This document shows, one piece after another, positions 1 through 64,000 of a stretch of 64,000 nt of DNA. The first letter of the stretch is position 1, and each line of letters opens with the position of its first letter. The notes under the pieces are model-generated. The model had not been told where the DNA came from, did no database searches, and saw nothing but the letters and a program-made list of their open reading frames with translations. This stretch comes from Squalus acanthias (Eukaryota). The stretch covers positions 112,098,001 to 112,162,000 of the forward strand of contig CM059431.1 of the NCBI GenBank assembly GCA_030390025.1, given 5' to 3'. The position numbers were made by a program, and so were the translations under genes.

Positions 1-1591
1 CAAATTTTAAACAGGACATCACAGTAGCCAGGAAAAGAGTGAAGATTGTAAAGTGAGGTCTAATTTAAATTAGTAGTAACTCAATTCCTTATGCTTTCAC
101 AAAGCAACTTTCAGCCAAATACAGTACTAAGTTGTATCATGGCATTGGCTGCTTATCAAAACTTAATTTTTGTGTGGGCTGTTTTGATAGAAGATTGCAT
201 GCTTTTTGCACATTTAATGATTTTACAAATGTTTAGTTCTTCATAATACAAGGCACTGAGTTTGTTTAATACAGATATTGCATTACAGCAACATGTGTAT
301 TTGGTACTTAATAAATGAGACTATAAAATAACACGTTCGTTAATGTTTTATTAATGTTTGAGAGATTTCTGTACATTGAGGACCATAAGATCTATTCTTT
401 TTCATATACTATTTTATTACATTATTTTTAAACCTTAAATGTGATTATGTTGCAGTGTCTGGTTTGCAACCTCTTTGCAGGTTTGAAGCACAGGATCCAT
501 GCGTATAGATTTAATGTACAAATTTGTGGATTACCCTGATGATTTTAGTTTCTCTTGACGTTTTGATTAAGTAAATGTTAAAGATGGCATTCTATATATG
601 GCCACTTCAAACATTTTTGAATTCTTAGCAATATCTGAGTTTTGATATCATCAGTTGTATTTCACACTGTACTATACTTTGATGTTTACTTCACCCAGAT
701 GAGATGGGATCAAAACTTTACCTTTTTATGGATTTGCACATCTAACCTTTCAAATATTAATTATTGCATTTGTTACTGATGTCATGAAATTGCAGTTTAT
801 TCAACAGTGGGTATGTAGCAAACTCTGGTGTAGGTGGATTACTTGTGTAAAACCTCATGTACGTATTATTCCAAAATAATGCACACCCAGGTTTACAACT
901 GGAACCACCTTCTATTGACCACAGCTTTGCAATGTTAACACAGTTACATGCTTTTTTTTTATTGATTTTCTTCAATTCTTTAGACTTCTTCAAAGGTCAG
1001 CTGATGTTGATTTAGGGTAAGTTTAATCAAGTCTAAAGTGCTTCGCTGCATATGTGCAATGTATGTTTTGTGTTGTGCTTTGTGTGCCAAACACAAGCAT
1101 GACGTGCTTGCAAAACAAGGCTAATGAAATGATGTCCCAATAGTCCCCTAGTGTAAGTGTCTCTGAGCTGGGGATTTTATTTTAATTGTTTTGTGTGTTT
1201 AATACCCCAATGCATTCAATCCCTGAAAATGGTCCAGTAAGCTTGCAGTTATGCTTTCGGCTGTGTGCAGCAGGCAATACAAGGTAACAACACATTAAAG
1301 GCAGCACTGTTTTAACTATAAATGCTTGACAAGTAAAAGATGAAGATTGTTAAAAGATCAATTGTATTAATTTTTAGTCCATGGATTTGTAATTGAGATC
1401 AATAAATTCCACCATGTGTTTTAAATCGAATAACCGTACAGAATTTAGTAAAATATCAGCTTCAAGATATGCATTCTTTCTTAAAAATAATAATAAATAT
1501 TTTCTTCATATTTTTGATGCTGACTATAAAACCTGAATTTAAAAATGAGCAGCGTAGGGGGTAAGGTAACTTGTTTTGAAGGGGTTTCAAT

Positions 1592-2357
1592 GGCCTGGAA
1601 TTTGCACTCGGGATGATGGCGAACTGGCAGCGTTTGCCTCATTCCACCGTTGAAACTGACCGCAACTTCGGGATTTGGCGCGTGCGGAAATCCCGAAGTT
1701 GCGGTCAGTCATTGACGGCTCTGAAACAGGCTGCGCTGTGCCCCTCCCCCCCCCCCCCCCCCCCCCCCCCGAGCCAGCAATCTGTGTAATCAGCTAAATC
1801 ATTGAAACTGACGGCAACTTTGGCTCTTCCACAGTAATTACGCTGTTAAATTCCCCACTGATAGTTAGACCCAAAGGGAGTAGGTGCAACTGCGGTTTTA
1901 ACAGTTTATTGACTGCTAAACAAAGGTTAAGGACCTGGAAAACTAATTTTAATTTTGTGCCGTGTGAAATTTGTCCATTTTAATAAAAATTAAAATTTTT
2001 AAGAAACTTAAAAAAAAATTAACTTTTTTAAAAGTTTGTCCATCTTTATTTCAGGTTTGCCTTTCCACCATTTGAGAGTCCCAATCTTTCTTTTCCTCTC
2101 TAACTATTTTAAAAAGTTAGAATTTTAAGCGCTTACCCACTTCCTTGTTTGCTCAGTGAGAATTCTGCCTTTTGATTGGCTGCTTAGACAGCTTGTTGAC
2201 ATCACAGCAGTTTGAACAAGAGGATTCGCCGCTACAGTCTATTGAGATCGGAAAACCCAAAGTGCTCGACACAGGGATTGCGAGATCCTTGTGCGGAGTG
2301 TACTTCGGGTCCAGCAGTGAATGCCTTCGCTTCGCTGCTGACCGCAAATTCCGGGCC
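1592..2357. mobile_element. Non-autonomous PIF/Harbinger-type MITE
   Basis: TIR GGCCTGGAATTTGC / GCAAATTCCGGGCC, perfect 3-bp TSD AAT (1589-91, 2358-60). Confidence 0.8.
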
Positions 2358-4061
2358 AATATGTCCAATATGTGTTTAAAGTATAGCCAATTGATCACAA
2401 TCCAATTTAAATTGATTTTGGTGTCCATGGTGATGCGTGTAGCAAGGCACATGAATTCAAGTAGGTCTTGCACGAGGATGATCAGCCCCAATCTATCTAA
2501 CTTCTGTAAACATCGAGACATTAGAACCTCAAAACAAGATAACTTAAAATGGATTTTTTTTAAATCCAATAGTTTTGTAAGCCTTCCTTGATTTAGTTTT
2601 CTAAATTTTTAATATGTGCTTAATAAATCAAATTATTTACACTTTATTTCACAACTTTATAATTTTTTTTAATGTTGAAATAATGCATTCTCCTTTGGAT
2701 AGAAAGTTGCCTCTATGGCTCCTGCATTCTTCCATAGTTCTCCGTGTAAACTGTACCTAAGTACAGTGGGCAGGAGAGCATGCATGTTCATCAGTAAAAA
2801 TGGGCCGAGTTTGTTTTAAAATCTCAGAGTTCTCTATCAGGTGAGATAGGTTGTTTCTATGATGATTAACAGCATAGCCAAGAATCGATTGGACTAATCG
2901 CACTTCAGCGTCTGCCAGTTCTAAAATTTAAACCGAGCTATAACAGAGTGTCGCGCTATTCTAATTTAATATCACGGTACATTGGTCTTATCTGTACACT
3001 TCATTGCTTAAGCAATGCGCTAGTCATTTTTTTAATAAAACTAGTGGAAAATTAAGAACTCCCCAGATCAGTGTCACAGCTGCTGTAGTAAGATACGCAC
3101 CTAACACAGCTGGCGTGCTAAGCGGTGATGGTCAAAAATAGTTGCATATTGCCGTTGGTTTAGCGCAACAGATGCAAAGCAATGTTTGGCTTATTTGCAG
3201 CTTGATTTGACTTTGGCTGACGGTGTGTTGTGCTGTTAAAGATAAAGCTGCATAGTCACTTATAGTTATGTAATTGTAACATGCATCTTGGACCCTACAG
3301 TAAGCATAAAGGTTGGCAACTGAACACACTACCTTGACCTATACCTGTCCTACAAACTTCTTTTGATTGGGTATGGGATTGATCGTGGAAGAAATGGGAT
3401 TGCTGTCTCGTGTAGTAATAGCTTTTGGTCTGGTTTTTGTTACCCATTTCTGCGTGACTTAAGGTCTTTTTAAGATCTCGCATGCCATGTACTATTTCTA
3501 ATTAGAGGGAGTGGGCAGATGGATTATTCTTGGGCCTATAACTGGTCAGGAACTGGTCACCTAGTGTTGGTTGATCATCCATCTTCAGTTCCTTCCCCCC
3601 TCTATCTCTCTGCTGATACTGAGACCAGGCACCTCTTCCATCTTATTTAGAAGCATTCCAACTCGTTGTGTATATATATACACCAAATAAATGCCTTTTA
3701 AATCTAAAAGTTACAAACTATTCTCTTTCAATTGATTTTTTTTAAAGTATCCAGACACACATTCCAGGATTAACATGTTGTTTTTAAATTAAGACTATTC
3801 CGATGAATCCAAGTCGCATGAATATTCGGATGTTAAGCCACAAAAAACGTTTCCTGGTTAAGTGCGTTCGCAGTCATGCTGAACATGATGGTTAAATTAA
3901 GTTCAATCTTTTATTAGCTGAGCAGCTAATATTTGTGCAGGCCTTTCGTTTCTGAATTCTGTTAAGCTGCCCAGCTGAAACAAAAAAAAACAAACCTTGG
4001 CCCTGAAATCTCGCTGCGGGAAGCACTTCCAGAGATGCTAGTACTTCACGGAGGAGTCACG

Positions 4062-4110
4062 GAATCATAACGGCACAGAAGGAGGCCATTCGGCCCATCG
4101 AGTCCGTGCA
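4062..4110 (-). mobile_element. CR1 LINE extreme 3' tail fragment
   Basis: cataacggcacagaaggaggccattcggcccatcgagtccgtgc, identical to tail at 9884-9927. Confidence 0.7.
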
Positions 4111-4895
4111 GGAGTAGCCTGCTTTTACCCAAAGCATTAAACCATTTATTTTAACACGGGAGCGGGGGAATTTCAGATGAACGGGTTAAGCGTTCATATG
4201 CTGATATCCCATGTTGTGTTGACGGGCCGCCTGGTGTCTTGATGTGGCAATGCAGTTGTTTTCAGTGGACTAGATTTAAATGTCTAAACCACATGTTTGC
4301 AATACCGTGCCAGAGCCATGTTTGAGTGGATCGTGGATACATTGATGGATTTTCAATTCGGGCTGGCTTTGGGTTTTTTGAATAGTTTATAATATGCAAA
4401 TCTATCGACCCAAATCTTGCAATTTCACTTCACCAAAATAGTTCACTAATAGTTTCTGCATCTGTTATAACTGATGAATTTCAACAAAAGAACATTAATG
4501 CTAATCAAAACTGTTGTGATGTTTAGTGAAATTGATATATTTGTGTTCATTTGCATTGTCACTCGAACTAAATGCCGTGAAGTATGGCACCAAATATTAA
4601 ATGTAATAGTCATACTGGGAATATATTGAATGAGGGGTACAGTGCCTTTATTAGCTAATTGTGTGTAATATTACATTTTCCAGAGAAACATGCTGTTTAG
4701 TTGATTTAGATGCATTTCATTCATCATGTAATTATATTGTATCATAAGTATGTAAATAAACAGCTCCACGCTTGAGTAAAAATGACCAATTACACCGAAT
4801 GGAACTATTTTGTTCAAGTCAGAGATGAATTCTCCCGACCACAATGAACATGCATAGATTTTCTATTGGCTATTGAATATATCCTTTTATTTTAG

Positions 4896-5016
4896 GAGTA
4901 AATCACTCAATGACGTGTCTGCTGAAGATGCCGTTAAAGTTTCTAAATCTCTAAGATATGAAGAGATGCAGAAAATGAAGAATGCTCTACAAGAGCAGGA
5001 CCAGCAATGGCAGAAT
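4896..5016 (+). CDS. LMO7: LMO7 exon ([12 protein letters not shown]...[20 protein letters not shown])
   Basis: tttag| acceptor, |gtgagt donor, phase 2 to 0; strong LMO7/LIMCH1 DUF4757-type motif. Confidence 0.95.
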
Positions 5017-8000
5017 GTGAGTTGAAAGCAGTCTCATTTTGCCTCTTTCCACTTCACTCCATATTCAGCACTCGACCAAGGCAACATCTGCAAGTTGCAT
5101 ACATTTTGCACAACCTGATTTTGAAAAACCTTCCTTTTTACCTCCTCAAAATATTCAATCAAGTGAGACAGTCACGACCTTCCCTCAACAAATCCATGCT
5201 GACTGTCCTTGATTAATCCGTGCCTTTCTAAATGACGATTAATGCTGTCCCTCAGAATTATTTCCAATAATTTGCCCACCACCAAGGTTAGGCTGACGGG
5301 CCTGTAATTACTCAGTCTATCCCTTTCTCCCTTTTTAAACAGCAGTGCAACGTTAGCAGTTCTCCAGTCTTCCGGCACCACACCTGTAGCCAGAGAGGAT
5401 TGGAAAATGATGGTCTGGCCTCCGCTATTTCCTTCCTTGCTTTTCTTAACAGCCTGGGATACATTTCATCCAGGCCTGGCGATTTATCTACTTTCAAAGA
5501 TGCGAAACCCCGTAATATATCCTCTCACTATGTTTATCTCCTCTAATATTTCACACTCCTCCTCCTTAACTACAATGTCTGCATTGTCCCTCTCTTTTGT
5601 GAAGACAGACGCAAAGTATCTATTAAGAAGAGGATTAAGGGAGATTAGGATGGGGGACCAAAAACCTTGAGAGGTAGGTTTTACGTTGAGGCTTGTTAAG
5701 GCGGCAAGGGAGTTGGAGTTGGAGGTGGAGGTGTTTAAACGGGATTCCAGAGTGTGGGAACTAGGTGGTTGAAGGCACAGCTTTAAAATAATTTTGGAAC
5801 TTGGGATAAATCTCTCATTCTACATGTTATAGAAACTGTATGCGGCTCTGAAGTAATGCAGCATGAAGGCAAAAGGTTGATTTAAGGCTGTGTATTTTTG
5901 TGTTATATGGAACTATAGCAAGAGCAATTTAATAAAAATAATTTTAAGGAGGATAGTGTGTGTTTGTGAAGTGAAACTGGGCTGGGGAGGGAAGAAACTT
6001 TTCATAAGACCTCCTACAGATCGGCTCTTTAGGGTAATACAAAGTCTGTACCATGTGACGTGGTTCGATAACACTTCAGTGCATGGCATCATTCAGTGCT
6101 GGGGCATGGCTCCGGGCTAAATTGCTAATTTGAACCACATCACAGTGAGTGGAGGCCAGGGACTTGCCCTCAGGAACAGGGAAAATTTGAGGGAGAGTGC
6201 ATCTCTTAGAAGGTGGCCAAAGTGCAGCATAGGCCGAGGCTTGGGAACTGGTCACCTCGCCTCTGAGCCATAGTTGATGTGGTCCATGAAGGCAAGGAGA
6301 AAAACCCACGGGGAAAGGAGGAATTTTATTCCTTCATTCCTCCTCCAATCAGAAAATAATTCTGACCAAGGGTGCCCTTGCATTTAGGTGGTGGTGTATA
6401 TGTTCCTATTGATATTCCTGGTTATACATGGCTTTTGCTAAGAATCAAAGCTTAGGCCAGGATTTTCCCGTTTCCCACCCGCACAGTGTGGGGGGCGGGG
6501 GGGGGAGACCCAGGAGACAGCAGGAAACCTGGACGTTCGGGTTTCCTGGCACGTTGTGGAGTTTTAACCAGGTAGGTGCTGGGCCCAGGATGGCGGGGGG
6601 GGCGGGGTTCCAAGCCCGGGGGGTTGGGGGAGGGTAGGGGTTCCAAGCCCGAGTGTGGGGGGTATGATCCCAGACCCCATGGCTGAGTTGTGATCCCCGG
6701 GGTGGGGGGAGAAGAGAGGGGTTCGATCCCAGGAGGGGTCCCAACCCCGGGGGTGCAGGCTTCTGGTGGTGGGGGGGCCGGGAGAAAGCACTCCTGCTCC
6801 TTCTGACTCTTCGGGGATTGCTCCCCGAGGCTGAGGCCGCCTCATTGCAGCCACCGGGAATCCCGAGTCCCGGCCACCTGCAGTAAAAGAGTAGAGGCTT
6901 CAGGCCACATTATAATATTTAAAATACCAACCCGCCTCCCCCCCCCCCCCAATCCCACCAGAGTAAAAGGTGAAAGTGGGCGGGTTGGGGGTCAGGTTTT
7001 AGATTTTTACAACTTTCACTTCTCCAGCCCACCCATATTTTTCCTGTGAAAATTCCAGCCTGAAATGTTTGAAGATTTTATTTTTTGTTTCAAGCACTAT
7101 TTTATACTTCAGTTTTTCTAGTTGTCACTTAACACCCGTCAGTCTCAAAGTTGCCCTTATTTGTATTGATACTTCTCTAAATGTAAATATAGAGAATGCT
7201 TTGGGTGTAAGCTTAAACTGCTGGTGTGACATTGGTTGGCAATAGTTCTGCAGATTGGCTTCACAAAGAGAAGTCTATAGTCTACTTGTATCAGTCAGTT
7301 TGAATTCCGAAAATCTAGTACCAGATGCCTGTCTTTCAGCTGTGCTAAGTGAGCGCTTTAATCCAGATATATAATAGAATATCAATAATGCATTCCAGAT
7401 CTACTGAAATGGAACACCAGTGTGTGCATTAGCATTTAAATGGGATATAACTTCTCCTTCCTTGTATTTATGCATTTCAGCTGATAAGATTTGTAGAAAT
7501 GTTAATTTGTTTTCATTGTTTTAAAAAAAAATATGATTAGGACCTGGCAAAGTGGAAGAATCGTCGTAAAAGTTTTACCTCAGACTTGCAGAAGAAGAAG
7601 GATGAGAGAGAAGAAATTGAGAAAATTACAACTACAGAGAGTCTCAAAGCCACAAAGACGTTCAGAAAAATGAGGGAAGAAAGGTAACCCAGGAATTTCC
7701 TAATGTTTCGAATTGCTCCAATAAGCCTCTGTAGTGATGCAGAATATTGCTCACGGGTTCTGCAGCTGGCTCGCTGCCTCATTGTTTTATATTTAAGAAT
7801 GTACCAGTTTGCGTTTTGCGCTTGTTGCTTGCAGGCATCATTAGTTCTCATAGCATGGAGGGTGGGGGGGAGCAGAAGGCAAGGTCATTTATTTATATTT
7901 GGCTGTTGGCATAACCATGCCAACAATTAAATACACTCATGCCCATTAGGAATCAATATTAATATTTATGAAATATACATTTTATATTAGAAAAGGCATT

Positions 8001-11000
8001 TGCATAAGGTCCCAATAGCAGCATGTAATGTTTACTAAGTGGGGCAATCAAAAGATGAGGTCAGTATATTCTCAGTATATCTGTTCCTTTTCTTGGGATA
8101 ACAATGAGTTTCATCTGGTAGTAGTTTAGAATAAATCCATTATTATTATACCACATGTAATAGTGTAATCTAGCCTATAGTAGTGATGCTTAACTAGTGA
8201 TCGGACAGTGGTGTGTTCTGTTTTGATTTTGTCAAAAGCTCCCTAGTTGATCATCTATTCCTGGTGTATCCATCGTATAAGGGTCACGTTATCTTTCCTT
8301 TTGTTCTCAAAGGTGAAATCTTTTGGTAGTTGGACTTGATTTGCATTTTTATTTATGATGGCTGTTTATTCACGCACAGGTGGTAGTGTTATGGTAGTAA
8401 GTCCCCATAAGACTGCTTTAAACACGGAAAGCCACTTTAAACCTTGTGCATTATCTAAAATGTATATTAAAAACTCGCTACCACAGGGAGTGGTTGAAGC
8501 GAATAGTATAGATGCATTTAACGGGAGAAGAGAATAGAGGGTTATGCTGGTAGAGTTAGATGAGGAAAGGCGGGAGGAGGCTCGAGTGGAGCATAAATGC
8601 CAGCATGGACTGGTTGGGCCGAATGGCTTGTTTCTGTGCTGTATATCAACAACAACAACTTGTATTTATATAGCGCCTTTAACGTAGTAAAACGTCCCAA
8701 GATGCTGCACAGGAGTATTTTAAGACAAAAAATTTGACACTGATAAAGGATAAATTAGGGCAGGTGACCAAAAGCTTGGTCAAAGAGGCAGGTTTTAAGG
8801 AGCGTCTTAAAGGAGGAAAGAGAGGTAGCAAGGCAGAGAGGTTTAGGCAGGGAATTTCAGAGTTTAGGGCCTAGGCAACAGAAGGCACGGCCACCAAAGG
8901 TTGAGCGATTATAATCGGGGATGCTTGGGGGCAGAATTAGAGGAGCGCAGATATCTCTTTTGGGGGGGGGGGCGAGGCCATGGTGGGATTTGAAAACCAG
9001 GATGAGAATTTTGAAATCGAGGCGCTGCTTAACCGGGAGCCAATGTAGGTCAGCGAGCACAGGGGAGATGGACGAACGGGACTTGGTGCGAGTTAGGACA
9101 CGGGTAGCCGAGTTTTGGATGATCTCAAGTTTACGTAGGGTAGAATGTGGGAGGCCGGCCAGGAGTGCGTTGGAATAGTCAAGTCTAGAGGTAACAAAGG
9201 CGTAGATGAGGGTTTCAGCAGCGGATGAGCTGAGGCAAGGGCGGAGATGGGCGATCTTATGTAATCCTGTGTATATTAAGTTTGCTGGTATCAAACTTTT
9301 TGGACTAGTCTTCATTTAAATGCAGTTTTCTGTTTGTTTAGCAAATACACAACTCTGATGGAAGATGGCCAAATGAAGTCTGCACGCATATGTGTGCAAT
9401 AAAATGCAAGGAGATGTACTTATCTACCATCTCCTAAACAGTTAACTTTTTTTTGTTTGCTTTTGAATGACGGCTACCCACGGAACAGTTGGGTTCGGAT
9501 TTCATGTATTAACTGCAGTGACCGTGTGGGATTTGGAGGCTAGCAGTAGTCACATATTTTTGATGGATTAGTGGTTATGGGATGTAAAAGGAATGCACAG
9601 TATATATAATCAGCAAGAAAATGCTGGGTAACATTTACGCGATCTTGTAACCTTAATCTACTAATCTTTCCAACACACAAAAATCCTCATTTAGATTTTA
9701 AATTGAGATTTACTGATCCAGATTTTCCTCTATATTGAGGGGTTTGTAACGGTATAGATACGCTGTATGTACGTAAAATCCAGATGATCACTGTAAACTT
9801 CCTTGAGACACTTACAAAGGATTGCTTTTTTTGTATCGACCAGTCTCAGCAAAAATAAAGCCTAGGTGAGGGTAATATATAGTCATAACGGCACAGAAGG
9901 AGGCCATTCGGCCCATCGAGTCCGTGCCGGCTCTCTGTAGAGCAATCCAGTCAGTCCCATTACCCCGCTCTGTCCCCGTAGCCCTGGAAGTTTATTTCCC
10001 TCAAGTGCCTATCCAGTCTCCCCTTGAAAACATTGAGTGTCTCCGCTTCCACCACTTCTGTCGGCAGCGAGTTCCAGGTCCTCACCACTCGCTGCGTAAA
10101 AAAGCTTTTCCTCACATCCCCACTGTATCTCTTGCCCAAAACCTTAAATCTGTGTCCCCTAGTCCTTGTACCATCAACTAGTGGGAACAGCCTTTTCCCG
10201 TCTAGCCTATCCAAACCCGTCATAATCTTGTACACCTCTATCAAATCACCCCTCAACCTCCTTTGCTATAATGAAAACAAATCCAGCTTCTCCAACCTGT
10301 CCTTGTAGCTAAGATCCCCCATCCCTGGAACCATTCTGGTAAATCTCCTCTGCACCCTCTTCACATCCTTCCTGAAGTGTGGTGACCAGAACTGGACGCA
10401 ATACTCCAGTTGTGGCCTAACCAGCGCTTTATAAAGGTTCAGCATAACTTCTCTACTTTTGTACTCAATACCTCTATTTATGAAGCCCAAGATCCCATAT
10501 GCTTTGCTAACCACTCTCTCAATATGTCCCGCCACCTTCAGGGACCTATGCACATTAACTCCCAGGTCCCTCTGTCCCTGCACACTCTTTAAAACTGTGC
10601 CATTAAGTGTATATTGCCTCTCCCTGTTCCTTCTGCCAAAATGCATCACCTCACACTTCTCTGTATTAAATTCCATCTGCCACTTGTCTGCCCATTCTGC
10701 TAGCCTTTCTATGCCCTGTTGCAGTCGATTGGTATCATCCTCACTGTTTGCCACACCCCCAAGTTTGGTGTCATCGGCAAATTTAGAGAAATTCTACTCT
10801 GTATTCCAATATCCAGGTCATTTATATAGAAAGCAGTGGCCCCAGCACTGACCCTTGGGGAACACCACTGTCGACCATCCTCCAGTCTGAAAAACAGCCA
10901 TTTACCACAACTCGCTGTTTTCTGTCCTTAAGCCAATTCCTTATCCAAGCTGCCACTGACCCACCTATTCCATGAGCCTCAATTTTGTTAACCAGCTTTC

Positions 11001-14000
11001 CATGTGGTACTTTGTCGAACGCCTTCTGAAAATCCATGTAGACAACATCCATTGCATTCCCTTCATCAATCCTCCCTGTTACTTCATCAAAATATTCAAT
11101 TAGATTAGTTAAACACGGCCTGCCTTTTACAAATTCATGTTGGCTCTCCTTAATTAGCTTAAACCTCTCCAAGTGCCCGTTAATTTTTTCCTTGATTATT
11201 GTTTCTAAAACTTTACCCACCACTGATGTTAAACTGACCGTGTAGTTACTAGGATTGTCCTTGCACCCTTTCTTGAACAATGGTGTCACATTTGCCACTT
11301 TCCAATCCATAGGCACCTCCCCCACATCTAGGGAAGATTGGAAAATTATGGCAAGCCCTTCCGCTATCTCCTCCCCCAATTCCCTTAGCAAGCCATCTGG
11401 ACCAGGCGACTTATCCACTCTAAGCATACCCAGCCTTTCTAGTACATCCTGTCTATCAATTTTCACCCCTTCCATTGCTCCTACCTTTTCCACTTCTACT
11501 GATATTTTGTCAGCATCCGCCTCCTTAGTAAACACCGATACAAAGTACTCATTGAGTATTCTAGCCTTGCCCTGCGCCTCTAAGCATATATCACCTTCTT
11601 TGTCTCTAATAGGCCCCACCCCGCCTCTTAATACCCGCTTACTGTTTACAGGCCGGAGAAGAATTTTGGGTTCCCTTTTATGTTAACCGCCATTCTACTC
11701 TCATATTCTCTCTTTGCCAATCTTATTTTCATGTTGCCGATTTCTTATTTGTGGACATTCCTGAGGAATCTGGAATATGATAACTTATTGAAAACTTGGT
11801 GGTAAAATAGTGCTTTCTAACTATTTACACTGCTCGGATTCTGGCCAGGGTCTGGAGCTCCAATACAGTCACTTCAGAGGGCTAAAGTCTTGTATATCTT
11901 TTTTCCTCTCGAGAATCAATTGGGACAGTTTTAGTTCACAGGAGCACTTGCTACTACTTTGGAGATTCTGCCGGTTGTACAAGTCGGGTTTTGAGAAGAA
12001 AATGATGTGCATGTATGTAGAATTAATTAATAACATTATGACATTAAGCAACTTAAATTTGTCAGATAACTGATGTAGATAAAATCGGGACTTTAGAAAA
12101 ATGTTAGGGAAGTGACAGTTAAGTGAAATCTGGAATGTTTTATCAGCACAAAGTACTTTTTGGACATCACTCATTAAAGCATAAGGCTTAACAGATGTAA
12201 GGGAAATGTGCGGTCACATTATTTTTAGGATTGGACTTTATTTCCTGTGAAAGACACCAGATATTCAATTCCTTATGTCTTGAATTCAAAATGCACAGAA
12301 AGTTGGGGGGAAATTGTTGTTCAAGTAATGTTGCTGAATATAAAAAGCAGGAAATGCGGTTCATTTTGTATTCACGTTCCTTTTGTGGGGATTGAAATGC
12401 AACACTAATTAACTTGAAGCTGACTAGTTTTGCCATTTGTAAGAACTTTTCTCAGTTGTACCACTGTGTACAAATTACAACCTAACTAAATACTTTCACA
12501 GACCACACCTACTTATCATCTCGGTTTCACATTTATTCTAATGAGTGTTTTTGCTCTCTTCCCTCTTTTTTTTCCTCCCCTCCCTCACAGGGAGTTCAGA
12601 CAGCAGGGACCGTATAGTGGTGACCAAACCGACTACAGAAAGCTGAACTCCTCAGATGAAGAAGTGTTTGCTGAAGAAAGTAAGCCCCCACAACGTTTGT
12701 ACGAAAGGAGTTATACTGTGGCAAGTGAAACCCCTTTCACTTCCCAGAGACATGCGACGGTTTCCTCGGTGCCTCCACGTCAAGCCTCTCTGAACCAGAC
12801 AGCATCAGAATTGAAAACTACAGTCAACAATATGTCAGAAAAACAAAGCCCTGTTCCATTCTATACCCGCCATTCAGTGGACTCTAAAACGGAGCAAAGT
12901 CGGGTTTCAAGTTCTCTGCCTCGGAATTACCAAAGACCTGACGTGTCCAGGATTGCACCTGTGGTTGTGCCAAGACCCTACGGTTCGCAATCTAATAAAG
13001 TCTCCTCCCTCACTAGATCTTATCCGGTAAGTGGTTCTGGATAAATCCAATATGTTTATTTAAGCAAACTATTTCAGGGTTGTTTCTGTTTTCATTAAGT
13101 GTGTTGGTTTGGGGCCGTTTCCCTTCAGATGTGTTCAAGGTCTCGGGTTGCGAGCTGCTTCATTGTGCATCAATAATAAACCAGTTCTCTTTGGCTCTGC
13201 AACTTAGCAGCCGTATAGATTTCTTTTTATTTCTTGCTCTCTGCATTCTCGTTTTAGTTTGTTGTACTGGTGCAAAATGTGAGCAAACTGTACTCTTTGA
13301 ATTCATTTCATTTCTGGACGCGACTATGCAGACATTTAATTTGAGTATTTTCCGTTTTTTGGAAGCAGGAATAGTGAAGGGGAATTTAGAACATTTTTTG
13401 CACCACTTGATGCAGAAGCTTAAAACTACCAAGCCAGCGCATCCAATTTTAATTTCTGTGGTTGTCATTATGCAAACGCTTTTTCAATTGTAACAGCATA
13501 TGTAAACTAATACCAATATGTGGCATTTCAGTGTGTAACACAAGAGCAGAAAATGCTGGTAAACATTCAGTTCAGGAAGCATTTGTGAAGTGAACAGACA
13601 AGTTTGTTGCTGATCCTACTTCAAAAGCTCCAGCATTTACTGTTTTGTTTCAGATGTCCAGCATCTGTAGTTTTTGTTTGCTTTTTGTTTGCATTTCAAT
13701 TTTTGGCTTCCTTTTGGGAGGAAAGAGAGACACTCGCAGTGCATAAGCTTTGAATTTCATCTTTTAAAATTAGTGCCCAAAGATTCAAGACAAATTAGTA
13801 TCATTGTTAAGCACGTTACCCTCTCCTGCCTATTTCTTCCCAAACCCCTGCCCACCCCACCCCAAGTAAACTCTGCTTGATGGTACAAGATCCAAGTAAG
13901 CCAGATTACTTCACAATCTAATAAGGGTTTTGAGCAGTAGCAAACTTACTGTGCTGTCTGCTGCTGCCAGTCTTCTCTGGCACTGTACAGAGTGATGGTT

Positions 14001-17000
14001 TTGGCATCTGTGAATGCCAGAGGCCACAGTCAGCATGCTATTTTTGTACAGAGTATGAAGCGTTGCATTGTAGTGTATCTCAATATCAAATCCCTAATTT
14101 CTGCATTGATGTATTCTCATAGAAAATCCTGAGTGAAATTGTGCAGGCACCAAATGAAATATTAAGCTTGTGCCCAACAGCAATAGCATCTTTTTAAATC
14201 TGCCATTCCATTTTCAAAGGAGCTCCTGTTCTGGCTCAATTTTAATCAGCTATTAGTTGTCTTCAGTCGGTATCTCATTTTATTTTAATGGGACATATCA
14301 ATTTAAGACAGTTGAGTACTGGTTAGAAAGAAGTCCTAGCTGTTCACTGCCTTAACTTCTGCGTTACCATATTGTTTCTGAATGTAACCAGTATACTGGC
14401 ATGCGAACAACCAAATATTTTGCCTTAGGAGGGCGGAGCCAGATGGGGCCTTTTTTCCCCCCCTATAGTGGGCTGTCAGACGAAATGCAAACTATTTGCT
14501 AAATAAAGAACTGTACGAGTGTTGTAATCGTGAACCATATTATGTCCCTTTGCAGGCTAAGTTAATTAAGGTTTTCCAGATTGCCCTATTTTCCTTCTCC
14601 GCGCTAAATGTTCAAGCAATTGGTGGATCTCAGTCAGATTTTAACTGTGCTTGTTGCACATCCGGTAACTGTAGCCTCACGGTGTGTGTTCATGTAATTG
14701 AGATTGAGTTAAAGGGGGTGTTTTTGTCTCAGCGAGGAGTTTTCAAGTAGGTGCAGTTCCTGACAAAGCTAGGAACAGATTGTTCTAAAAACACAGGTAA
14801 AATATTGTGTGTTCGGTAGCAGGTGCCACTCTGTTATGTGCATCTTTCCCATGTGATCTGCGCTGTGATGGCATTATTGTCCTCTCTTGTAAACTTGTTT
14901 CGAAAGGCTAATTTACCAAGATGGCTCTGCGCTTTAAAGGCAATCTGAGTATGTGTGTTTTAAAAATGCATATGCCTTACAAACTAAAAACCATTTCCCA
15001 CCCCCCCACCCCCCCGCTCTGGAATACAATGGTTTATTACTGGCGAGTGCTGCTTCTCGCTCTAATTGAGCTGAAGGCACTGAAGCTTGGCAATTGCATT
15101 TGTTTCTCTAAGATATAGTGGTGTGATTTGCCCTATATTCATAACAGGGAAAAAAATTGGGATGTATGGGAGGAGCCGGAATAAAATCTCGCAAATGCAT
15201 TACTTTAACGCAATGATTATTAACATCTCAAAGACGACCGTGTATGAAATCTGTGTAAGTCGCATCGTCAGATAGGTCTTTAGGCCACGCAAACCTGGGA
15301 CTGTGGCGCTATTCACAAATACAGTCATAGATTTTCAAACTGGACCCCTGATGTAAGTCAAAAGTACAACTTTTTACCGTGGTGTGACTAATACCCTGGA
15401 TTTTGGAATAAGACCAGGCTCGGTTCTGTAGTTGGCATTTGGCCTGAAAGGTAGTCATTGTGTGACTGCTACTGTAATGTGATGATCTGTGGCTGTTTAC
15501 GGGTACATAACAAGAATTCTTTTTTAACTTTGCATTGGATGCTTCTTTTAGGAGAACCTAGATTGGCTTCATTCCTTACAAAGTAGTTCAGAGATACAGT
15601 GGATCCATCATACTCTCTTTGATATTATTGTAAACCCTTCATAAGGGAATCTCCTGCGGTAAAGGAGAGCTACAATTGGGTTTAGTGGTCCTGAACAAGG
15701 GAGGGGAAGAAATAGACAAGAATTGCTGTTCCTGATCGCGCTGTAGTGAGCCCTGTCAAAAAGTGTTTATGTGGACATTGGGTGACAAGAGAATTAGGCT
15801 TGGTTGTGAAGTCCCCCTATAGTTGAATAGCCTTCGGAAATGCACACTCTCAGTTCATGTGTGAAGATTGGCCACTTTGTTGAGGGAATGAACCCCAGTT
15901 GGTGGCATGGACTCATACCCTAGCGTGAGTTAGGAGAGGAAGGGAAAGCTCATTAACTCGGTTGTTCAGATGTTATCTGAGTAGTGCCATATGTCTTACC
16001 GGTTTATTGTATAGTTGAGTGGTCTTCCAACTCCCTTTCTGAAATCTAGTGTTCCAACCTATGTATTACTGTCAACAGTCAGTAAAATATAAACACTTCT
16101 ATTTAGTCTGTCCTTGAAAGATGTTTTTGGTAAGTGAAACATGTACTGAAAGGATTTTTTGTTTCCTTTTCCGCAGCGAGACGAGCCGCCTAAATATAAT
16201 GGAGATGTGAATGGTTCCAAAATATTCCAGGCGACCCCAAGTTTCTTCTCGAAGCCGGAAGCAGAAGGATCCAAGAGGAGCAGCGGGCTCTCGACAAAGG
16301 AGGAAGAGGGAACTATGTGGATCAATCCTTCCTTGAAAAGGGAGGAAAAGAGGTCTGCGCAGGTTAATCTTTCCTCCGAACCGGAAAATGATGTGTACAC
16401 GAGGAGCAATCTTTTATCAAAACCGGAAGATGACGACCAATCACAAGCCAGTTCTGTAATGAGTAGTAATGAGGAGGAGGAGGAGGAGGAGGAAGAAGAA
16501 GAAGAAAGGGCCCCAGCTCTTATTAAGAGCAGCTTCCCCCTTGAGTCAAAGCCTGACACTACTTTCAGCTCTGTAACAATGAATTCTTTTACAAAAGCAA
16601 CAAGCCTGCCCACAGACAAGGTTACCACAGCAGCCATGCAACAGGTATGTCTGAAAAATAGGTTACTGTGTACGTTTGAGGTCTGTCTGGTAATGTGATA
16701 GTCTCCCTTGACTGCTTGTACAAGGGCACACTTTTTTTTAAAAAAAAACCTCTTTGACTAATTAACCCCAATGTGATATCGATATGCAAAGGCTGACTTA
16801 GACAACTTAATACTAAAATGCACGACAAAACCAGTTTTTCGTAACTGCGTGTGTGCATTCATAAAGAGCCTTTTTTCCCACTGGGTGTCTGTAATGGGGA
16901 AAATAGCAGCCAGAAACTAGGTTTTGTCATTTGGGAATAGTGCTTTTTTTTTTGTAGCCTTCGAACTGTTCATCCTAGCTCACTTACAAAGAGTTCCCAG

Positions 17001-20000
17001 ACATTCCAGTCCTGCCTATGGATGTTTGTGGGTGTCGAGGAAAAAGATCAATCAGACTGATTTATTGGATTGGTTTTCCAGGAAGCATTAATGATGATGA
17101 ATGTCCAGGTGTCGGGTGTTAAATGATTTTTAATATTTTTTTTTTTAGGGACGGTACAATGACACACGAATAGTTATTAATCAGAAGCCAAACAGTGATC
17201 GCGACTTTGGATTCACGGCCATTTGGAGCACCACTGGTGCAATTGTCAAATCGATTGAACGAGGTAATTATCTTTTTTTAAATTTGTAATGTATACTTTG
17301 GTGGTATTGTCTTGGTGCTGGAATCTGTAGTATCTGGATTTCACATCTCTCATTCTGTGACTGTAGTAACAGTCACGCTGGTTTTAATTGATGACCATGA
17401 ATGATTTATGATATGCTGGTCAGAAGGTCATTCTCCCATGTAGGATTCTATGTGCGCATAGTTTTAACAAAAATAAATATCAAAGGAGACCAATCAAGTG
17501 AAATTACACCTGCATTTTGACACTCAAAGGATATCCTGCCCTAGATGCATTTATTATGGAATAAAATGTTTAATCTCTCATTGGCGTAATGATTTAGCTT
17601 GTATGTGGTTTGTTTACTTGTGACCCTTTGGATGCGATTCATTTCCATCAACTCTGTGCAGCCTTTTTTAAATAATTGTTTTGCAAAATTATTAATTGTC
17701 ACACCCTTTTACAGTTGTCTTTGCATAGGCTGCGTTCTCCCTGACACAGTCTGGGGAAGAATTCCTCTTTGAATGCTGTTTGCAATGGTGTAGCAAGATA
17801 ATTTGGGGAAGTAGAAGTGCTGGTTAATATGTCTACCGTGCTGTGTTTACTGCCTTTTTAAAAAAAAAACTTAAATAGACTGCTCTGGTTAATTGCTGAA
17901 GGTCTTTCAGTTTTGATAACTACTGTAATAAATCAAAAAACAGAAAATGAGTTGATCACCTGCAGATCATGTCTGTTCAGTGCTGCTACGCACAGAATGT
18001 GAGTAATTAAAATAGGCCAACCTGCTCGTTCTAAAGGAGGTTACTGGCAACCTCCCATATAGTACAACTGAATGGATACTTGAGCTCACAGGATCGTATC
18101 AGCCCATAAGCATCGAAATAAAGTCAGTACTCCAAATTATCCTGTGCTTGAAATCTAAAGCTATGAAGAAATTGGCCAGATGATTTTTGATGAGGTGACA
18201 GAGAGAGAGAGAAGATTTTTCTCTCTCTTTTGAATTTTGGAAAGAAAACAGATGTTTATTTTTCTCTTTGGTTGAAGTTTTTTTTATGATTAGAGGTTTA
18301 ACCTGTGTCAGGCAGATTGCATTGCCAGATATGGTTCTGAGGTGTCAGTCAGTAGCTAGTGTTGCCAAATGACTTTCTTTAGAAATTCTATTGTTCAACC
18401 GTAAATTTTTAATTATTCTACACCAATTTTTTTTCCTTTTCTAAGGTGCAGTGGAAACTCTTCTACCTTTTTATTGCAATATTTTGTTTTAAACTGCTAC
18501 ATAAAAGAACCTTAGAAGTTCGCAACCCATTGTATCTGTACTGGCTCTTTGCTATAACAATCTAAATCTAATCCTAGAACATAACATAAGAAATAAGAGC
18601 AGGAGTAGGCCCTACAGCCCCTCGAGCCTGCTCCGCCATTCAGTAAGATCATGGCTGATCTTCGACCTCAACTCCACTTTCTCGTCCGATCTCCATATCC
18701 CTTGATTCCCCCAGAGTCCTGTTGCCTTGCATGCACCCCGTAGCCCTGCATCTTTTCTCTGCTTGAAATGTTTATCCACTTTTCCCTTAAGATGTTGTGG
18801 TTTCTGACTCGATTACTGTCTGTAGCGCTAAGCATTTCATGCTCTAACAGCTTAATGTAAATAAATGTCTCCCAACATCTCTCCTCACTCTTGTGGTGAC
18901 CATTTTAAGTAGATGACTACTCATCACCACCTCTCCAACCAGAAGAAATAGTCTTTCTATATTGATCCTTTTAGATCTCTTCATAATTAAAAAGAAAAAG
19001 CTCTAGAAAATCTCCTCCTTGTAGCCCTCTTTGCTCCAGTGTAAACAGTCCCAGTATCTCAAGTCTCTCCTCATAAATATAGGTTCTCATCTCTGGTATC
19101 ATCTTGCTTGAATCTCTGGCGTAGACCCTCTGTATGACTTTCATGCCCTTTCAATAATAGGGCACCCAAAACTGCACACAGTACTCTAACCATGGCCAAA
19201 TTTTTCATTACCTCTTTAGTCTAATGCCCCTATTTGTAAAAACCCAAATGCTATTTGCATTTTTTGTGATTCTAACTACCTGAACTTGCATTTCAAACAA
19301 TTATGCATTTGAACCTTTAGATCTTTGTTTTTCCAATCCTTACAATGTCTTTTGATTGAATAAATATTCCCATTTCTAGTTTTTCCTCCTAAAATGCATC
19401 ACCTCACTTTTCTATATTAAGCTGCACCTGCCACCTGTCCATTCCACTAATCTAAGCCCTCCTGAAATCTTTTTTACAGTTTTCCTCATTGTTTGTCAAA
19501 TCCCCTGTTTTTATGCTATAGCAGGTTTCAAGATCATATTCCCTATGCCCAAGCCCACATCAGTTATGTTCACCAATATGCGCATCACCCATTAACCGTA
19601 ACGCTTTGTTTCCTGTCCGTTAACCAACTTTCTATCCATGTTACCATATTACCTCTTGTACAATATACCTGAACCCTTGAAATAGGCCTCCTTTGAGACA
19701 CTTTATTGAAGGCCTTCTGAAAATCTCTATAAACTACATCTACTGTCTTCTCTTTATCTATCTTGTCAGTCACTGCTCTACCATAGTAGGCAGAATGGCT
19801 TCCTGCTATGCTGTAAACTTCTGTGTTTCTTCCAAAAAAAAGCACTCGTGCACAACTTGACTTTCCTTTCACAAATCCATGCTGGTTGTCTTTGATTATC
19901 CCATGCATCACTAAGTGCTCACTAATTTGATCTTGAATAATGGATTCCAAGAGCACAACTGACATTAGATAACTAGTCAATAGTTACCTAGTTTACCCTT

Positions 20001-23000
20001 CATTTCCTTTTTAATCAGAGTTATTACATTGACTATCCTCCAGCCCCCAGTACAATGTTAATGTCTAAGGAGGATTGGAAAAACTGTGGCCAGAACCTTT
20101 ATTATTTCCTTCAACACTCAGCAGGCATGCCATTAGGGCCCAGAACCAATTCCTTTCCACTGCAATCTCTAAACAATTGTTGCACATCTTCCTCCAGTAA
20201 TCCTACATTCTCACTTCCCTCACCATTTGAAAAAACTGGCACAAAATATTGAATATTCTTGGCCATACCTTCCTCCTTCACAAGTAAGACTTTCCTACTT
20301 CATCCCTGAATGATCTTCCCTTTTTTAACTGCTCTTTTACTTAAAGCCCTTGCTATTTCTTTTTATATTTTCATGATGTTTATTTGCTTTCCTAATTGCA
20401 TTGGGTAATTTACCACAAGTTTAAAATTGGATATTTTTATGCCACTAATTACTGATTTGGGATGAAGTAGCTTATCAAAATAGATGGCCTATGCATGTGA
20501 CCCTAGATTGTTTGCTAAAATCTGTGTGCTGGCTTTCTTAACAATGTTTGTACCAGTTGTGGTTCACTTTGCAGCTGGAGCCAAATTAAATTACACACAT
20601 CCACTGCACTAGATATAATTAGCAGATTGACAATGCTTCAGTGCTAGACATTGGATCCCAGGGATATGATTGGGCCCTGCACACCTAACCCTTTATAACA
20701 ACAGAAAACGCTGGAAAAACTCAGCAGGCCAGGCAGAGAGAAATAGAGTTAACATTTCAGGTCGAAGACCTTTCGTCAGAACTGGAAAAAAGCAGGAAAT
20801 GAAATAGATTTTAAAGCAAGTTTAGGGCTGGGAAAAGGGGGAGGGGATGAAAGAACAAAAAGGAAGGTCAGTGATAGGATAGAAAGCAGGAGAGATTAAG
20901 AGATATTGAGAGATATTCAAGGCAAGAGGAGGTGGAAATGGGACAGGTTGAGGAACAAAGGATGGCTCTAGATGAAGTGTGAATTGCGCTGGCAGAATGA
21001 AGGACAGCTGCCAGCTTCTGGGAGGGAAGAAAAAAAGGCCAAACAAAAGTGTGGATAAAAAAATATATAAATAAATTTTTACCGGGGTTATGATCTGAAA
21101 TTGTTGAACTCTGTATTGAGTCCAGAGGGCTGTAGAGTGCCTAATTGAAAGATGAGGTGCTGTTCCTCGAGCTTACGCTGAGCTTCTGTGGAACAATGCA
21201 AGAGGCCGATGACGGTGAGGTCTGAGTGGGAATGGAGCGGTGAATTAAAGTGACAGGCCACCGGGCGCTCGGGGTCCCCCTTACGAACTGAACGGAGGTG
21301 TTCCACAAAGCCTAACCCTTTGTTAGGTTTATAAATAAATGGAAACTTTTGTGATGCCCTAAAGTAACCTTCGCTCCTCCTTTCTCCTACCTCCTGTCCA
21401 ATGTTTCCTTTTTTTTTGGGTGCGTGGTCCCTTTAAATTTCCACGCATGCACGGCTTTTCCATTTAAAAGCCGGTGAGCCGGCTGCGCGGGACCTCCAGA
21501 CCGCTGTGCGGCCGCGCAGCTTAACGGAAACATTGCTCCTGTCCCATCCTGGAGTTTTACATGGACACTTCAGGATCTGGAGACCACACACCTCACCATA
21601 TCTACTTTACAGTTTGGAAATGGTGTAATAGATAGTATGAATGCTGATTGCAATTTTATAAAGCTCCAGAACCATTTCCATTCAATTTTCTGACCCGCTG
21701 TGAAATGGCTTGATTCTTTAGCAGAAAATCTTGGTGGTTATAATATCTAATGCATTTGAATTCAAAATTGTTGTTCTCTTCTGCGAGTCGATCCACATCT
21801 TACCCCTTCCCTTCATTGGCCACCTCCTCCAGCACTACTTGCTGACTTTTGACTCTGGCCTCCTTTGCATTCCCTTTTCTCTTCGCTCCAACGTCAGTCT
21901 TGAAACCTTCAGCCACACTCTCTAGAAAGCTCGCCTTAAAACCTTCTGCTATGGTACCTCTCTTCACTCCTTCAAAATGTAACTTTTTGACTCTGCCTTC
22001 AGTCACCTCCCTTAACTCTTCTCCCATTGCCAGCTGGTGTGTGTTTTATTCCCCTCTCTACCACTTTGGGGCATTTTGTGTTAAAGTTGCGATATAAATG
22101 CAAGTTGTTGTGTTAAACTTTTCAAACTGCGAGCCAAAATAGAGCGCACAGAATTTTGGAATGTGGATAATCTTCTCCACTCCAATTTATCCCGCTCTAT
22201 TGAACTATGGATCTCCGCTTTCTCATGCAAGGAAATGCCATGGAGAAGATGGAAGAAGAAAAGTAGCAACTGTGGGGAAAGTTATTGATGCATTTGAGTG
22301 TACCAGTCAGTGACCAACCAAGAGTGGCATGGGTGGAGGCCTCAAAGCAGGTCGACTACTGTCTCTGTTGTAGTTGATGCTTGGGATGGAAAAAAAAAGA
22401 AAATCATGAGCAGGGCAAATAACAAGATGAGAAGGAAAACCAGACTGAAACAAAGACATTATGGGTGTGATGAATACTAAAGACAAACCCTCAGCAAAAA
22501 CTTTAAATATTTGTGTGAAACTTGAAGTTCGCAACACAATTCGTAATGTGGAGGTTGCTACATTTGTAACAATCTACAGACCGAAAATGAAGTCCTTCAC
22601 GTTATCTTTTGTCATAATTTGCAATGAGCACGACAGATTGAGGTCACAGCCTGACATTACCTGATCTGGTGAGATAATACGGAGGGTAATGTTTTTTAAG
22701 AGAGCCAAGTAGAAGAAAAGCCTCTTTTCAAGTTTTATGGAAGAAGTAGAGAGTGAACAACTTTTAATTTTATAAAAACTGCATCAGTCAGTATAGCTCC
22801 TATTTCTCTCTTTTTTTGTGGCCAGGTGGACCAGCAGAATATTGCCAGTTGGAAGTGGATGATGAAATACTTTCTATCAATGGCAATAATGTAGCCAGTA
22901 TGGACTATCGGGCTTGGATAGGAGCCATGGAGAATGCAAACAAAAGTGGAAACTTGAACATGGAAGTCAGAAGATATGGAAATAGCAGTAAGTCCATAAT

Positions 23001-26000
23001 TCATTTTGGTTCTTTTTACTTCTTTAGCTAACTAATGGAGATGCAACCTTTTTTTGTGCGTCCTGAATAAATAACTGAGCAAATATCCCATCAAAAACTG
23101 TTATGGCTCTACTGAGATTTGTTTTTACTGTTTCCTGTGGCAATGGTCAATGCTTAACTAATAATGAAGAGGAGAATTAACAGATATTTGTGACAGTGAC
23201 AGCAGTCACTGCCAACACACAATTTATTTTCTAGATTTGCTGAGTAATCAGGCCATAGGCCGGAATTTTCACAGGAAAAAATGGGTGGGGCAGGGTGGGG
23301 GAGGTGGAGGTGTTGGTGGGGAGTGAAAGTTGTAAAAATCTAAAACCCGACTCCAACTCTCCCACTTTCAATTTTTTACTCAGGCGGGACTGGGGGCAGG
23401 CAGCCAACCTGCTGCCAGGAGGCGGGTTGGTATTTTAAATATTATGAGGCCTGAAGCCTCTACTTTAACCTGCTTTGCCGGTTTTACTGCAGGCGGCCGG
23501 GGATCCCGAGGCAGCCGCAATGAGGCGACTCAGCCCCGGGGTCGGGGGATCGGACACGCCCCTGGGCTTGGTCCCCCCTCCCCCTCCCCCCCCCTCCCTC
23601 CTCCCCCCCTCCTCCCTCCCCCCCCCCCCCCCCCCCCCCCCTTAAACACGGCTTGGAACCCCACCATCCTGGGCCCAACACCTACCTGGTCTGTGTTCCC
23701 TGCCCGACTGGAAGCCAGCTTGTCAATCAGGCTGGCTTGTGGGCGGGGAAACCGCCCTTTACGTCGCGCGCACGCTGTGGAACTTCCGGATTTCCCGCCG
23801 TCTCACGGGTCCCCCCACCCCGTGCGGGTGGGAAACGGGAACATCCTGGCCTTAGTGTCAATATAATGCATTGAGCAGAGTGCTGTATGGAGAGCCAGTT
23901 TACTTTGTGCTACACGTATCCAAATACCATGTTCGGGTGCACCATTACTGGCTACATATGCCACCTGCCTGCCCCCAAATGAAAAAAACAACTTTTTTTA
24001 TTTAATAAAAAGGTTTTTAACTTCTTTACCCAGAGAGTGGTTAGAATGTGACACTTGCTACCACAGGGGGTGGGTGAGGCAAATAGCATAGATGCATTTA
24101 AGGGGAAGCTAGATAAGGGAGGCGGGAGAAAGGAATAAGAAGGATATGCCGATAGGATTAGATGAGTTAGTGTGGAGCATAAATACCGACACAGACCAGT
24201 TGGGCCGAATGGCCTGTTTCTGTGCTGTAAATATCCAATTTAAACAATCCATGGGACATCCAGGTGTTGTAATATGGCTGTATATAAATAAATGCTAGTA
24301 CAATTTCTTTCTTTTACCCTTTCCTTTCACACTCTCTTCTCTAGCGTGCCCTCTTGCTCTTTCTCGCGTTTGCTCTCTATCTCGCACGCACTCTCTTTCT
24401 CGCCCTCTTGTGTTGTTATTCATTATTTAAACCCACTGGAAGGTTTCCAAGGAAATCGAGGTTGTCACCATAGCAGCTGTGATCCTGTGGTAAAGTTATG
24501 TGGAAAAGTGGTTTGTGAATTCTGCTCCCCAGTCACCTGTCCCCTATTTAACTTTTAAATATGTTAGGAATTTTAAACCTAACTTGATACCAAGACAATT
24601 GCATGAAAATGAGAAGTGGTCTGTTTACCAGAGCCCTGACTAGCACACAGCGCTTTAGTTTGAACTCCTGCACGCACATTTCACTTGCCTCTGTCTTTTT
24701 GCTTCTATTTCTGTGTGCTCTGCTGACTGCATTTCAGTAGTTCTCTGTTTTTGCAGCTTGAACTACCTACGTAGCTTAGACAGGGGCGCCCTGACTGAGC
24801 TTTGGATTATTATAAAACTATCATTCTGACCAGTCTGGCTCTAAAATATTCTAGGTACAAGTGAAGCGAAATACGCTACCTTCAACAAACCCATTAGATG
24901 GGAAGAGGCCGAGAGGACCATGGTGACCAGCAGGAGCCAACCCCTCAATCAATTAACAAATGTAGGTTTTTGCAAATTTGTGTTTATATAGTTTTAGCAT
25001 GCTGAAATGGGTATTATGTATGTCTGTGAACTAGCTAATCTAGCAAATTAGTTTTTAATGCAATTGTTTTTAGATATCCGAATGTAAAATGCGTGTTCAG
25101 AATTCTGAATGTCGATGACCAGGTCACTTGAATCGGTCTTCCATGTTTTAGTGCAAGTTGCATGGCTTCTCATCTGGCCCAAGAGGATTGTTGCAACAGT
25201 TGAATACCTGGATATGGAGAGGCCCTGAGTGGAGGGAGTACAGTTGGATGCAAAAGCACCGCAGGTTGCTGTTTGTGACATTGTTGGAGGCTTTGAAGCG
25301 GGTTGCCTAGCTGCCATCCCTCTTGGCATCGTTGGTCAGTGAGACCAGAGAAATGGGAAAGAATGCAAAGTCACCTACAGCCAAAAAAAAGAGTTTGGAA
25401 GGAAACCTGCTGGATAGACGCTAATAGTTGTCCTTGACTAATTTTGTCCTTGTTCAACAATCACAAAAAAAATCAGTGTCTCTGATAAAGCATAATAACA
25501 GTAACATTACTCAACAGGATTGTATGGAGCAATAATGCTTCTTGAGCAGTAGCTTGATATACCAGCATTTTCAAAGCAGGAGGAGATTTGAGAAAATGAA
25601 CAGCAGACACAGTAGGAAATGCCATGTGCAAAACAGGTGGTGCATTCAACTTGTGTGCTGGAAGGAAAGAAAATTGTCTTGGCTGCTTCTGCTAAGATCC
25701 TGACTCATACAACTTAACCTAACTACTGGACGCAACGGGTGTGATTTTATGAATGTGTACCATTGATAGACAGCCTCACCCAATGCCACATTTATCAGGA
25801 AATTGTCGCCAGCGCACCCGCAGTTGCCCCCTCTGCATAGTTGCCATACAAAGCTCCCTGCTCATTGGATGCACTTGTAACATCAGCCCCTGTGTTTCTT
25901 TCAAAATGAGCCGTTAACGCGTTACAACTTTTTCACCCAGACTCTTTGTTTAACAACATTTGAGGCAATGAATTGAGAGAGATCTACTTTTTGGCAATTA

Positions 26001-29000
26001 ACAGGTTGGTCGATCAGAAGGAGACCAGGAGAAATTGCTGGAGGATCCAAGGCAAAAAGGTAAACTATTTAAAATATTTCAAAATGACTACTTTCTGATT
26101 GGGATAGTTTTTAATAACAGGCCCTCAAAGGAAAACTTTGCCCTCAAGGTTAGATATTTTTCTGTAGTTTTATACAACGTCTCTGGGCCACATGTGAGAG
26201 AATTACGTAGCGAGTGAAATACTGAATTTATTCAACTTGCATGAGGGAACCAGAATTACTTCAGCATGAGGTGCATCCAGCAGTCAAACCAGCTGTGTTC
26301 TTTGCCTTGGCTCAGATGGGTTTGACCGGATTTGTAAAGAATCATTTTGCTTTTAGCATAATCTGTGTGGCAAGAATCTAAGTGAAAGATTGGTAGACAA
26401 CTCCTAGTTTCCCTTCTCATTCTCCTTTTTCTCTTTCTCCCTCCACCCCCCCCCCCCCCCCCCCCAAAAATAAATAAATTTGGCCACCTTTATACTGTAA
26501 AGCAGTGCTCACCAATTTGCAAGCTAGAATGTGATTGACTTAAGAAAACTACTAGGCACTTGGTCTAAGCGTTAAACAAAGCTTTAACCAACTGTTTTTC
26601 AACATGGGGATCTAGTTGTGTCCTTCACTAGTTCCTGTTAAAGAATGTCCTGAGCAAGCTGGGCCCATGCCCGAGTATTTATACTCTCCCTGGACAGCGC
26701 CACCAGCAGGCCGCCCAGTATTATTTCATAAGTAATTTCCACATGAATGACAAGATTCATGTCAGTGATCATGAGGGATTCTGCCTGAATGGTTCTTTCA
26801 AAATGAGCGCTAAATATTGGGCCGGATATTCCGATCCCTACGCGTGTGTACACACCCGTAGGGACATCGGAAATGCCGGTTTCAGGCATTCCAAGCGCAT
26901 GCGCTGAAAACTGCCATTTCCGATCTGTCAAGACAGATCGGACGCCTGCCCTGGCGAAGGGCCTCTGCGGGCGGATAGTTCCGCTTTCTGGAGAACCTCC
27001 GCCCGCAGAAAACCCTTAGAAATCTTACGCCTGGTAAAAGCTTTAACCAGCATAAGATTTGAAAAAAGTAAAAAAAAAAATGTTTCACTCATTTTTCATT
27101 TAAAAATACTTTAAAAAAAAAGGTAAGTTTATTTTTAGCCCCATAAAAAACTTTAATTCTTTTTTCAAAAAATTAAATTTTTGTTTAAAATATTTAATTT
27201 ATTGTAATTTCAACTAATTTTAAAAATGTGTTTTAAAAATTTTATTTAATGTTTTAAAGTGTTTTTGGGGTGATCTCCATTCATATATTTGACAGGTTTA
27301 TCTGTCAAGTTTATGAAGGGAGATTTGGCTCCCCATGGCCCACATGATCCCAGGGACGCTTGCGAACTGCATGCGCCCCTGGGATACGTGGGCCCTGCGC
27401 ATTTCGAGTTGGAGAGGCCCAGGAGCGGAAGTGTCCGGACCTTGGGTAAGTGCGTAGATTTTTTCCAGCTCGTAGGCCTCCGCACGCGGGAAGCCTCCGA
27501 TCGGAAAATACGGCCCATTAAGCACCACAAATGTGATGGAACTGGAGCCACCTATAAATAATTGCTTCATTTGTGGAAGTGACTGGTAGATTCCATAAAA
27601 CTGTACATTTTGTAACCACAACATCAATTTGCCCACTCAATGTTAAACTCGTACTGCAGTACATTATAGGATTTCCTTCTTGTATATAAAACCTCCGCCG
27701 TGCAGCAATTTCATTATCTGAACTGTACTTGCACTTGTGTATAAAATAAGCTATAATTTCCTTTTATTATATGTCGACGCTGTGTGATAATGGCCCTGAA
27801 TTTGCGGTCGGAGGCTTCCTGCGGGGAAATGCCTCCGATCAGCAAGTAAAATGCCCGCCTACCTGGTGGTCCAGGAGGTACGGAGACTCGCGGTCCTGGG
27901 CCTCTTCGGGTACCCGCGGGTAGAGGCCCACGTATCCCAGGAGCACAGGCGGTTCGCCAGCCCAACCAATGAAAGAAGGGGAATCCCCATTCATGCTTAT
28001 GGGAATTCCGTATGTACGGCAACCCCATAAGTATGAATGGGAATACCCCCAAAAATACCTCTACAGTTTAAATAAATAAAAAAAAATCACATTTAAAATT
28101 AATTAAAATGGTATTTAATTAAATATTTAAAACAAAAATGTAATTGTTTTAAAGGGGCTAAAATAAACTTACCTTATTTCACAGGTTTTTAAATGTATAA
28201 ATTATTGACTTTGTTTTTGTTTGTTTTTAAAACTCTTACGCTGGTAAAAGCAGGCCTTACTAGGCGTAAGAATTTCACGGGCATTCGCTTGGCAGAAATT
28301 GGGCAAATAGCCCAACTCCGCCCGCGGATGTCCTTTTCCTGGGGATGCGGAGGATCTGTCAAGATCTGACAGCTCGCAAGTTCCGGGGTGCAGCGCATGC
28401 CTAAACTCGGAACTCGTGCGGCCCTTACGGGCGCGTGCACACCTCATATGCACCCATAGGGGCCACGAATTACGGCACATGTATCTGGATGTTGAAGAAT
28501 GAAGTCTTTAAATGCAGTTTGATTTTTGGATTATATATATAATCCATCTTGTATAGAGCCCGGTGGAGAGTTATCACTTAATGATCTAACATGCAAGTAG
28601 GGCGCCATTGTATAATCTCATGATGTAATTCAAAATTGGCCTCCATCTTAAAAACAACATTATCTTCACTTGTGATATCAATAGAAAGCTTGCCTGCTGT
28701 TTGTTTTTAGGGGTAAGATTCAACATGTGTGGTCCAAACAGATGTGTGTAAAGCATCAGCTGGGAATAATACTGGTGTGTGGGTGTGTTGGGCAAAGGCA
28801 CTTGCAGTATCTTCAAAAGCTATTCTGTCTTCAAATGATAAAATGTAGTCAAAATAGTTCTAAAAACATCAAACAAAGGGGAATTTGATATAAATGGAAT
28901 GGGCACTCGCAGCTTGTGTTCCTGTCAACACATAATTTTGAGGTCATTCCTAGATTAAATCCTGTAGAATGTAACTGTTAGTATTGTCTCTTCTCTTTGA

Positions 29001-32000
29001 TCTCTTTTTACAGCTACACAGGCGGTTGGGTTGAAGTGATGTACAATTTTGCTGTAAGCGGAGGGTGCGGGAAATGGTTCAAAATGAAACGAAGGCTAAA
29101 ATCAAATACTGTTAAGTGCATGAAAGAAGGATATTTTTTATTCAACCAAAGTATGGTTTCAAAAAGAAAACTGCAATTAAGTGCTTGATGCACATTTTTA
29201 GGGATTCAGACAAATTATGTGTCAACTTCAATCTGAATTCAAAGTATTGAAATGCAATCGACATTAAAGGACCCTAACAACTTCTCATGGCGCATTCGCA
29301 TATAATATAGATGTAATATCTCTAAGTTTGCAGACGACACAAAGCTGGGTGGGCATGTGTGCTGTGAGGAGGATGCAGAGAAACTCCAGTATGATTTGGA
29401 CAGGTTGGGTGATTGGGCAGATGCAGTATAATGTGGATAAATGCGAGGTTAACCACTTTGGTGGCAAAAACAGGAAGACAGATTATTATCTGAACGGCAA
29501 TAGATTGGGAAAAGGGGAAGTGCAACGAGATCTGGGAGTCCTTGTGCACCAGTCACTGAAGGTAAGCATGCAGGTGCAGCAGGCGGTTAAGAAGGCAAAT
29601 GGTATGTTGGCCTTCATAGCGAGTGGATTCGAGTACAGGAGCAAGGATGTCTTGCTGCAGTTGTACAGGGCCTTGGTGAGACCACACCTTGAGTATTGTG
29701 TGCAGTTTTGGTCGCCTTATCTGAGGAAGGATGTTCTTGCCATGGAGGGAGTGCAGCGAAGATTTACCAGACTGATACCTGGGATGGCAGGAATGACGTA
29801 TGAAGAGAGATTGGGTCGATTAGGCTTATATTCGCTAGAGTTTAGAAGAATGAGAGGGGATCTCATTGAAACTTATAAAATTCTAACAGGACTAGACAGA
29901 CTAGATGCAGGAAGGATGTTCCTGATGGCGGGGGAGTCCAGAACCAGAGGTCACAATCTAAGGATAAGGGGTAAGCCATTTAGGACTGAGATGAGGAGGA
30001 ATTTCTTCACCCAGAGAGTGGTGAACCTGTGGAATTCTCTACCACACAAGGCAGTTGAGGCCAATTCATTAAATATATTCAAGAAGGAGATAGATATATT
30101 TCTTAAGGCTAAAGGGATCAAGGGATATGGGGAGAAAGCAGGGACAGGGTACTGAATTTGGATGATCAGTCATGATCTCATTAAATGGCGGAGCAGGCTC
30201 GAGGGGCCGAATGGCCTACTCCTGCTCCTATCTTCTATGCTTCTATAAGTTCTATTTTATAAGAGGAAGCCAAATAGAAATTAATCAAAGCTCGGTGCTA
30301 GTTTTGTTGCCTTTTAAAAGCAGCCCAGCCCATAACTGAAAAACCTGCACCGAAGCGGTAGATTTCAAGTCATGTTAGGGAGGATGAATCATTATAATTA
30401 TTGATGGGTAATATGTTCGCACTTTGAAATTGTAATAGTATTGGCTGAAAGTTACACGAGTTTTGTTAACCCTATCACTGTCAGTAGCGCAGAGCTCTGG
30501 TTGTGAATATTTGGTATGTGTTAACAGAGCAGGGAATAATAGATTCCAAGAACTGAGATTGTAAGGCTCTAATTTATCCATTGGTGTAACTTCCTAAACC
30601 ACAATAGTAAAGCTTGAATGTTCTAGGAAAGCAGGGAACTCTTATTTTAAATAGAAAGTGCTGGAAACACTCGGCAGGTCAGGCAGCAGAGTCAGAACTG
30701 GAAAAGTTTAGGGAGGAGAGATTTTTAAGCAGGGGCAGGGAGGAGGGGAGGAAAGAACAAAAGCGAAGGTCTGTGAGAGGCTGGAAGGCCGGAGAGATTG
30801 ACTGACAAAAGGGATGATGGTGCAAGGCAAAAGGAGATGGTAATGGAACAAGTTAAGAAACAAAAGATGGCTCTAGATGAGGTGTGACCGATGATGGCAG
30901 CAACATTAACAGCTACCGTGTGAGGAAACGAGAGAGAAAAAAATTAAAGAAATACGAAGGCCAATTTATAGTCTGAAATTGTTGAACTTGTTTTGGACTT
31001 GACATTGAGTTCAACAATTTCAGACTATAATTGTTAATGTTGCTGCCATCATCATTCACACCTCATCTAGAGCCAACTTTTGTTTCTTAACTTGTCCCAT
31101 TACCCGTTCTGCCTGGACCCCTCCCTCTGGCCTCTTACCCTCTCTAGATCTTTTCATTGTTAACTGCCGGCGTGACATCGGCCGTCTCAATTTCTCTGCT
31201 CCCCTCTCTCACTCCAGCCTACCTCCCTCTGAACTTGCAGCACACTCTTCCCTCAGATCCAACCCCGACATTGTCATTAAACCTGCTGACAAGGGTGGTG
31301 CTGTTGTTGTTTGGCGTACCGACCTCTACCTAGCAGAAGCTGAACGGCAACTCTCCGACACCTCCTCCTACCTCCACCTGGACCATGACCCCACTACCGA
31401 ACATCAAGCCACCATTTTCAAGACCGTCATTGACCTCATCTCCTCTGGAGATCTCCCCCCCCCCCCCCCCCCCCCCCACCCCCCCCCACGGCCGCCAACC
31501 TCATAGTCCCCAACCCCGCACAGCCCGCTTCTACCTCCTTCCCAAGATCCACAAACAGGACTGCCCCGGTAGACCCATCGTTTCAGCCTGTTCTTGCCCC
31601 ACGGAACTTATCTCTTCCTACCTCGACTCTATATTTTCTCCCCTTGTCCAGTCTCTTCCTACCTACATCCGCGACTCTTCCGATGCCCTCCGCCACTTTA
31701 ACAGTTTCCAGTTTCCTGGCCCCAACCGCCTCCTTTTCACTGGACGTACAATCCCTCTACACCTCCATTCCCCACCAGGATGGCCTGAGAGCGCTCCGCT
31801 TCTTCCTTGAACAGAGGCCCAACCAGTCCCCATCCACCACCACCCTCCTCCGCCTGGCTGAACTTGTTCTCACATTGAACAACTTCTCCTTTGACTCCAC
31901 CCATTTCCTCCAAATCAAAGGTGTTGCTATGGGTACCCGCATGGGTCCTAGCTATGCCTGCCTTTTCGTGGGATATGTGGAACACTCTTTGTTCCAGTCC

Positions 32001-35000
32001 TACTTGGGTCCTCTCCCTCACCTCTTTTTCCGGTACATTGATGACTGTATCGGTGCAGTCTCCTGCTCTCGCCCTGAACTAGAACATTTCATTCACTATG
32101 CTTCCAATTGCCACCCTTCCCTCACCTTCACATGGTCCATCTCCGACTCTTCCCTTCCCTTCCTCGACTTCTCCGTCTCCATCTCTGGGGATAGGTTATT
32201 GACTAACATTCACTACAAGCCCACTGACTCCCACAGCTACCTGGACTACACTTCCTCCCACCCCGCCTCCTGTAAGGACTCTATTCCATTCTCGCAGTTT
32301 CTCCGCCTCCGCCGCATCTGCTCTGACGATGCCACCTTCCATACCAGTGCTTCCGACATGTCTTCCTTTTTCCTCAACCGAGGATTCCCCTCTACTGTGG
32401 TTGACACGGCCCTCGACCGTGTCCGTTCTATCTCCCGCACTTCTGCCCTCACCCCTGCCCCTCCCTCCCAGAACCACGATAGAGTTCCCCTTGTCCTCAC
32501 CTTTCACCCCACCAGCCTTCACATTCAACGGATCATCCTCCGCCATTTCCGCCACCTCCAGCGTGATCCCACCACCAAACGCATCTTCCCCTCACCTCCC
32601 CTTTCAGCATTCCGCAGGGACCGCTCCCTCCGCGATACCCTAGTCCACTCCTCTACCACCCCCAGCACCCCTTCCCCTTCGCCCGGCACATTCCCGTGCA
32701 AGCGCAGGAGATGCAACACATGCCCTTATACCTCCCCCCTTCCCACTGTCCAGGGCCCCAAACACCCCTTCCAGGTGAAACAGCGATTTACTTGTACTTC
32801 CTGCAATTTAGTATACTGTATTCGCTGTTCACGATGTGGTCTCCTCTACATTGGGGAGACCAAACGCAGATTGGGTGACCGCTTTGCGGAACACCTCCGT
32901 TCAGTTCGTAAGGGGGACCCCGAGCTCCCGGTCGCCTGTCACTTTAATTCTCCGCTCCACTCCCACTCTGACCTCACCATCCTCGGCCTATTACACTGTT
33001 CCACGGAAGCGCAGCGTAAGCTCGAGGAACAGCACCTCATCTTTCGTTTAGGCACCCTACAGCCTTCTGGACTCCACATCGAGTTCAACAATTTTAGATC
33101 ATAACCTCAGCCCCTATCACATTTATATTTTATTTTTTCATCCAACCTTTTGTTTGGCCCCCCCCCCAGTTTTTTTCCCTCCCAGAAGCTGGCAGCTGTC
33201 CTTCATTCTGCCAGTGCATTTCACACTTCATTTAGCCTCAACCAGTCACATTAACACCACCTCTTGCCTTGATCATCTCTTAATGTCTCTCAATGTCTCT
33301 TAATCTCTCCTTTTGTTCTTTCATCCCCTCCCTCTTTTCCCAGCTTTATACTTGCTTTAAATCTATTTCATTTCCTGTTTTTTTCCAGTTCTGACGAAAG
33401 GTCTTCGACCTGAAACGTTAACTCTGTTTCTCTCTCCACGGATGCTGCCTGGCCTGCTGAGTTTTTCCAGCGTTTTCTGTTGTTATTTCCCGTTACCTCT
33501 CCTTTTGCCTTGCACTATCCTCCCTTTTGTCAGTCAGTCTCTCCTGCTTTCCATCCGAACACAGACCTTCCCTTTGTTCTTTCCTCCCCTCCTCCCTGCC
33601 CCTGCTTAAAAATCTCTCTTCCCTAACCTTTTCCAGTTCTGACGAAGGGCTCGACTCGAAACGTTGATTCTGTTTCTCCTCTCCTCGATGCTGCCTGACC
33701 TGCTGAGTGTTTCCAGCACTTTCTGTTGTTATTTCAGATTTCCAGCATCCGCAGTATTTTGTTATTGTCTTATTTTAAATAGTTGCTTATATAATTTTGT
33801 ATTTGATGTAGCTGCTGGCCCTTGAGGAAGGAAAATAATAAAAATGAATTGTATGTAATTTACCAGAATGATGTATACTCCACATATAAACAGGGTTATC
33901 GAAGTGTGTTTTTACTCCATATATTTTTGTGTTGACTGTCCATTCCTAATGTGTACATGTAATTCATTGTTTTGTGATCGAAATAAACTTGATAGCTAAT
34001 GCATTTTGTATTTTTGCTTTAGCATCTGAACCCCTTAGTCTGAAAAACTTTAAAAGGCGATCCCAGTTTTTTGAACAAGGTAAAACAAAAATTAATATGC
34101 GTGTATGTTTTGTGGGGCTGGCTAACATCTAGGCTTCCCGTTATGCTGACTGACTGTTATGGTATTGAAACATATAGTCATGGCTTTCCATATATTCATC
34201 TGCCTGGTAAAGCTTATGATTTTGTATATGCCTCTCTTCTTTCTGTAGGCTCAGCAGAGTTTGTTTTCAATTCATCGGTCTACCTTTGTGGTAATCGTTA
34301 TTCATTGTGTTTTTTTGACAGATGTGTTCATCTTTTTAAAAATGCTGTTTCAGACCTCGGAAATGTTTCCAATTTCTAACCATCGTTAGATATTTGGCAA
34401 ACAAGCGTTCTGTTTTTGTAATTTCACCGAGTGTGTAAATGCCTGATGCAAAATATAAAACAGGATGAAACAGCAGACCATTTGAAGGCCATACCAACAT
34501 TTTAATATGTCATTTTAGATTGTGAAATCTGAGTGTTGGAGTACCAATCCAATTAGTTAGACAGTTCAAAATTTACAATATTGCATTTTGTTAAATATAT
34601 TTTTCTCGAACAAAATCCAATCAGCAGACTAGGTTTGCAACAACAGTGTGTGCTTTAGTAATATTCAAACGGCAACCTGCAAATGTTGGTACGGTCTCAT
34701 TTTTTAACATTACCTCTTGCTTGCTATCTTCACGCAGCTTTGTGAATGAAATGCATCACATCCTTTGTACTCTTTTCCTCTTTTGTGCAATAGTATTGGA
34801 TTTTGCACATTTTTTGTGCCATAAGCATTGTAAACTCAAAGAAAGTGTGTTTGACAAAAATGCATTGTTTTATATACATGCAGAAAACGGATTGAAATAA
34901 TACAAAGTAGTACAATAATCAGTGGTGCCATATCATCTCAAATTACATGACATTACCCATTGTCTCTTTAGGGTGGCTTTAATAGACATCCAGCTGTTTG

Positions 35001-37269
35001 CACTGAGAAATGAGTTTGATGTTGCAGTTTGAGCTTTTTCCCAACATCTTTTCCTCATTTTAAGCAGTTTGATGAAAGGTTCCTTAGCAGATCAAGTCTT
35101 GATTGAAATCTACACCTTTTATTGTCTGCTGTATTTGGGTTAGTTTAGCCCAAGCTGGACAATTAACCTGAGCGCTGTAAATTACTGGAGAATATATAGG
35201 ATGCCAATTACGTTTCCAATCATCTCAGACGCCAGAAAATGTCTTGCAGCTGGAGCACTTTGTGCAGGCTGAAATTTGTCTCCAAGATTTGTTTAGAGAG
35301 AATATGATTTACAGAAGCTAAAACATAAAAAAAGAAAGACTTGCATTTATATAGCGCCTTTCACGACCACCAGACGTCTCGAGGCGCTTTACAGCCAATT
35401 AAGTCCTTTTGAAGTGGAGTCACTGTTGTAATGTGGGAAACGCAGCAGCCAATTTGCGCACAGCAAGCTCCCACAAACAGCAATGCGATAATGACCAGAT
35501 CATCTGTGTTTTTTTGTTATGTTGGCTGAGGGATAAATATTGGCCGGGACACTAAGTGAGATACTATGCAGCGCAATCAATATTTTACATAGCATACAAA
35601 CTGGGTTGGCTGTTTTAAACAGAAATTCTTTCTCTCGGCAAGCCTCTGATGGTACCTAGCTCTATCCTGCCCTGTCCTGTTTAGTGACACAATCAGTCGA
35701 AAAACTGAAGAACACAAGAAAGTCTCTCGGTTATAGGGATGTTTTTCCTTTGAAATTGGAGCAAATTTCTAGGATGGTTTCACCCTTCATCTTGATTATA
35801 TTAAATAACAATGATTTCTTGCCGCATCACAATGACACCAGTTGTAAATTCCGATACAATGACTCTAATTTGCGTAGCAAATACAAAAGAACAGAGGATC
35901 CAGCAGTTAATTCACAAATGTTGGATCTTCTATGCCTATCAACATTATTGACTTGGCAGTTGCAAACCAATGTCTTTGGGCCTTCCAGATGTCATTCAGT
36001 GCTTTTAGAGTTGCTGCATAGGAGAAAGGTAGTTGGTGAGGTGAAGAAGAAATATTTTTTAGGAACATTAAACGAGTTGTACTGAGGCTGATTTGAAAGA
36101 ACTTCTATCTTAGTGAAGCAGACTCAAGCAGTGAGTTACGCTGTGCTGAGAAGCTGCAGTATTTTGGGGCTGTTCATCAGCTTATAAATTCTTTTCTTCT
36201 TTTGCAGGAGGATCAGAGTCGGCAATGAGTGATGTAAGTATAGTACAAATTCTACCCTTCGATTGTGTGTAAAAATTTCCATAATGCAATATTGAGCTGT
36301 CTTCAGTAGGAAGTAGAAAAATATCTCATGCCTGTTGTGCACTATTTGACATGGTGCATTAAAGGGATACCATTCGGCCTTTTGCATGTCTCCAGAAATA
36401 GATCAAAAAACAAGACCTTAATTAAAGATATTTGAACGCTTCATAAATTCAGTCGATCATTGGCAGAAGCGCTTGACATTAAAGAAAGTTATATACTATG
36501 TGTATGCACATTTAAAAAAAAAAAAATAAAGGTGTTACATGCTTTCTTCTTGCTGTGGTATGTTAGCTACAAATTCCATCAATTAGTGTTTCAAGTCGTT
36601 GGTCTTGGAATCCCGAGGAAGAGAGAAAGCGCCAGGAAGTTTGGCAGAAAGAGCAGGACCGATTGTTACAGGTACAGTGTGGCTATAGAGCTAGCCACGT
36701 GGTGTTGAGGTGATTTTGCGGGTTTACTAATAAATGCTTTGCATGGATGCTAGCCCTTTAATATAGTGCCTTGTGACACCAGGCAAAGGTGTTCCATTCT
36801 ATTATATAGCTGCTTAAGACTTTTGTGCAAAGGGTAGAATAAGGGAGGATGTGAACCATTGGACGCAAGTTTTTTTATTAAATCCATCTTTGCATTTATT
36901 TGAAGTGCCTCGATTTCTCAACTATTTCCTGCTGTGGGGATTGTGTCTTTAATTTATTTTTCTTCTCTGCTTATCTTGAGACTGTCAAATGTCCCCCAGC
37001 TGCCAGAGCAGTACACCTGCTCATTTCGCAAGCTTCTACCAATGTCCATTTGAAGCCAGTTATCAGAGGGTGCATGTGCATGGACTTCAGCGAGACTGCT
37101 TCCATATGAGAAGTTCTACTTGCTCAATATCTTCCCGTGGTCATGTGGCTAAGATCAGTAGTTCAATGTAGGAAAGATTGTGGGTGGGTGTGTGCCATCA
37201 CCTTGAGGCTCCACCACTCCATTAGTAACACATTTAATTTAAAGAATTCATTCTCTGATCAAGTTCGTC

Positions 37270-37306
<37 letters not shown>

Positions 37307-40300
37307 TTCCTAGTCTCTGTTGGAATGACAGGTACAGTAGTTGAATCTATTGTATGTCATTGTACCATCAGTTGTCTGGGAATCACTGAAGTAGTCTGCA
37401 TTGTTTGGGATTGGGACACGCGTAGTCTGTTCAATCCCGCATAAGTAGAACAGCATCCCGGGGTGCTTGACTTGTAACTTTAAACAAGAAATGCAAATTG
37501 GCAATAGAATCACATTGAGACCGGCAGCCAGCGTGGTCAAATTAATATCGTCAGCTTATTTTGAATGGCCGATCAATTATGCACCACTTAAATAAATGTT
37601 CTTAATCCACCAGAATGGGAGTTATTTACGCCTTGATTATGATCAGTGAAAATTTCAATTTGTTTTGCTATCAGAGCATTTGTTTCACTATTGATTTAAA
37701 AAAAAAAAATTAAAAGAAGTATCCCGTTGGCCAATGAACATGCACAGCATTTCATATTGGAGCATTCTGAGCCTCTGTTGTCCAAACCAATTTACCATCC
37801 TTTTGCTTCAGGAAGGACATAATGCTACCCTTTTCTAACTGTAGCCCTAATGCTGGCATGTTGTCATGGTGCTGTTGCTGGTTATAAAAAGGAGCATGCA
37901 TGAAGTAGTGGTGATGGCTTATCCTTTTTATTGGTTGTAATTGTGCAGTGGTAGCTCTTGTATAAACAGCCTTTGCCAAATCTAGACTCAGAGCAATAAA
38001 AACAGAAAATGCTGGAAATACTCAGCAGGTCAGGCAGCATCTGTAGAGAGAGAAACAGAGTTCATGTTTCAGGTCGATGACCCTAGACTCCAAGCAATTC
38101 ACTGCAAGTGTTCATCTGAAATGGTAGAAACCATCGCAAGGCGTGCATTGTCAACACTTAAGAATGTGACATGCATCATTCATCGACTTTGAATCACTTA
38201 TTCAATGTTGGTTCTTGTGGTACAGTTCAGCAAAGTTTTATCATCAAATAATGTACTTCACTTTTAGTGTGAATCCTGTAGAATCTCAGCTTTAATGTTT
38301 TAAATTTGATAATGTACAGATTTTACTTCATGTTTTGAATAGCTAAATTCTGACAACGCCAAACATTTTATTACTAATATGACTGAGTGAAATCAGCAAT
38401 TTAAAGATTTCTTGGGAGTTTTAGTCTGGATTCAAGTTTTGGCATTGGTAGTTATTCCTCGTAGTACTAGTGGGCCAATGTGAAAACACACGCCCTTCCT
38501 TACTTCCACGCACAAAAGCTTTCATTTACCTAATGGTTTTGATCGTTTGGGACTATTAGGAAAAATATCAGCGCGAGCAGGAGAAACTGCAAGAAGAGTG
38601 GAAAAAGGCCCAGGAAGAGGCTGAACAAGAAGGTTCCAAGTACTATGAAGAGGTAACGAGAGATGCATTCAACAGGTTGTGGGGGGGCGGGTATCCATGG
38701 AGATGAGGGAAAGGGCAACACACCAATCTCTGAAACAGCAATACATTTTAGATTGTTTTAAGTTAGAAGGGGACTAAAAGGTATTAAAGTATTGACTGAG
38801 ATCAAACATTTTGGAGTTTTGTTGTTTCGTGTCAAATTTAGCCATAATAAACATCCCTTTAACAGCCAAACTGGAAAATATTGATTTCTGCCTTTCTGAT
38901 GTTGCAATAATTCATCATATAAATGTTCATCATATATTACTCAAAATTGGTAATCTGGTGTTTTTGATTAGAGTATATTTTTACGCTTCTGGGTCCGAAC
39001 ACTTTAAAAAAATGTCTAGTGGCTTTAACAGGCTTTCCTTACAAAAGCTGAATTATTTTTTTTTTAAACTGAGAGCTGCCAGTTACTAATAGCAACCATT
39101 AGGCAAAACCTTTTTTCCTGCTGGTATTATGATTGATGGCTTTGACTTGCCAATGAAACAGAATGGGGATGGGGAGCATTTTCTTTAATTATCTATCTTT
39201 CGGCTGATTTTTAAGACCGCAGTGACTTTTTAAATGTCCTATTCTTTCGACTTCCATGTACAAATAGAATGTTGCTATCATTCCTTGGGGCAAAACAGTA
39301 CTGCATACAAAACACCCGTGGGCACTGCCCTTTGTAAGAAATTCATGCCTTGTGCTAGCACGAGATAAGTATTCTTCTCCAAATCATTGCAATTGCTGTT
39401 TCATTCTTTGTTTTGAGTTCAAAAGATCTTCAACTTTCCAAGTACATGTAGAAAGGCATTTTTCTTCTAGGCTGTTGCCTACTTATTAGCAGCAAAATTC
39501 TCATCGCATTTCACAGCACAGTATTCAGCAGTGGCCAACCCTAATTGGATCAATAGCAAAATACTGCGGATGCTGGAAAACTGAAATAACAACAGAAAGC
39601 GCTGGGGAAAAACTCAGCAGGCCAGGCAACATCCGTGGAGAGAAACAGAGTTAACGTTTCTGACGAAGGGTCTTCGACCTGAAACGTTAACTCTGTTTCT
39701 CTCTCCACGGATGTTGCCTGGCCTGCTGAGTTTTTCCAGCGCTTTCTGTTGTTATCCTAGTTGGATCAACTCTGGTGCATCTTTTTCAGACACTATTGGG
39801 TAACAAACAGCTGCTAATTTTAAATTTGGACCCAGTGGTTATGGATCCTTCCCCATAACTAAATCGCATAAAACGTTGTCTTCTCGGTCTTCCATCATTA
39901 CCTGGTTTTGATGTGCAAGTCATGCTCAAAACTCCGCACAAGGTTCACTGGGCCACAATCCTGGCTACAGAAATGTTGATTCTCTCAGAAATGAGACACT
40001 TGGCATCCAGTTCTATCCAGAAGCAATCATTCAATTCTCGGCCAGCAAGTGAACGAAGGGTGGTCAGGGAGTGTTAGTAATAAAAGAAAGAAAAGAAAGA
40101 CTTGCATTTATATCGCGCCTTTCATGACCACCGGATGTCCCAAAGCGTTTTACAGCCAATGAAGTCACTTTTAAAGTGTAGTCACTGTTGTAATGTGGGA
40201 AACGCGGCAGCCAATTTGCCCACAGCAAGCTCCCACACACAGCAATGTGATAATGATCAGATAATCTGTTGTTTTATTGATGTTATTGAGGGATAAATAT

Positions 40301-43300
40301 TGGCCAGAACAACGGGGATAACTCCCCTGCTCTTCTTTGAAAAAGTGACATGGGATCTTTACGTCCACCCGAGAGAGCAGACGGGACCTTGGTTTAACGT
40401 CTCATCCGAGAGTCATCACCTCCGACAGTGCAGCACTCCCTCAGCACTGCACTGGGGGTGTCAGCCTAGATATTTGTGCTGATGTCTCTGGCGTGGGACT
40501 TTAACCCACAACCTTCTAACTCGGAGCCGAGGGTGCTACCCACTGAGCCACGGCTGACACTATGATGTACCATTTTAGCCACATTCTGTTGTACAAAAAC
40601 GGTTGGCTTGTTTGAGATGGAGTCTATCCTCTTCTTTCTCTTCCTTCCCCGCTCTCTCTTTCTCTCCCCCCCCCCCCCCATCTATATGATTGTGACTCGA
40701 ACAGTACTTCGCAAGACGTTGCACTGGTACAGGCACCGGTTTATTCCACGGCATTCACAGAGGTGAGGACTTTGGATTCGACCAAGTTCCTTGAGACAGT
40801 TGGAACCACACGAAGGGCAACAGCTTGTATTTAGATAGCGCCTTTTAAAGTAAGAAAACGTCCCAAGGCACTTCACAAGAGTGTCCTCAGGAAAAAAATT
40901 GACACTGTGCCAAAGAAGGAATTTTAGGAAGTGTGACTAAATGCTTGGTTGAGGAATTGGGTTTTAAGCAGAGTCGTAAAGGAGGAGAGCGAGGCTGAGG
41001 TTTAGGGAGGCATTTCCAGAGCTTAGGACCTAGACAGATGAAGGCATGGCTGCCAGTGGTGGGGTGAAGGGAGTGGGGGATGCACAAAAGGCTAGAGTGG
41101 AAGAACAAAGAGTTCTTGGAGGATTGTAAGCCTGGAGAAGGTTACAGAGATGTGGCGAGGCCATGGAGATTTGGGGGGCAAAAGTGGCAGCCGCCAAACT
41201 ACGTGGGGGAAAAAAACTTTTTTTTTGTGTTGCTGCTGAGGTCTGTGCATGGCCGTGCTCTGAAAGCACTTGCTCAGGCCCCTTCATGATTATTCCTTAA
41301 AGGCCACCCACTATTGACCATTGACTGCTGGATGCTGGACCCCAATTGGCAGCTCCTATTTCCAGTGTGGAGGGAGATGTGCTGGAGGATGTTTTCCCTC
41401 CATCTTCATTTCATTAATGCGCACCTGCCCAAATATGGGGGGGTACATTCTTCAGTACTGAACCCACCCTTCAGACAAGGGCGGGATGCAAGGATGTCTG
41501 TCCTAAATCCATCGGAAAAGTGCCAGGAATAAGTCAGAAAGCCTTGGTCTTGCTTCACAATCAAAGATTCCGCTGCTGAAACCCTCATCCATGCCTCTGT
41601 TACCTCTAGACTTGACTATTCCAATGCACTCCTGGCTGGCCTCCCACATTCCACCCTGTGTAAACTTGAGGTCATCCAAAACTTGGCTGCCCGTGTCCTA
41701 ACTCGCACCAAGTCCTGTTTATCCATCACCCCTGTGCTCGCTGACCTGCATTGGCTCCCGGTTAAGCAACGCCTCGCTTTCAAAATTCTCATCCTTGTTT
41801 TCAAATCCCTCCATGGCCTTGCCCCTCCCTTCAGCCACACAACCCCCCTGAGATATCTGCGCTCCTCTAATTCTGCCCTCTTGAGCATCCCTGATTATAA
41901 TCACTCAGCCATTGGTGGCTGTTCCTTCTGTTGCCTAGGCCCTAAGCTCTGGAATTCCCCGCCTAAACCTCTCCGCCTCTCTACCTCTCTTCCCTCCTTT
42001 AAGACGCCCTTAAAACCTACCTCTTTGACCAAGCTTTTGGTCACCTGCCCTAATTTCTCCTTATGTGGCTCGGTGTCAAAGTTTTTGTGTTTTAATACTC
42101 CTGAGAAGCGCCTTGGGACGTTTTACTACGTTAAAGGCGCTATATAAATAATTGTTGTTGTTGTATCTGTGGTTTACCTAACCTAACGTGAGTTAATTAC
42201 TACTGTTTAATTGCATAATGTTTCATTGATTGAGTTCTCAATGCCACCCCTACAGGGCAAAGAAGGCACAGCCCAGTAGTGGAGAGGGATATATCCTAAT
42301 CTTGCAAGATGCTAATTTTCTTGATTGGGGCTGTGATCCAGTTGTTTGTGCCCTCCACGTATTTGCATATGGTGATTGAATATCTTTCAAAAAAAATAAA
42401 GAGGACACTATTTGCAGCAAGTAATCTAACACACCCATCGTCTCTCTGGCACGGCTAGACTTCAGTGGTCACATAATATAGGGCTCATATGAAAATAATT
42501 GTGCTTTTGACCTCCACTTTGACTATATGCCCTTTTTGCCATGTCTTTGTGGCTAAAATATACTTGGATGAGTTACTGGAGGATCTGCCCACCATAGAGC
42601 CTTCTCCAACATGACTTCAAAAGGAGAGATGTGAGGATGCTGTTTATAGTGGTAGAGGGAGAAGGAGAATGAACTGGATACTTTTCTTGGGAGTAAGCAC
42701 TTAAAAATCTAATACTCCCTTCCCCCCCCTTCCATCCCACCCTCCTTCCCCGGCCCACTCTATATACATTTTAAGAAAGTTCGATTGAAGCACCTTTTGT
42801 CTCTCTTGGTAAGCTAAATATAATTTTAATTTTAATAGGAGCGCAAGATACTACAGGAAACAAACACTCCACAATTGCCTTCAAATGCAGTGGATGAGCC
42901 TGTTGAAGTCAAAAACCGGTACAGTTCTCGAAATTGGTCAACATCTTGGGGCGAACAGGACTCCGAGGAAGAATTGCAGGAACTGGGAGAGGAAGAGGAT
43001 TGGCACCAAAGAGAAGATGATGAGGCGAGGCAACGAGAGGAATTGTGGTTACAAGAAGAACGAGAACGTCAAGAAGCAGCAGCTCGCCTTGAGCAAGAGA
43101 GAAAACTGCAGGAAAAGAGAGAGCTTGAACGCCAAGAACAATGGCATCTCGAGCAAGAGAGACTTAAAGAAGAGAGAAGACAGAGACAACAGGCGGAAGA
43201 GAGAGCGCGGTTGGCAGAGACTGAAAGAGCTGAACAATTTCAACAGCAGTGGTAAGATTCTGAAGCCCGATCTAGTTTATTGAAGTAGTCTGCGGTACCA

Positions 43301-46300
43301 GATGTCTGCATCTCCACTCCCGATTGCTGTGATCTGTTAAATGCATTGCACTACGAAAATTGGAAACCATTTAGTGATTCGGTTATTAATTTTTAAGAGA
43401 AAATAGAAAAGTCCCCCAAATTAAAGCGATTAAATTTGTTTAAAAATGGCAGTAGCTACTAGAAAGATTGCATTCACCTGCAGTGTCTTCTTATCTATCT
43501 TTATACATTTAAATCTAGGTCACGTATGCATGAACATAATTGTTTTCTGATTGTGGTGCAGTACGTTGATGCTTCAGTGAACTGGACTAGCTGGTCCAAC
43601 AGTTTTAGATGATCTCGGCCATATTTCTGTTGTGTTTATGGGAGGGGGAAGAGGTGCTAGGTAAGTGGACGGTAGGTGCTTCACCACCGGGAAAGACGAT
43701 GACATCATAGAAACATAGAAGATAGGAGCAGGAGTAGGCCATTCGGCCCCTCGAGCCTGCTCCGCCATTCGATGAGATCATGGCTGATCATCCAAACTCA
43801 GTACCCTGTACCTGCCTTCTCCCCATATCCCTTGATACCTTTAGCTTTAAGAAATATATCTAACTCATTCTTGAATATATTTAATGACTTGGCCTCAACT
43901 ACCTTCTGTGGTAGAGAATTCCACAGGTTCACCACTCTCTGGGTGAAGAAATTCTTCCTCATTTCTGTCCTAAATGGCTTACCCGTTATCCTTAGATTAT
44001 GACCCCTGGTTCTGGACTCTCCGACCATCAGGAACATTCTTCCTGCATCTAGTTTGTCCAGACCTGTCAGAATTTTATATGTTTCGATGAGATCCCCTCT
44101 CATTCTTCTATACTCCAGCGAGTATAAGCCCAATCGACCCAATCTCTCCTCATATGTCATCGGAATATGGTGACAGGGGCAGAAAAATGTCAATATTCCA
44201 TTTGTTTTGTATGCCCACGAAATTGTTCAATTGCTCGTCGGCAATTGGGGTCATTCGGTTTTGTTGTGATCTGCTAGTCTATCCGGAATCTGTTTATAAG
44301 AAAATGACTGGTGTAGCTTCACATACTTTATATAATAACCAGCCTGCAATGCCATTATGATTATAGGGCCAAGTCAAAGTCAACCTCTGAACTTGATGAG
44401 ATGGTGTCTGCACCAAGACATGGTAAGTTTCTCCTCCTCGACTGTTTCAACTGGGGAGTAAAAACAGATTTGGATTTCCTTTCGCTAGCCACTTTAACCA
44501 GCCAGTGATTCAATCTTCAATGAATTGAGAATATCTTGGCTCCATTTATTCAGTAAGCATTGGTTGCATGTTCAGAATTTTGACTCTGAAACAGTAACAA
44601 TCAAGAGTGAAATATGGCTTTGCAGGTATTCAAAGTAGGTAGTTACAACAATCACAAGGGAACAATTATGCCTATGAATATCCCTTGACAACCTCTTAAA
44701 AGAAGTTGAATGAAATGCAACTTAAATTTAAAATATTCCAATTAATAAACACGAGCCTGTCGCAAATGTAATTACTGAAGAACCCAGTCAGCGCTCATTT
44801 GTTTGGGTACCAGACTCTGCTTCAGTTACAGATATGCTTGGGTAGTGCTAGCGTTATGCAGCCAAGAGCAAATAACTGTTGTTACAGTATATGTGGGGTG
44901 GATTATAGATGGGATTAGGCATTTAAAAAAAAATGTTCAAGCATTTCTTGGCCTTTGCCTTTAACTTTTTATTTGAACACACATTGAAAACATTATCCTT
45001 GCATGAGAGCTAATGGCGTGCTGTGTGCCTATTCAAACGTGCATTTAGGTGTAAATGTGAGACCAGTGGGTGGTGTGGCCCAGTGGCTGCTCGAAGAAGA
45101 CAAACTTCGCAGGAGTTCTGGGAAGACACGGGATGCAGCACGAGCTGAATTGGAAACTGAGAGGCTGAGAATCCTTAATCAGATGAAATATGCTGACCCA
45201 GAGAGAGGTGGGGAATATGCCCTCTGATCAGCAGCCAACCTTTACCATCATTTTTCTATCATTCCAATGATCAAACTAATCGGCTAATTTTCAGCTGCAC
45301 TTTAAACCGCTGCTTCCATTGTCAAGCTTTTTTTTTTAAGATGCACTGAGTTCTGCTTCAAAATGGAATTGTTTCTCAAATGAATCATCTTGTTGGCACG
45401 TTAATCACAGGCGTGTTCCCTTGATGTGCAAGGCACCTGCTGAATGCGCTGATGCAGTGCTGCGTTGATTCTTGGATGACCAATATTTTAACGCTAAACG
45501 TGCTATTTGTTCCTGGTAGTTGCTTGATCGCACTAACCATCGCAATCGTAATTTTCTTCCCCCAGTTCTGTTATAATCTACTAATGGAACAGGCCTTTCC
45601 AAATCAATTTTGAGTATGAGTGCTTATTTTGGGCTACGCTGATATTTGAAAATTAAATAATTTGTCCTGGAGAGTTGGTCGTTCTGCATGTTATGAATGC
45701 TCCACCGATTTTTTTAATTTGACGATGCACACGATTTATGCTGATAACGTAATTATGATGAAAGAATGTTCTGCCAATTCATACGCACAACAATGCAAAT
45801 GTATTTCAGCACTGCGATGATGAGCTTGGATTTGTTCATAACACTCCACGCAAATGGGGTTTGGTATTTGCAATTGCAGATGCCCCATCTTTAAATACAA
45901 ACAATCAGTTGGGATAATCCGAACTTTTCTAATACGGCCAATAGACCAATTGAAGCGCAGTGGCAAAACATTTGGGCTCTTAACGATTATCTGCCTTGGT
46001 CGATAGGTGATGTGAAGAGCAAAGTCGCAGACAGCGCGTGGATTAAGAGCGAGTCACAATCGAAAACCTCACAACAGAAAGAGCCACCACTCTCGCATGC
46101 TGAGCAGGAGCGACAGAAAATCCTGCAAGAGATGCGTAGAAAGACCCAGCTCCTGAACGACAATAGCTGGATCAGACAGCGCAGTGCCAGTGTTGCTGCT
46201 AAGAATGCACTCGGTAATTATGGATCAATGAGAAGGTATGAGCCACATCAAAGTAGCAGTAGTATTTCTTTTATTAATTCACGGGATATGGGCATCGCTG

Positions 46301-47433
46301 GCAAGGCTAGCATTTATTGCCCTTCCCTAATTGCCCTTGAGAAGGTGGTGGTGAGCCACCGCTGCAGTCCGGCTGGTGAAGATACTCCCACAGTGCTGTT
46401 GGGGAGGGAATTCCAGGATTTTGACCCAGCGATGATGAAGGGGCGGTGATATATTTCGAAGTCAGGATGGTGTGTGAGTTGGAGGGGAACCTGGAGGTGG
46501 TGGTGTTCCCATGAGCATGTACATCTAGGTGCTAGAGGTCGTGGGCTTGGGAGGTGCTGTCTAAGAAGCCTTGGTGAGTTGCTGCAGTGCATCTTGTAGA
46601 TGGTACACACTGCAGCCACGGTGCGCCGGTGGTGGAGGGAGGGAATGTTTAATGTGGTGGATGGGATGCCAATCAAGTGGGCTGCTTTGACCTGGATGAT
46701 GTCGAGCTTCTTGAGTGCTGTTGGAGCTACACTCATCCAGGCAAGTGGAGAGTATTCCATCATACTCGTGACCTGTGCCTTGTAGATGGTGGAAAGGCTT
46801 TGGGGAGTCAGGAGGTGAGTCACTCGCCACAGAATACCCAGCCTCTGACCTGCTTTTGTAGCCACAGTATTTATGTGGCTGGTCCAGTTATGTTTCTGGT
46901 CAATGGTGACCCCCAGGATGTTGATGGTGGGGGATTTGATGATGGTAATACCATTGAATGTCAAGAGGAGGTGGTTAGACTTGAAGATCGTGGGCTGGAT
47001 TTTCAATGACCCATGGAGTCGGGTTTGGAGGCGTGTGGGGGGTTAAATTTGCGGGGTGGGGGTTTCCGACTCCATCTCGCCTCCACGCAATTTTGACAAA
47101 ATCAGTCGCGGGGTTCCCGACTCTCTCCCGACTGCAAGAGGCGGGAGAGGCCATTAAAGCACTTAACAAGCCCTAAATTGGCTCTGTAATGCTATTTTGA
47201 AACGTTTTAGCTAGTTTAACCCTTTTCTGACGTGAAGCACGCCTGGTGTGAAACACTCCAGTGAAACCTGGCGGGAGCACAAGTGGATAGCTGACTATCG
47301 GCTGCAAGTCCACTATTACAACGGAGATGTGATGAAGGTAGTAGTATTAGGTGTAAAAGTCACCTCTGATACTGCTGCATTCAATGTCATGGCATTTGGT
47401 GTAAGAGGACTTGGATGCAAAAAAATTCTCTCT

Positions 47434-47468
<35 letters not shown>

Positions 47469-48480
47469 TCACATTCATGAATTCATTTGCATCCAGGACC
47501 ACTCACATCAGAAGCAATGCAGACAGGTCCTCTCTCACCAGTAGCCAGACAATCTCTGAGAGCAGGCAGGCAGCAATGATGACATCATCAGAGGCGGGTT
47601 TCAGACTGAAACCACTAATTAGTTCATGGGTTCCCACATGCTGCAACTCAATTGCCCAATTAAGTGAAAATTGCATCAGGCATCCACATTAATCTGGAGT
47701 CGGGGGGGAAACACGAAATGCGGATTACACGACCCCAAGACAAAATCCAGCCCCTTGTATCTCTGCACACTTCCTGTCTACAAAACCTTACTTCCTGTTG
47801 TAATATTTATTGTTACACTTATCAACTTTTCCCTTTATAAATTCCTGTGTCCATACTTCGAAGTGCCTATATAAATTTTCACACCGTAATCACACACTCC
47901 CAGTTATTGTGGCACTGTGGTGCCTCTGTTTTGTATCTTCCAGTTCCTTAGCCTGTACTGTGGATAAACACCTAGGGGGAGAAATTCAGTATCGCCCCAT
48001 TTGGGGCGCAATTATTGGCCAGGCGCAAAGATTAGCGCCTGGCGCTAATTATCGCCTCCGACTGCAAACTTGACTTTTATCGCCCCTGGAAATGATTGGA
48101 GTGCTAAATCAGGCGCTTCACACCTGTCTTAAGGCGCAAAGGCCGTGGAGCGAGGCGCTACCTCAGAGTGCTGGCGAAGCTCATGTGATGTCAGTCAGCA
48201 ATGGAACACACACACAATGGCGCCGGCCAGTTCTTAAAGGGGAGGGTTGATCTTGCTTTCCATCTACATCCTGCTCATTGCAGCCTTGAATCTTGGCCTG
48301 GAGAGACCTGTACATCAAATCTGCTGGAAAGAACAATGGAGAGAACCAGGGAAAGAGCTCAGAGTGCAGCCTCCACAGTCTCTTCTAAATCGATACAAGG
48401 AAGGGCAAATCAAAATGAACCTGCAAAGTGCTGCTCAGTACCCAAAACTCCTTCACACAGCGTTGAATCTCTCCAGAAGT

Positions 48481-48530
<50 letters not shown>

Positions 48531-51500
48531 GTGGTTCAAAGATGTCACCAACAAAAAAAGGCAGGAAGCGGTAGACTTTAAATAGCGCTCCCCCAGTCCC
48601 TTCCTGACTGCAAAACGCTCCCCTCAACCTGTCGTTGCTAGCGGCAGGCGGTAAGGCAGGGGACAGCACTCAATATCCGCTCCGGGGCGTTGCGCACTCG
48701 ACTGACGTCACGATCTGCCGGCGCAGGAGATCGTGGCGGTAGTGTTTAGCGCCGTCGCAAAATGTCTAGTTAATTTCGTGAGCGGCGCAAACATCGCCGC
48801 GCCCGGGCGCTAGTTGCTTTGCGCCCTCTTAAGGCGCCAACGGGAGGCGCAACCAACTGAATTTTTCCCCCCTAGGTTCCAACTACCTCTAATTGTCAAA
48901 CTGCACTAAATTTTGCTGCTTAACTATCAATTCAGAACATTTAAAAATAAGCAAAGAATGTATGGCTTTAAAATGGGGACTGAATTAAGTCTGTGCTCCC
49001 TGGTCCAATTATCCCTGCTCTCTAATTTGGTCATGACTCCCCGTGTGTGTGTGTGTCCCCTCTCTGCTCTTCTTTCTCTCCCTCTCGGCCTTTCACACTC
49101 TCCCTCTCTCCCTCCCTCTCAGCCTCTTCTCCCTCCCTCTCGGCCTCTTCTCCCTCCATGTGCAATGTCAAAGGACATTGACTAGTGTTTAGGGAAAAAA
49201 TAGAGTTGGTTTTGTTGAAATGTAATTTTGTCTTCAGACACCCACGATGAAAACATCACTAAGCCTTACATTTTTGGATTTTTATACTAGATATTTCTTT
49301 GGGTTCAGTGTCTATGGCCACTTCCATAAGCAGATATCACATTCCCTATAAACCAGAATGTGGCTTTACCTACCCAATGTCGATGTAAATGTCACGAGAC
49401 CTGTCGATCAAAGAACCCTGTCGCTGTGCTCTAACCTACTATGATATGTGTCACCACGTGATCCTCTTGCTTTAAGTAGGCGGAAGAATGTGTCAGACCA
49501 TGGATCAGGCTATAAACCATTAGACTCATTTATTGAACATTAAACAGGTGGAAGATTATTGAACCTACAAAAAATATAGATTTGACTATTCTTGGAATGA
49601 AAACAGCAAAGACATTTCCCCTGCACTAAATTTCAACATAAATCTCACTCTTGGAAACACAGCCAATTGCATCTGTCATGGCAGTTTACTATCATAGAGC
49701 CTTCTGGCTAATTCCATCAGTGCTGGCTTTGCACTATTTGCTGATTCCATGCAATACCACCCAAGAAATAGCTCCAGTGCCTTTGAAGATATCTTGGAAC
49801 AAATCACTTTAAAGCTTTATTTCTCATAACGGCATTTAGGTTGTCAAACCTTCACAGGATTCAATATCAAAACAGTGTTTACTCACAGAAATACAGCTGC
49901 CAAATGAACATGTACTATAAATAGTCCCACAGGATGCTTGTAATTGGATGGAATGGCTTAAACCATTGCATCCAAACACTTTGATCTGTGCGACAGAGCC
50001 CCAACCAAGAACTGTGGCAGCAATTAGCGATTGACAAATCGAGGATGGTAATTTAATTCAATGCATACTGTTTGCACCACAAGCCTGACAGAAATAAATT
50101 CAGGTGAACTCTTTTAGTGCAATAATGTCCTTAAAAAAAAAAAGTTTTTCTTTAAAGTACAAAACATTACACTATCAAATAGCAGGACGTTCTCTTGCTT
50201 CACTGCCAGAGTTTTGTTAGGATGCATAAAAATCATAGAATCATAGAATGGTTACAGCACAGAAGGAGGCCATTCGGCCCATTGAGCCCATGCCAGCTTT
50301 CTGCAAGAGCACTTCAGCTAGTCCCACTCCCCCGCCCTTTCCCCGTAGCCCTGTAAATGTTTTTCCTTCAGGTACTTATCCAATTCCCTTTTGAAAGCCA
50401 TGATTTAATCTGCCTCCACCTCGCTCTCAGGCAGTGCATTCCAGATCCTAACCACTCGCTGCGTAAAAAAGTTTTTCCTCATGTCGCCTTTGGTTCTTCC
50501 GCCAATCACCTTAAACCTGTGTCCTCTGGTTCTCGACCCTTCCACCAATGGAAACATGCTTTTGAACACCTCGATCAAATCTCCCCTCAACCTTCTCTGC
50601 TCTAAGGAGAACAACCCCAGCTTCTCCAGTCTATCCACGTAACTGAAGTCCCTCATCCCTGGAACCATTCTTGTAAATCTTTTCTGCACCCTCTGTAAGG
50701 CCTTCACATCCTTCTTAAAGTGCCGTGCCCAGAATTAGACACACTACTCCAGTTGAGACCAAACCAGTGTTTTATAAAGGTTCATCATAACCTCCTTGCT
50801 TTTGTACTCTATGGGCTGGATTTTACTCACCGAGACGCGTTGGGGGCGGGACTGCTGCCTTCCGGGTTCTAGTCCCGCCCCCAGCGACGTTTGACGAACA
50901 GACGCTATTTTGCCCTGATTGGCCTAGTTAAGCTGGCCAATTAAGGGAAAGCCGGTGTCAGATGACGTCAGTTGATGACGCTTCATCTGCCGGTTTTCTT
51001 AAAGGCATATGCACCACACTTGTTTGACATGATTTGACAGTGTTTGACAGCATTGAGGTGCTGTCGAACACTGACAATCACTGTCCAAAGGTGAGCCCTT
51101 TCACCCAGACTCTCCAATTACTCTCTCCTTGGGATAAAACAGATGGCAGCTGCAGCTGAGATTGCAGAAGCCATCTGTCACTTCTCCCGATGAGATGAGG
51201 CTACACAAACACTTCACAGCTCGTCACCTGCAGAAACAGCTAACCACATTAAAAATTACTTTCACAACAGGTCCTTACCTCTGATACTCACCAGTGTCCT
51301 TCACACCACTTCTGCAGCTGTCATCCAAATACCAACATAACAGACCCACAGCATGCCTCACTTACCCTGGCGGGGTTCCCCGACGTCGGGAAGCCCGCAG
51401 CAGCAGTCGAAAAATTGGAAAAAGCCTCTTAACTGCCTGTTAACAGGCAGTTAAGTGGCTATAATCCTCTTCCCGCCGCTAGGAGTCGGGTCCCTGCTCA

Positions 51501-54500
51501 AATCGGGGACCCGACTCCTGGGAAGATTGGTTGGAGGCGGGTTGGGAGCGGGTTTGGGACCCCGCCTCCTCAGGGCTGGATTTGGTAAAATCCAGCCCTT
51601 TGCCTCTATTTATGAAGCCCAGGATCTCGTATTCTTTTTTGACTGCTTTCTCAACCTGCCCTGACACCTTCAACGATTTGTGCACATATACCCCAGGTGT
51701 CTCTGTTCATTTAAAATTGTACCCTTTAGTTTATATTGCCTCTCCTTGTTCTTCCTACCAAAATGTATCACTTCGCACTTTTCTGCATTAAATTTCATCT
51801 GCCACGTGTCCGCCCATTCCACCGGCTTGTCTGTCCTCTTGAAGTCTATCACTATCCTTCTCACTGTTCACTATACTTCCAAGTTTTGTGTCGTCTGCAA
51901 ATTTTGAAATTGTGCCTTGTATACCCAAGTCCAAGTCATTAATATATATCAAGAAAAGCAGTGGTCCTGGTACCGACCCTGGGGGAACACCACTGTGTAC
52001 CTTCCTCAAGTCCAATAAACAACCGTTCACCACTACTCTCTGTTTCCTGTCACTTAGCCAATTTCGTATCCATGCTGCCACTGTCCCTTTTATTCTATGG
52101 GTTTTAACTTTGCTGGCAAGCCTATTATGTGTTACTTTATCAAACGCCTTTTGGAAGTCCATGTACACCACGTCAACCGCATTGCCCTCATCAACCCTCT
52201 GTTACCTCATCAAAAAACTCAATCAAGTTAGTTAAACACAATTTCCCTGTTTCTTAACCTATGGGATGGATGAGCAGGATTTAGAATTTAAAAAGATATG
52301 CAAGTAAAGCTCTTTCATCGAAGCAAAAAATAGCAAAAGTGTTTTTTGCCACATTTTATTTGTAGTAGATACAAAAATACTAAACAGTATTTTGATGGAG
52401 GCACCTCAGGTGCTGCATGCATATTGAATGTGATGGGAAGGGGAAGAGAGGAGAAGAGGGAGAGTGAGCGGGCTGACCAGTTGAGCACCTCGCAAGATTG
52501 GTGAAAGTCTGTAGATCTCTCGTCCTCCACGTCACCCAGGGGCACCTGAAATTTGGCATTTCTTTGCCTTCCTAAAGCTTATTGTGGGGTGGCTGTAATT
52601 ATGTTGATTACTGATTTTATGCTATTAATGTGGAACATGGAGGCTGATTTAGTCCCAAAGTACTCAAAATAAATAAATAAATAAATAACATTATGCGAAT
52701 CAGAAGCATTGAGTGAATTGTATTATGATCACTTCTGTTTCAGGGGCGAATCTTTGGATAACTTGGATTCCCCAAAGGCAAACACTTGGGGATCAACTTC
52801 CGAGCCAGTGTATTCCTCAGGAAAGGAACCAGCTCACTACCCGGTCTCCACTTCAAACCGATTCTACATACGCACTCCATCATCGACCTTACCACCTCAA
52901 TCCACTGGATCAGTGAGAACAGCATCATGGACCAAGAACCCTTCAGTTGCCCCAACTGCTCAGTCCCAGACAACTCAAGGCAACAGGTATGGCCCGGCAC
53001 CTCAGCAGTTGGATGAAAATGTTGTGCAGTGTATTAGTTGCGTGTGTATAATTCAATGTTTGTGCTTTTATACTCTGTGTAAATGCAAGAACTACTTCAT
53101 GGAAAATGCTCTTCACAATAGTTCACTGACTATTAGAATGTTTTCATGCACAGTTTTGCTAAACCGGTCGGGTATTCGTCCAAATTCACGTAATCATAAA
53201 TAGAAGAAACCTGTATCTGTAGACTTATCAATGTCACTATTGTCCCCTTGTTAGCTTGTTTAGTATTTCAAACTGTAATCCGAGACGTGAATGGGAATGC
53301 CAGCACTCTACATTCATTTCACCGGAGCAAAGCTTCCCCTCAAGTCACTGCAGGAATGCTGCCCAAAAAAATACCCACTTTTAACCAGTGATTTTCAAGA
53401 CATGTTAAGCGAGGGTGACTGAAACACTGCTAAATGTTATCTAAAAAGAAATCTCCAGCTATTTTGGTAGAATTGCTGAAATCAAACCCGATGGACACAC
53501 CTCTGAAATGCAGACATATCAGAAATGTTCAGGAGTCGAAATGAGATTTTCTAGTCCATCTGAAAATGCTCCAATGCCGCCCTGATTTCCGCACCCCCCA
53601 AAACTCTATGGGGGAGAAATTCGGTATCTCCCCCCCCCCCCCCCCCCCCCGTTTGGGGCGCTAAATTTTAAAAGTTGAAAAAATTAGCGCCAGGCGCTAA
53701 TGTTTGTCAAATCGTTTTTGCGCACCAGGAAGGAAGTGGAGTGTTAAATCAAGCTCTCCACTTCCTTCCTGGTGAGCAACAGGCAGTAGGCGGGGCGGTA
53801 GGTGAGCAGCTGCACAATGGGCCGAGCAGCGCTGCCGCGTTGGAAGGCTCCTTCCCTCCCTTAAAGGGAAAGGCCATCACTGCAGGCTCGGCAAGGAAAA
53901 AACTTACCTGGTCCCCAACGGCAGCCGTGATCCGGCCCGATCAGCCCGATGCACTGCAGCAGAGTGCAGGGTTGATCGATCGCTGGCGAAGAATTTTTTT
54001 TTTAAAAAAGAGAGCATTTCACAATTTTTCCCCCCCCCTTACCTCGGCCCCCGAACCGCCCGGCCTCCTGATGAACGCCTCCTGCAGCTGCCGGTGTTGT
54101 CGCCCGGCAATGCTGCAGGGGGCGGAACCGAAGTTCGGGTCCGGGGCGATGCGCACGGTGATAACGTCAAGATCTCCGGGCGAAGGAGATCGGAACGCAA
54201 CGCCACACCGCCGCCACAAACCTTCTGCCGAATATAACGGGAGTCGATCTTCTCGCTGCGCCCGATCGGTAAGTGATTAGCGCCCCGTTATTCCGCCCCC
54301 CCCCCCGAGGCGATAACGGGAGGCGCTAAGGTGCCCAATTTCTAGCCCCAAATCTTTAAACATATGTAAATGAGCATTCCAAGTCTTTTTTTGGGCTTCT
54401 TGTTCACGGTCAGATTTTCTTTGTGCAGGGTGTATGGTTGTTTTTTCTTGTAGTAAAGACTTTTTCTGTACAATTGTTTCTCATGTAATCTTGAGGCCAT

Positions 54501-57500
54501 CTAATGCTGATGGAAGAACATCGACACTTTAGTCACAGACTACAGGCCCAGCTCAAAGGTCCTAGCTTTAGGGCTGGGGCCTTGTGTATCTCCACTTTAT
54601 ATTGATCATAAAGATCCAACGAATTGACGTCTTGAACATTCCACAGGGTTAATGTCATAATTCTCATACCTGTATAGCATTTATATAGTTGGTCCCCTTT
54701 TTGTTCTGTATCCAGGTCAGTAAGTGGAAAGAAGATCTGTTCATACTGTGATAGCCCTCTGGGCAAAGGAGCTGCCATGATCATCGAATCTCTTGGTCTT
54801 TGTTATCATTTACATTGTTTTAAGGTGAGGCTAGGGACCAGCTATGAGAGAGAGAGAATACCGCTAAGTGATGATTAGGGATGTCTGCTAAAGACGCGCA
54901 TGCTTGCTGAGAACTCTACAAGTAGGCTTTGTATTAATATTTTGACAGTGCATGAATCCACGCAGACATTTTACTCATTATTATAAAGATAATTGCTTTT
55001 GGAAGAAAAATAATTCATTATTTAACCTTAACCCTATCCCTTTCTGGACTTGAATTCTGCATGGATTCTGCAGCTGTTCAAGAAGCATTTTAGCGCCATA
55101 CTAACCCAGGGCAACCTGTGACAAAATTTTGTAATCATAACTTTGATTCTGTTGCAGATTGGCAGAATTCACAACTTCCTGCTTATGCTTCTATCATAAT
55201 TGACAGCTTTTATTTTCAGCTAACATGGAGAGCACTTGCTTCATCACTACCTTTTTATTAGGTTTATATTTGCACAAATCTATACCTTATCAATTTGCCA
55301 TTTAACTTTTTTTTTTGTTCTTCCTACTAATGCTTGTATCTTCACTCCCTACTAATGCCTGTATTTTCACATTCATTAACACATTAGTACTTTGCTTCCC
55401 GGTGCAGAGTGACTCGACTGTATAGCTTCTTTAATGCATCAGTGATCTGTGCAGTCGCGAAAGAGACAGCAGGACCACTTTTGCTTGATGTGAACAATTT
55501 TTTTTTTTTAATTGTGCATTTTGTTTTATGCATGCCCAGGCTCGTTAAATGTCATTTTTATTTGGCCAATTTTTATCTTTCTCGCCTGCCTCTGAAATAT
55601 TTGTAGTTTTTCCTCCCTGAACCCATTGTGCGGTAGACAATAATGCCAGGATGCATTACTTGTCCACAAGCCTTTACTAATTCTGTTGAACTTGACCACA
55701 AGAAGATAATGCCAAAGGGTACCTCCCTAGAATCCCTATTTTTGGATAATTATCTCTCCTCGGTCTTGCTGACTTTCCCACTGAAGTTGAGAATTCGCCA
55801 TTTTATTGGTTTTATTTTGCACCTTTTCACCATTTGTGAAGTTAAAGGTACCTTTTAAATTATTTATATGTTGTGCCCTTTCTGTTGGCTGCCCCCAAGC
55901 TATGAGGTGTTGCCTCCTGAGAGAGTGGGCTGGTAACCTGCTCCTAGGCACCCCCTGGCCATTGTACAACTCGGAGTGAAACAGTTGTCTTGGAGGAGCT
56001 GAACCCAATGATGGCCTCTCACCAGTGAGCTGCCTAGTTACTGCTTGTGTATGAGGGAAGTAATTGGTGTGAACCTGTGACCCCCCCTTTCTGTTACGTA
56101 GCCAGTTATTGCTCTCTCATTCTGTCCTAAAATTTCGGCTGATAAAAAGACACGCTGTCTCTTTAGGACTTGATGCCTTTCTTTGACTTTCAACGGTTGT
56201 GTAATATCTTGAAAGATCTAAATAAATAGTCGTCTTTCGTGCACAGTGCATCTCATGCAGCGTTGACCTTGGGGGTACAGAATCTGGAGCAGAGGTCCGA
56301 GTGCGGAACAACAGACTCTACTGCAATGCCTGCTACATCCAGTTCAAAGGTAGGTAGAAGTTCAAAAGCAGCATCCCAGAACCTGCTGAGAGATGATCAT
56401 TAAACTTGCACATGATCATGGACACCAAGCGGGAATATCACCTGAATCATAATGAGCCCGATCAGTGCAGGTTCCATTTCCTGTAATCGAAACACTCTTG
56501 TGTAAAATTTTGCCTCCTCTTCCCTCTGTGCTCTGTTTTTTTGATGTTGCCTTTGTTTGTCTGACCTCCCATTGCTTTCAATTTCTATTAGCTTTTTTCC
56601 CCCCCACTGCTTTGTGTCTTTCATTTTCTTTCCAGTACGGTTAAGGTTGTCCACAATAACAGAAGGGGGGAGGGGGGGAATATAGAATTAAGACGGCCAG
56701 GATTGATTTAGTCACGGTGGGTATTAGGGAAGATGCTGGGACTGGAGAGATAAAAACAATTGAATTTAGAAAAGCTATTTAATTGCTGACCGTCCTCTTG
56801 AACCAGAGGTCTCTCTTACAGAACACAGCATGACCCAAGAAAGAGGAAAGAGAAGCAAATACCCTAGGGGGCATAGTCTCAGGATAAGGGGTAGGCCATT
56901 TAAGACTGAGATGAGGAATTTCTTCACTCAGCGGGTTGTGAATCTTTGGAATTCTCTGCCCCAGATGCTGAGTCTTTGAGTATATTCAAGGCTGAGATAG
57001 ATAGATTTTTGGACTCTTGGGGAATCAAGGGATATGGGGATCGGGCAGGAAAGTGGAGTTGAGGTCGATGATCAGCCATGATCTTGAATGGTGGAGTAGG
57101 CTCGAGGGGCCATATGGCCTACTTCTGCTCTTATTTCTTAAGGGAATATGTCAGACGCGAGAAATAATTCATAACTATTGCAATGATGATGTACTGCCTA
57201 TTCCCACACAGACCACTATTTCATTACTGATAACTTTTTGTGGAGGACATGGTGTGAAACAGGAATGGATGAGAGTCAAACCATCGAGAAAGCTTTATTT
57301 ACCCAGTTCAAACATTTAGATACTTGGAAAACCATTTGGAAATGCTTTGTGTGGGCATCTGTATTAAAAGGGTCATCTCAATAGTTTTGAATTATTTCTC
57401 AAGTCTGACGTATTCTTTTCTTCCAAAGGGTATTTGCTTCTCTTTCCCCTTTCTTGGGTCATGCTGTGTCACACTGAATTCCTAAATGTAACTTGTTCCC

Positions 57501-58461
57501 AAGCCTCGGTATCACTGTGAAACTGGCTTCCAGGAAACGGACAAACAGTCCATGGTAATTCTTTCCAATATTACTTCCCTGTGGGCAAGTAACTGACATT
57601 TACCTCCCCACAGCAGCATGGCAGACATTGCAGCTGCATGTGGAGGTTGACGGATATTGAGGTTTCCTTCATGACTCAGAGACACTCTGTTGAGTTACTT
57701 TTGAATTGTTCCTCATTAGTTCAACCTTCACATACAAATAAGAATGACCATTTACGCAGTAGGAGCAAATCACGAGGTACGTAGTCCACTTGAGAACTTG
57801 TTGCAGCCAACTTGGTCAGTCCATCTTCCTCCCTTCTGCTGCATTTAAAGGTCTTGTTCTGAACCCTGTCCTCAGTGTTAAATAAACCAATGTTTGAATT
57901 CGGATAGTGGGGTGCACCTCCGTGTTTTTGTCTGCAATGGTACGGGTCACCAGGTAAAGTTAGAGCTCCCTTTTTTCATGCAGTAGCTGCTACTTAGGCC
58001 CACTTACAAAGACTTCCTCTTGAAGCTACTTGGAGAAGCTTGTATGTTTGAATTTTGAACTAAAAGTTCAGGGCAATAAAATACTTTGGTTACACCATTG
58101 ATTCAAGCCAGCCTAAGTACACAAGTCTTAATAGAATTCACATCTCGAATTCACATCTTGAAGTTTGCTATTATGGCATACTTGAATAGCACCATGAATT
58201 GCACTGGTATAGTAGCATGAGTATACTTCACAAAGTCTAAGTATGAATCAGCACTGGGAAATTCTCCAGGGTTAAGTTGCAGAGTGTTTTCTGTACGCTC
58301 TTGACCATTTTTCAAACTGCAAGGAAGACTGACTATTCAGGACTGTTCTGTGGTTTTCTTTCTGGTTTCCAAGAGGCTGATCAAAAGAATCTTGACGCTC
58401 AATGACTTTGATCCATTTTGTGGCTTTTTTTTAAACAGCTGGACAACCCATGCCCATTTGA
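4896..58461 (+). CDS. LMO7: LIM domain only protein 7, 3' portion (20 exons, about 1073 aa; 5' exons outside window)
   Basis: join(4896..5016,7541..7683,12591..13026,16177..16644,17149..17263,22826..22987,24855..24961,26005..26059,34023..34079,36208..36233,36567..36671,38560..38652,42839..43251,44367..44422,45049..45207,46007..46235,52744..52986,54716..54824,56247..56349,58439..58461). All introns GT-AG with matching phases; peptides match remembered vertebrate LMO7 ([81 protein letters not shown]...LYCNACY). Confidence 0.96.
5140..5625 (-). mobile_element. CR1 LINE ORF2 (RT) fragment
   Basis: ORFs 5172..5381 and 5312..5497: [36 protein letters not shown]. Confidence 0.9.
6455..7060. mobile_element. 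Harbinger-type GC-rich MITE (same family as 23258..23851, opposite orientation)
   Basis: TIR GGCCAGGATTTTC / GAAAATTCCAGCC, flanks TTA/TGA. Confidence 0.75.
7541..7683 (+). CDS. LMO7: LMO7 exon ([28 protein letters not shown]...)
   Basis: attag| acceptor, |gtaacc donor, phase 0 to 2. Confidence 0.95.
8470..8645 (+). mobile_element. CR1 LINE 3' end fragment
   Basis: [16 protein letters not shown] followed by gggccgaatggc..tttctgtgctgta tail. Confidence 0.8.
8647..9255 (-). mobile_element. L2 LINE 3' fragment
   Basis: ORF 8857..9315 ([24 protein letters not shown]...[12 protein letters not shown]) and GCGCTATATAAAT-(GTT)n tail. Confidence 0.9.
9880..11730 (-). mobile_element. CR1 LINE, 5'-truncated, frameshifted ORF2
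   Basis: ORFs 10822..11619, 10266..10754, 9960..10256 ([46 protein letters not shown]). Confidence 0.95.
12591..13026 (+). CDS. LMO7: LMO7 exon (EFRQQG...[15 protein letters not shown]...SSLTRSYP)
   Basis: long pyrimidine tract + cacag|, |gtaagt; inside ORF 12541..13044; phase 2 to 0. Confidence 0.94.
13540..13685. mobile_element. Degenerate fold-back Penelope pseudo-LTR fragment
   Basis: cagaaaatgctgg ... ccagcatttactg..tttcagatgtccagcatctgtag resembles both arms of the 39.5 kb and 59.9 kb elements. Confidence 0.5.
16177..16644 (+). CDS. LMO7: LMO7 exon ([11 protein letters not shown]...poly-E...AAMQQ)
   Basis: ccgcag|, |gtatgt; KYNGDV motif as in LMO7; inside ORF 16159..16698; phase 0 to 0. 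Confidence 0.92.
17149..17263 (+). CDS. LMO7: LMO7 exon, PDZ N-half ([24 protein letters not shown])
   Basis: tttttag|, |gtaatt; DFGF carboxylate-binding loop; phase 0 to 1. Confidence 0.94.
18540..20350 (-). mobile_element. Old CR1 LINE remnant with a younger CR1 3' tail (18577..18720) inserted
   Basis: ORF 19585..19980 ([33 protein letters not shown]); 18577-18720 is agaacataagaaataagagcaggagtaggcc tail. Confidence 0.8.
20695..21310 (-). mobile_element. Penelope-like element 3' fragment (GIY-YIG C-terminus + pseudo-LTR)
   Basis: ORF 21088..21306 almost identical to C-terminus of ORF 31644..33104; 11-bp TSD CCTAACCCTTT (20684-94, 21311-21). Confidence 0.9.
20745..20785 (-). ncRNA. Minimal hammerhead ribozyme motif in PLE pseudo-LTR
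   Basis: minus strand ccagtt CTGACGA aaggtc ttc gacct GAAA tgtt aactct. Confidence 0.6.
21399..21535. mobile_element. hAT-type MITE
   Basis: TIR CAATGTTTCC / GGAAACATTG with perfect 8-bp TSD CTCCTGTC (21391-98, 21536-43). Confidence 0.85.
21800..22112 (+). mobile_element. Old L2 3' fragment
   Basis: ends ttaaagttgcgatataaatgcaagttgttg, degenerate L2 tail. Confidence 0.6.
22826..22987 (+). CDS. LMO7: LMO7 exon, PDZ C-half ([19 protein letters not shown]...MEVRRYG)
   Basis: gccag|, |gtaagt; inside ORF 22816..23031; phase 1 to 1. Confidence 0.95.
23258..23851. mobile_element. Harbinger-type GC-rich MITE (inverted relative to 6455..7060)
   Basis: TIR GGCCGGAATTTTC / GAACATCCTGGCC, flanks ATA/TTA; internal sequence is reverse complement of 6455..7060. 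Confidence 0.75.
24020..24230 (+). mobile_element. CR1 LINE 3' end fragment
   Basis: ttctttacccagagagtggttagaatgtg ... gggccgaatggcctgtttctgtgctgta. Confidence 0.8.
24855..24961 (+). CDS. LMO7: Probable LMO7 exon ([35 protein letters not shown])
   Basis: ttctag|, |gtaggt; open in the required phase 1, ends phase 0; position corresponds to the poorly conserved post-PDZ exon; little sequence conservation to check. Confidence 0.7.
26005..26059 (+). CDS. LMO7: Probable LMO7 exon ([18 protein letters not shown])
   Basis: taacag|, |gtaaac; phase 0 to 1, bridges 24961 to 34023 and rebuilds K-ASE as in LMO7. Confidence 0.7.
26819..27516. mobile_element. Harbinger-type MITE
   Basis: TIR GGGCCGGATATTCCGATC / GATCGGAAAATACGGCCC, perfect TSD ATT (26816-18, 27517-19). 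Confidence 0.85.
27791..28478. mobile_element. Harbinger-type MITE related to 26819..27516, inverted
   Basis: ends TGGCCCTGAATTTGCGG / CGAATTACGGCAC; internal blocks (ggggctaaaataaacttacctt; aggcgtaagaatttc) are reverse complements of the neighbour. Confidence 0.75.
29311..30255 (+). mobile_element. CR1 LINE 3' fragment (RT C-terminus + 3'UTR)
   Basis: [11 protein letters not shown] start; ORF 29328..30155 ([22 protein letters not shown]); tail ctcctatcttctatg. Confidence 0.95.
31105..33487 (+). mobile_element. Penelope-like retroelement (RT + GIY-YIG endonuclease), 5'-truncated, frameshifted
   Basis: [83 protein letters not shown] (GIY-YIG with Cys/His); frameshifts at poly-C 31454-88 and near 31741; pseudo-LTR 33105-33487. 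Confidence 0.95.
33385..33426 (+). ncRNA. Minimal hammerhead ribozyme motif (inner PLE pseudo-LTR)
   Basis: ccagtt CTGACGA a aggtc ttc gacct GAAA cg tt aactctg: CUGANGA and GAAA cores, 5-bp stem II, agtt/aact stem I, palindromic AACGTT stem III. Confidence 0.7.
33633..33672 (+). ncRNA. Minimal hammerhead ribozyme motif (outer PLE pseudo-LTR), partly degenerate stems
   Basis: ccagtt CTGACGA agggc tc gactc GAAA cgtt gattctg. Confidence 0.55.
34023..34079 (+). CDS. LMO7: LMO7 exon ([19 protein letters not shown])
   Basis: ctttag|, |gtaaaa; near-identical to LMO7 [14 protein letters not shown]; phase 1 to 1. Confidence 0.95.
35330..35552 (-). mobile_element. 5'-truncated copy of the tRNA/Deu-type SINE
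   Basis: matches 40083..40310 (aaagaaagacttgcatttatatagcgcc...gcaagctcccac). Confidence 0.8.
36208..36233 (+). CDS. LMO7: LMO7 26-nt microexon (GGSESAMSD)
   Basis: strong pyrimidine tract tttgcag|, |gtaagt; phase 1 to 0 is required to join flanking exons; corresponds to GSSDSVVPD. Confidence 0.88.
36567..36671 (+). CDS. LMO7: LMO7 exon ([35 protein letters not shown])
   Basis: tgttag|, |gtacag; conserved motif; phase 0 to 0. Confidence 0.94.
37273..37302. repeat. (CT)n microsatellite
   Basis: direct reading. Confidence 0.9.
37998..38082 (-). mobile_element. Short PLE pseudo-LTR 3' fragment
   Basis: aacagaaaatgctggaaatactcagcaggtcaggcagcatc...tttcaggtcgatgacc; 16-bp TSD ctagactc(ag/ca)agcaat with 2 mismatches. 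Confidence 0.8.
38560..38652 (+). CDS. LMO7: LMO7 exon ([31 protein letters not shown])
   Basis: tattag|, |gtaacg; conserved; phase 0 to 0. Confidence 0.94.
39554..39755. mobile_element. Fold-back PLE-derived hairpin element with central hammerhead core
   Basis: about 75-bp inverted arms around CTGACGA agggtcttcgacct GAAA; TSD CCTA(A/G)TTGGATCAA (39540-53, 39756-69). Confidence 0.85.
39660..39695 (+). ncRNA. Hammerhead core at apex of hairpin element
   Basis: CTGACGA agggtc ttc gacct GAAA cgtt aactctg. Confidence 0.55.
40083..40560 (-). mobile_element. Full-length tRNA-derived SINE (SacSINE1/DeuSINE-like) with L2-type tail
   Basis: minus strand starts GTGTCAGCCGTGGCTCAGTGG (A box) ... GGTTAAAGTCCC (B box) and ends GGCGCGATATAAATGCAAG(TCTT)n. 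Confidence 0.85.
40819..41170 (-). mobile_element. Older L2 3' fragment
   Basis: cttgtatttagatagcgcctttt..aaaacgtcccaagg tail, similar to 8647 copy. Confidence 0.75.
41569..42163 (+). mobile_element. L2 LINE 3' fragment
   Basis: ORF 41683..42147 ([28 protein letters not shown]); tail ggcgctatataaat..(ttg)n. Confidence 0.9.
42839..43251 (+). CDS. LMO7: LMO7 exon, E/Q/R-rich coiled coil ([11 protein letters not shown]...QFQQQW)
   Basis: taatag|, |gtaaga; overlaps ORF 42875..43255; phase 0 to 2. Confidence 0.92.
43706..44160 (-). mobile_element. CR1 LINE 3' fragment, same subfamily as 29311..30255
   Basis: ORF 43798..44193 nearly identical to C-terminus of 29328..30155; catagaaacatagaa tail. 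Confidence 0.93.
44367..44422 (+). CDS. LMO7: LMO7 exon ([18 protein letters not shown])
   Basis: ttatag|, |gtaagt; KSRSTTELD-like motif; phase 2 to 1. Confidence 0.9.
45049..45207 (+). CDS. LMO7: Probable (cassette) LMO7 exon ([21 protein letters not shown]...[21 protein letters not shown])
   Basis: atttag|, |gtgggg; 159 nt, symmetric phase 1-1, protein-like and resembles next exon motif. Confidence 0.72.
46007..46235 (+). CDS. LMO7: LMO7 exon (…[31 protein letters not shown]…MRR)
   Basis: cgatag|, |gtatga; conserved [12 protein letters not shown]; phase 1 to 2. Confidence 0.94.
46270..46978 (-). mobile_element. Non-LTR retrotransposon 3' fragment (CR1/L2 superclade, different from the HER1-type CR1s)
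   Basis: ORF 46314..47006 ([47 protein letters not shown]). Confidence 0.85.
46992..47753. mobile_element. Harbinger-type MITE
   Basis: TIR GGGCTGGATTTT / AAAATCCAGCCC, flanks CGT/CTT. Confidence 0.75.
47975..48871. mobile_element. Harbinger-type MITE
   Basis: TIR GGGGGAGAAATTCAG / CTGAATTTTTCCCCC, perfect TSD CTA (47972-74, 48872-74). Confidence 0.85.
48485..48523. repeat. (CT)n microsatellite inside MITE
   Basis: direct reading. Confidence 0.9.
50231..52248 (-). mobile_element. CR1 LINE fragment interrupted by a MITE
   Basis: ORFs 51788..52171, 51670..51864, 50405..50707; (catagaat)n tail at 50233. Confidence 0.92.
50813..51598. mobile_element. Harbinger-type MITE inserted into CR1
   Basis: 14-bp perfect TIR GGGCTGGATTTTAC / GTAAAATCCAGCCC; flanks TAT/TTT; CR1 sequence resumes exactly across it. 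Confidence 0.88.
52744..52986 (+). CDS. LMO7: LMO7 exon ([10 protein letters not shown]...[17 protein letters not shown]...GNR)
   Basis: tttcag|, |gtatgg; inside ORF 52709..53203; phase 2 to 2. Confidence 0.95.
53610..54349. mobile_element. Harbinger-type MITE related to 47975..48871
   Basis: starts GGGGGAGAAATTCGGTATC, ends aacgggaggcgc...AATTTCTAGCCCC. Confidence 0.7.
54716..54824 (+). CDS. LMO7: LMO7 exon, LIM domain first zinc finger ([36 protein letters not shown])
   Basis: tccag|, |gtgagg; CxxC...HxxC; phase 2 to 0. Confidence 0.97.
55323..55370. repeat. Two-copy tandem duplication of about 25 bp
   Basis: cctactaatgcttgtatcttcact / cctactaatgcctgtattttcac. Confidence 0.7.
56247..56349 (+). 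CDS. LMO7: LMO7 exon, LIM domain second finger ([34 protein letters not shown])
   Basis: gcacag|, |gtaggt; CxxC...CxxC; phase 0 to 1. Confidence 0.96.
56866..57140 (+). mobile_element. CR1 LINE 3' fragment
   Basis: aggataaggggtaggccatttaagactgagatgagg..ttcttcactcag; ggctcgaggggccatatggcctact tail. Confidence 0.88.
58439..58461 (+). CDS. LMO7: LMO7 terminal coding exon (AGQPMPI*)
   Basis: ttttttaaacag|CT GGA CAA CCC ATG CCC ATT TGA; equivalent to SGRPTAM* terminus. Confidence 0.88.
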
Positions 58462-59295
58462 GGAGACTCCAAGCGACGCAAAGGTGCTGCTACACATAGA
58501 AGAGGAGGAGGAACTTGGCTCAACACTATAAGAAACCTAACTTAGATACTCCACGTGAATGAGAGAATTTTACTTTTTTGATAATCAGAGTACATCAAAT
58601 AACGTGACTCATTTGAATTTTTAACTTCATAAAACTTTTATCACAATTGGACTGCAAATGGGGTGACTACTCGATTAAACAACAACCTTAAATTTATCTG
58701 TTTTCTTGTGAGCTCAGCATGTACAGTAGATAAGGGAATGCATGGTGTATGATACAGAAAGTGTATTAGTGATTTATAACTTTCCATTTATTTATCAAGC
58801 TGATGAGCTGTTAGCGGATGGTGCAAGGAAGGCAACTTTGCCTTTTGTGTTCATATTGCTTCTTGTAGAGCACAATTACAATGGTTTATATAAATATATT
58901 CTATTCAAAAATTTATCTGTCTTGACACTTTGAAAGATCTGTCGTGTAAGAATTTCCACGTTGCAGTAAATCATCTAAGCACATTTGTTTGCTATCTCCA
59001 TTCCCGTTGTGTTTCTGTTGAATAGGCAACTATGGAAAAGCTTAATATTTTCTAGAATGAGGGACAGGTTAAATAAAACAAGGCATGCATGTATTTTTAA
59101 TGTACAGACCTCGGACATTAAGGAGCTTTGAAGATGTAAAATCAAAATCTTTGTGATTTACTCTTGGCTTTGTGGAACTGATGGATATCTGGTAAAATAT
59201 TTTGCAAAAAAACTGTATAAAGGAAAAAATATCCATTCATTTTTGTGTTAACTTGCGTTTATAAATAAAATGAATAAATCTTCAAACCTTGTCAT
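58462..59295 (+). other. LMO7: LMO7 3' UTR (approximate end)
   Basis: AT-rich, repeat-free stretch after stop; AATAAA at 59072, 59264 and 59273. Confidence 0.6.
59264..59278 (+). terminator. Tandem polyadenylation signals AATAAA
   Basis: ataAATAAAatgAATAAAtc followed by T-rich sequence. Confidence 0.6.
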
Positions 59296-59921
59296 TAGTT
59301 TTAATATTCAAAATCACCTGATCTATCTACATATTAGAAGTATGTAAACAGGCAAGATTGGCAAGGATTTGTATACTGACAAATGGGGAAACTTGGCATC
59401 AATTTTTCTTAAAATATGTGATATTGTGACAAATTGAGAATATTCTGTCTAAACTGGAAGCTGGTAAGCATTTGTACACTCTTTCTGAAGCAGCTTATAT
59501 TTTTCCTTGAATAGTCTCAGCAGTGGTTAGAAAATGTCACAGCACTGCAGTTTAATTGAATAGTATACAGTTAACAAACTGACAAGTGCCTGATTCCTAT
59601 CAACCTGAGAGACTCCTGTGAAGTTTTACAAGCTCCAGTTGAATTTTAAACACTGCTGTGAAGTTATTCTCGGCTAATTCTGGCTAAGATTCAGCTACTG
59701 AGCATATGTGTATTTAGAAATCTAACTATGATATTAATATGGAGCAGATTATTATTAAAATAATGTGTGCATTAAAGCATTTTTTAGAATGTCACAAGCA
59801 CATAGAAAGCTGTAGTTCTCTTAAAATGGTGCCTATAGGTATGGTTTGTTATGTACTTCAATCAAATGATGCCACCTTGTGGTGTGATTGCAACAATTAC
59901 TACAAACACTGTTAATATTTT

Positions 59922-60138
59922 ACAATAGCAAAATACTGCGGATGCTGGAAATCTGAAATAACAACACAGAATGCTGGAAACACTCAACAGGCCAGGCAGC
60001 ATCCGTGGAGAGAGAAACAGAGTTAACGTTTCAGGTCTGTGACCCTTCGTCAGACGAAGGGTCACAGACCTGAAACGTTAACTCTGTTTCTCTCTCCACA
60101 GATGCTGCCTGGCCTGCTGAGTGTTTCCAGCATTTTCT
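59922..60138. mobile_element. Fold-back PLE-derived hairpin element
   Basis: near-perfect palindrome centred at 60052; perfect 14-bp TSD ACTGTTAATATTTT (59908-21, 60139-52); hammerhead core on minus strand 60018-60053. Confidence 0.88.
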
Positions 60139-60389
60139 ACTGTTAATATTTTTGTTTAGTTAACTTTGTGCAATTATCCCATTGCACAGAGTATATTTTC
60201 TACTATTAAAGCCACGTTTCTGAAATTCATTGGTGTTCTATTTGATTAAAAAAACTGAAGATACTTCAAGGCTCAAGTGAGGTATGTAGCGTCGGTTTGC
60301 TCGGAATTTTGATTTCCTGTAGAGACGTGTGCTTTATTTTTCAGTGAATTTGTTTGAGACTCTTGTGATAGATTTTGGAACTTCATTGC

Positions 60390-62112
60390 AGGTGGCAGAG
60401 GGCGAGTGACTCCTTGAAAAGCCCCTGCTATAATCAGTTCACCAATCGGTCCCAGTTGGACACCCGCCTTTCCAAGGTGGAGCCCAGCGCCTGCACGGCA
60501 GCCGTTTGAGCTTCCATCAAAGCTGCAAGGGTTGGTGGCACCGACTTCCTTTGTGAGGGGCCCGGCTGCAAGTGTCCCTGGAGATGACCGGACTTACCAG
60601 AGTAGATTGCAGAGTGCTGATTCCACGCGAGATGGCAAAGTAGATCAGTTCGAGAAGACAACCAATATGATGGCCATCAATAACGATTATGCTCAAGAAC
60701 GATTAGTTACATGCAGTAACAAGGCAGTAAGTATGCAAAAAATGCATATTTACCCCCCCCCCCCCCCCCAATCCTTTGAAGAACTGGCGATCATGTCTGA
60801 CCATTCCTTGCTCCTGTTCTACCCTTCCCCCTTAAAGCAGTTCTTTATCTACCCCCAACGCCATACGGCATCAACATGGCCGTGACATCATCCACCCTCA
60901 GCCAATCAGTGACACAAGCCCATTTAACCCATGTATGGACATGCCTCCATTTTGTTTCTCCGACTCTTTTCAGCAGTTTTCCAGCAGACAAAGCTTGAAA
61001 CAAACTGCAGTAAGTCAGTTTAGAATTACAGCACCACACAGGCTGGAGGAAGCAGACCTCCACACGGTCAGTCATATTGCTGAAACTCCTTGGCGGGCCT
61101 TCCAATACAGCAGCAACTTGCATTTATATAGCGCCTTTAATGTAGTGAAACATCCCAAGGTGCTTCACAGGAGCGATTATCAAACAAAATTTGACACCGA
61201 GCCACACAAATAGATATTAGGACAGATGACCAAAAGTTTGGACAAAGATGTAGGTTTTAAGGAGCAACTTAAAGGAGGAGAGAGTGGCGGAGGGGTTTAG
61301 GGAGGGAATTCCAGAGCTTGGGGCCATGGCAGCCTGAAGGCACGGCCACCAAAGATGGAGCGATTAAAATCAGCAATTAAAATTAATATCGATAATACCT
61401 GGTACAACTGCTGGTGTGAGGTAAGTGGTTTACTTTTCATGGCTAGGCTCCTGAAGTCCTCTCTGTCCTGCTCAGTAGAGCTGTGAGAGGACTTTGCCCC
61501 CCCCACCCCAGTGAGTGCTCTCTTGGGCCGTCCCTGTCTCCAGTAGCTGCTGCTGCTCACTCGTGCTTGGTGTTTCACCACCATCTAACCCATGCAGAGC
61601 GCCAATGTTTGTGCTGGTGCTTGGGAGGGTTGGAGCACGTGACGGTGCATCTTGAGGATGGTGGTGCTCCTCCAAGATGTCTTTTTCAGGAGCTTCTTGC
61701 TGCAGAGAAGGACCTCAGCAAATAAGGTAAGTGAGAGGTGGTGGTCCCAAAAAGATGCCAGTGTAGGGTGGGTTGGGGCAGGGAAGGCCCAAGGATTCCT
61801 TCAAGGGTCTGGAGAAGAAGAATAAATATTACCTGCCTTGGCTTCTTCTGGCCAGTCTGTTGCAACCCGGCAGGTTTCTCTGGCAGGTTTGACAACGCAC
61901 GGGCCTCCCTCGAGTCATCGTTCAAAATCACGTCGTGGTGCCGATGAGATCAAAAGGCTTCAGTGGGAGCCTCGGCCAACTGTAACAACCGTCGAAGATA
62001 AAATCGCTGGGCGGAATAGTGCGGCCTCAGGCTGGTTTATGGATTCAGATAACTTTAACCCCACTCCCCACACGGCAATCCCACCGGGCGGAGAGGGGTT
62101 GAAATTGTCCCC
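60390..62112 (-). mobile_element. Possible decayed Harbinger-family element (Myb/SANT-partner-like remnants), boundaries uncertain
   Basis: right end GAAATTGTCCCC resembles the local MITE TIRs; minus-strand fragments LAALMEAQTAAVQALGSTLER and APTLPSTSTN..GETPSTSEQQQ resemble low-complexity Harbinger ORF1 proteins (from memory only). Confidence 0.35.
61110..61375 (-). mobile_element. L2 3' fragment
   Basis: caacttgcatttatatagcgcctttaatgtagtgaaacatcccaagg tail, matches 8647 copy. Confidence 0.85.
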
Positions 62113-62399
62113 AATGTGATAGTCTTGGGATTCCCTTTTCCCAAGTTTGCCCAGTACAGCTACGAATGTTGTCTTTAAATGAGAACATGTTAAACAGCAG
62201 AAAATTCAGACCTGCTTTCCACATGGAGAAAGCTGAGGGAATGTTCCTGGAGGAAACTCACGAAGACAATGTGAGCATGGGATAGACTTGGGCAACGGAT
62301 TTTTTGTTCACTTTCCAGTCCTCCTCAAAACCTGGGATGGTCATCACAATCCTGGGTCCATGGGAATCTTCCTTTTGTAGCAAGTCTATTAAGTGCCAG

Positions 62400-62640
62400 T
62401 TTGGCCCAGTTGATGACCTGTTTGTCTTATTCAGAAGGTTGCGTTCAAGCACCACTCTGGAAGCTTGAGTAAGTAATCTAGGCTGACAGTCCAGTGCCGT
62501 GCAGAAGGAGTGCTACATTATCTGAGGTGCTGTTCTGCAAATGAGACGTAAAACTGAGGCGCTTCTTGCAAATGAGGCCCTTTGCCTGTAAAGATGCCCT
62601 GAGACTATTCAAAGAGGGCCAGGAGGCAGTTGCCTGAGCA
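62400..62640 (+). mobile_element. Old copy of the tRNA/Deu-type SINE
   Basis: tcagaaggttgcgttcaagcaccactctgg..atctaggctgacag..tgagacgtaaaac matches reverse complement of 40380-40520. Confidence 0.6.
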
Positions 62641-63189
62641 CTTCGTTGGTGCTGCTGATTTCTGCTGTATCTGTTCGAGGTCTTTTGACAATTCCACATG
62701 TGTTATCAAAAGAAAATTAAATTCCACATTTAACTTCTGAAACAATGAGCAAAGATGAATAAAAACAAAACCTAAATGAAAATAATTTTTGATTTTAATT
62801 TCAACAAACCAAAAAAAGTGTCTGTGCAAATGTAGCCTACGCTGCAGGTTGCCTCAGTTGAAAATATCTGGGGCTTTTGTGAAGTATGGGAAGTGACAGA
62901 AGGTAATATGATTCTCGTGAACTGAAGTATAAATGTCCTGAGGTGGTGAGCATTTGTATTCAACAATTTTTTTCCCCCTCCAGTCGGATGATGGGTCTAG
63001 CCGATGGTATGTGAAGCATTTAGAGCATGAGTAAGACCATGCAAGAGGTAGGCCATTTAAAATTTGTTTCAGGGTTGCTTCTCATCAGTGAATTGATTAT
63101 CTGCAGATACACTTTCCCTGTCATGTAGAAAGTGTATGATCAATCCCCAGAGTAGTTAATTAGGGGTAATAATACCAGGCCCTGGAAAG

Positions 63190-63328
63190 CAACTTATTTT
63201 AGGCATCATGGGGTATGGGGAGAGAGCGGGAATATGGTATTGAGATAGAGGATCAGCCATGATCATATTGAATGGCGGAGCAGGCTCGAAGGGCCGAATG
63301 GCCGACTCCTGCTCCTATTTTTCTATAC
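63190..63328 (+). mobile_element. CR1 3' tail fragment
   Basis: gatcagccatgatcatattgaatggcggagcaggctcgaagggccgaatggcc. Confidence 0.85.
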
Positions 63329-64000
63329 TTGTGTCTGTAGTTGTACCACAATTATTGCAGCTCTAGGTAGGACCAAATAATGTACACTTAAGTTCCATGC
63401 CTTCTCTTTGCATCCTGGTATATTTGGTTTCTGGCAATCCCTGAAGTATAGTATTCCAATATTCCATAATCAAGAGGATAAAACTGCTTTAGCCATATGT
63501 AACTTATAAAAGAACAGAATGTTGTGATATGTACACTTTAGTGGAGTGATTTTCCAACTTTGGGGTGGGGAACCCCTGAGTGACCTATTCATGGAGATCC
63601 CCAGGAAATAGTGGAACACTCCCCTAGATCCCTGTTGCAATTTCTGCAACTCCCCCAAGGAAACAGTCTCAGCGCTGCAGAAAACCTTTATTAGTATTCA
63701 GCAACATATATGCAGTGCTAGTAAGTCAACAAGTAGAGACAAAATATAGACATCAGGATTGCTGAGAAACTGCACTCCTGGCATGCAGTATGCATGGACA
63801 CCAACAGAAATTTGACCTTGCAGAACCCCATGGCTCCCTGAGTGTTTGAGACGCTGTGCTTTGTCATGTTGAATTAAAGTCCCCGTTGGGTTCTGTCTGG
63901 CGTTCCTCCATGTTGAAATTGCTGCAATTGTTTTACATTGGAGCCACTCAGAGGTGACTTTAATTGAAATCTTGAAATGCAGAGTATATTCAATTCACAA

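Follow-up and report, generated by a model that had tools for sequence, protein, structure and literature searches.

A Penelope-like element inserted in a fold-back relative within an LMO7 intron of Squalus acanthias, with two probably inactive hammerhead motifs

Insertion of one Penelope-like element (PLE) into another has been published before, and so have inverted arms, tails and tandem hammerheads. Among EN+ PLEs, the Neptune type is characterized in Craig et al. 2021 (PMC8557442) by a reverse transcriptase (RT) followed by a C-terminal GIY-YIG domain, with a CX2-5CxxC linker, and by 5' truncation, inverted truncated copies and an optional tail of 30-40 nt. The shark locus described here has all of these, but its tandem look comes from two subfamilies that are 81% alike and its ORF is a truncated, frameshifted remnant. 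In the rotifer Adineta vaga, Pen2a_Av lies inside Pen3 and, according to the accessible text of PMC3846280, likewise shows inverted pseudo-LTRs (pLTRs), a palindromic head-to-head junction, a tail and a short duplication; it differs in being oppositely oriented and nearly full-length, and that text does not take up ribozymes.

The hammerheads also have close counterparts. Metazoan PLEs carry minimal type I motifs (Cervera and de la Pena 2014, PMC4209133) which share with ours a minimal palindromic stem III, an extra base between 9 and 10.1, a short stem I and the need for a partner, being inactive as monomers and cleaving at low levels as dimers and trimers; in the shark inner motif A10.1-U11.1 replaces the conserved G-C, stem II of the outer motif comprises 3 bp, and the partners belong to different subfamilies. 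Poseidon of Anolis (PAc), a vertebrate PLE of another clade, resembles the locus (PMC11167929) in having a pair of internal start sites by which the tail is set, in priming on both strands and in a hammerhead left uncut in inserted copies. The PAc hammerhead, however, overlaps the ORF start and needs its protein, with no RNA-seq ends reported there at the cut, whereas the shark locus makes no protein to aid cleavage. Non-LTR retrozymes (bioRxiv 10.64898/2026.07.22.740005, a survey that names Neptune and Poseidon for vertebrates) also have PLE-derived tandem type I hammerheads, 51-972 nt apart; 42-44% of Xenopus copies are intronic and one cartilaginous fish has them. They are tandem repeats of one hammerhead unit, whereas the shark units differ (UTRs 81% alike, with indels) and arose by nesting, and Tandem Repeats Finder detected no retrozyme-like array in 25800-36800. 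Finally, the Cpeb3 ribozyme (PMC10919898) is likewise an intronic self-cleaving motif lying ahead of an exon; it is single-copy, monomeric and of demonstrated activity, and the shark pair, in contrast, is repeat-derived and decayed. Our search, outside which most subscription literature lies, found no publication on the shark locus or on elasmobranch PLE ribozymes.

Here, we analyse this locus within a 64,000-nt stretch of the Squalus acanthias genome (the window). Very probably, two successive PLE insertions, the second in the first, left hammerhead passengers, likely inactive, in an LMO7 intron. The features are as follows (window coordinates; strand where one applies).

26060-34022, + strand: host LMO7 intron, about 8 kb, between exons 26005-26059 and 34023-34080
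30640-30654: outer target-site duplication, left copy, 15 bp, exact
30655-30990, - strand: outer PLE inverted arm, tail-less (ORF end and UTR in antisense)
30966-31030: head-to-head axis, a 23-bp perfect stem with a 19-nt loop, midpoint 30998
30991-31104, + strand: outer direct arm, first piece (last ORF codons, stop, start of UTR)
31095-31104: inner target-site duplication, left copy
31105-33104, + strand: inner PLE ORF remnant, 5'-truncated (RT with YIDD, CX4CX2C linker, GIY-YIG)
33105-33487, + strand: inner PLE 3' UTR/pseudo-LTR, tail-less at its end
33387-33423, + strand: inner minimal type I hammerhead motif, core 33391, predicted cut 33419/33420
33488-33497: inner target-site duplication, right copy, one mismatch
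33498-33767, + strand: outer direct arm, second piece, with tail at its end
33635-33669, + strand: outer minimal hammerhead motif, decayed, core 33639, predicted cut 33665/33666
33768-33782: outer target-site duplication, right copy, 15 bp, exact
34023-34080, + strand: downstream LMO7 exon

The outer element spans 30655-33767 between the exact 15-bp copies at 30640-30654 and 33768-33782 that a preliminary description had reported; none of 2000 random place pairs reached a 15-bp match (the best gave 9). The axis claimed near 30998 was also recovered, its perfectly paired 23-bp arms lying at 30966-30988 and 31008-31030 about a midpoint of 30998. The element had been called palindromic, which holds for the head-to-head arms but not for a clean palindrome: the left arm has a 41-nt deletion that takes out the hammerhead from stem II to the 3' strand of stem I, and the right, direct arm lacks 53 nt of UTR in its first piece. 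The left arm and the two right-arm pieces are identical at 264 of 288 aligned columns (91.7%), with 24 differences plus the two deletions. The direct arm ends in a 32-nt tail (33736-33767), and the inner boundary of the inverted arm may extend to 30998.

The inner element occupies 31105-33487 and, like EN+ PLEs, has one ORF (here broken) with RT then GIY-YIG endonuclease, and a hammerhead in its pseudo-LTR/3' UTR, the core at 33391 lying 287 nt past the stop. Both the YIDD and GIY-YIG-type motifs are legible, the Pfam matches (GIY-YIG, E 3.3e-4; RVT_1, E 6.3e-4) score under the curated cut-offs, and the CX4CX2C linker (residues 320-328 of a 454-aa piece) fits the Neptune CX2-5CxxC, which is shared with Nematis. 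Protein relatives number 852 at E<=0.001 among 8000 scored, the best, at 71%, being from whale shark. The inner insertion had been described as a different, coding PLE; it is a PLE of another subfamily, but hardly coding, since it lacks the first ~90-105 of ~760 residues and has two frame breaks, in a C-run at 31455-31487 and near 31740. Being 5'-truncated with two frameshifts, it is, as read from its sequence, a dead copy. Its 651 codons read contain no stop, against 1.7 expected at the age of the outer element (P ~0.18), a shortfall too small to mark it independently as the younger of the two. Between them the two elements show the short duplication, 5' truncation, optional tail and inverted truncated copy known from EN+ PLEs. 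In tblastn, one of six long relatives (P0043) extends upstream to 30982, the others starting at 31084-31108 or later; we read this as a weak extension into the outer arm.

Nesting is supported by the outer antisense arm, which runs unbroken over the inner insertion site and matches the direct-arm pieces on both sides of it. The inner duplication (31095-31104 and 33488-33497), reported earlier as 10 bp, is identical at nine of ten positions, a match found in 1 of 20000 random trials in fixed register and 2 of 2000 with a slack of 3 either way; its first two bases also equal the family's next bases, so its length is best given as 8-10 bp. An alternative 6-bp duplication (31103/33489) was set aside in view of the left arm, which has a single copy of the 10-mer. 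Relatives' sequence, in the form of contigs assembled from 24 runs, also spans the site: outer-UTR relatives run across it with the joint 30837/31104 in 3, 4 and 4 contigs of three runs, a further contig joins 31104 to 33524, and in run X6 a related copy aligns from exactly 31105 and continues with different letters. As to the presence of the inner element in relatives, none of the 32 pieces listed bridges 31104/31105 or 33497/33498. The two duplications, the unbroken arm and these contigs together bear out the claim of a PLE nested in a PLE, and support, at the level of sequence, insertion of the inner into the outer; the order, outer first and inner later, follows from the nesting. Contigs from three organisms (A, C and E) reach the outer element on its left side but stop at 30682, which is 28 nt in from the junction, where the junction rule asks for 31 letters. 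One organism E contig ends at 33765 with 62 further unaligned letters.

The part order does mimic the typical Penelope structure, which raises the question of whether the whole 3.1 kb could be a single integration, either a canonical inverted pLTR, direct pLTR, ORF, pLTR and tail, or a template-switch chimera; the mismatch in the inner duplication and its 2-nt overlap with family sequence would fit such an origin. We consider it extremely unlikely. The inner and outer UTRs agree at only 81%, with numerous indels between them, against 92% for the arms; the ORF starts mid-domain and not behind a pLTR; the left arm holds the duplicated 10-mer once; and a template switch that left one site and returned to it would be a more involved history than insertion. 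The near-identical pLTRs and complete ORF of a canonical partial-tandem PLE are not what the locus contains.

Whether PLE sequence was a preferred target of the inner element, through its endonuclease or an RNA-DNA preference for the pseudo-LTR, is a separate question, and such targeting is compatible with inactive ribozymes. According to a review, PLEs show a tendency to land in or beside existing copies; in D. virilis some 30% of the copies stand in tandem, the rotifer provides a described case (PMC3846280), and PMC11167929 proposes nicking in the element's own pLTR; the outer element, moreover, offered only ~1.2% of the window as target (728 of ~61,600 bases). Against this, PLE sequence, with the inner element left out, makes up 3.1% of the window; under uniform insertion, one nesting or more arose in 18.8% of 100000 simulations, the other six of the seven PLE insertions in the window lie outside PLE sequence, the inner target shows no AT-richness and has no motif in common with the other five duplications, and the window was chosen for this very feature. 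We therefore regard targeting as doubtful, if a good deal less so than a single integration. The suggestion that the locus might reflect PLE targeting of PLE falls away as a conclusion, since one case, with chance nesting at 19%, cannot show a tendency that is in any event already in print.

The two hammerhead cores are where they had been placed, at 33391 and 33639, 248 nt apart, both on the + strand (sense to LMO7) and both with AACGTT. Rfam gave no match at gathering score anywhere in the window, so the calls rest on pattern matching and the published description. Both motifs keep every core base and AACGTT, with a CUGANGA plus GAAA core, a UH cut site (triplet GUU), a palindromic 15.2-16.2 and the extra base before 10.1. 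The inner motif has a 4-bp stem I (-4.2 kcal/mol) and a 5-bp stem II (-4.1 kcal/mol) that opens with A10.1-U11.1, a pair common to the sibling at 20695-21311, and shows no other clear damage. The outer motif opens stem II with G-C but is reduced to 3 bp there (+1.0 kcal/mol) and has two G-U pairs in stem I (-2.3 kcal/mol). Its stem II also includes a private C-to-T change at 33656, where C makes up 94-100% of the aligned depth in four of four runs and the window has T.

It had been suggested that nesting may have rebuilt an active dimeric ribozyme, dimer activity being taken as established. Of that premise, the inactivity of minimal monomers stands, but dimer cleavage in the source paper is low (PMC4209133). 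In its strongest form the proposal is that a double or half hammerhead cuts LMO7 pre-mRNA and lowers or tunes mRNA output, like Cpeb3. Both cores are intact and sense, with 248 nt between them, and the double fold, being nested, can accommodate every stem; a review suggests that a tandem layout might aid dimerization of adjacent pairs, and intronic ribozymes can modulate mRNA maturation (PMC10919898). The predicted energetics point the other way. Relative to the free ensemble of 33370-33700, the double fold costs 30.1 kcal/mol and the half folds 15.3 and 20.3; folded alone, that segment gives both cross stem III and cross stem I a probability of 0.000; and an active dimer costs 11.6 kcal/mol for inner-inner, 14.4 for inner-outer and 17.3 for outer-outer, leaving the heterodimer 2.8 kcal/mol worse than the inner homodimer. 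These nearest-neighbour energies omit core tertiary contacts and pseudoknotted folds, and were run without a known active dimer as positive control.

The antisense arm adds a further obstacle. In the whole-element partition function, 33498-33645 pairs with the left arm at a mean probability of 0.93 and 33630-33643, including CUGAC, at 0.94-1.0, which would sequester the outer core; the outer substrate strand (33644-33688) is predicted to stay outside the duplex, because the left arm carries the 41-nt deletion, and this would leave room for a half ribozyme of inner core and outer cut site. A duplex of ~150 bp would, given the A-form rise, keep the partners ~40 nm apart, and the 358-604 nt from the cuts to the exon amount to only seconds of elongation. 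Published dimers are slow (PMC4209133). All eight hammerhead-bearing pieces in the window that keep the region read through the cut site, and none starts there. With the outer motif decayed and predicted to be held in duplex with the antisense arm, the pair is likely inactive and a rebuilt active dimer, judged from these models and from weak published dimers, unlikely; a working ribozyme acting on LMO7 is very improbable. The specific variant of a hybrid hammerhead, in which the inner core would cut at the outer site exposed by the 41-nt deletion and the fold-back duplex would serve as a switch, seems marginally less credible still.

The LMO7 host is as first described, the gene lying on the + strand with the downstream exon starting at 34023; the distance of about 350 nt given for the hammerheads fits the second cut (33665/33666, 358 nt before the exon) but not the first (33419/33420, 604 nt). 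The main host effect might instead run through splicing, the pyrimidine tract and AG before the inner hammerhead serving as a cryptic acceptor. Of the 442 intronic AG sites, the one at 33389 scores highest with a matrix built from 18 other LMO7 acceptors (10.3 bits, the true acceptor reaching 7.4), and a D. virilis Penelope intron ends at the helix I 5' end (PMC4209133). The matrix is crude, however, with at least one misplaced training site, four other intronic sites score 9.5-10.1, and no such joint is among the 15 of 3340 joints listed; we hold this route to be most improbable. In run X6, RNA by guess, both exon-containing bins are covered (depths 29.1 and 33.4) and 4 of 30 bins of unique intron are not; the joint 26059-34023 is not among the 15 of 3340 joints listed. 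The intron is predicted to splice normally.

Under the preferred reading of two successive insertions, reverse transcription of a PLE would first have taken place on the two strands of a staggered cut, with one arm beginning at the tail end and the other ~30-45 nt upstream, giving the head-to-head fold-back and its 15-bp duplication. A related subfamily (UTR 81% alike) would later have entered the direct arm by target-primed reverse transcription, leaving a tail-less, 5'-truncated copy, after which both elements, now visibly diverged, presumably decayed neutrally. In LMO7 pre-mRNA the arms are predicted to pair into a ~280-bp hairpin from which the inner element loops out; the dimer would not form at a useful rate, and the intron would splice as normal. 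This long intronic hairpin is, on the folding models, the likeliest RNA effect, and it may undergo ADAR editing. Across a 2.4-kb loop, pairing may lag behind what equilibrium suggests: among edited Alus, 78.3% had their inverted partner no more than 1 kb away (PMC4053975).

On the likeliest reading, the locus is one more decayed PLE cluster of little consequence, probably an unremarkable and inactive side product of a repeat family that is very common. Were the hybrid ribozyme to cut pre-mRNA, PLE hammerheads would work in vivo without their protein and nesting could create gene-regulating ribozymes; if true and repeated throughout the repeat-rich genome of this shark, nested pairs of this kind would supply new intronic ribozymes. 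The locus serves as a teaching case, in which the antisense arm records the pre-insertion site and both reverse-transcription start sites are visible. The seven PLE insertions correspond to ~109 per Mb by the window's count, from which a 26-nt match at 12558-12583, a pyrimidine tract, was left out. Both end types recur in other insertions in the window, each with its own duplication, and agree with PMC11167929, where priming on both strands and a pair of internal start sites are described.

The nested pair of Penelope-like elements (PLEs) sits in an intron of LMO7, a gene assigned from the translated exon 12580-13017, which matches 32 of 292 candidate proteins; 31 of these are named LMO7, all the named ones come from cartilaginous fishes, and the best matches are shark proteins, 80-83% identical. 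Alignment of three of the matched proteins to the window gives about 20 + strand exons between 982 and 56351. The preliminary description, of nested PLEs with duplications and two hammerheads in an LMO7 intron, stands with small corrections, among them that the inner open reading frame (ORF) is truncated and changes frame.

Host intron and further PLE copies in the window
26060-34022, + strand: host LMO7 intron holding the nested PLEs (protein alignment)
39545-39769: short fold-back PLE insertion, own 9-bp exact duplication
59908-60152: short fold-back PLE insertion, own 14-bp exact duplication
20695-21311, - strand: single tail-less PLE insertion, sibling of the inner element, 11-bp duplication, stem III mutated
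37990-38082, - strand: single tail-less PLE insertion, 8-bp duplication
13629-13678: remnant of an old PLE tail, 85% similar to the tail region of the outer element

The outer element carries an exact 15-bp target-site duplication (30640-30654 and 33768-33782), a repeat matched by chance in 0 of 2000 random pairs of places. Its left arm (30655-30990) repeats 30991-31104 plus 33498-33767 in inverted orientation, and the two arms are alike at 264 of 288 aligned columns. The left arm is short of 41 nt of the hammerhead and of the terminal 45 nt, tail included; missing from the right arm are 53 nt following the stop codon. Each arm opens with the final codons of a PLE ORF, 83% like the end of the inner ORF. 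Such an inverted, truncated and tailed form is known for PLEs from parts of three papers (PMC8557442, PMC3846280, PMC2377424). In a related organism, organism C, a contig over 33736-34400 (23 letters differ) bridges the right junction by 32 letters, and the outer PLE thus predates the split between the two; divergence of about 4% in the flank between organisms vs 8% between the arms suggests that it is roughly twice as old as that split. Organism C seemingly lacks a CR1-like LINE fragment at about 29301-30243, as one of its contigs aligns to 28450-29300 and then 30244-30682, skipping it; the outer PLE would then be older than the LINE. Across the fold-back axis, a contig of sequencing run X6 (presumably RNA, from the same organism) differs at 9 of 149 letters over 30924-31072, compared with 1/661, 2/462 and 10/1004 for DNA contigs on unique flank, which could be hairpin editing or another copy.

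The inner element (31105-33487) is flanked by two 10-mers alike at 9 of 10 positions, an agreement reached by chance in 1 of 20000 trials at fixed register. The left arm spans the insertion site with one copy of the 10-mer and is thus an internal record of the site before insertion; contigs of related PLE copies also run across it, and one related copy aligns starting exactly at 31105. The inner ORF has reverse transcriptase and GIY-YIG matches, both below Pfam cut-offs, 852 relatives (E<=0.001, among 8000 scored) and a CX4CX2C linker, which by the relevant part of PMC8557442 would mark Neptune or Nematis; EN+ PLE membership held on every feature tested. Roughly the first 90-105 of about 760 residues are missing from it, and its frame shifts twice. 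A 33-nt C run (31455-31487) breaks the frame, and further C runs, at 1741, 23576-23641, 26436-26466 and 53626, may be expansions or assembly effects. Because the sibling at 20695-21311 (91.6% alike, 522/570) has the same tail-less end and its own duplication, tail-less single insertions are normal in this family. Anolis Poseidon is described, in part of PMC11167929, as having two internal start sites and priming on both strands, and by analogy the tailed and tail-less ends here would fit such a scheme. In the two short fold-backs, the head-to-head junctions fall at the hammerhead CUGA core and stem I is destroyed; their arms share private variants (73/73 and 78/80 alike, respectively), so both arms of each derive from one source.

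Both hammerheads contain CUGACGA, an extra A, stem II, GAAA, CG and the triplet GUU, the minimal form set out in part of PMC4209133. In the inner one, stem I is 4 bp long and stem II 5 bp (-4.1 kcal/mol), the first pair of stem II being A-U, as in the sibling; among window copies this pair is G-C, G-U or A-U, variation that points to the fold having been kept in the family. In the outer one, stem II is 3 bp long (+1.0 kcal/mol) and stem I includes two G-U pairs. At 33656, C makes up 94-100% of aligned contig depth in all four contig sets compared, so the T of the window is private to it. The cut site is read through in all eight window pieces keeping the hammerhead region, and none begins there.

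A nested double fold of inner and outer can be drawn with both motifs, but lies 30.1 kcal/mol above the free ensemble of 33370-33700 (half folds 15.3 and 20.3); between short copies the costs are 11.6 (inner-inner), 14.4 (inner-outer) and 17.3 kcal/mol (outer-outer). All these costs omit tertiary energy, so that only their order is meaningful, and they have no known active dimer as reference. The proposal of an active dimer overlooked the left arm in the same pre-mRNA. In the partition function of 30640-33782, computed on pseudoknot-free folds, the right arm pairs with it at mean P 0.93 (33498-33645) and 0.99 (33689-33722), and the outer stem I strand and CUGAC are predicted to pair with it at P 0.94-1.0. 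Against such sequestration, 33644-33672, including the outer cut site, stays free of the left arm, and the arms may be slow to pair over a loop of 2.4 kb; among edited Alus, 78.3% had a partner within 1 kb, according to part of PMC4053975. Tandem-dimer activity had also been called established, whereas in the relevant section of PMC4209133 a single minimal motif is uncleaved and dimers and trimers cleave only weakly; the Anolis motif, in the portion of PMC11167929 describing it, needs its protein for cleavage, and its cut coincides with the end of no RNA-seq read. As published motifs cleave weakly or need protein, the prior for an active dimer is lowered, and a working hybrid ribozyme at this locus is, on these models, highly improbable. 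The nested pair belongs neither with the retrozymes nor with the canonical partial tandems, and its behaviour is very probably that of an ordinary dead PLE cluster.

Nesting could arise by chance or by targeting. The window holds seven PLE insertions (4295 bases, 6.7%; 3.1% without the inner), and at least one nesting occurred in 18.8% of 100000 simulations with uniform insertion in random order within the window. Summed contig depth reaches the order of 10^6 over the hammerhead bin vs about 9 on unique flank; no copy number can be read from this, yet it shows that the family is very abundant, so PLE nestings should be common genome-wide without targeting. Part of a review already describes a tendency of PLEs to land in or beside older copies, and adds that a tandem layout might help hammerhead dimers form (PMC6765202); a PLE-in-PLE insertion is known in a rotifer (part of PMC3846280), and 42-44% of Xenopus tandem-hammerhead retrozymes are reported in introns (part of bioRxiv 10.64898/2026.07.22.740005). 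Immediately 5' of the inner stem I, 33366-33389 is the strongest acceptor-like site among 442 intron AGs; in D. virilis Penelope an intron ends at a comparable helix I position, as a passage of PMC4209133 describes.

Follow-up and report, generated by a model that had tools for sequence, protein, structure and literature searches.

A Penelope-like element (PLE) in a shark genome carries a minimal type I hammerhead motif in its pseudo-LTR (pLTR). Probably the motif cuts the element's own RNA, slowly and with the help of dimer formation or protein, and the copies scattered through the genome are likely inert by-products. The motif is of a known type: its extra base and its Penelope home were described in 2014 by Cervera & De la Pena, who defined the minimal motif in PLE pLTRs (PMC4209133). 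The present element contributes a cartilaginous-fish example and the largest copy number in the literature covered. Counted for this reading is the architecture, which equals the published consensus (an extra H at 9/10.1, a palindromic 15.2-16.2 and no helix III). Counted against it is the spread of a U4>C subfamily, with 2,097 exact copies genome-wide (control 0), although U4C lowers hammerhead activity in vitro (PMC3088659).

The window is the whole 64-kb stretch of DNA that was analysed. The first-pass annotation had listed cores of the form CTGACGA...GAAA at 33391(+), 33639(+), 39660(+), 20779(-) and 60053(-), and a pattern scan recovered all five. The loose core pattern has 10 matches in the 64 kb compared with 6.2 expected, which is not above chance. 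A full descriptor, consisting of the core, a stem II of at least 4 bp and a stem I of at least 3 bp, matched the window twice (33391 and 20779), whereas 200 shuffles averaged 0.005 matches and none had more than 1. Only the copy at 33391 is complete, and therefore the claim of five ribozymes is unsupported.

The complete minimal type I motif lies at 33387..33423 (+), as defined by its sequence, the descriptor scan and the consensus in Fig. S3 of PMC4209133. Stem I is formed by 33387-33390 and 33420-33423 (AGUU/AACU). C3 to A9 (CUGACGA) occupy 33391-33397 and are followed by an extra A at 33398. Stem II has 5 bp (33399-33403/33407-33411), GAAA is at 33412-33415, the palindromic ACGU is at 33415-33418, and H17 is the U at 33419. 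Cleavage had been expected after GUU or UUA. GUU agrees with U17 at 33419 and a predicted cut at 33419|33420, and UUA can be dropped.

The other four copies depart from the uniform design first described. The core at 33639 (33635..33669, +) had been given a 5-bp stem II and an aact end; it pairs only 3 bp in stem II, has a wobble-rich stem I, ends in GATT and is a degenerate member of an older subfamily. The supposedly fixed GAAA-CG-TT reads GAAA-TG-TT at 20779, which means a C>T change at the CpG position 15.2 of the ACGT palindrome; stem I of this copy is intact despite the decayed palindrome. At 39660 and 60053 stem I is down to 2 and 1 bp respectively, because an inverted arm replaces its 5' strand. 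The extra base after CUGANGA is present in all five copies, but rather than any purine it is always an A, placed after A9. The aggtc/gggtc variation of stem II does not compensate anything: position 10.1 changes between A and G while U11.1 opposite is constant, so there is no covariation among the five. A search of the window against Rfam, the suggested check, returned 16 matches at E≤5, all hairpin-driven and below gathering scores, and no hammerhead family was among them. Canonical type I traits, namely an Rfam match, helix III and a longer stem I with tertiary contacts, were not found for this motif, which has a 4-bp stem I and lacks helix III.

Genome-wide (3.71 Gb), a tight pattern gave 26,719 exact matches, and 38,367 motifs were complete with stem I; the control was 0 in both searches. 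The proposals of minimal type I hammerheads in Penelope pLTRs and of a very large family are thus both supported. The figure of 38,367 exceeds the published counts that we found for such motifs, with the caveat that counting methods differ: 4,000 in coelacanth and 9,000 in Xenopus (PMC4209133, another counting method), and a highest retrozyme count of 14,255, in axolotl (bioRxiv 10.64898/2026.07.22.740005). A loose pattern gave 86,719 matches versus 10,850 in the control; decayed copies are among them, and the number is best read as an approximate ceiling. A G-C closing pair marks a minor subfamily of 1,007 copies genome-wide (control 0). A pattern without U11.1 had 7,474 matches versus 4,548 in the control. 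Other hammerhead families in the genome were considered and rejected, the listed stem-forming matches of this U11.1-less pattern being variants of the present family. In a sample of 268 copies chosen by their 3' end, 67 contain the complete motif. A different repeat (e.g. G000:C1 447693-447719, L092) has both boxes with no stem II between them, probably as a chance match.

The hammerhead copies of the window sit in introns of LMO7. An exon at 45895..46200 (+) was assigned by protein search (best matches 77% to Pristiophorus and 73% to Heterodontus LMO7); Pfam and PDB sequence searches with the host exons gave no match. Exon-like + strand frames occur at 12490, 16150, 42839, 45895 (the LMO7 exon), 52685 and 60418 (window 12490-60885), and RT-like pieces of other retroelements lie in the introns, e.g. 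at 10266-11682 and 29268-30155. As LMO7 is on the + strand, the cores at 33391, 33639 and 39660 are sense and those at 20779 and 60053 antisense.

The motif at 33391 belongs to a young 5'-truncated PLE at 31105..33489 (+), recognised by Pfam and by BLAST against a full-length copy (L122), with which it shares 94% identity over 2390 nt. It consists of an ORF remnant with a stop at 33104 and a frameshift near a poly-C run, followed by the 3' UTR/pLTR, and its 3' end is initiation site A (+99). The motif is about 285 nt past the stop of a 556-aa frame that matches two Pfam models, RVT_1 at E=2e-4 and GIY-YIG at E=5e-4, neither reaching the curated cut-off. This element splits an older inverted pLTR pair at 30644..33782, delimited by BLAST pieces and flanks, with approximate inner boundaries: the inverted arm is ~30657-30990, and the direct arm is ~30991-31104 plus 33490-33769 with the tail. 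A 13-14-nt target-site duplication lies at the bounds of the pair. Nesting of the young element in the pLTR of its older relative created the two same-strand cores, 33639 being 248 nt downstream of 33391.

The core at 20779 (its C3) is part of a 5'-truncated copy at 20695..21311 (-), with the ORF end, the pLTR and an 11-nt target-site duplication. Two fold-back mini-insertions hold the cores without stem I. The first, at 39548..39760, contains 39660(+), has a 9-nt target-site duplication and folds into one long hairpin (-141 kcal/mol). The second, at 59918..60150, contains 60053(-), has a 13-nt target-site duplication and a mirror arm with U4>A at 60051(+), and also forms a long hairpin (-166 kcal/mol). 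Both are near-perfect, with ~100 bp per arm, and double-stranded RNA of ~100 bp would be expected from them in the LMO7 introns, as a possible editing or small-RNA substrate. Further core-less or core-truncated copies are a mini-insertion at 37986..38082 (-), which starts inside stem II (+8), lacks the first core box and has an 8-nt target-site duplication, and a copy at about 30650-30846.

It is highly improbable that the intronic copies are active ribozymes acting on the LMO7 pre-mRNA, for example with the sense pair 33391/33639 as a dimer. Three of the five copies are sense to LMO7, and the complete 33391 with a second core downstream would suit such a role; against this, stem II of the partner at 33639 is broken, nested insertion produced the pair and the copies decay neutrally (below). 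The genome-wide strand counts, taken irrespective of gene orientation, are also equal (19,031 vs 19,336 of the 38,367 motifs).

Using the 5' part of the ORF, we searched the genome, scored 150 of 10,736 candidates and took 20 long-frame loci. Their frames reach 1004 aa, and in 7 of the 20 a strict regular expression found the motif at each of the two ORF ends, 3.2 kb apart. A 955-aa ORF has RVT_1 (E=3e-5) and then a C-terminal GIY-YIG (E=6e-4), both under the Pfam cut-offs. The RT-EN linker in the translated frames is C-TRRR-C-NT-C (CX4CXXC). By this linker motif, a definition shared with Nematis and Naiad (PMC8557442), the element would be of the Neptune type. Among 120 homologues listed for the protein, the best named one is from Chiloscyllium (71%), and no named reference element is included. 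As the best named homologues of both the host exon and the element ORF come from cartilaginous fish, a cartilaginous-fish host is supported.

Two subfamilies stand apart. In the youngest (L121-L126, 4062-4094 oriented) the core is CUGAUGA, with an AUG that shares the reading frame of the ORF; the canonical cut triplet GUC is found in some of these copies, and cutting would delete the AUG. In the U4>C subfamily, stem II has 4 bp and is capped by a UUCG loop (L129:5907-5942 and 2714-2749 (-)), and L129 contains a full-length open frame of 1081 aa. With this subfamily, nature provides a way to ask if spread depends on cleavage.

Pairing was analysed in 14 hand-picked subfamily haplotypes (124 cells), with slid-partner and 500-shuffle controls. 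In these haplotypes 98.4% of the cells pair, compared with 1-52% with slid partners. The closing pair is A-U in 6, G.U in 4 and G-C in 3 haplotypes, and one pair shows a two-sided change. For the covariation measures, 37-470 of the 500 shuffles were as high. Among subfamilies the stems stay paired, but no formal measure rises above the shuffle control. Recurrent subfamily alleles are mostly at N7, the loop, H17 or wobble positions, U4>C being the clear exception. Since the region downstream is equally conserved, and is also coding, conservation alone is no proof of selection for a ribozyme, and the subfamily pattern gives modest support for selection on the motif.

Once inserted, copies decay neutrally, core and flanks at an equal rate. 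CpG changes were found in 8/67 (core), 5/69 (palindrome) and 5/68 (loop) cases, and in 6/68, 7/69 and 4/31 cases downstream. Non-CpG divergence is 1.5% in the core, 2.2% in the stems and 2.0% downstream.

The best predicted fold of the monomer is an inactive rod with the core paired to the palindrome (-9.1 vs -5.9 kcal/mol for the hammerhead arrangement), and the double-hammerhead dimer, at -9.7 kcal/mol, is far less stable than misfolded dimers at -22.9 kcal/mol. At 33392-33420 of the window, the palindrome and the cut site offer a pairing partner for the first core box (UGACG/CGUUA, UGAUG/CGUCA), a possible off state. Cleavage of the monomer was not found and that of the dimer was low according to PMC4209133; dimer cleavage was also observed by Lunse et al., as cited in PMC6765202. 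The modelled rod fits this low monomer activity and the published protein dependence (PMC4209133, PMC11167929).

With so many copies, the footprint of insertion can be measured. We mapped the 5' ends of copies chosen by a 3' anchor only; 269 were obtained and one unresolved copy was dropped, leaving 268. The loci came from the genome and the window by exact anchors, mostly on contig C1, and loci found by hammerhead or ORF patterns were excluded. Positions are numbered with C3 as +1. The rate of 5' ends per nucleotide is 3.6% at -6..-1 (37 of 173 copies at risk) and 1.5% at both +1..+15 and -15..-7. Farther upstream it is 0.16-0.29%, with 3/118 copies ending at -30..-16. It is 0.31% at +32..+45, and at the predicted cut (+29..+31) it is 0.54% (4/245). 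The ends are ragged, and about half of the copies (120/238) have them within -15..+25. The pile-up is present in both samples (126 and 142 copies).

The 3' ends fall at two sites ~35 nt apart, near +97 and +131 (the PLE 'tail'), and the pile-up is seen for both classes (medians +3 and +1, p=0.39). A limit on cDNA length was rejected as its cause, as no 35-nt shift exists between the two classes. Cut linear RNA as the direct template was rejected as well, on the 4/245 ends at +29..+31; re-ligated RNA as template is still compatible with them. Among 141 ends at -30..+45, 81 join an inverted arm, 56 host DNA and 4 other element pieces; both arms of an inverted pair were counted, so those 81 are not independent. 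Host-flanked ends number 28 at -15..-1, compared with 3 at -30..-16 and 2 at +29/+30. By our own count, a target-site duplication of at least 10 nt adjoins 22 of the 56. An ORF-bearing set, biased to long open frames, comprises 82 distinct copies from 89 loci. Nineteen of these reach +25 and 17 of the 19 pass -15, so that 2/19 stop compared with 120/238 above (Fisher p=6e-4).

These data show that the 5' edge of stem I acts as a positional barrier. The pile-up there, together with the passage of 17/19 copies on a second pass, suggests that the RNA starts at this edge. The genome holds tens of thousands of copies, which are likely inert, and many stubs begin just before the motif, not at the predicted cut.

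In the explanation that we favour, the element's RNA would be cleaved after GUU or GUC, slowly, as a dimer or with the element's protein. On linear uncut RNA, reverse transcription would run off a 5' end located where stem I begins. The sequence there is the initiator-like CCAGTTC. Reverse transcription would begin internally, ~100-135 nt downstream of the motif, by analogy with the anole PLE (PMC11167929). Such run-off would yield stubs of 100-140 nt and fold-backs with a hammerhead in each, which would explain the high copy number. Templates that lack such a 5' end, through read-through, strand transfer or circles, would be the source of longer copies. A simple start-site model would have full-length copies end at -4, yet of the ORF-bearing copies that reach the region 17/19 pass it, which counts against that model.

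An unlikely alternative is that the motif hardly cuts in this lineage and persists chiefly for a promoter, protein-binding or coding function, with first-pass reverse transcription stopped by a bound protein or fold. A resemblance to initiator and DPE sequences counts for it. The U4C subfamily proliferated, the youngest subfamily has an in-frame ATG inside the core, no 5'-end peak is seen at the cut, and few copies are stopped at the barrier on a second pass; all of these are points for this alternative. In the anole element, hammerhead mutants leave insertion in vitro unaffected and no RNA-seq ends were found at the cut (PMC11167929), which also speaks for it. Yet cleavage by the anole motif was observed, with rescue by C3G/G8C (PMC11167929). 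The whole core and both stems are kept across animal phyla (PMC4209133), and recurrent subfamily changes are mostly at free positions or preserve pairs, which counts against this alternative.

A little less probable still is that the stubs form a non-autonomous family of their own (a SINE or retrozyme) derived from short masters, rather than being by-products of the autonomous element. Their defined 5' edge and target-site duplications would suit such a family, and PLE-derived retrozymes have been reported in one chondrichthyan (bioRxiv 10.64898/2026.07.22.740005). Stubs and long copies, however, share their subfamily alleles and both 3' ends; apart from 4 pairs, no two loci have stub host flanks in common; and the 5' ends are ragged (-15 to +25).

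As a more tentative extension, itself doubtful, there may be two template populations: linear uncut RNA from the first base of stem I, giving strong-stop stubs, and a circle made by the hammerhead, giving long or tandem copies. The circle would arise by hammerhead cleavage and ligation at both pLTRs and would lead to long partial tandems of more than unit length. If true, the genome itself would then testify to the role in circular RNA that has been proposed for PLE hammerheads. That hypothesis is reviewed in PMC6765202, and the role of these hammerheads is called an open question in PMC8557442. It would also place a ribozyme at the 5' end of an mRNA, where cutting would take away the cap and also, for the youngest subfamily, the AUG. 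Two predictions follow from the 5'-end profile: RNA should start at A(-4), and a 3.2-kb species should resist RNase R.

The AG before the core might have served as a 3' splice site, like that of D. virilis, but this found no support: upstream of the stubs lie inverted arms or host DNA that differs between loci, and no common exon is seen. Further evidence against it is that the strand is pyrimidine-rich and has several similar AGs. A U-rich tract ending in AG lies just before stem I in the window (33377-33388) and in many motifs of Fig. S3 of PMC4209133, reminiscent of the fly intron end. The 24 public runs listed were all contigs. Alignment of 4 runs and then 2 gave no usable signal of a start, an end or a cut, and GT..AG was found in 0/15 of the joints listed, from 78; contigs cannot show starts or cuts. 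For the fly element, Schostak et al. give a start at 371 and an intron at 416-491 (PMC2377424), and the hammerhead is at 496 (PMC4209133); the fly motif is therefore also near the mRNA 5' end.

In the non-subscription literature covered, no paper on shark PLE hammerheads or on 5'-end clustering was found, and cartilaginous fish are absent from the 56 motifs listed in PMC4209133. Compared with the minimal hammerhead of PMC4209133, the present motif has the same type I topology, CUGANGA followed by H, stem II and a GAAA-CG-U-H palindrome replacing helix III, as well as a 3-5-bp stem I, a U-rich 5' flank and mostly dispersed single copies from truncated elements. Many of the published motifs have C-G-U-U instead of helix III. 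The nucleotide between 9 and 10.1 is a conserved feature there (consensus CUGANGAH), found in 54/56 aligned motifs by our own count, so the first-pass annotation's 'non-canonical core insertion' is not a novelty. In our sample this nucleotide is A in 147/148 copies; of 151 copies, 138 keep the C and 140 the G at palindrome positions 15.2-16.2, the remainder being mostly CpG decay. The difference lies in the closing pair of stem II: in place of G10.1-C11.1 (consensus >80%, not universal), most copies here have A-U or G.U, with U11.1 in 146/150 copies. Several published motifs also close stem II with A-U or G.U, and the same exceptions appear in Fig. S3 of PMC4209133 for coelacanth, Xenopus, cichlids and D. 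willistoni. Since published members depart from G10.1-C11.1 too, U11.1 is no bar to membership.

The non-LTR retrozymes described by Li et al. in 2026 (bioRxiv 10.64898/2026.07.22.740005), which are PLE-derived and occur in one chondrichthyan, also have a type I hammerhead from PLE pLTRs. Retrozymes are tandem repeats with a hammerhead per unit, whereas the window copies are single, nested or inverted, and no tandem array with a complete hammerhead per unit was found in the window.

Like the Neptune clade (as defined by Craig et al. 2021, PMC8557442), the element has an RT followed by a C-terminal GIY-YIG, a Zn-finger-like linker, partial tandems, inverted 5' copies and a tail at one end; here, the clade placement is by the linker motif. 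In the Poseidon element PAc of Anolis carolinensis, Frangieh et al. in 2024 found internal priming at two sites, protein-assisted cleavage, and insertion in vitro that does not need cleavage (PMC11167929). The present element differs from PAc in its CX4CXXC Neptune-type linker; protein-assisted cleavage was shown for PAc. A genomic 5'-end pile-up at the hammerhead 5' edge, as seen here, is not reported in the accessible part of that paper. The two elements share a hammerhead at the pLTR-ORF junction over the start codon (here in the CTGATGA subfamily) and two 3' ends 30-40 nt apart, and in both, cut RNA as the insertion template is unsupported.

Follow-up and report, generated by a model that had tools for sequence, protein, structure and literature searches.

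How does a short fold-back with a hammerhead core at its apex come to lie in an intron, and does the ribozyme take part in its origin? This question is raised by a locus in a 64-kb stretch of Squalus acanthias DNA (hereafter the window), where a sequence-only reading had proposed an insert of about 200 bp within a target-site duplication. The insert as we delimited it spans 202 bp (39554-39755) between two copies of a 14-bp duplication (39540-39553 on the left, 39756-39769 on the right) identical at 13 of 14 positions, a match expected by chance at about 2e-7 per register and about 8e-5 across 400 registers. It is composed of two 5'-truncated end pieces of a Penelope-like retroelement (PLE) placed head to head and joined at a 3-nt microhomology. 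The inverted piece forms the left stem arm (39586-39660, minus strand) and its truncated 5' end is the G of GAAA (33412 in the parent). The sense piece (39658-39755, plus strand), which has no tail, is identical to the first terminal repeat of the parent (33389-33486) at 95 of 98 positions, in agreement with the PLE origin proposed earlier; comparison with that repeat placed the TTC common to both arms at the head-to-head junction (39658-39660). Outside the stem, the left arm carries 32 additional nucleotides (39554-39585, minus strand), found in this arm only, which are the PLE tail at the 3' end of the inverted copy and align to two other tails of the family, that of the last repeat in the parent and that of a second fold-back at 60 kb. 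The tail measures 32-35 nt, the upper figure including 3 matching bases of the duplication. Both outer ends of the insert are PLE 3' ends and they differ by exactly the tail.

The two arms (39586-39660 and 39681-39755) form a 75-bp stem in which 73/73 aligned bases match, with two 2-nt gaps. The minimum free energy (MFE) of the fold is -150.9 kcal/mol (z -18.9) and none of 200 shuffled sequences was equally stable; the pairing of inverted and sense end pieces that had been claimed is thus recovered. A motif scan and folding, using the features given in PMC4209133, placed a minimal type I hammerhead motif at 39660-39692 (plus strand), with CUGACGA at 39660-39666, a bulged A, stem II (39668-39672 with 39676-39680), GAAA at 39681-39684 and a palindromic AACGUU, cleavage being predicted after 39688. 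The core features CUGANGA, stem II, GAAA, NUH and palindromic helix III are all present, and helix I is cut to 2 bp instead of 4-5 bp. In the folding, every base of GAAA and of the predicted cleavage triplet is engaged in the long stem (unpaired probability 0.00), so that the sequestration of GAAA announced by the sequence-only reading held. Its placement of CUGACGA in the loop was right for the motif except for the first C (39660), which lies in the stem, and its placement of stem II there agrees with the 20-nt loop, although the MFE hairpin of this loop (CGAAG/CUUCG) competes with the hammerhead stem II.

In the intact copies of the family, AGUU ahead of the core forms a helix with AACU beyond the cleavage site. 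The minimal metazoan PLE hammerheads described in PMC4209133 have in common with the shark motif CUGANGA, the bulged base before stem II, GAAA and the palindromic positions 15.2-16.2, and with the intact shark copies a 4-bp helix I. The insert copy differs from them by a G-U pair at 10.1-11.1 (A-U in the parent) instead of G-C, by the loss of helix I and by the sequestered GAAA. The same source reports that the palindromic helix III sequence of minimal PLE hammerheads needs a dimer and, in 2014, that dual minimal motifs stand 100-700 bp apart on opposite strands. Rfam gave no match at gathering score anywhere in the 64-kb window; at E<=10, the 15 matches between 39400 and 39900 were all below gathering, none of them a hammerhead, and correspond to generic hairpin fits. 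Because no Rfam hammerhead model matches, the ribozyme label is based on motif and context only. The hammerhead of the insert is predicted to be inactive, and the best explanation for its presence would be that of a passenger.

As had been proposed, the insert lies in an intron of LMO7 (38653-42838, GT..AG), on the same strand as the gene and 901 nt from the donor. The flanking exons on the plus strand, 38560-38652 upstream (matched part; tblastn with shark LMO7 proteins) and 42839-43279 downstream (tblastn with LMO7 proteins), were placed using three of the LMO7 proteins retrieved by a homologue search in which the exon frame recovered those of shark, ray and chimaera first. LMO7 was identified through these homologues; of 8 frames compared with Pfam, 6 (including five candidate LMO7 exon frames) had no match to a family. 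The LMO7 introns also contain many LINE reverse-transcriptase fragments (9888-11682, 29268-30246, 41533-42166, 43707-44160, 46314-47042, and 50254-52239), and the fragments 29793-30246 and 43707-44160, which are oppositely oriented, are 92% similar. Other inverted repeats, with no relation to the PLE, occur at 26829-28400, 51423-51460, 53718-53779, and 1655-1709, with nested arms at 26897-28400 that resemble a MITE-type DNA element.

A self-search of the window recovered the same PLE repeat at six insertions. The one that we call the parent is a 5'-truncated parent-type PLE (30640-33782, plus strand) with a 15-bp exact duplication, an inverted tail-less arm on its left, a tail on its right and two terminal repeats bearing hammerhead motifs (33391 and 33639). 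Its reverse transcriptase (RT) and GIY-YIG frame (31434-33104) is stop-free over 556 codons, with a frame change at a poly-C run near 31450; the Pfam matches to RVT_1 (E 2e-4) and GIY-YIG (E 5e-4) are weak and both under the Pfam cut-offs, and the closest among the named homologues come from sharks and rays (64-70%). The frame includes a CX2-5CxxC linker at residue 422 and two cysteines before YIG (CCHH in EN), and the DKG is found in the upstream frame. According to PMC8557442, such a linker is diagnostic of Neptune and Nematis and does not occur in Penelope/Poseidon; as judged from its protein motifs, the parent carries a linker of Neptune/Nematis type and matches the motifs of these clades. 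The two right-hand repeats of the parent are only 76% alike, i.e., two subfamilies are joined in one insertion. Its inverted left arm has lost the hammerhead through an internal deletion, and a further internal inversion is located at 30839-31104.

The second fold-back (59908-60152), a 217-bp insert with an exact 14-bp duplication, differs from the 39.5-kb fold-back in its junction and stem-II loop; its apex is a near-perfect palindrome with hammerhead remnants on both strands. The remaining insertions are a decayed fold-back without convincing duplication (13545-13690) and two non-inverted tail-less copies on the minus strand, one truncated at stem II (37982-38090) and one at 20684-21323. Target duplications of 14, 14, 15, and 13 bp were found at four insertions, 8 exact bases at the fifth, and nothing convincing at the sixth. 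An inverted arm is present in 4/6 of the insertions, and in each of these four the tail is present at only one of the two ends (the 13.6-kb copy being decayed). The comparison of fold-backs was made on the two well-preserved ones only. Within a fold-back, the two arms have variants in common (73/73) that neither the other fold-back nor the parent possesses, and 75/83 and 96/108 alignment columns are identical between the two. These counts fit independent events, each probably from one source RNA. The suggestion that the insert is a recurrent product of the PLE machinery is thus supported by the frequency of inverted arms and by the two fold-backs with different junctions and stem-II loops.

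The arrangement itself, an inverted truncated copy with a one-sided tail, is the textbook arrangement of PLEs. As in the endonuclease-bearing PLE insertions described in PMC3846280 and PMC8557442, we observed a head-to-head inverted repeat, a tail at one end, a target duplication, and microhomology or a palindrome at the junction; these sources describe an adjoining inverted 5'-truncated copy and a one-sided tail of 30-40 bp. The insert differs from them in that both copies are cut to about 100 nt with no ORF left, and the duplications in the shark window (13-15 bp) are longer than those of the rotifer examples (8-10 bp) in the same sources. Homology to a parent with RT and GIY-YIG, the inverted 5'-truncated copy, the one-sided tail and the target duplication all place the insert among PLEs, and it is a young, ordinary PLE insertion. 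L1 twin or dual priming (PMC2837659; PMC10191854) resembles it by an inverted and a sense cDNA joined internally within one duplication, but the arms of the insert duplicate one and the same RNA segment, those of L1 twin priming (PMC2837659) corresponding to adjacent segments, and there is no poly(A).

Considering the anatomy, the parent element and the shared variants observed in the window, we infer that the two end pieces were made in one integration, during which the PLE protein primed reverse transcription at both staggered nicks, and we give this reading a probability of about 70%. The GIY-YIG domain would nick both strands about 14 nt apart, and each nick would prime a cDNA on uncleaved RNA from one source. 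The use of two internal start sites 32-35 nt apart would produce one tailed and one tail-less end. One of the cDNAs would reach, completely or nearly, a fixed 5' boundary just upstream of the core, probably the 5' end of the RNA. The products would then be joined at the 3-nt microhomology by annealing of the two cDNA ends or, alternatively, by snap-back of one cDNA, the extension of which would pair with the other cDNA. In the experiments reported in PMC11167929, a purified PLE protein, predicted to be a dimer, cleaved and extended both strands in vitro, and reverse transcription started on unprocessed RNA at two internal sites whose interval corresponds to the genomic tail; ribozyme cleavage was not needed. 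This in vitro system uses PAc, an Anolis element of the Poseidon clade, which has in common with the shark family two 3' ends separated by the tail, a hammerhead near the ORF start and uncleaved templates, whereas the shark parent has the CX2-5CxxC linker that Penelope/Poseidon lacks and an ATG downstream of the hammerhead, that of PAc being in stem II. The parts of PMC11167929 that we consulted describe no fold-back products for PAc.

The best surviving alternative, which we nevertheless consider unlikely, is that priming occurred once, and that a single cDNA (or an antisense template) folded back and was copied into the second arm, the second nick serving only for ligation. The TTC/GAA microhomology would permit such a snap-back with a 20-nt loop, the arms of the insert are identical in substitutions, and the 60-kb fold-back, with its palindromic apex and a short arm that is a subset of the long one, is also explained by snap-back of a single cDNA. 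Arkhipova et al. (PMC3846280) indeed read the junction palindromes of rotifer PLEs as self-priming. However, neither arm of the 39.5-kb insert contains the other: the left one has the tail and the right one has 23 nt located 5' of GAAA, and one cDNA copied back on itself therefore cannot give both. The loop belongs to the tail-less arm, whose copy cannot supply the 32-nt tail of the other arm, so that a second priming event is still needed for this insert. The identity of the arms could also be kept by gene conversion.

Sequencing contigs provided a broader view of the family. The contigs of 4 of 24 sequencing runs were aligned to the parent segment 32300-33495; by our guess at run types, X1, X5, and X8 are DNA-like and come from two organisms, X1 perhaps from that of the window itself, and X6 is RNA-like. 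We recovered a sharp hot spot of 5' ends, with at least 217 (X1), 241 (X5), and 383 (X8) contigs beginning at 33387/33388 with unrelated flanks, out of 6028, 4187, and 6773 partly fitting contigs, respectively, where a uniform distribution would give about 2-3 starts per place; the hot spot concerns copies with unrelated flanks and not the apices of fold-backs. Among the best 24 of 3806 loose-end entries, position 33388 accounts for 217, 136, and 213 contigs (X1, X5, and X8) and position 33387 for 105 (X5) and 170 (X8), the X1 count thus referring to 33388 alone among the entries listed. No entry at 33387/33388 was found for the RNA-like run X6 among these best 24. The loose ends at the hot spot have a low agreement (0.33-0.36), an A-rich consensus and a median length of 255, and we read them as true 5' ends of the element in unrelated DNA in two organisms. 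We rejected an artefact of subfamilies with other upstream sequence, since those stand apart at 33380/33381, with an agreement of 0.57-0.66 and short loose ends. The sense arm of the insert (39658-39755) begins 1-2 nt inside this hot spot.

Hammerhead helix I begins with A33387, which lies inside CCAGTTC (33385-33391), a sequence found directly before the core and also at 33633-33639 and in the 20.7-kb copy. We take CCAGTTC to fit the initiator consensus, a motif that is weak alone, the parent repeat containing 5 matches within 55 nt; it is the only initiator-like match common to all three copies with upstream sequence. In both runs listing that place, A33387 is preceded by G in the consensus, possibly, as we presume, the G that a cap would contribute. 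Alternatively, CAG at 33386-33388, which follows a pyrimidine tract, could be a splice acceptor, the flanks being upstream exons. In the Drosophila virilis PLE, an intron ends at helix I (PMC4209133) and the start lies further upstream (PMC2377424).

The sharp 5' boundary just upstream of the hammerhead core may mark an RNA 5' end, in which case the short elements would be run-off cDNAs. We tentatively propose, at somewhat less than even odds, that the commonest product of the family is a run-off cDNA of 100-135 nt, comparable to a "strong-stop" product, extending from the two internal RT start sites to a capped RNA 5' end at A33387, and that priming at both nicks then yields head-to-head short elements whose apex falls at the ribozyme as the RNA begins there. 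The summed depth at 33420-33459 relative to the ORF median was 4.5 (X1), 6.2 (X5), and 4.4 (X8), ratios that are not copy numbers and to which other subfamilies may add. It was 39.5 times the ORF median in X6, which we did not count as expression, depth being a poor basis for ranking and the run type a guess.

The excess of the hammerhead-to-tail segment over the ORF in X1, X5, and X8, in which short units dominate, would also be expected of a mobile non-autonomous hairpin or retrozyme-like family, one of the two origins that had been suggested, whose fold-back would be transcribed whole and inserted anew. Mobilisation of sequence in trans by PLE repeats is known (PMC3846280). The window did not bear out such a family, which we regard as improbable: both well-preserved fold-backs (2/2) differ from each other in junction and loop, no head-to-tail hammerhead repeats were found, and both ends of the insert coincide with RT start sites, as expected of a primary product. 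Furthermore, the 39.5-kb junction was matched by none of the best 15 of 255 joints, a weak argument as hairpins break assemblies; one of these 15 joins opposite strands (33378/33443, X6). Non-LTR retrozymes (PMC7229834; 10.64898/2026.07.22.740005) resemble the insert in being short, non-coding, hammerhead-bearing and PLE-derived, but in a retrozyme two or more units, all bearing a complete hammerhead, follow one another head to tail (10.64898/2026.07.22.740005). We rejected this class for the insert, which is head to head with a single core and could not give rise to a monomer cleaved twice or to a circle.

Two other groups of candidates were also discarded. The terminal inverted repeats of a MITE or fold-back DNA transposon reach both ends, and in the insert the inverted repeat stops 32 nt short of one end, where the tail lies. 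A scan of sequence collections with the core pattern gave 19 loci, all chance matches, none similar beyond about 23 nt or with the downstream half of the hammerhead; scans of a viral contig collection and, with the 3'-arm pattern, of metagenomes gave 0 matches each.

We consider it very improbable that the ribozyme itself causes the junction, the RT stopping at a self-cleaved end or stalling at stem II and then switching template. The proximity to the ribozyme implied by the earlier suggestion of template switching is real. The arm 5' ends, in parent coordinates, are 33389 (sense) and 33412 (inverted) for the 39.5-kb insert and 33390 and 33393 for the second fold-back; these four ends and that of the 38-kb solo copy lie within about 25 nt of the core, and two of the five (33412 and about 33400) flank stem II, where structural stalling may contribute. 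However, the four arm ends (33389-33412) are all upstream of the predicted cleavage site 33419/33420, and every one of the five ends includes sequence located 5' of it. The templates were therefore uncleaved RNA, and the position of the junctions argues against cleavage as their cause. In addition, no loose end was observed at 33419/33420 among the best 24 of 3806 entries, and hammerhead mutants left insertion in vitro unchanged in the experiments of PMC11167929.

A selected host element, either a pre-miRNA or endo-siRNA hairpin or a regulator of LMO7 splicing, is the most implausible origin: LMO7 pre-mRNA would fold there into a near-perfect stem of 75 bp and contigs of the RNA-like run cover the family segment, but the insert, 901 nt away from the closest donor, is young and belongs to a very abundant repeat, Drosha substrates are about half as long as its stem, and the Rfam miRNA matches are far below gathering scores. 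A literature search on Penelope hairpin siRNAs returned reviews only. The fold-back is most likely a neutral double-stranded stretch of the intron.

Priming at both nicks in a single integration remains our preferred reading. The 202-bp insert, ordinary in itself, is of value as a clean and minimal record of PLE integration, with one tailed and one tail-less end, one template and one microhomology. Tandem and inverted PLE products are still called unexplained in PMC8557442 and PMC11167929. Our literature search, a weak guide to novelty with most subscription papers and Repbase outside its scope, found no shark-specific account and no run-off model. If the run-off reading is true, it would account for hammerhead-to-tail pieces exceeding ORFs several-fold and for the dependence of PLEs on tandem copies when moving as complete elements, and shark genomes would represent a very large natural archive of intermediates in PLE integration. 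If the hot spot corresponds to a transcription start, these genomes would provide a very large sample on two-site, two-strand priming and would carry a heavy load of intronic double-stranded RNA.
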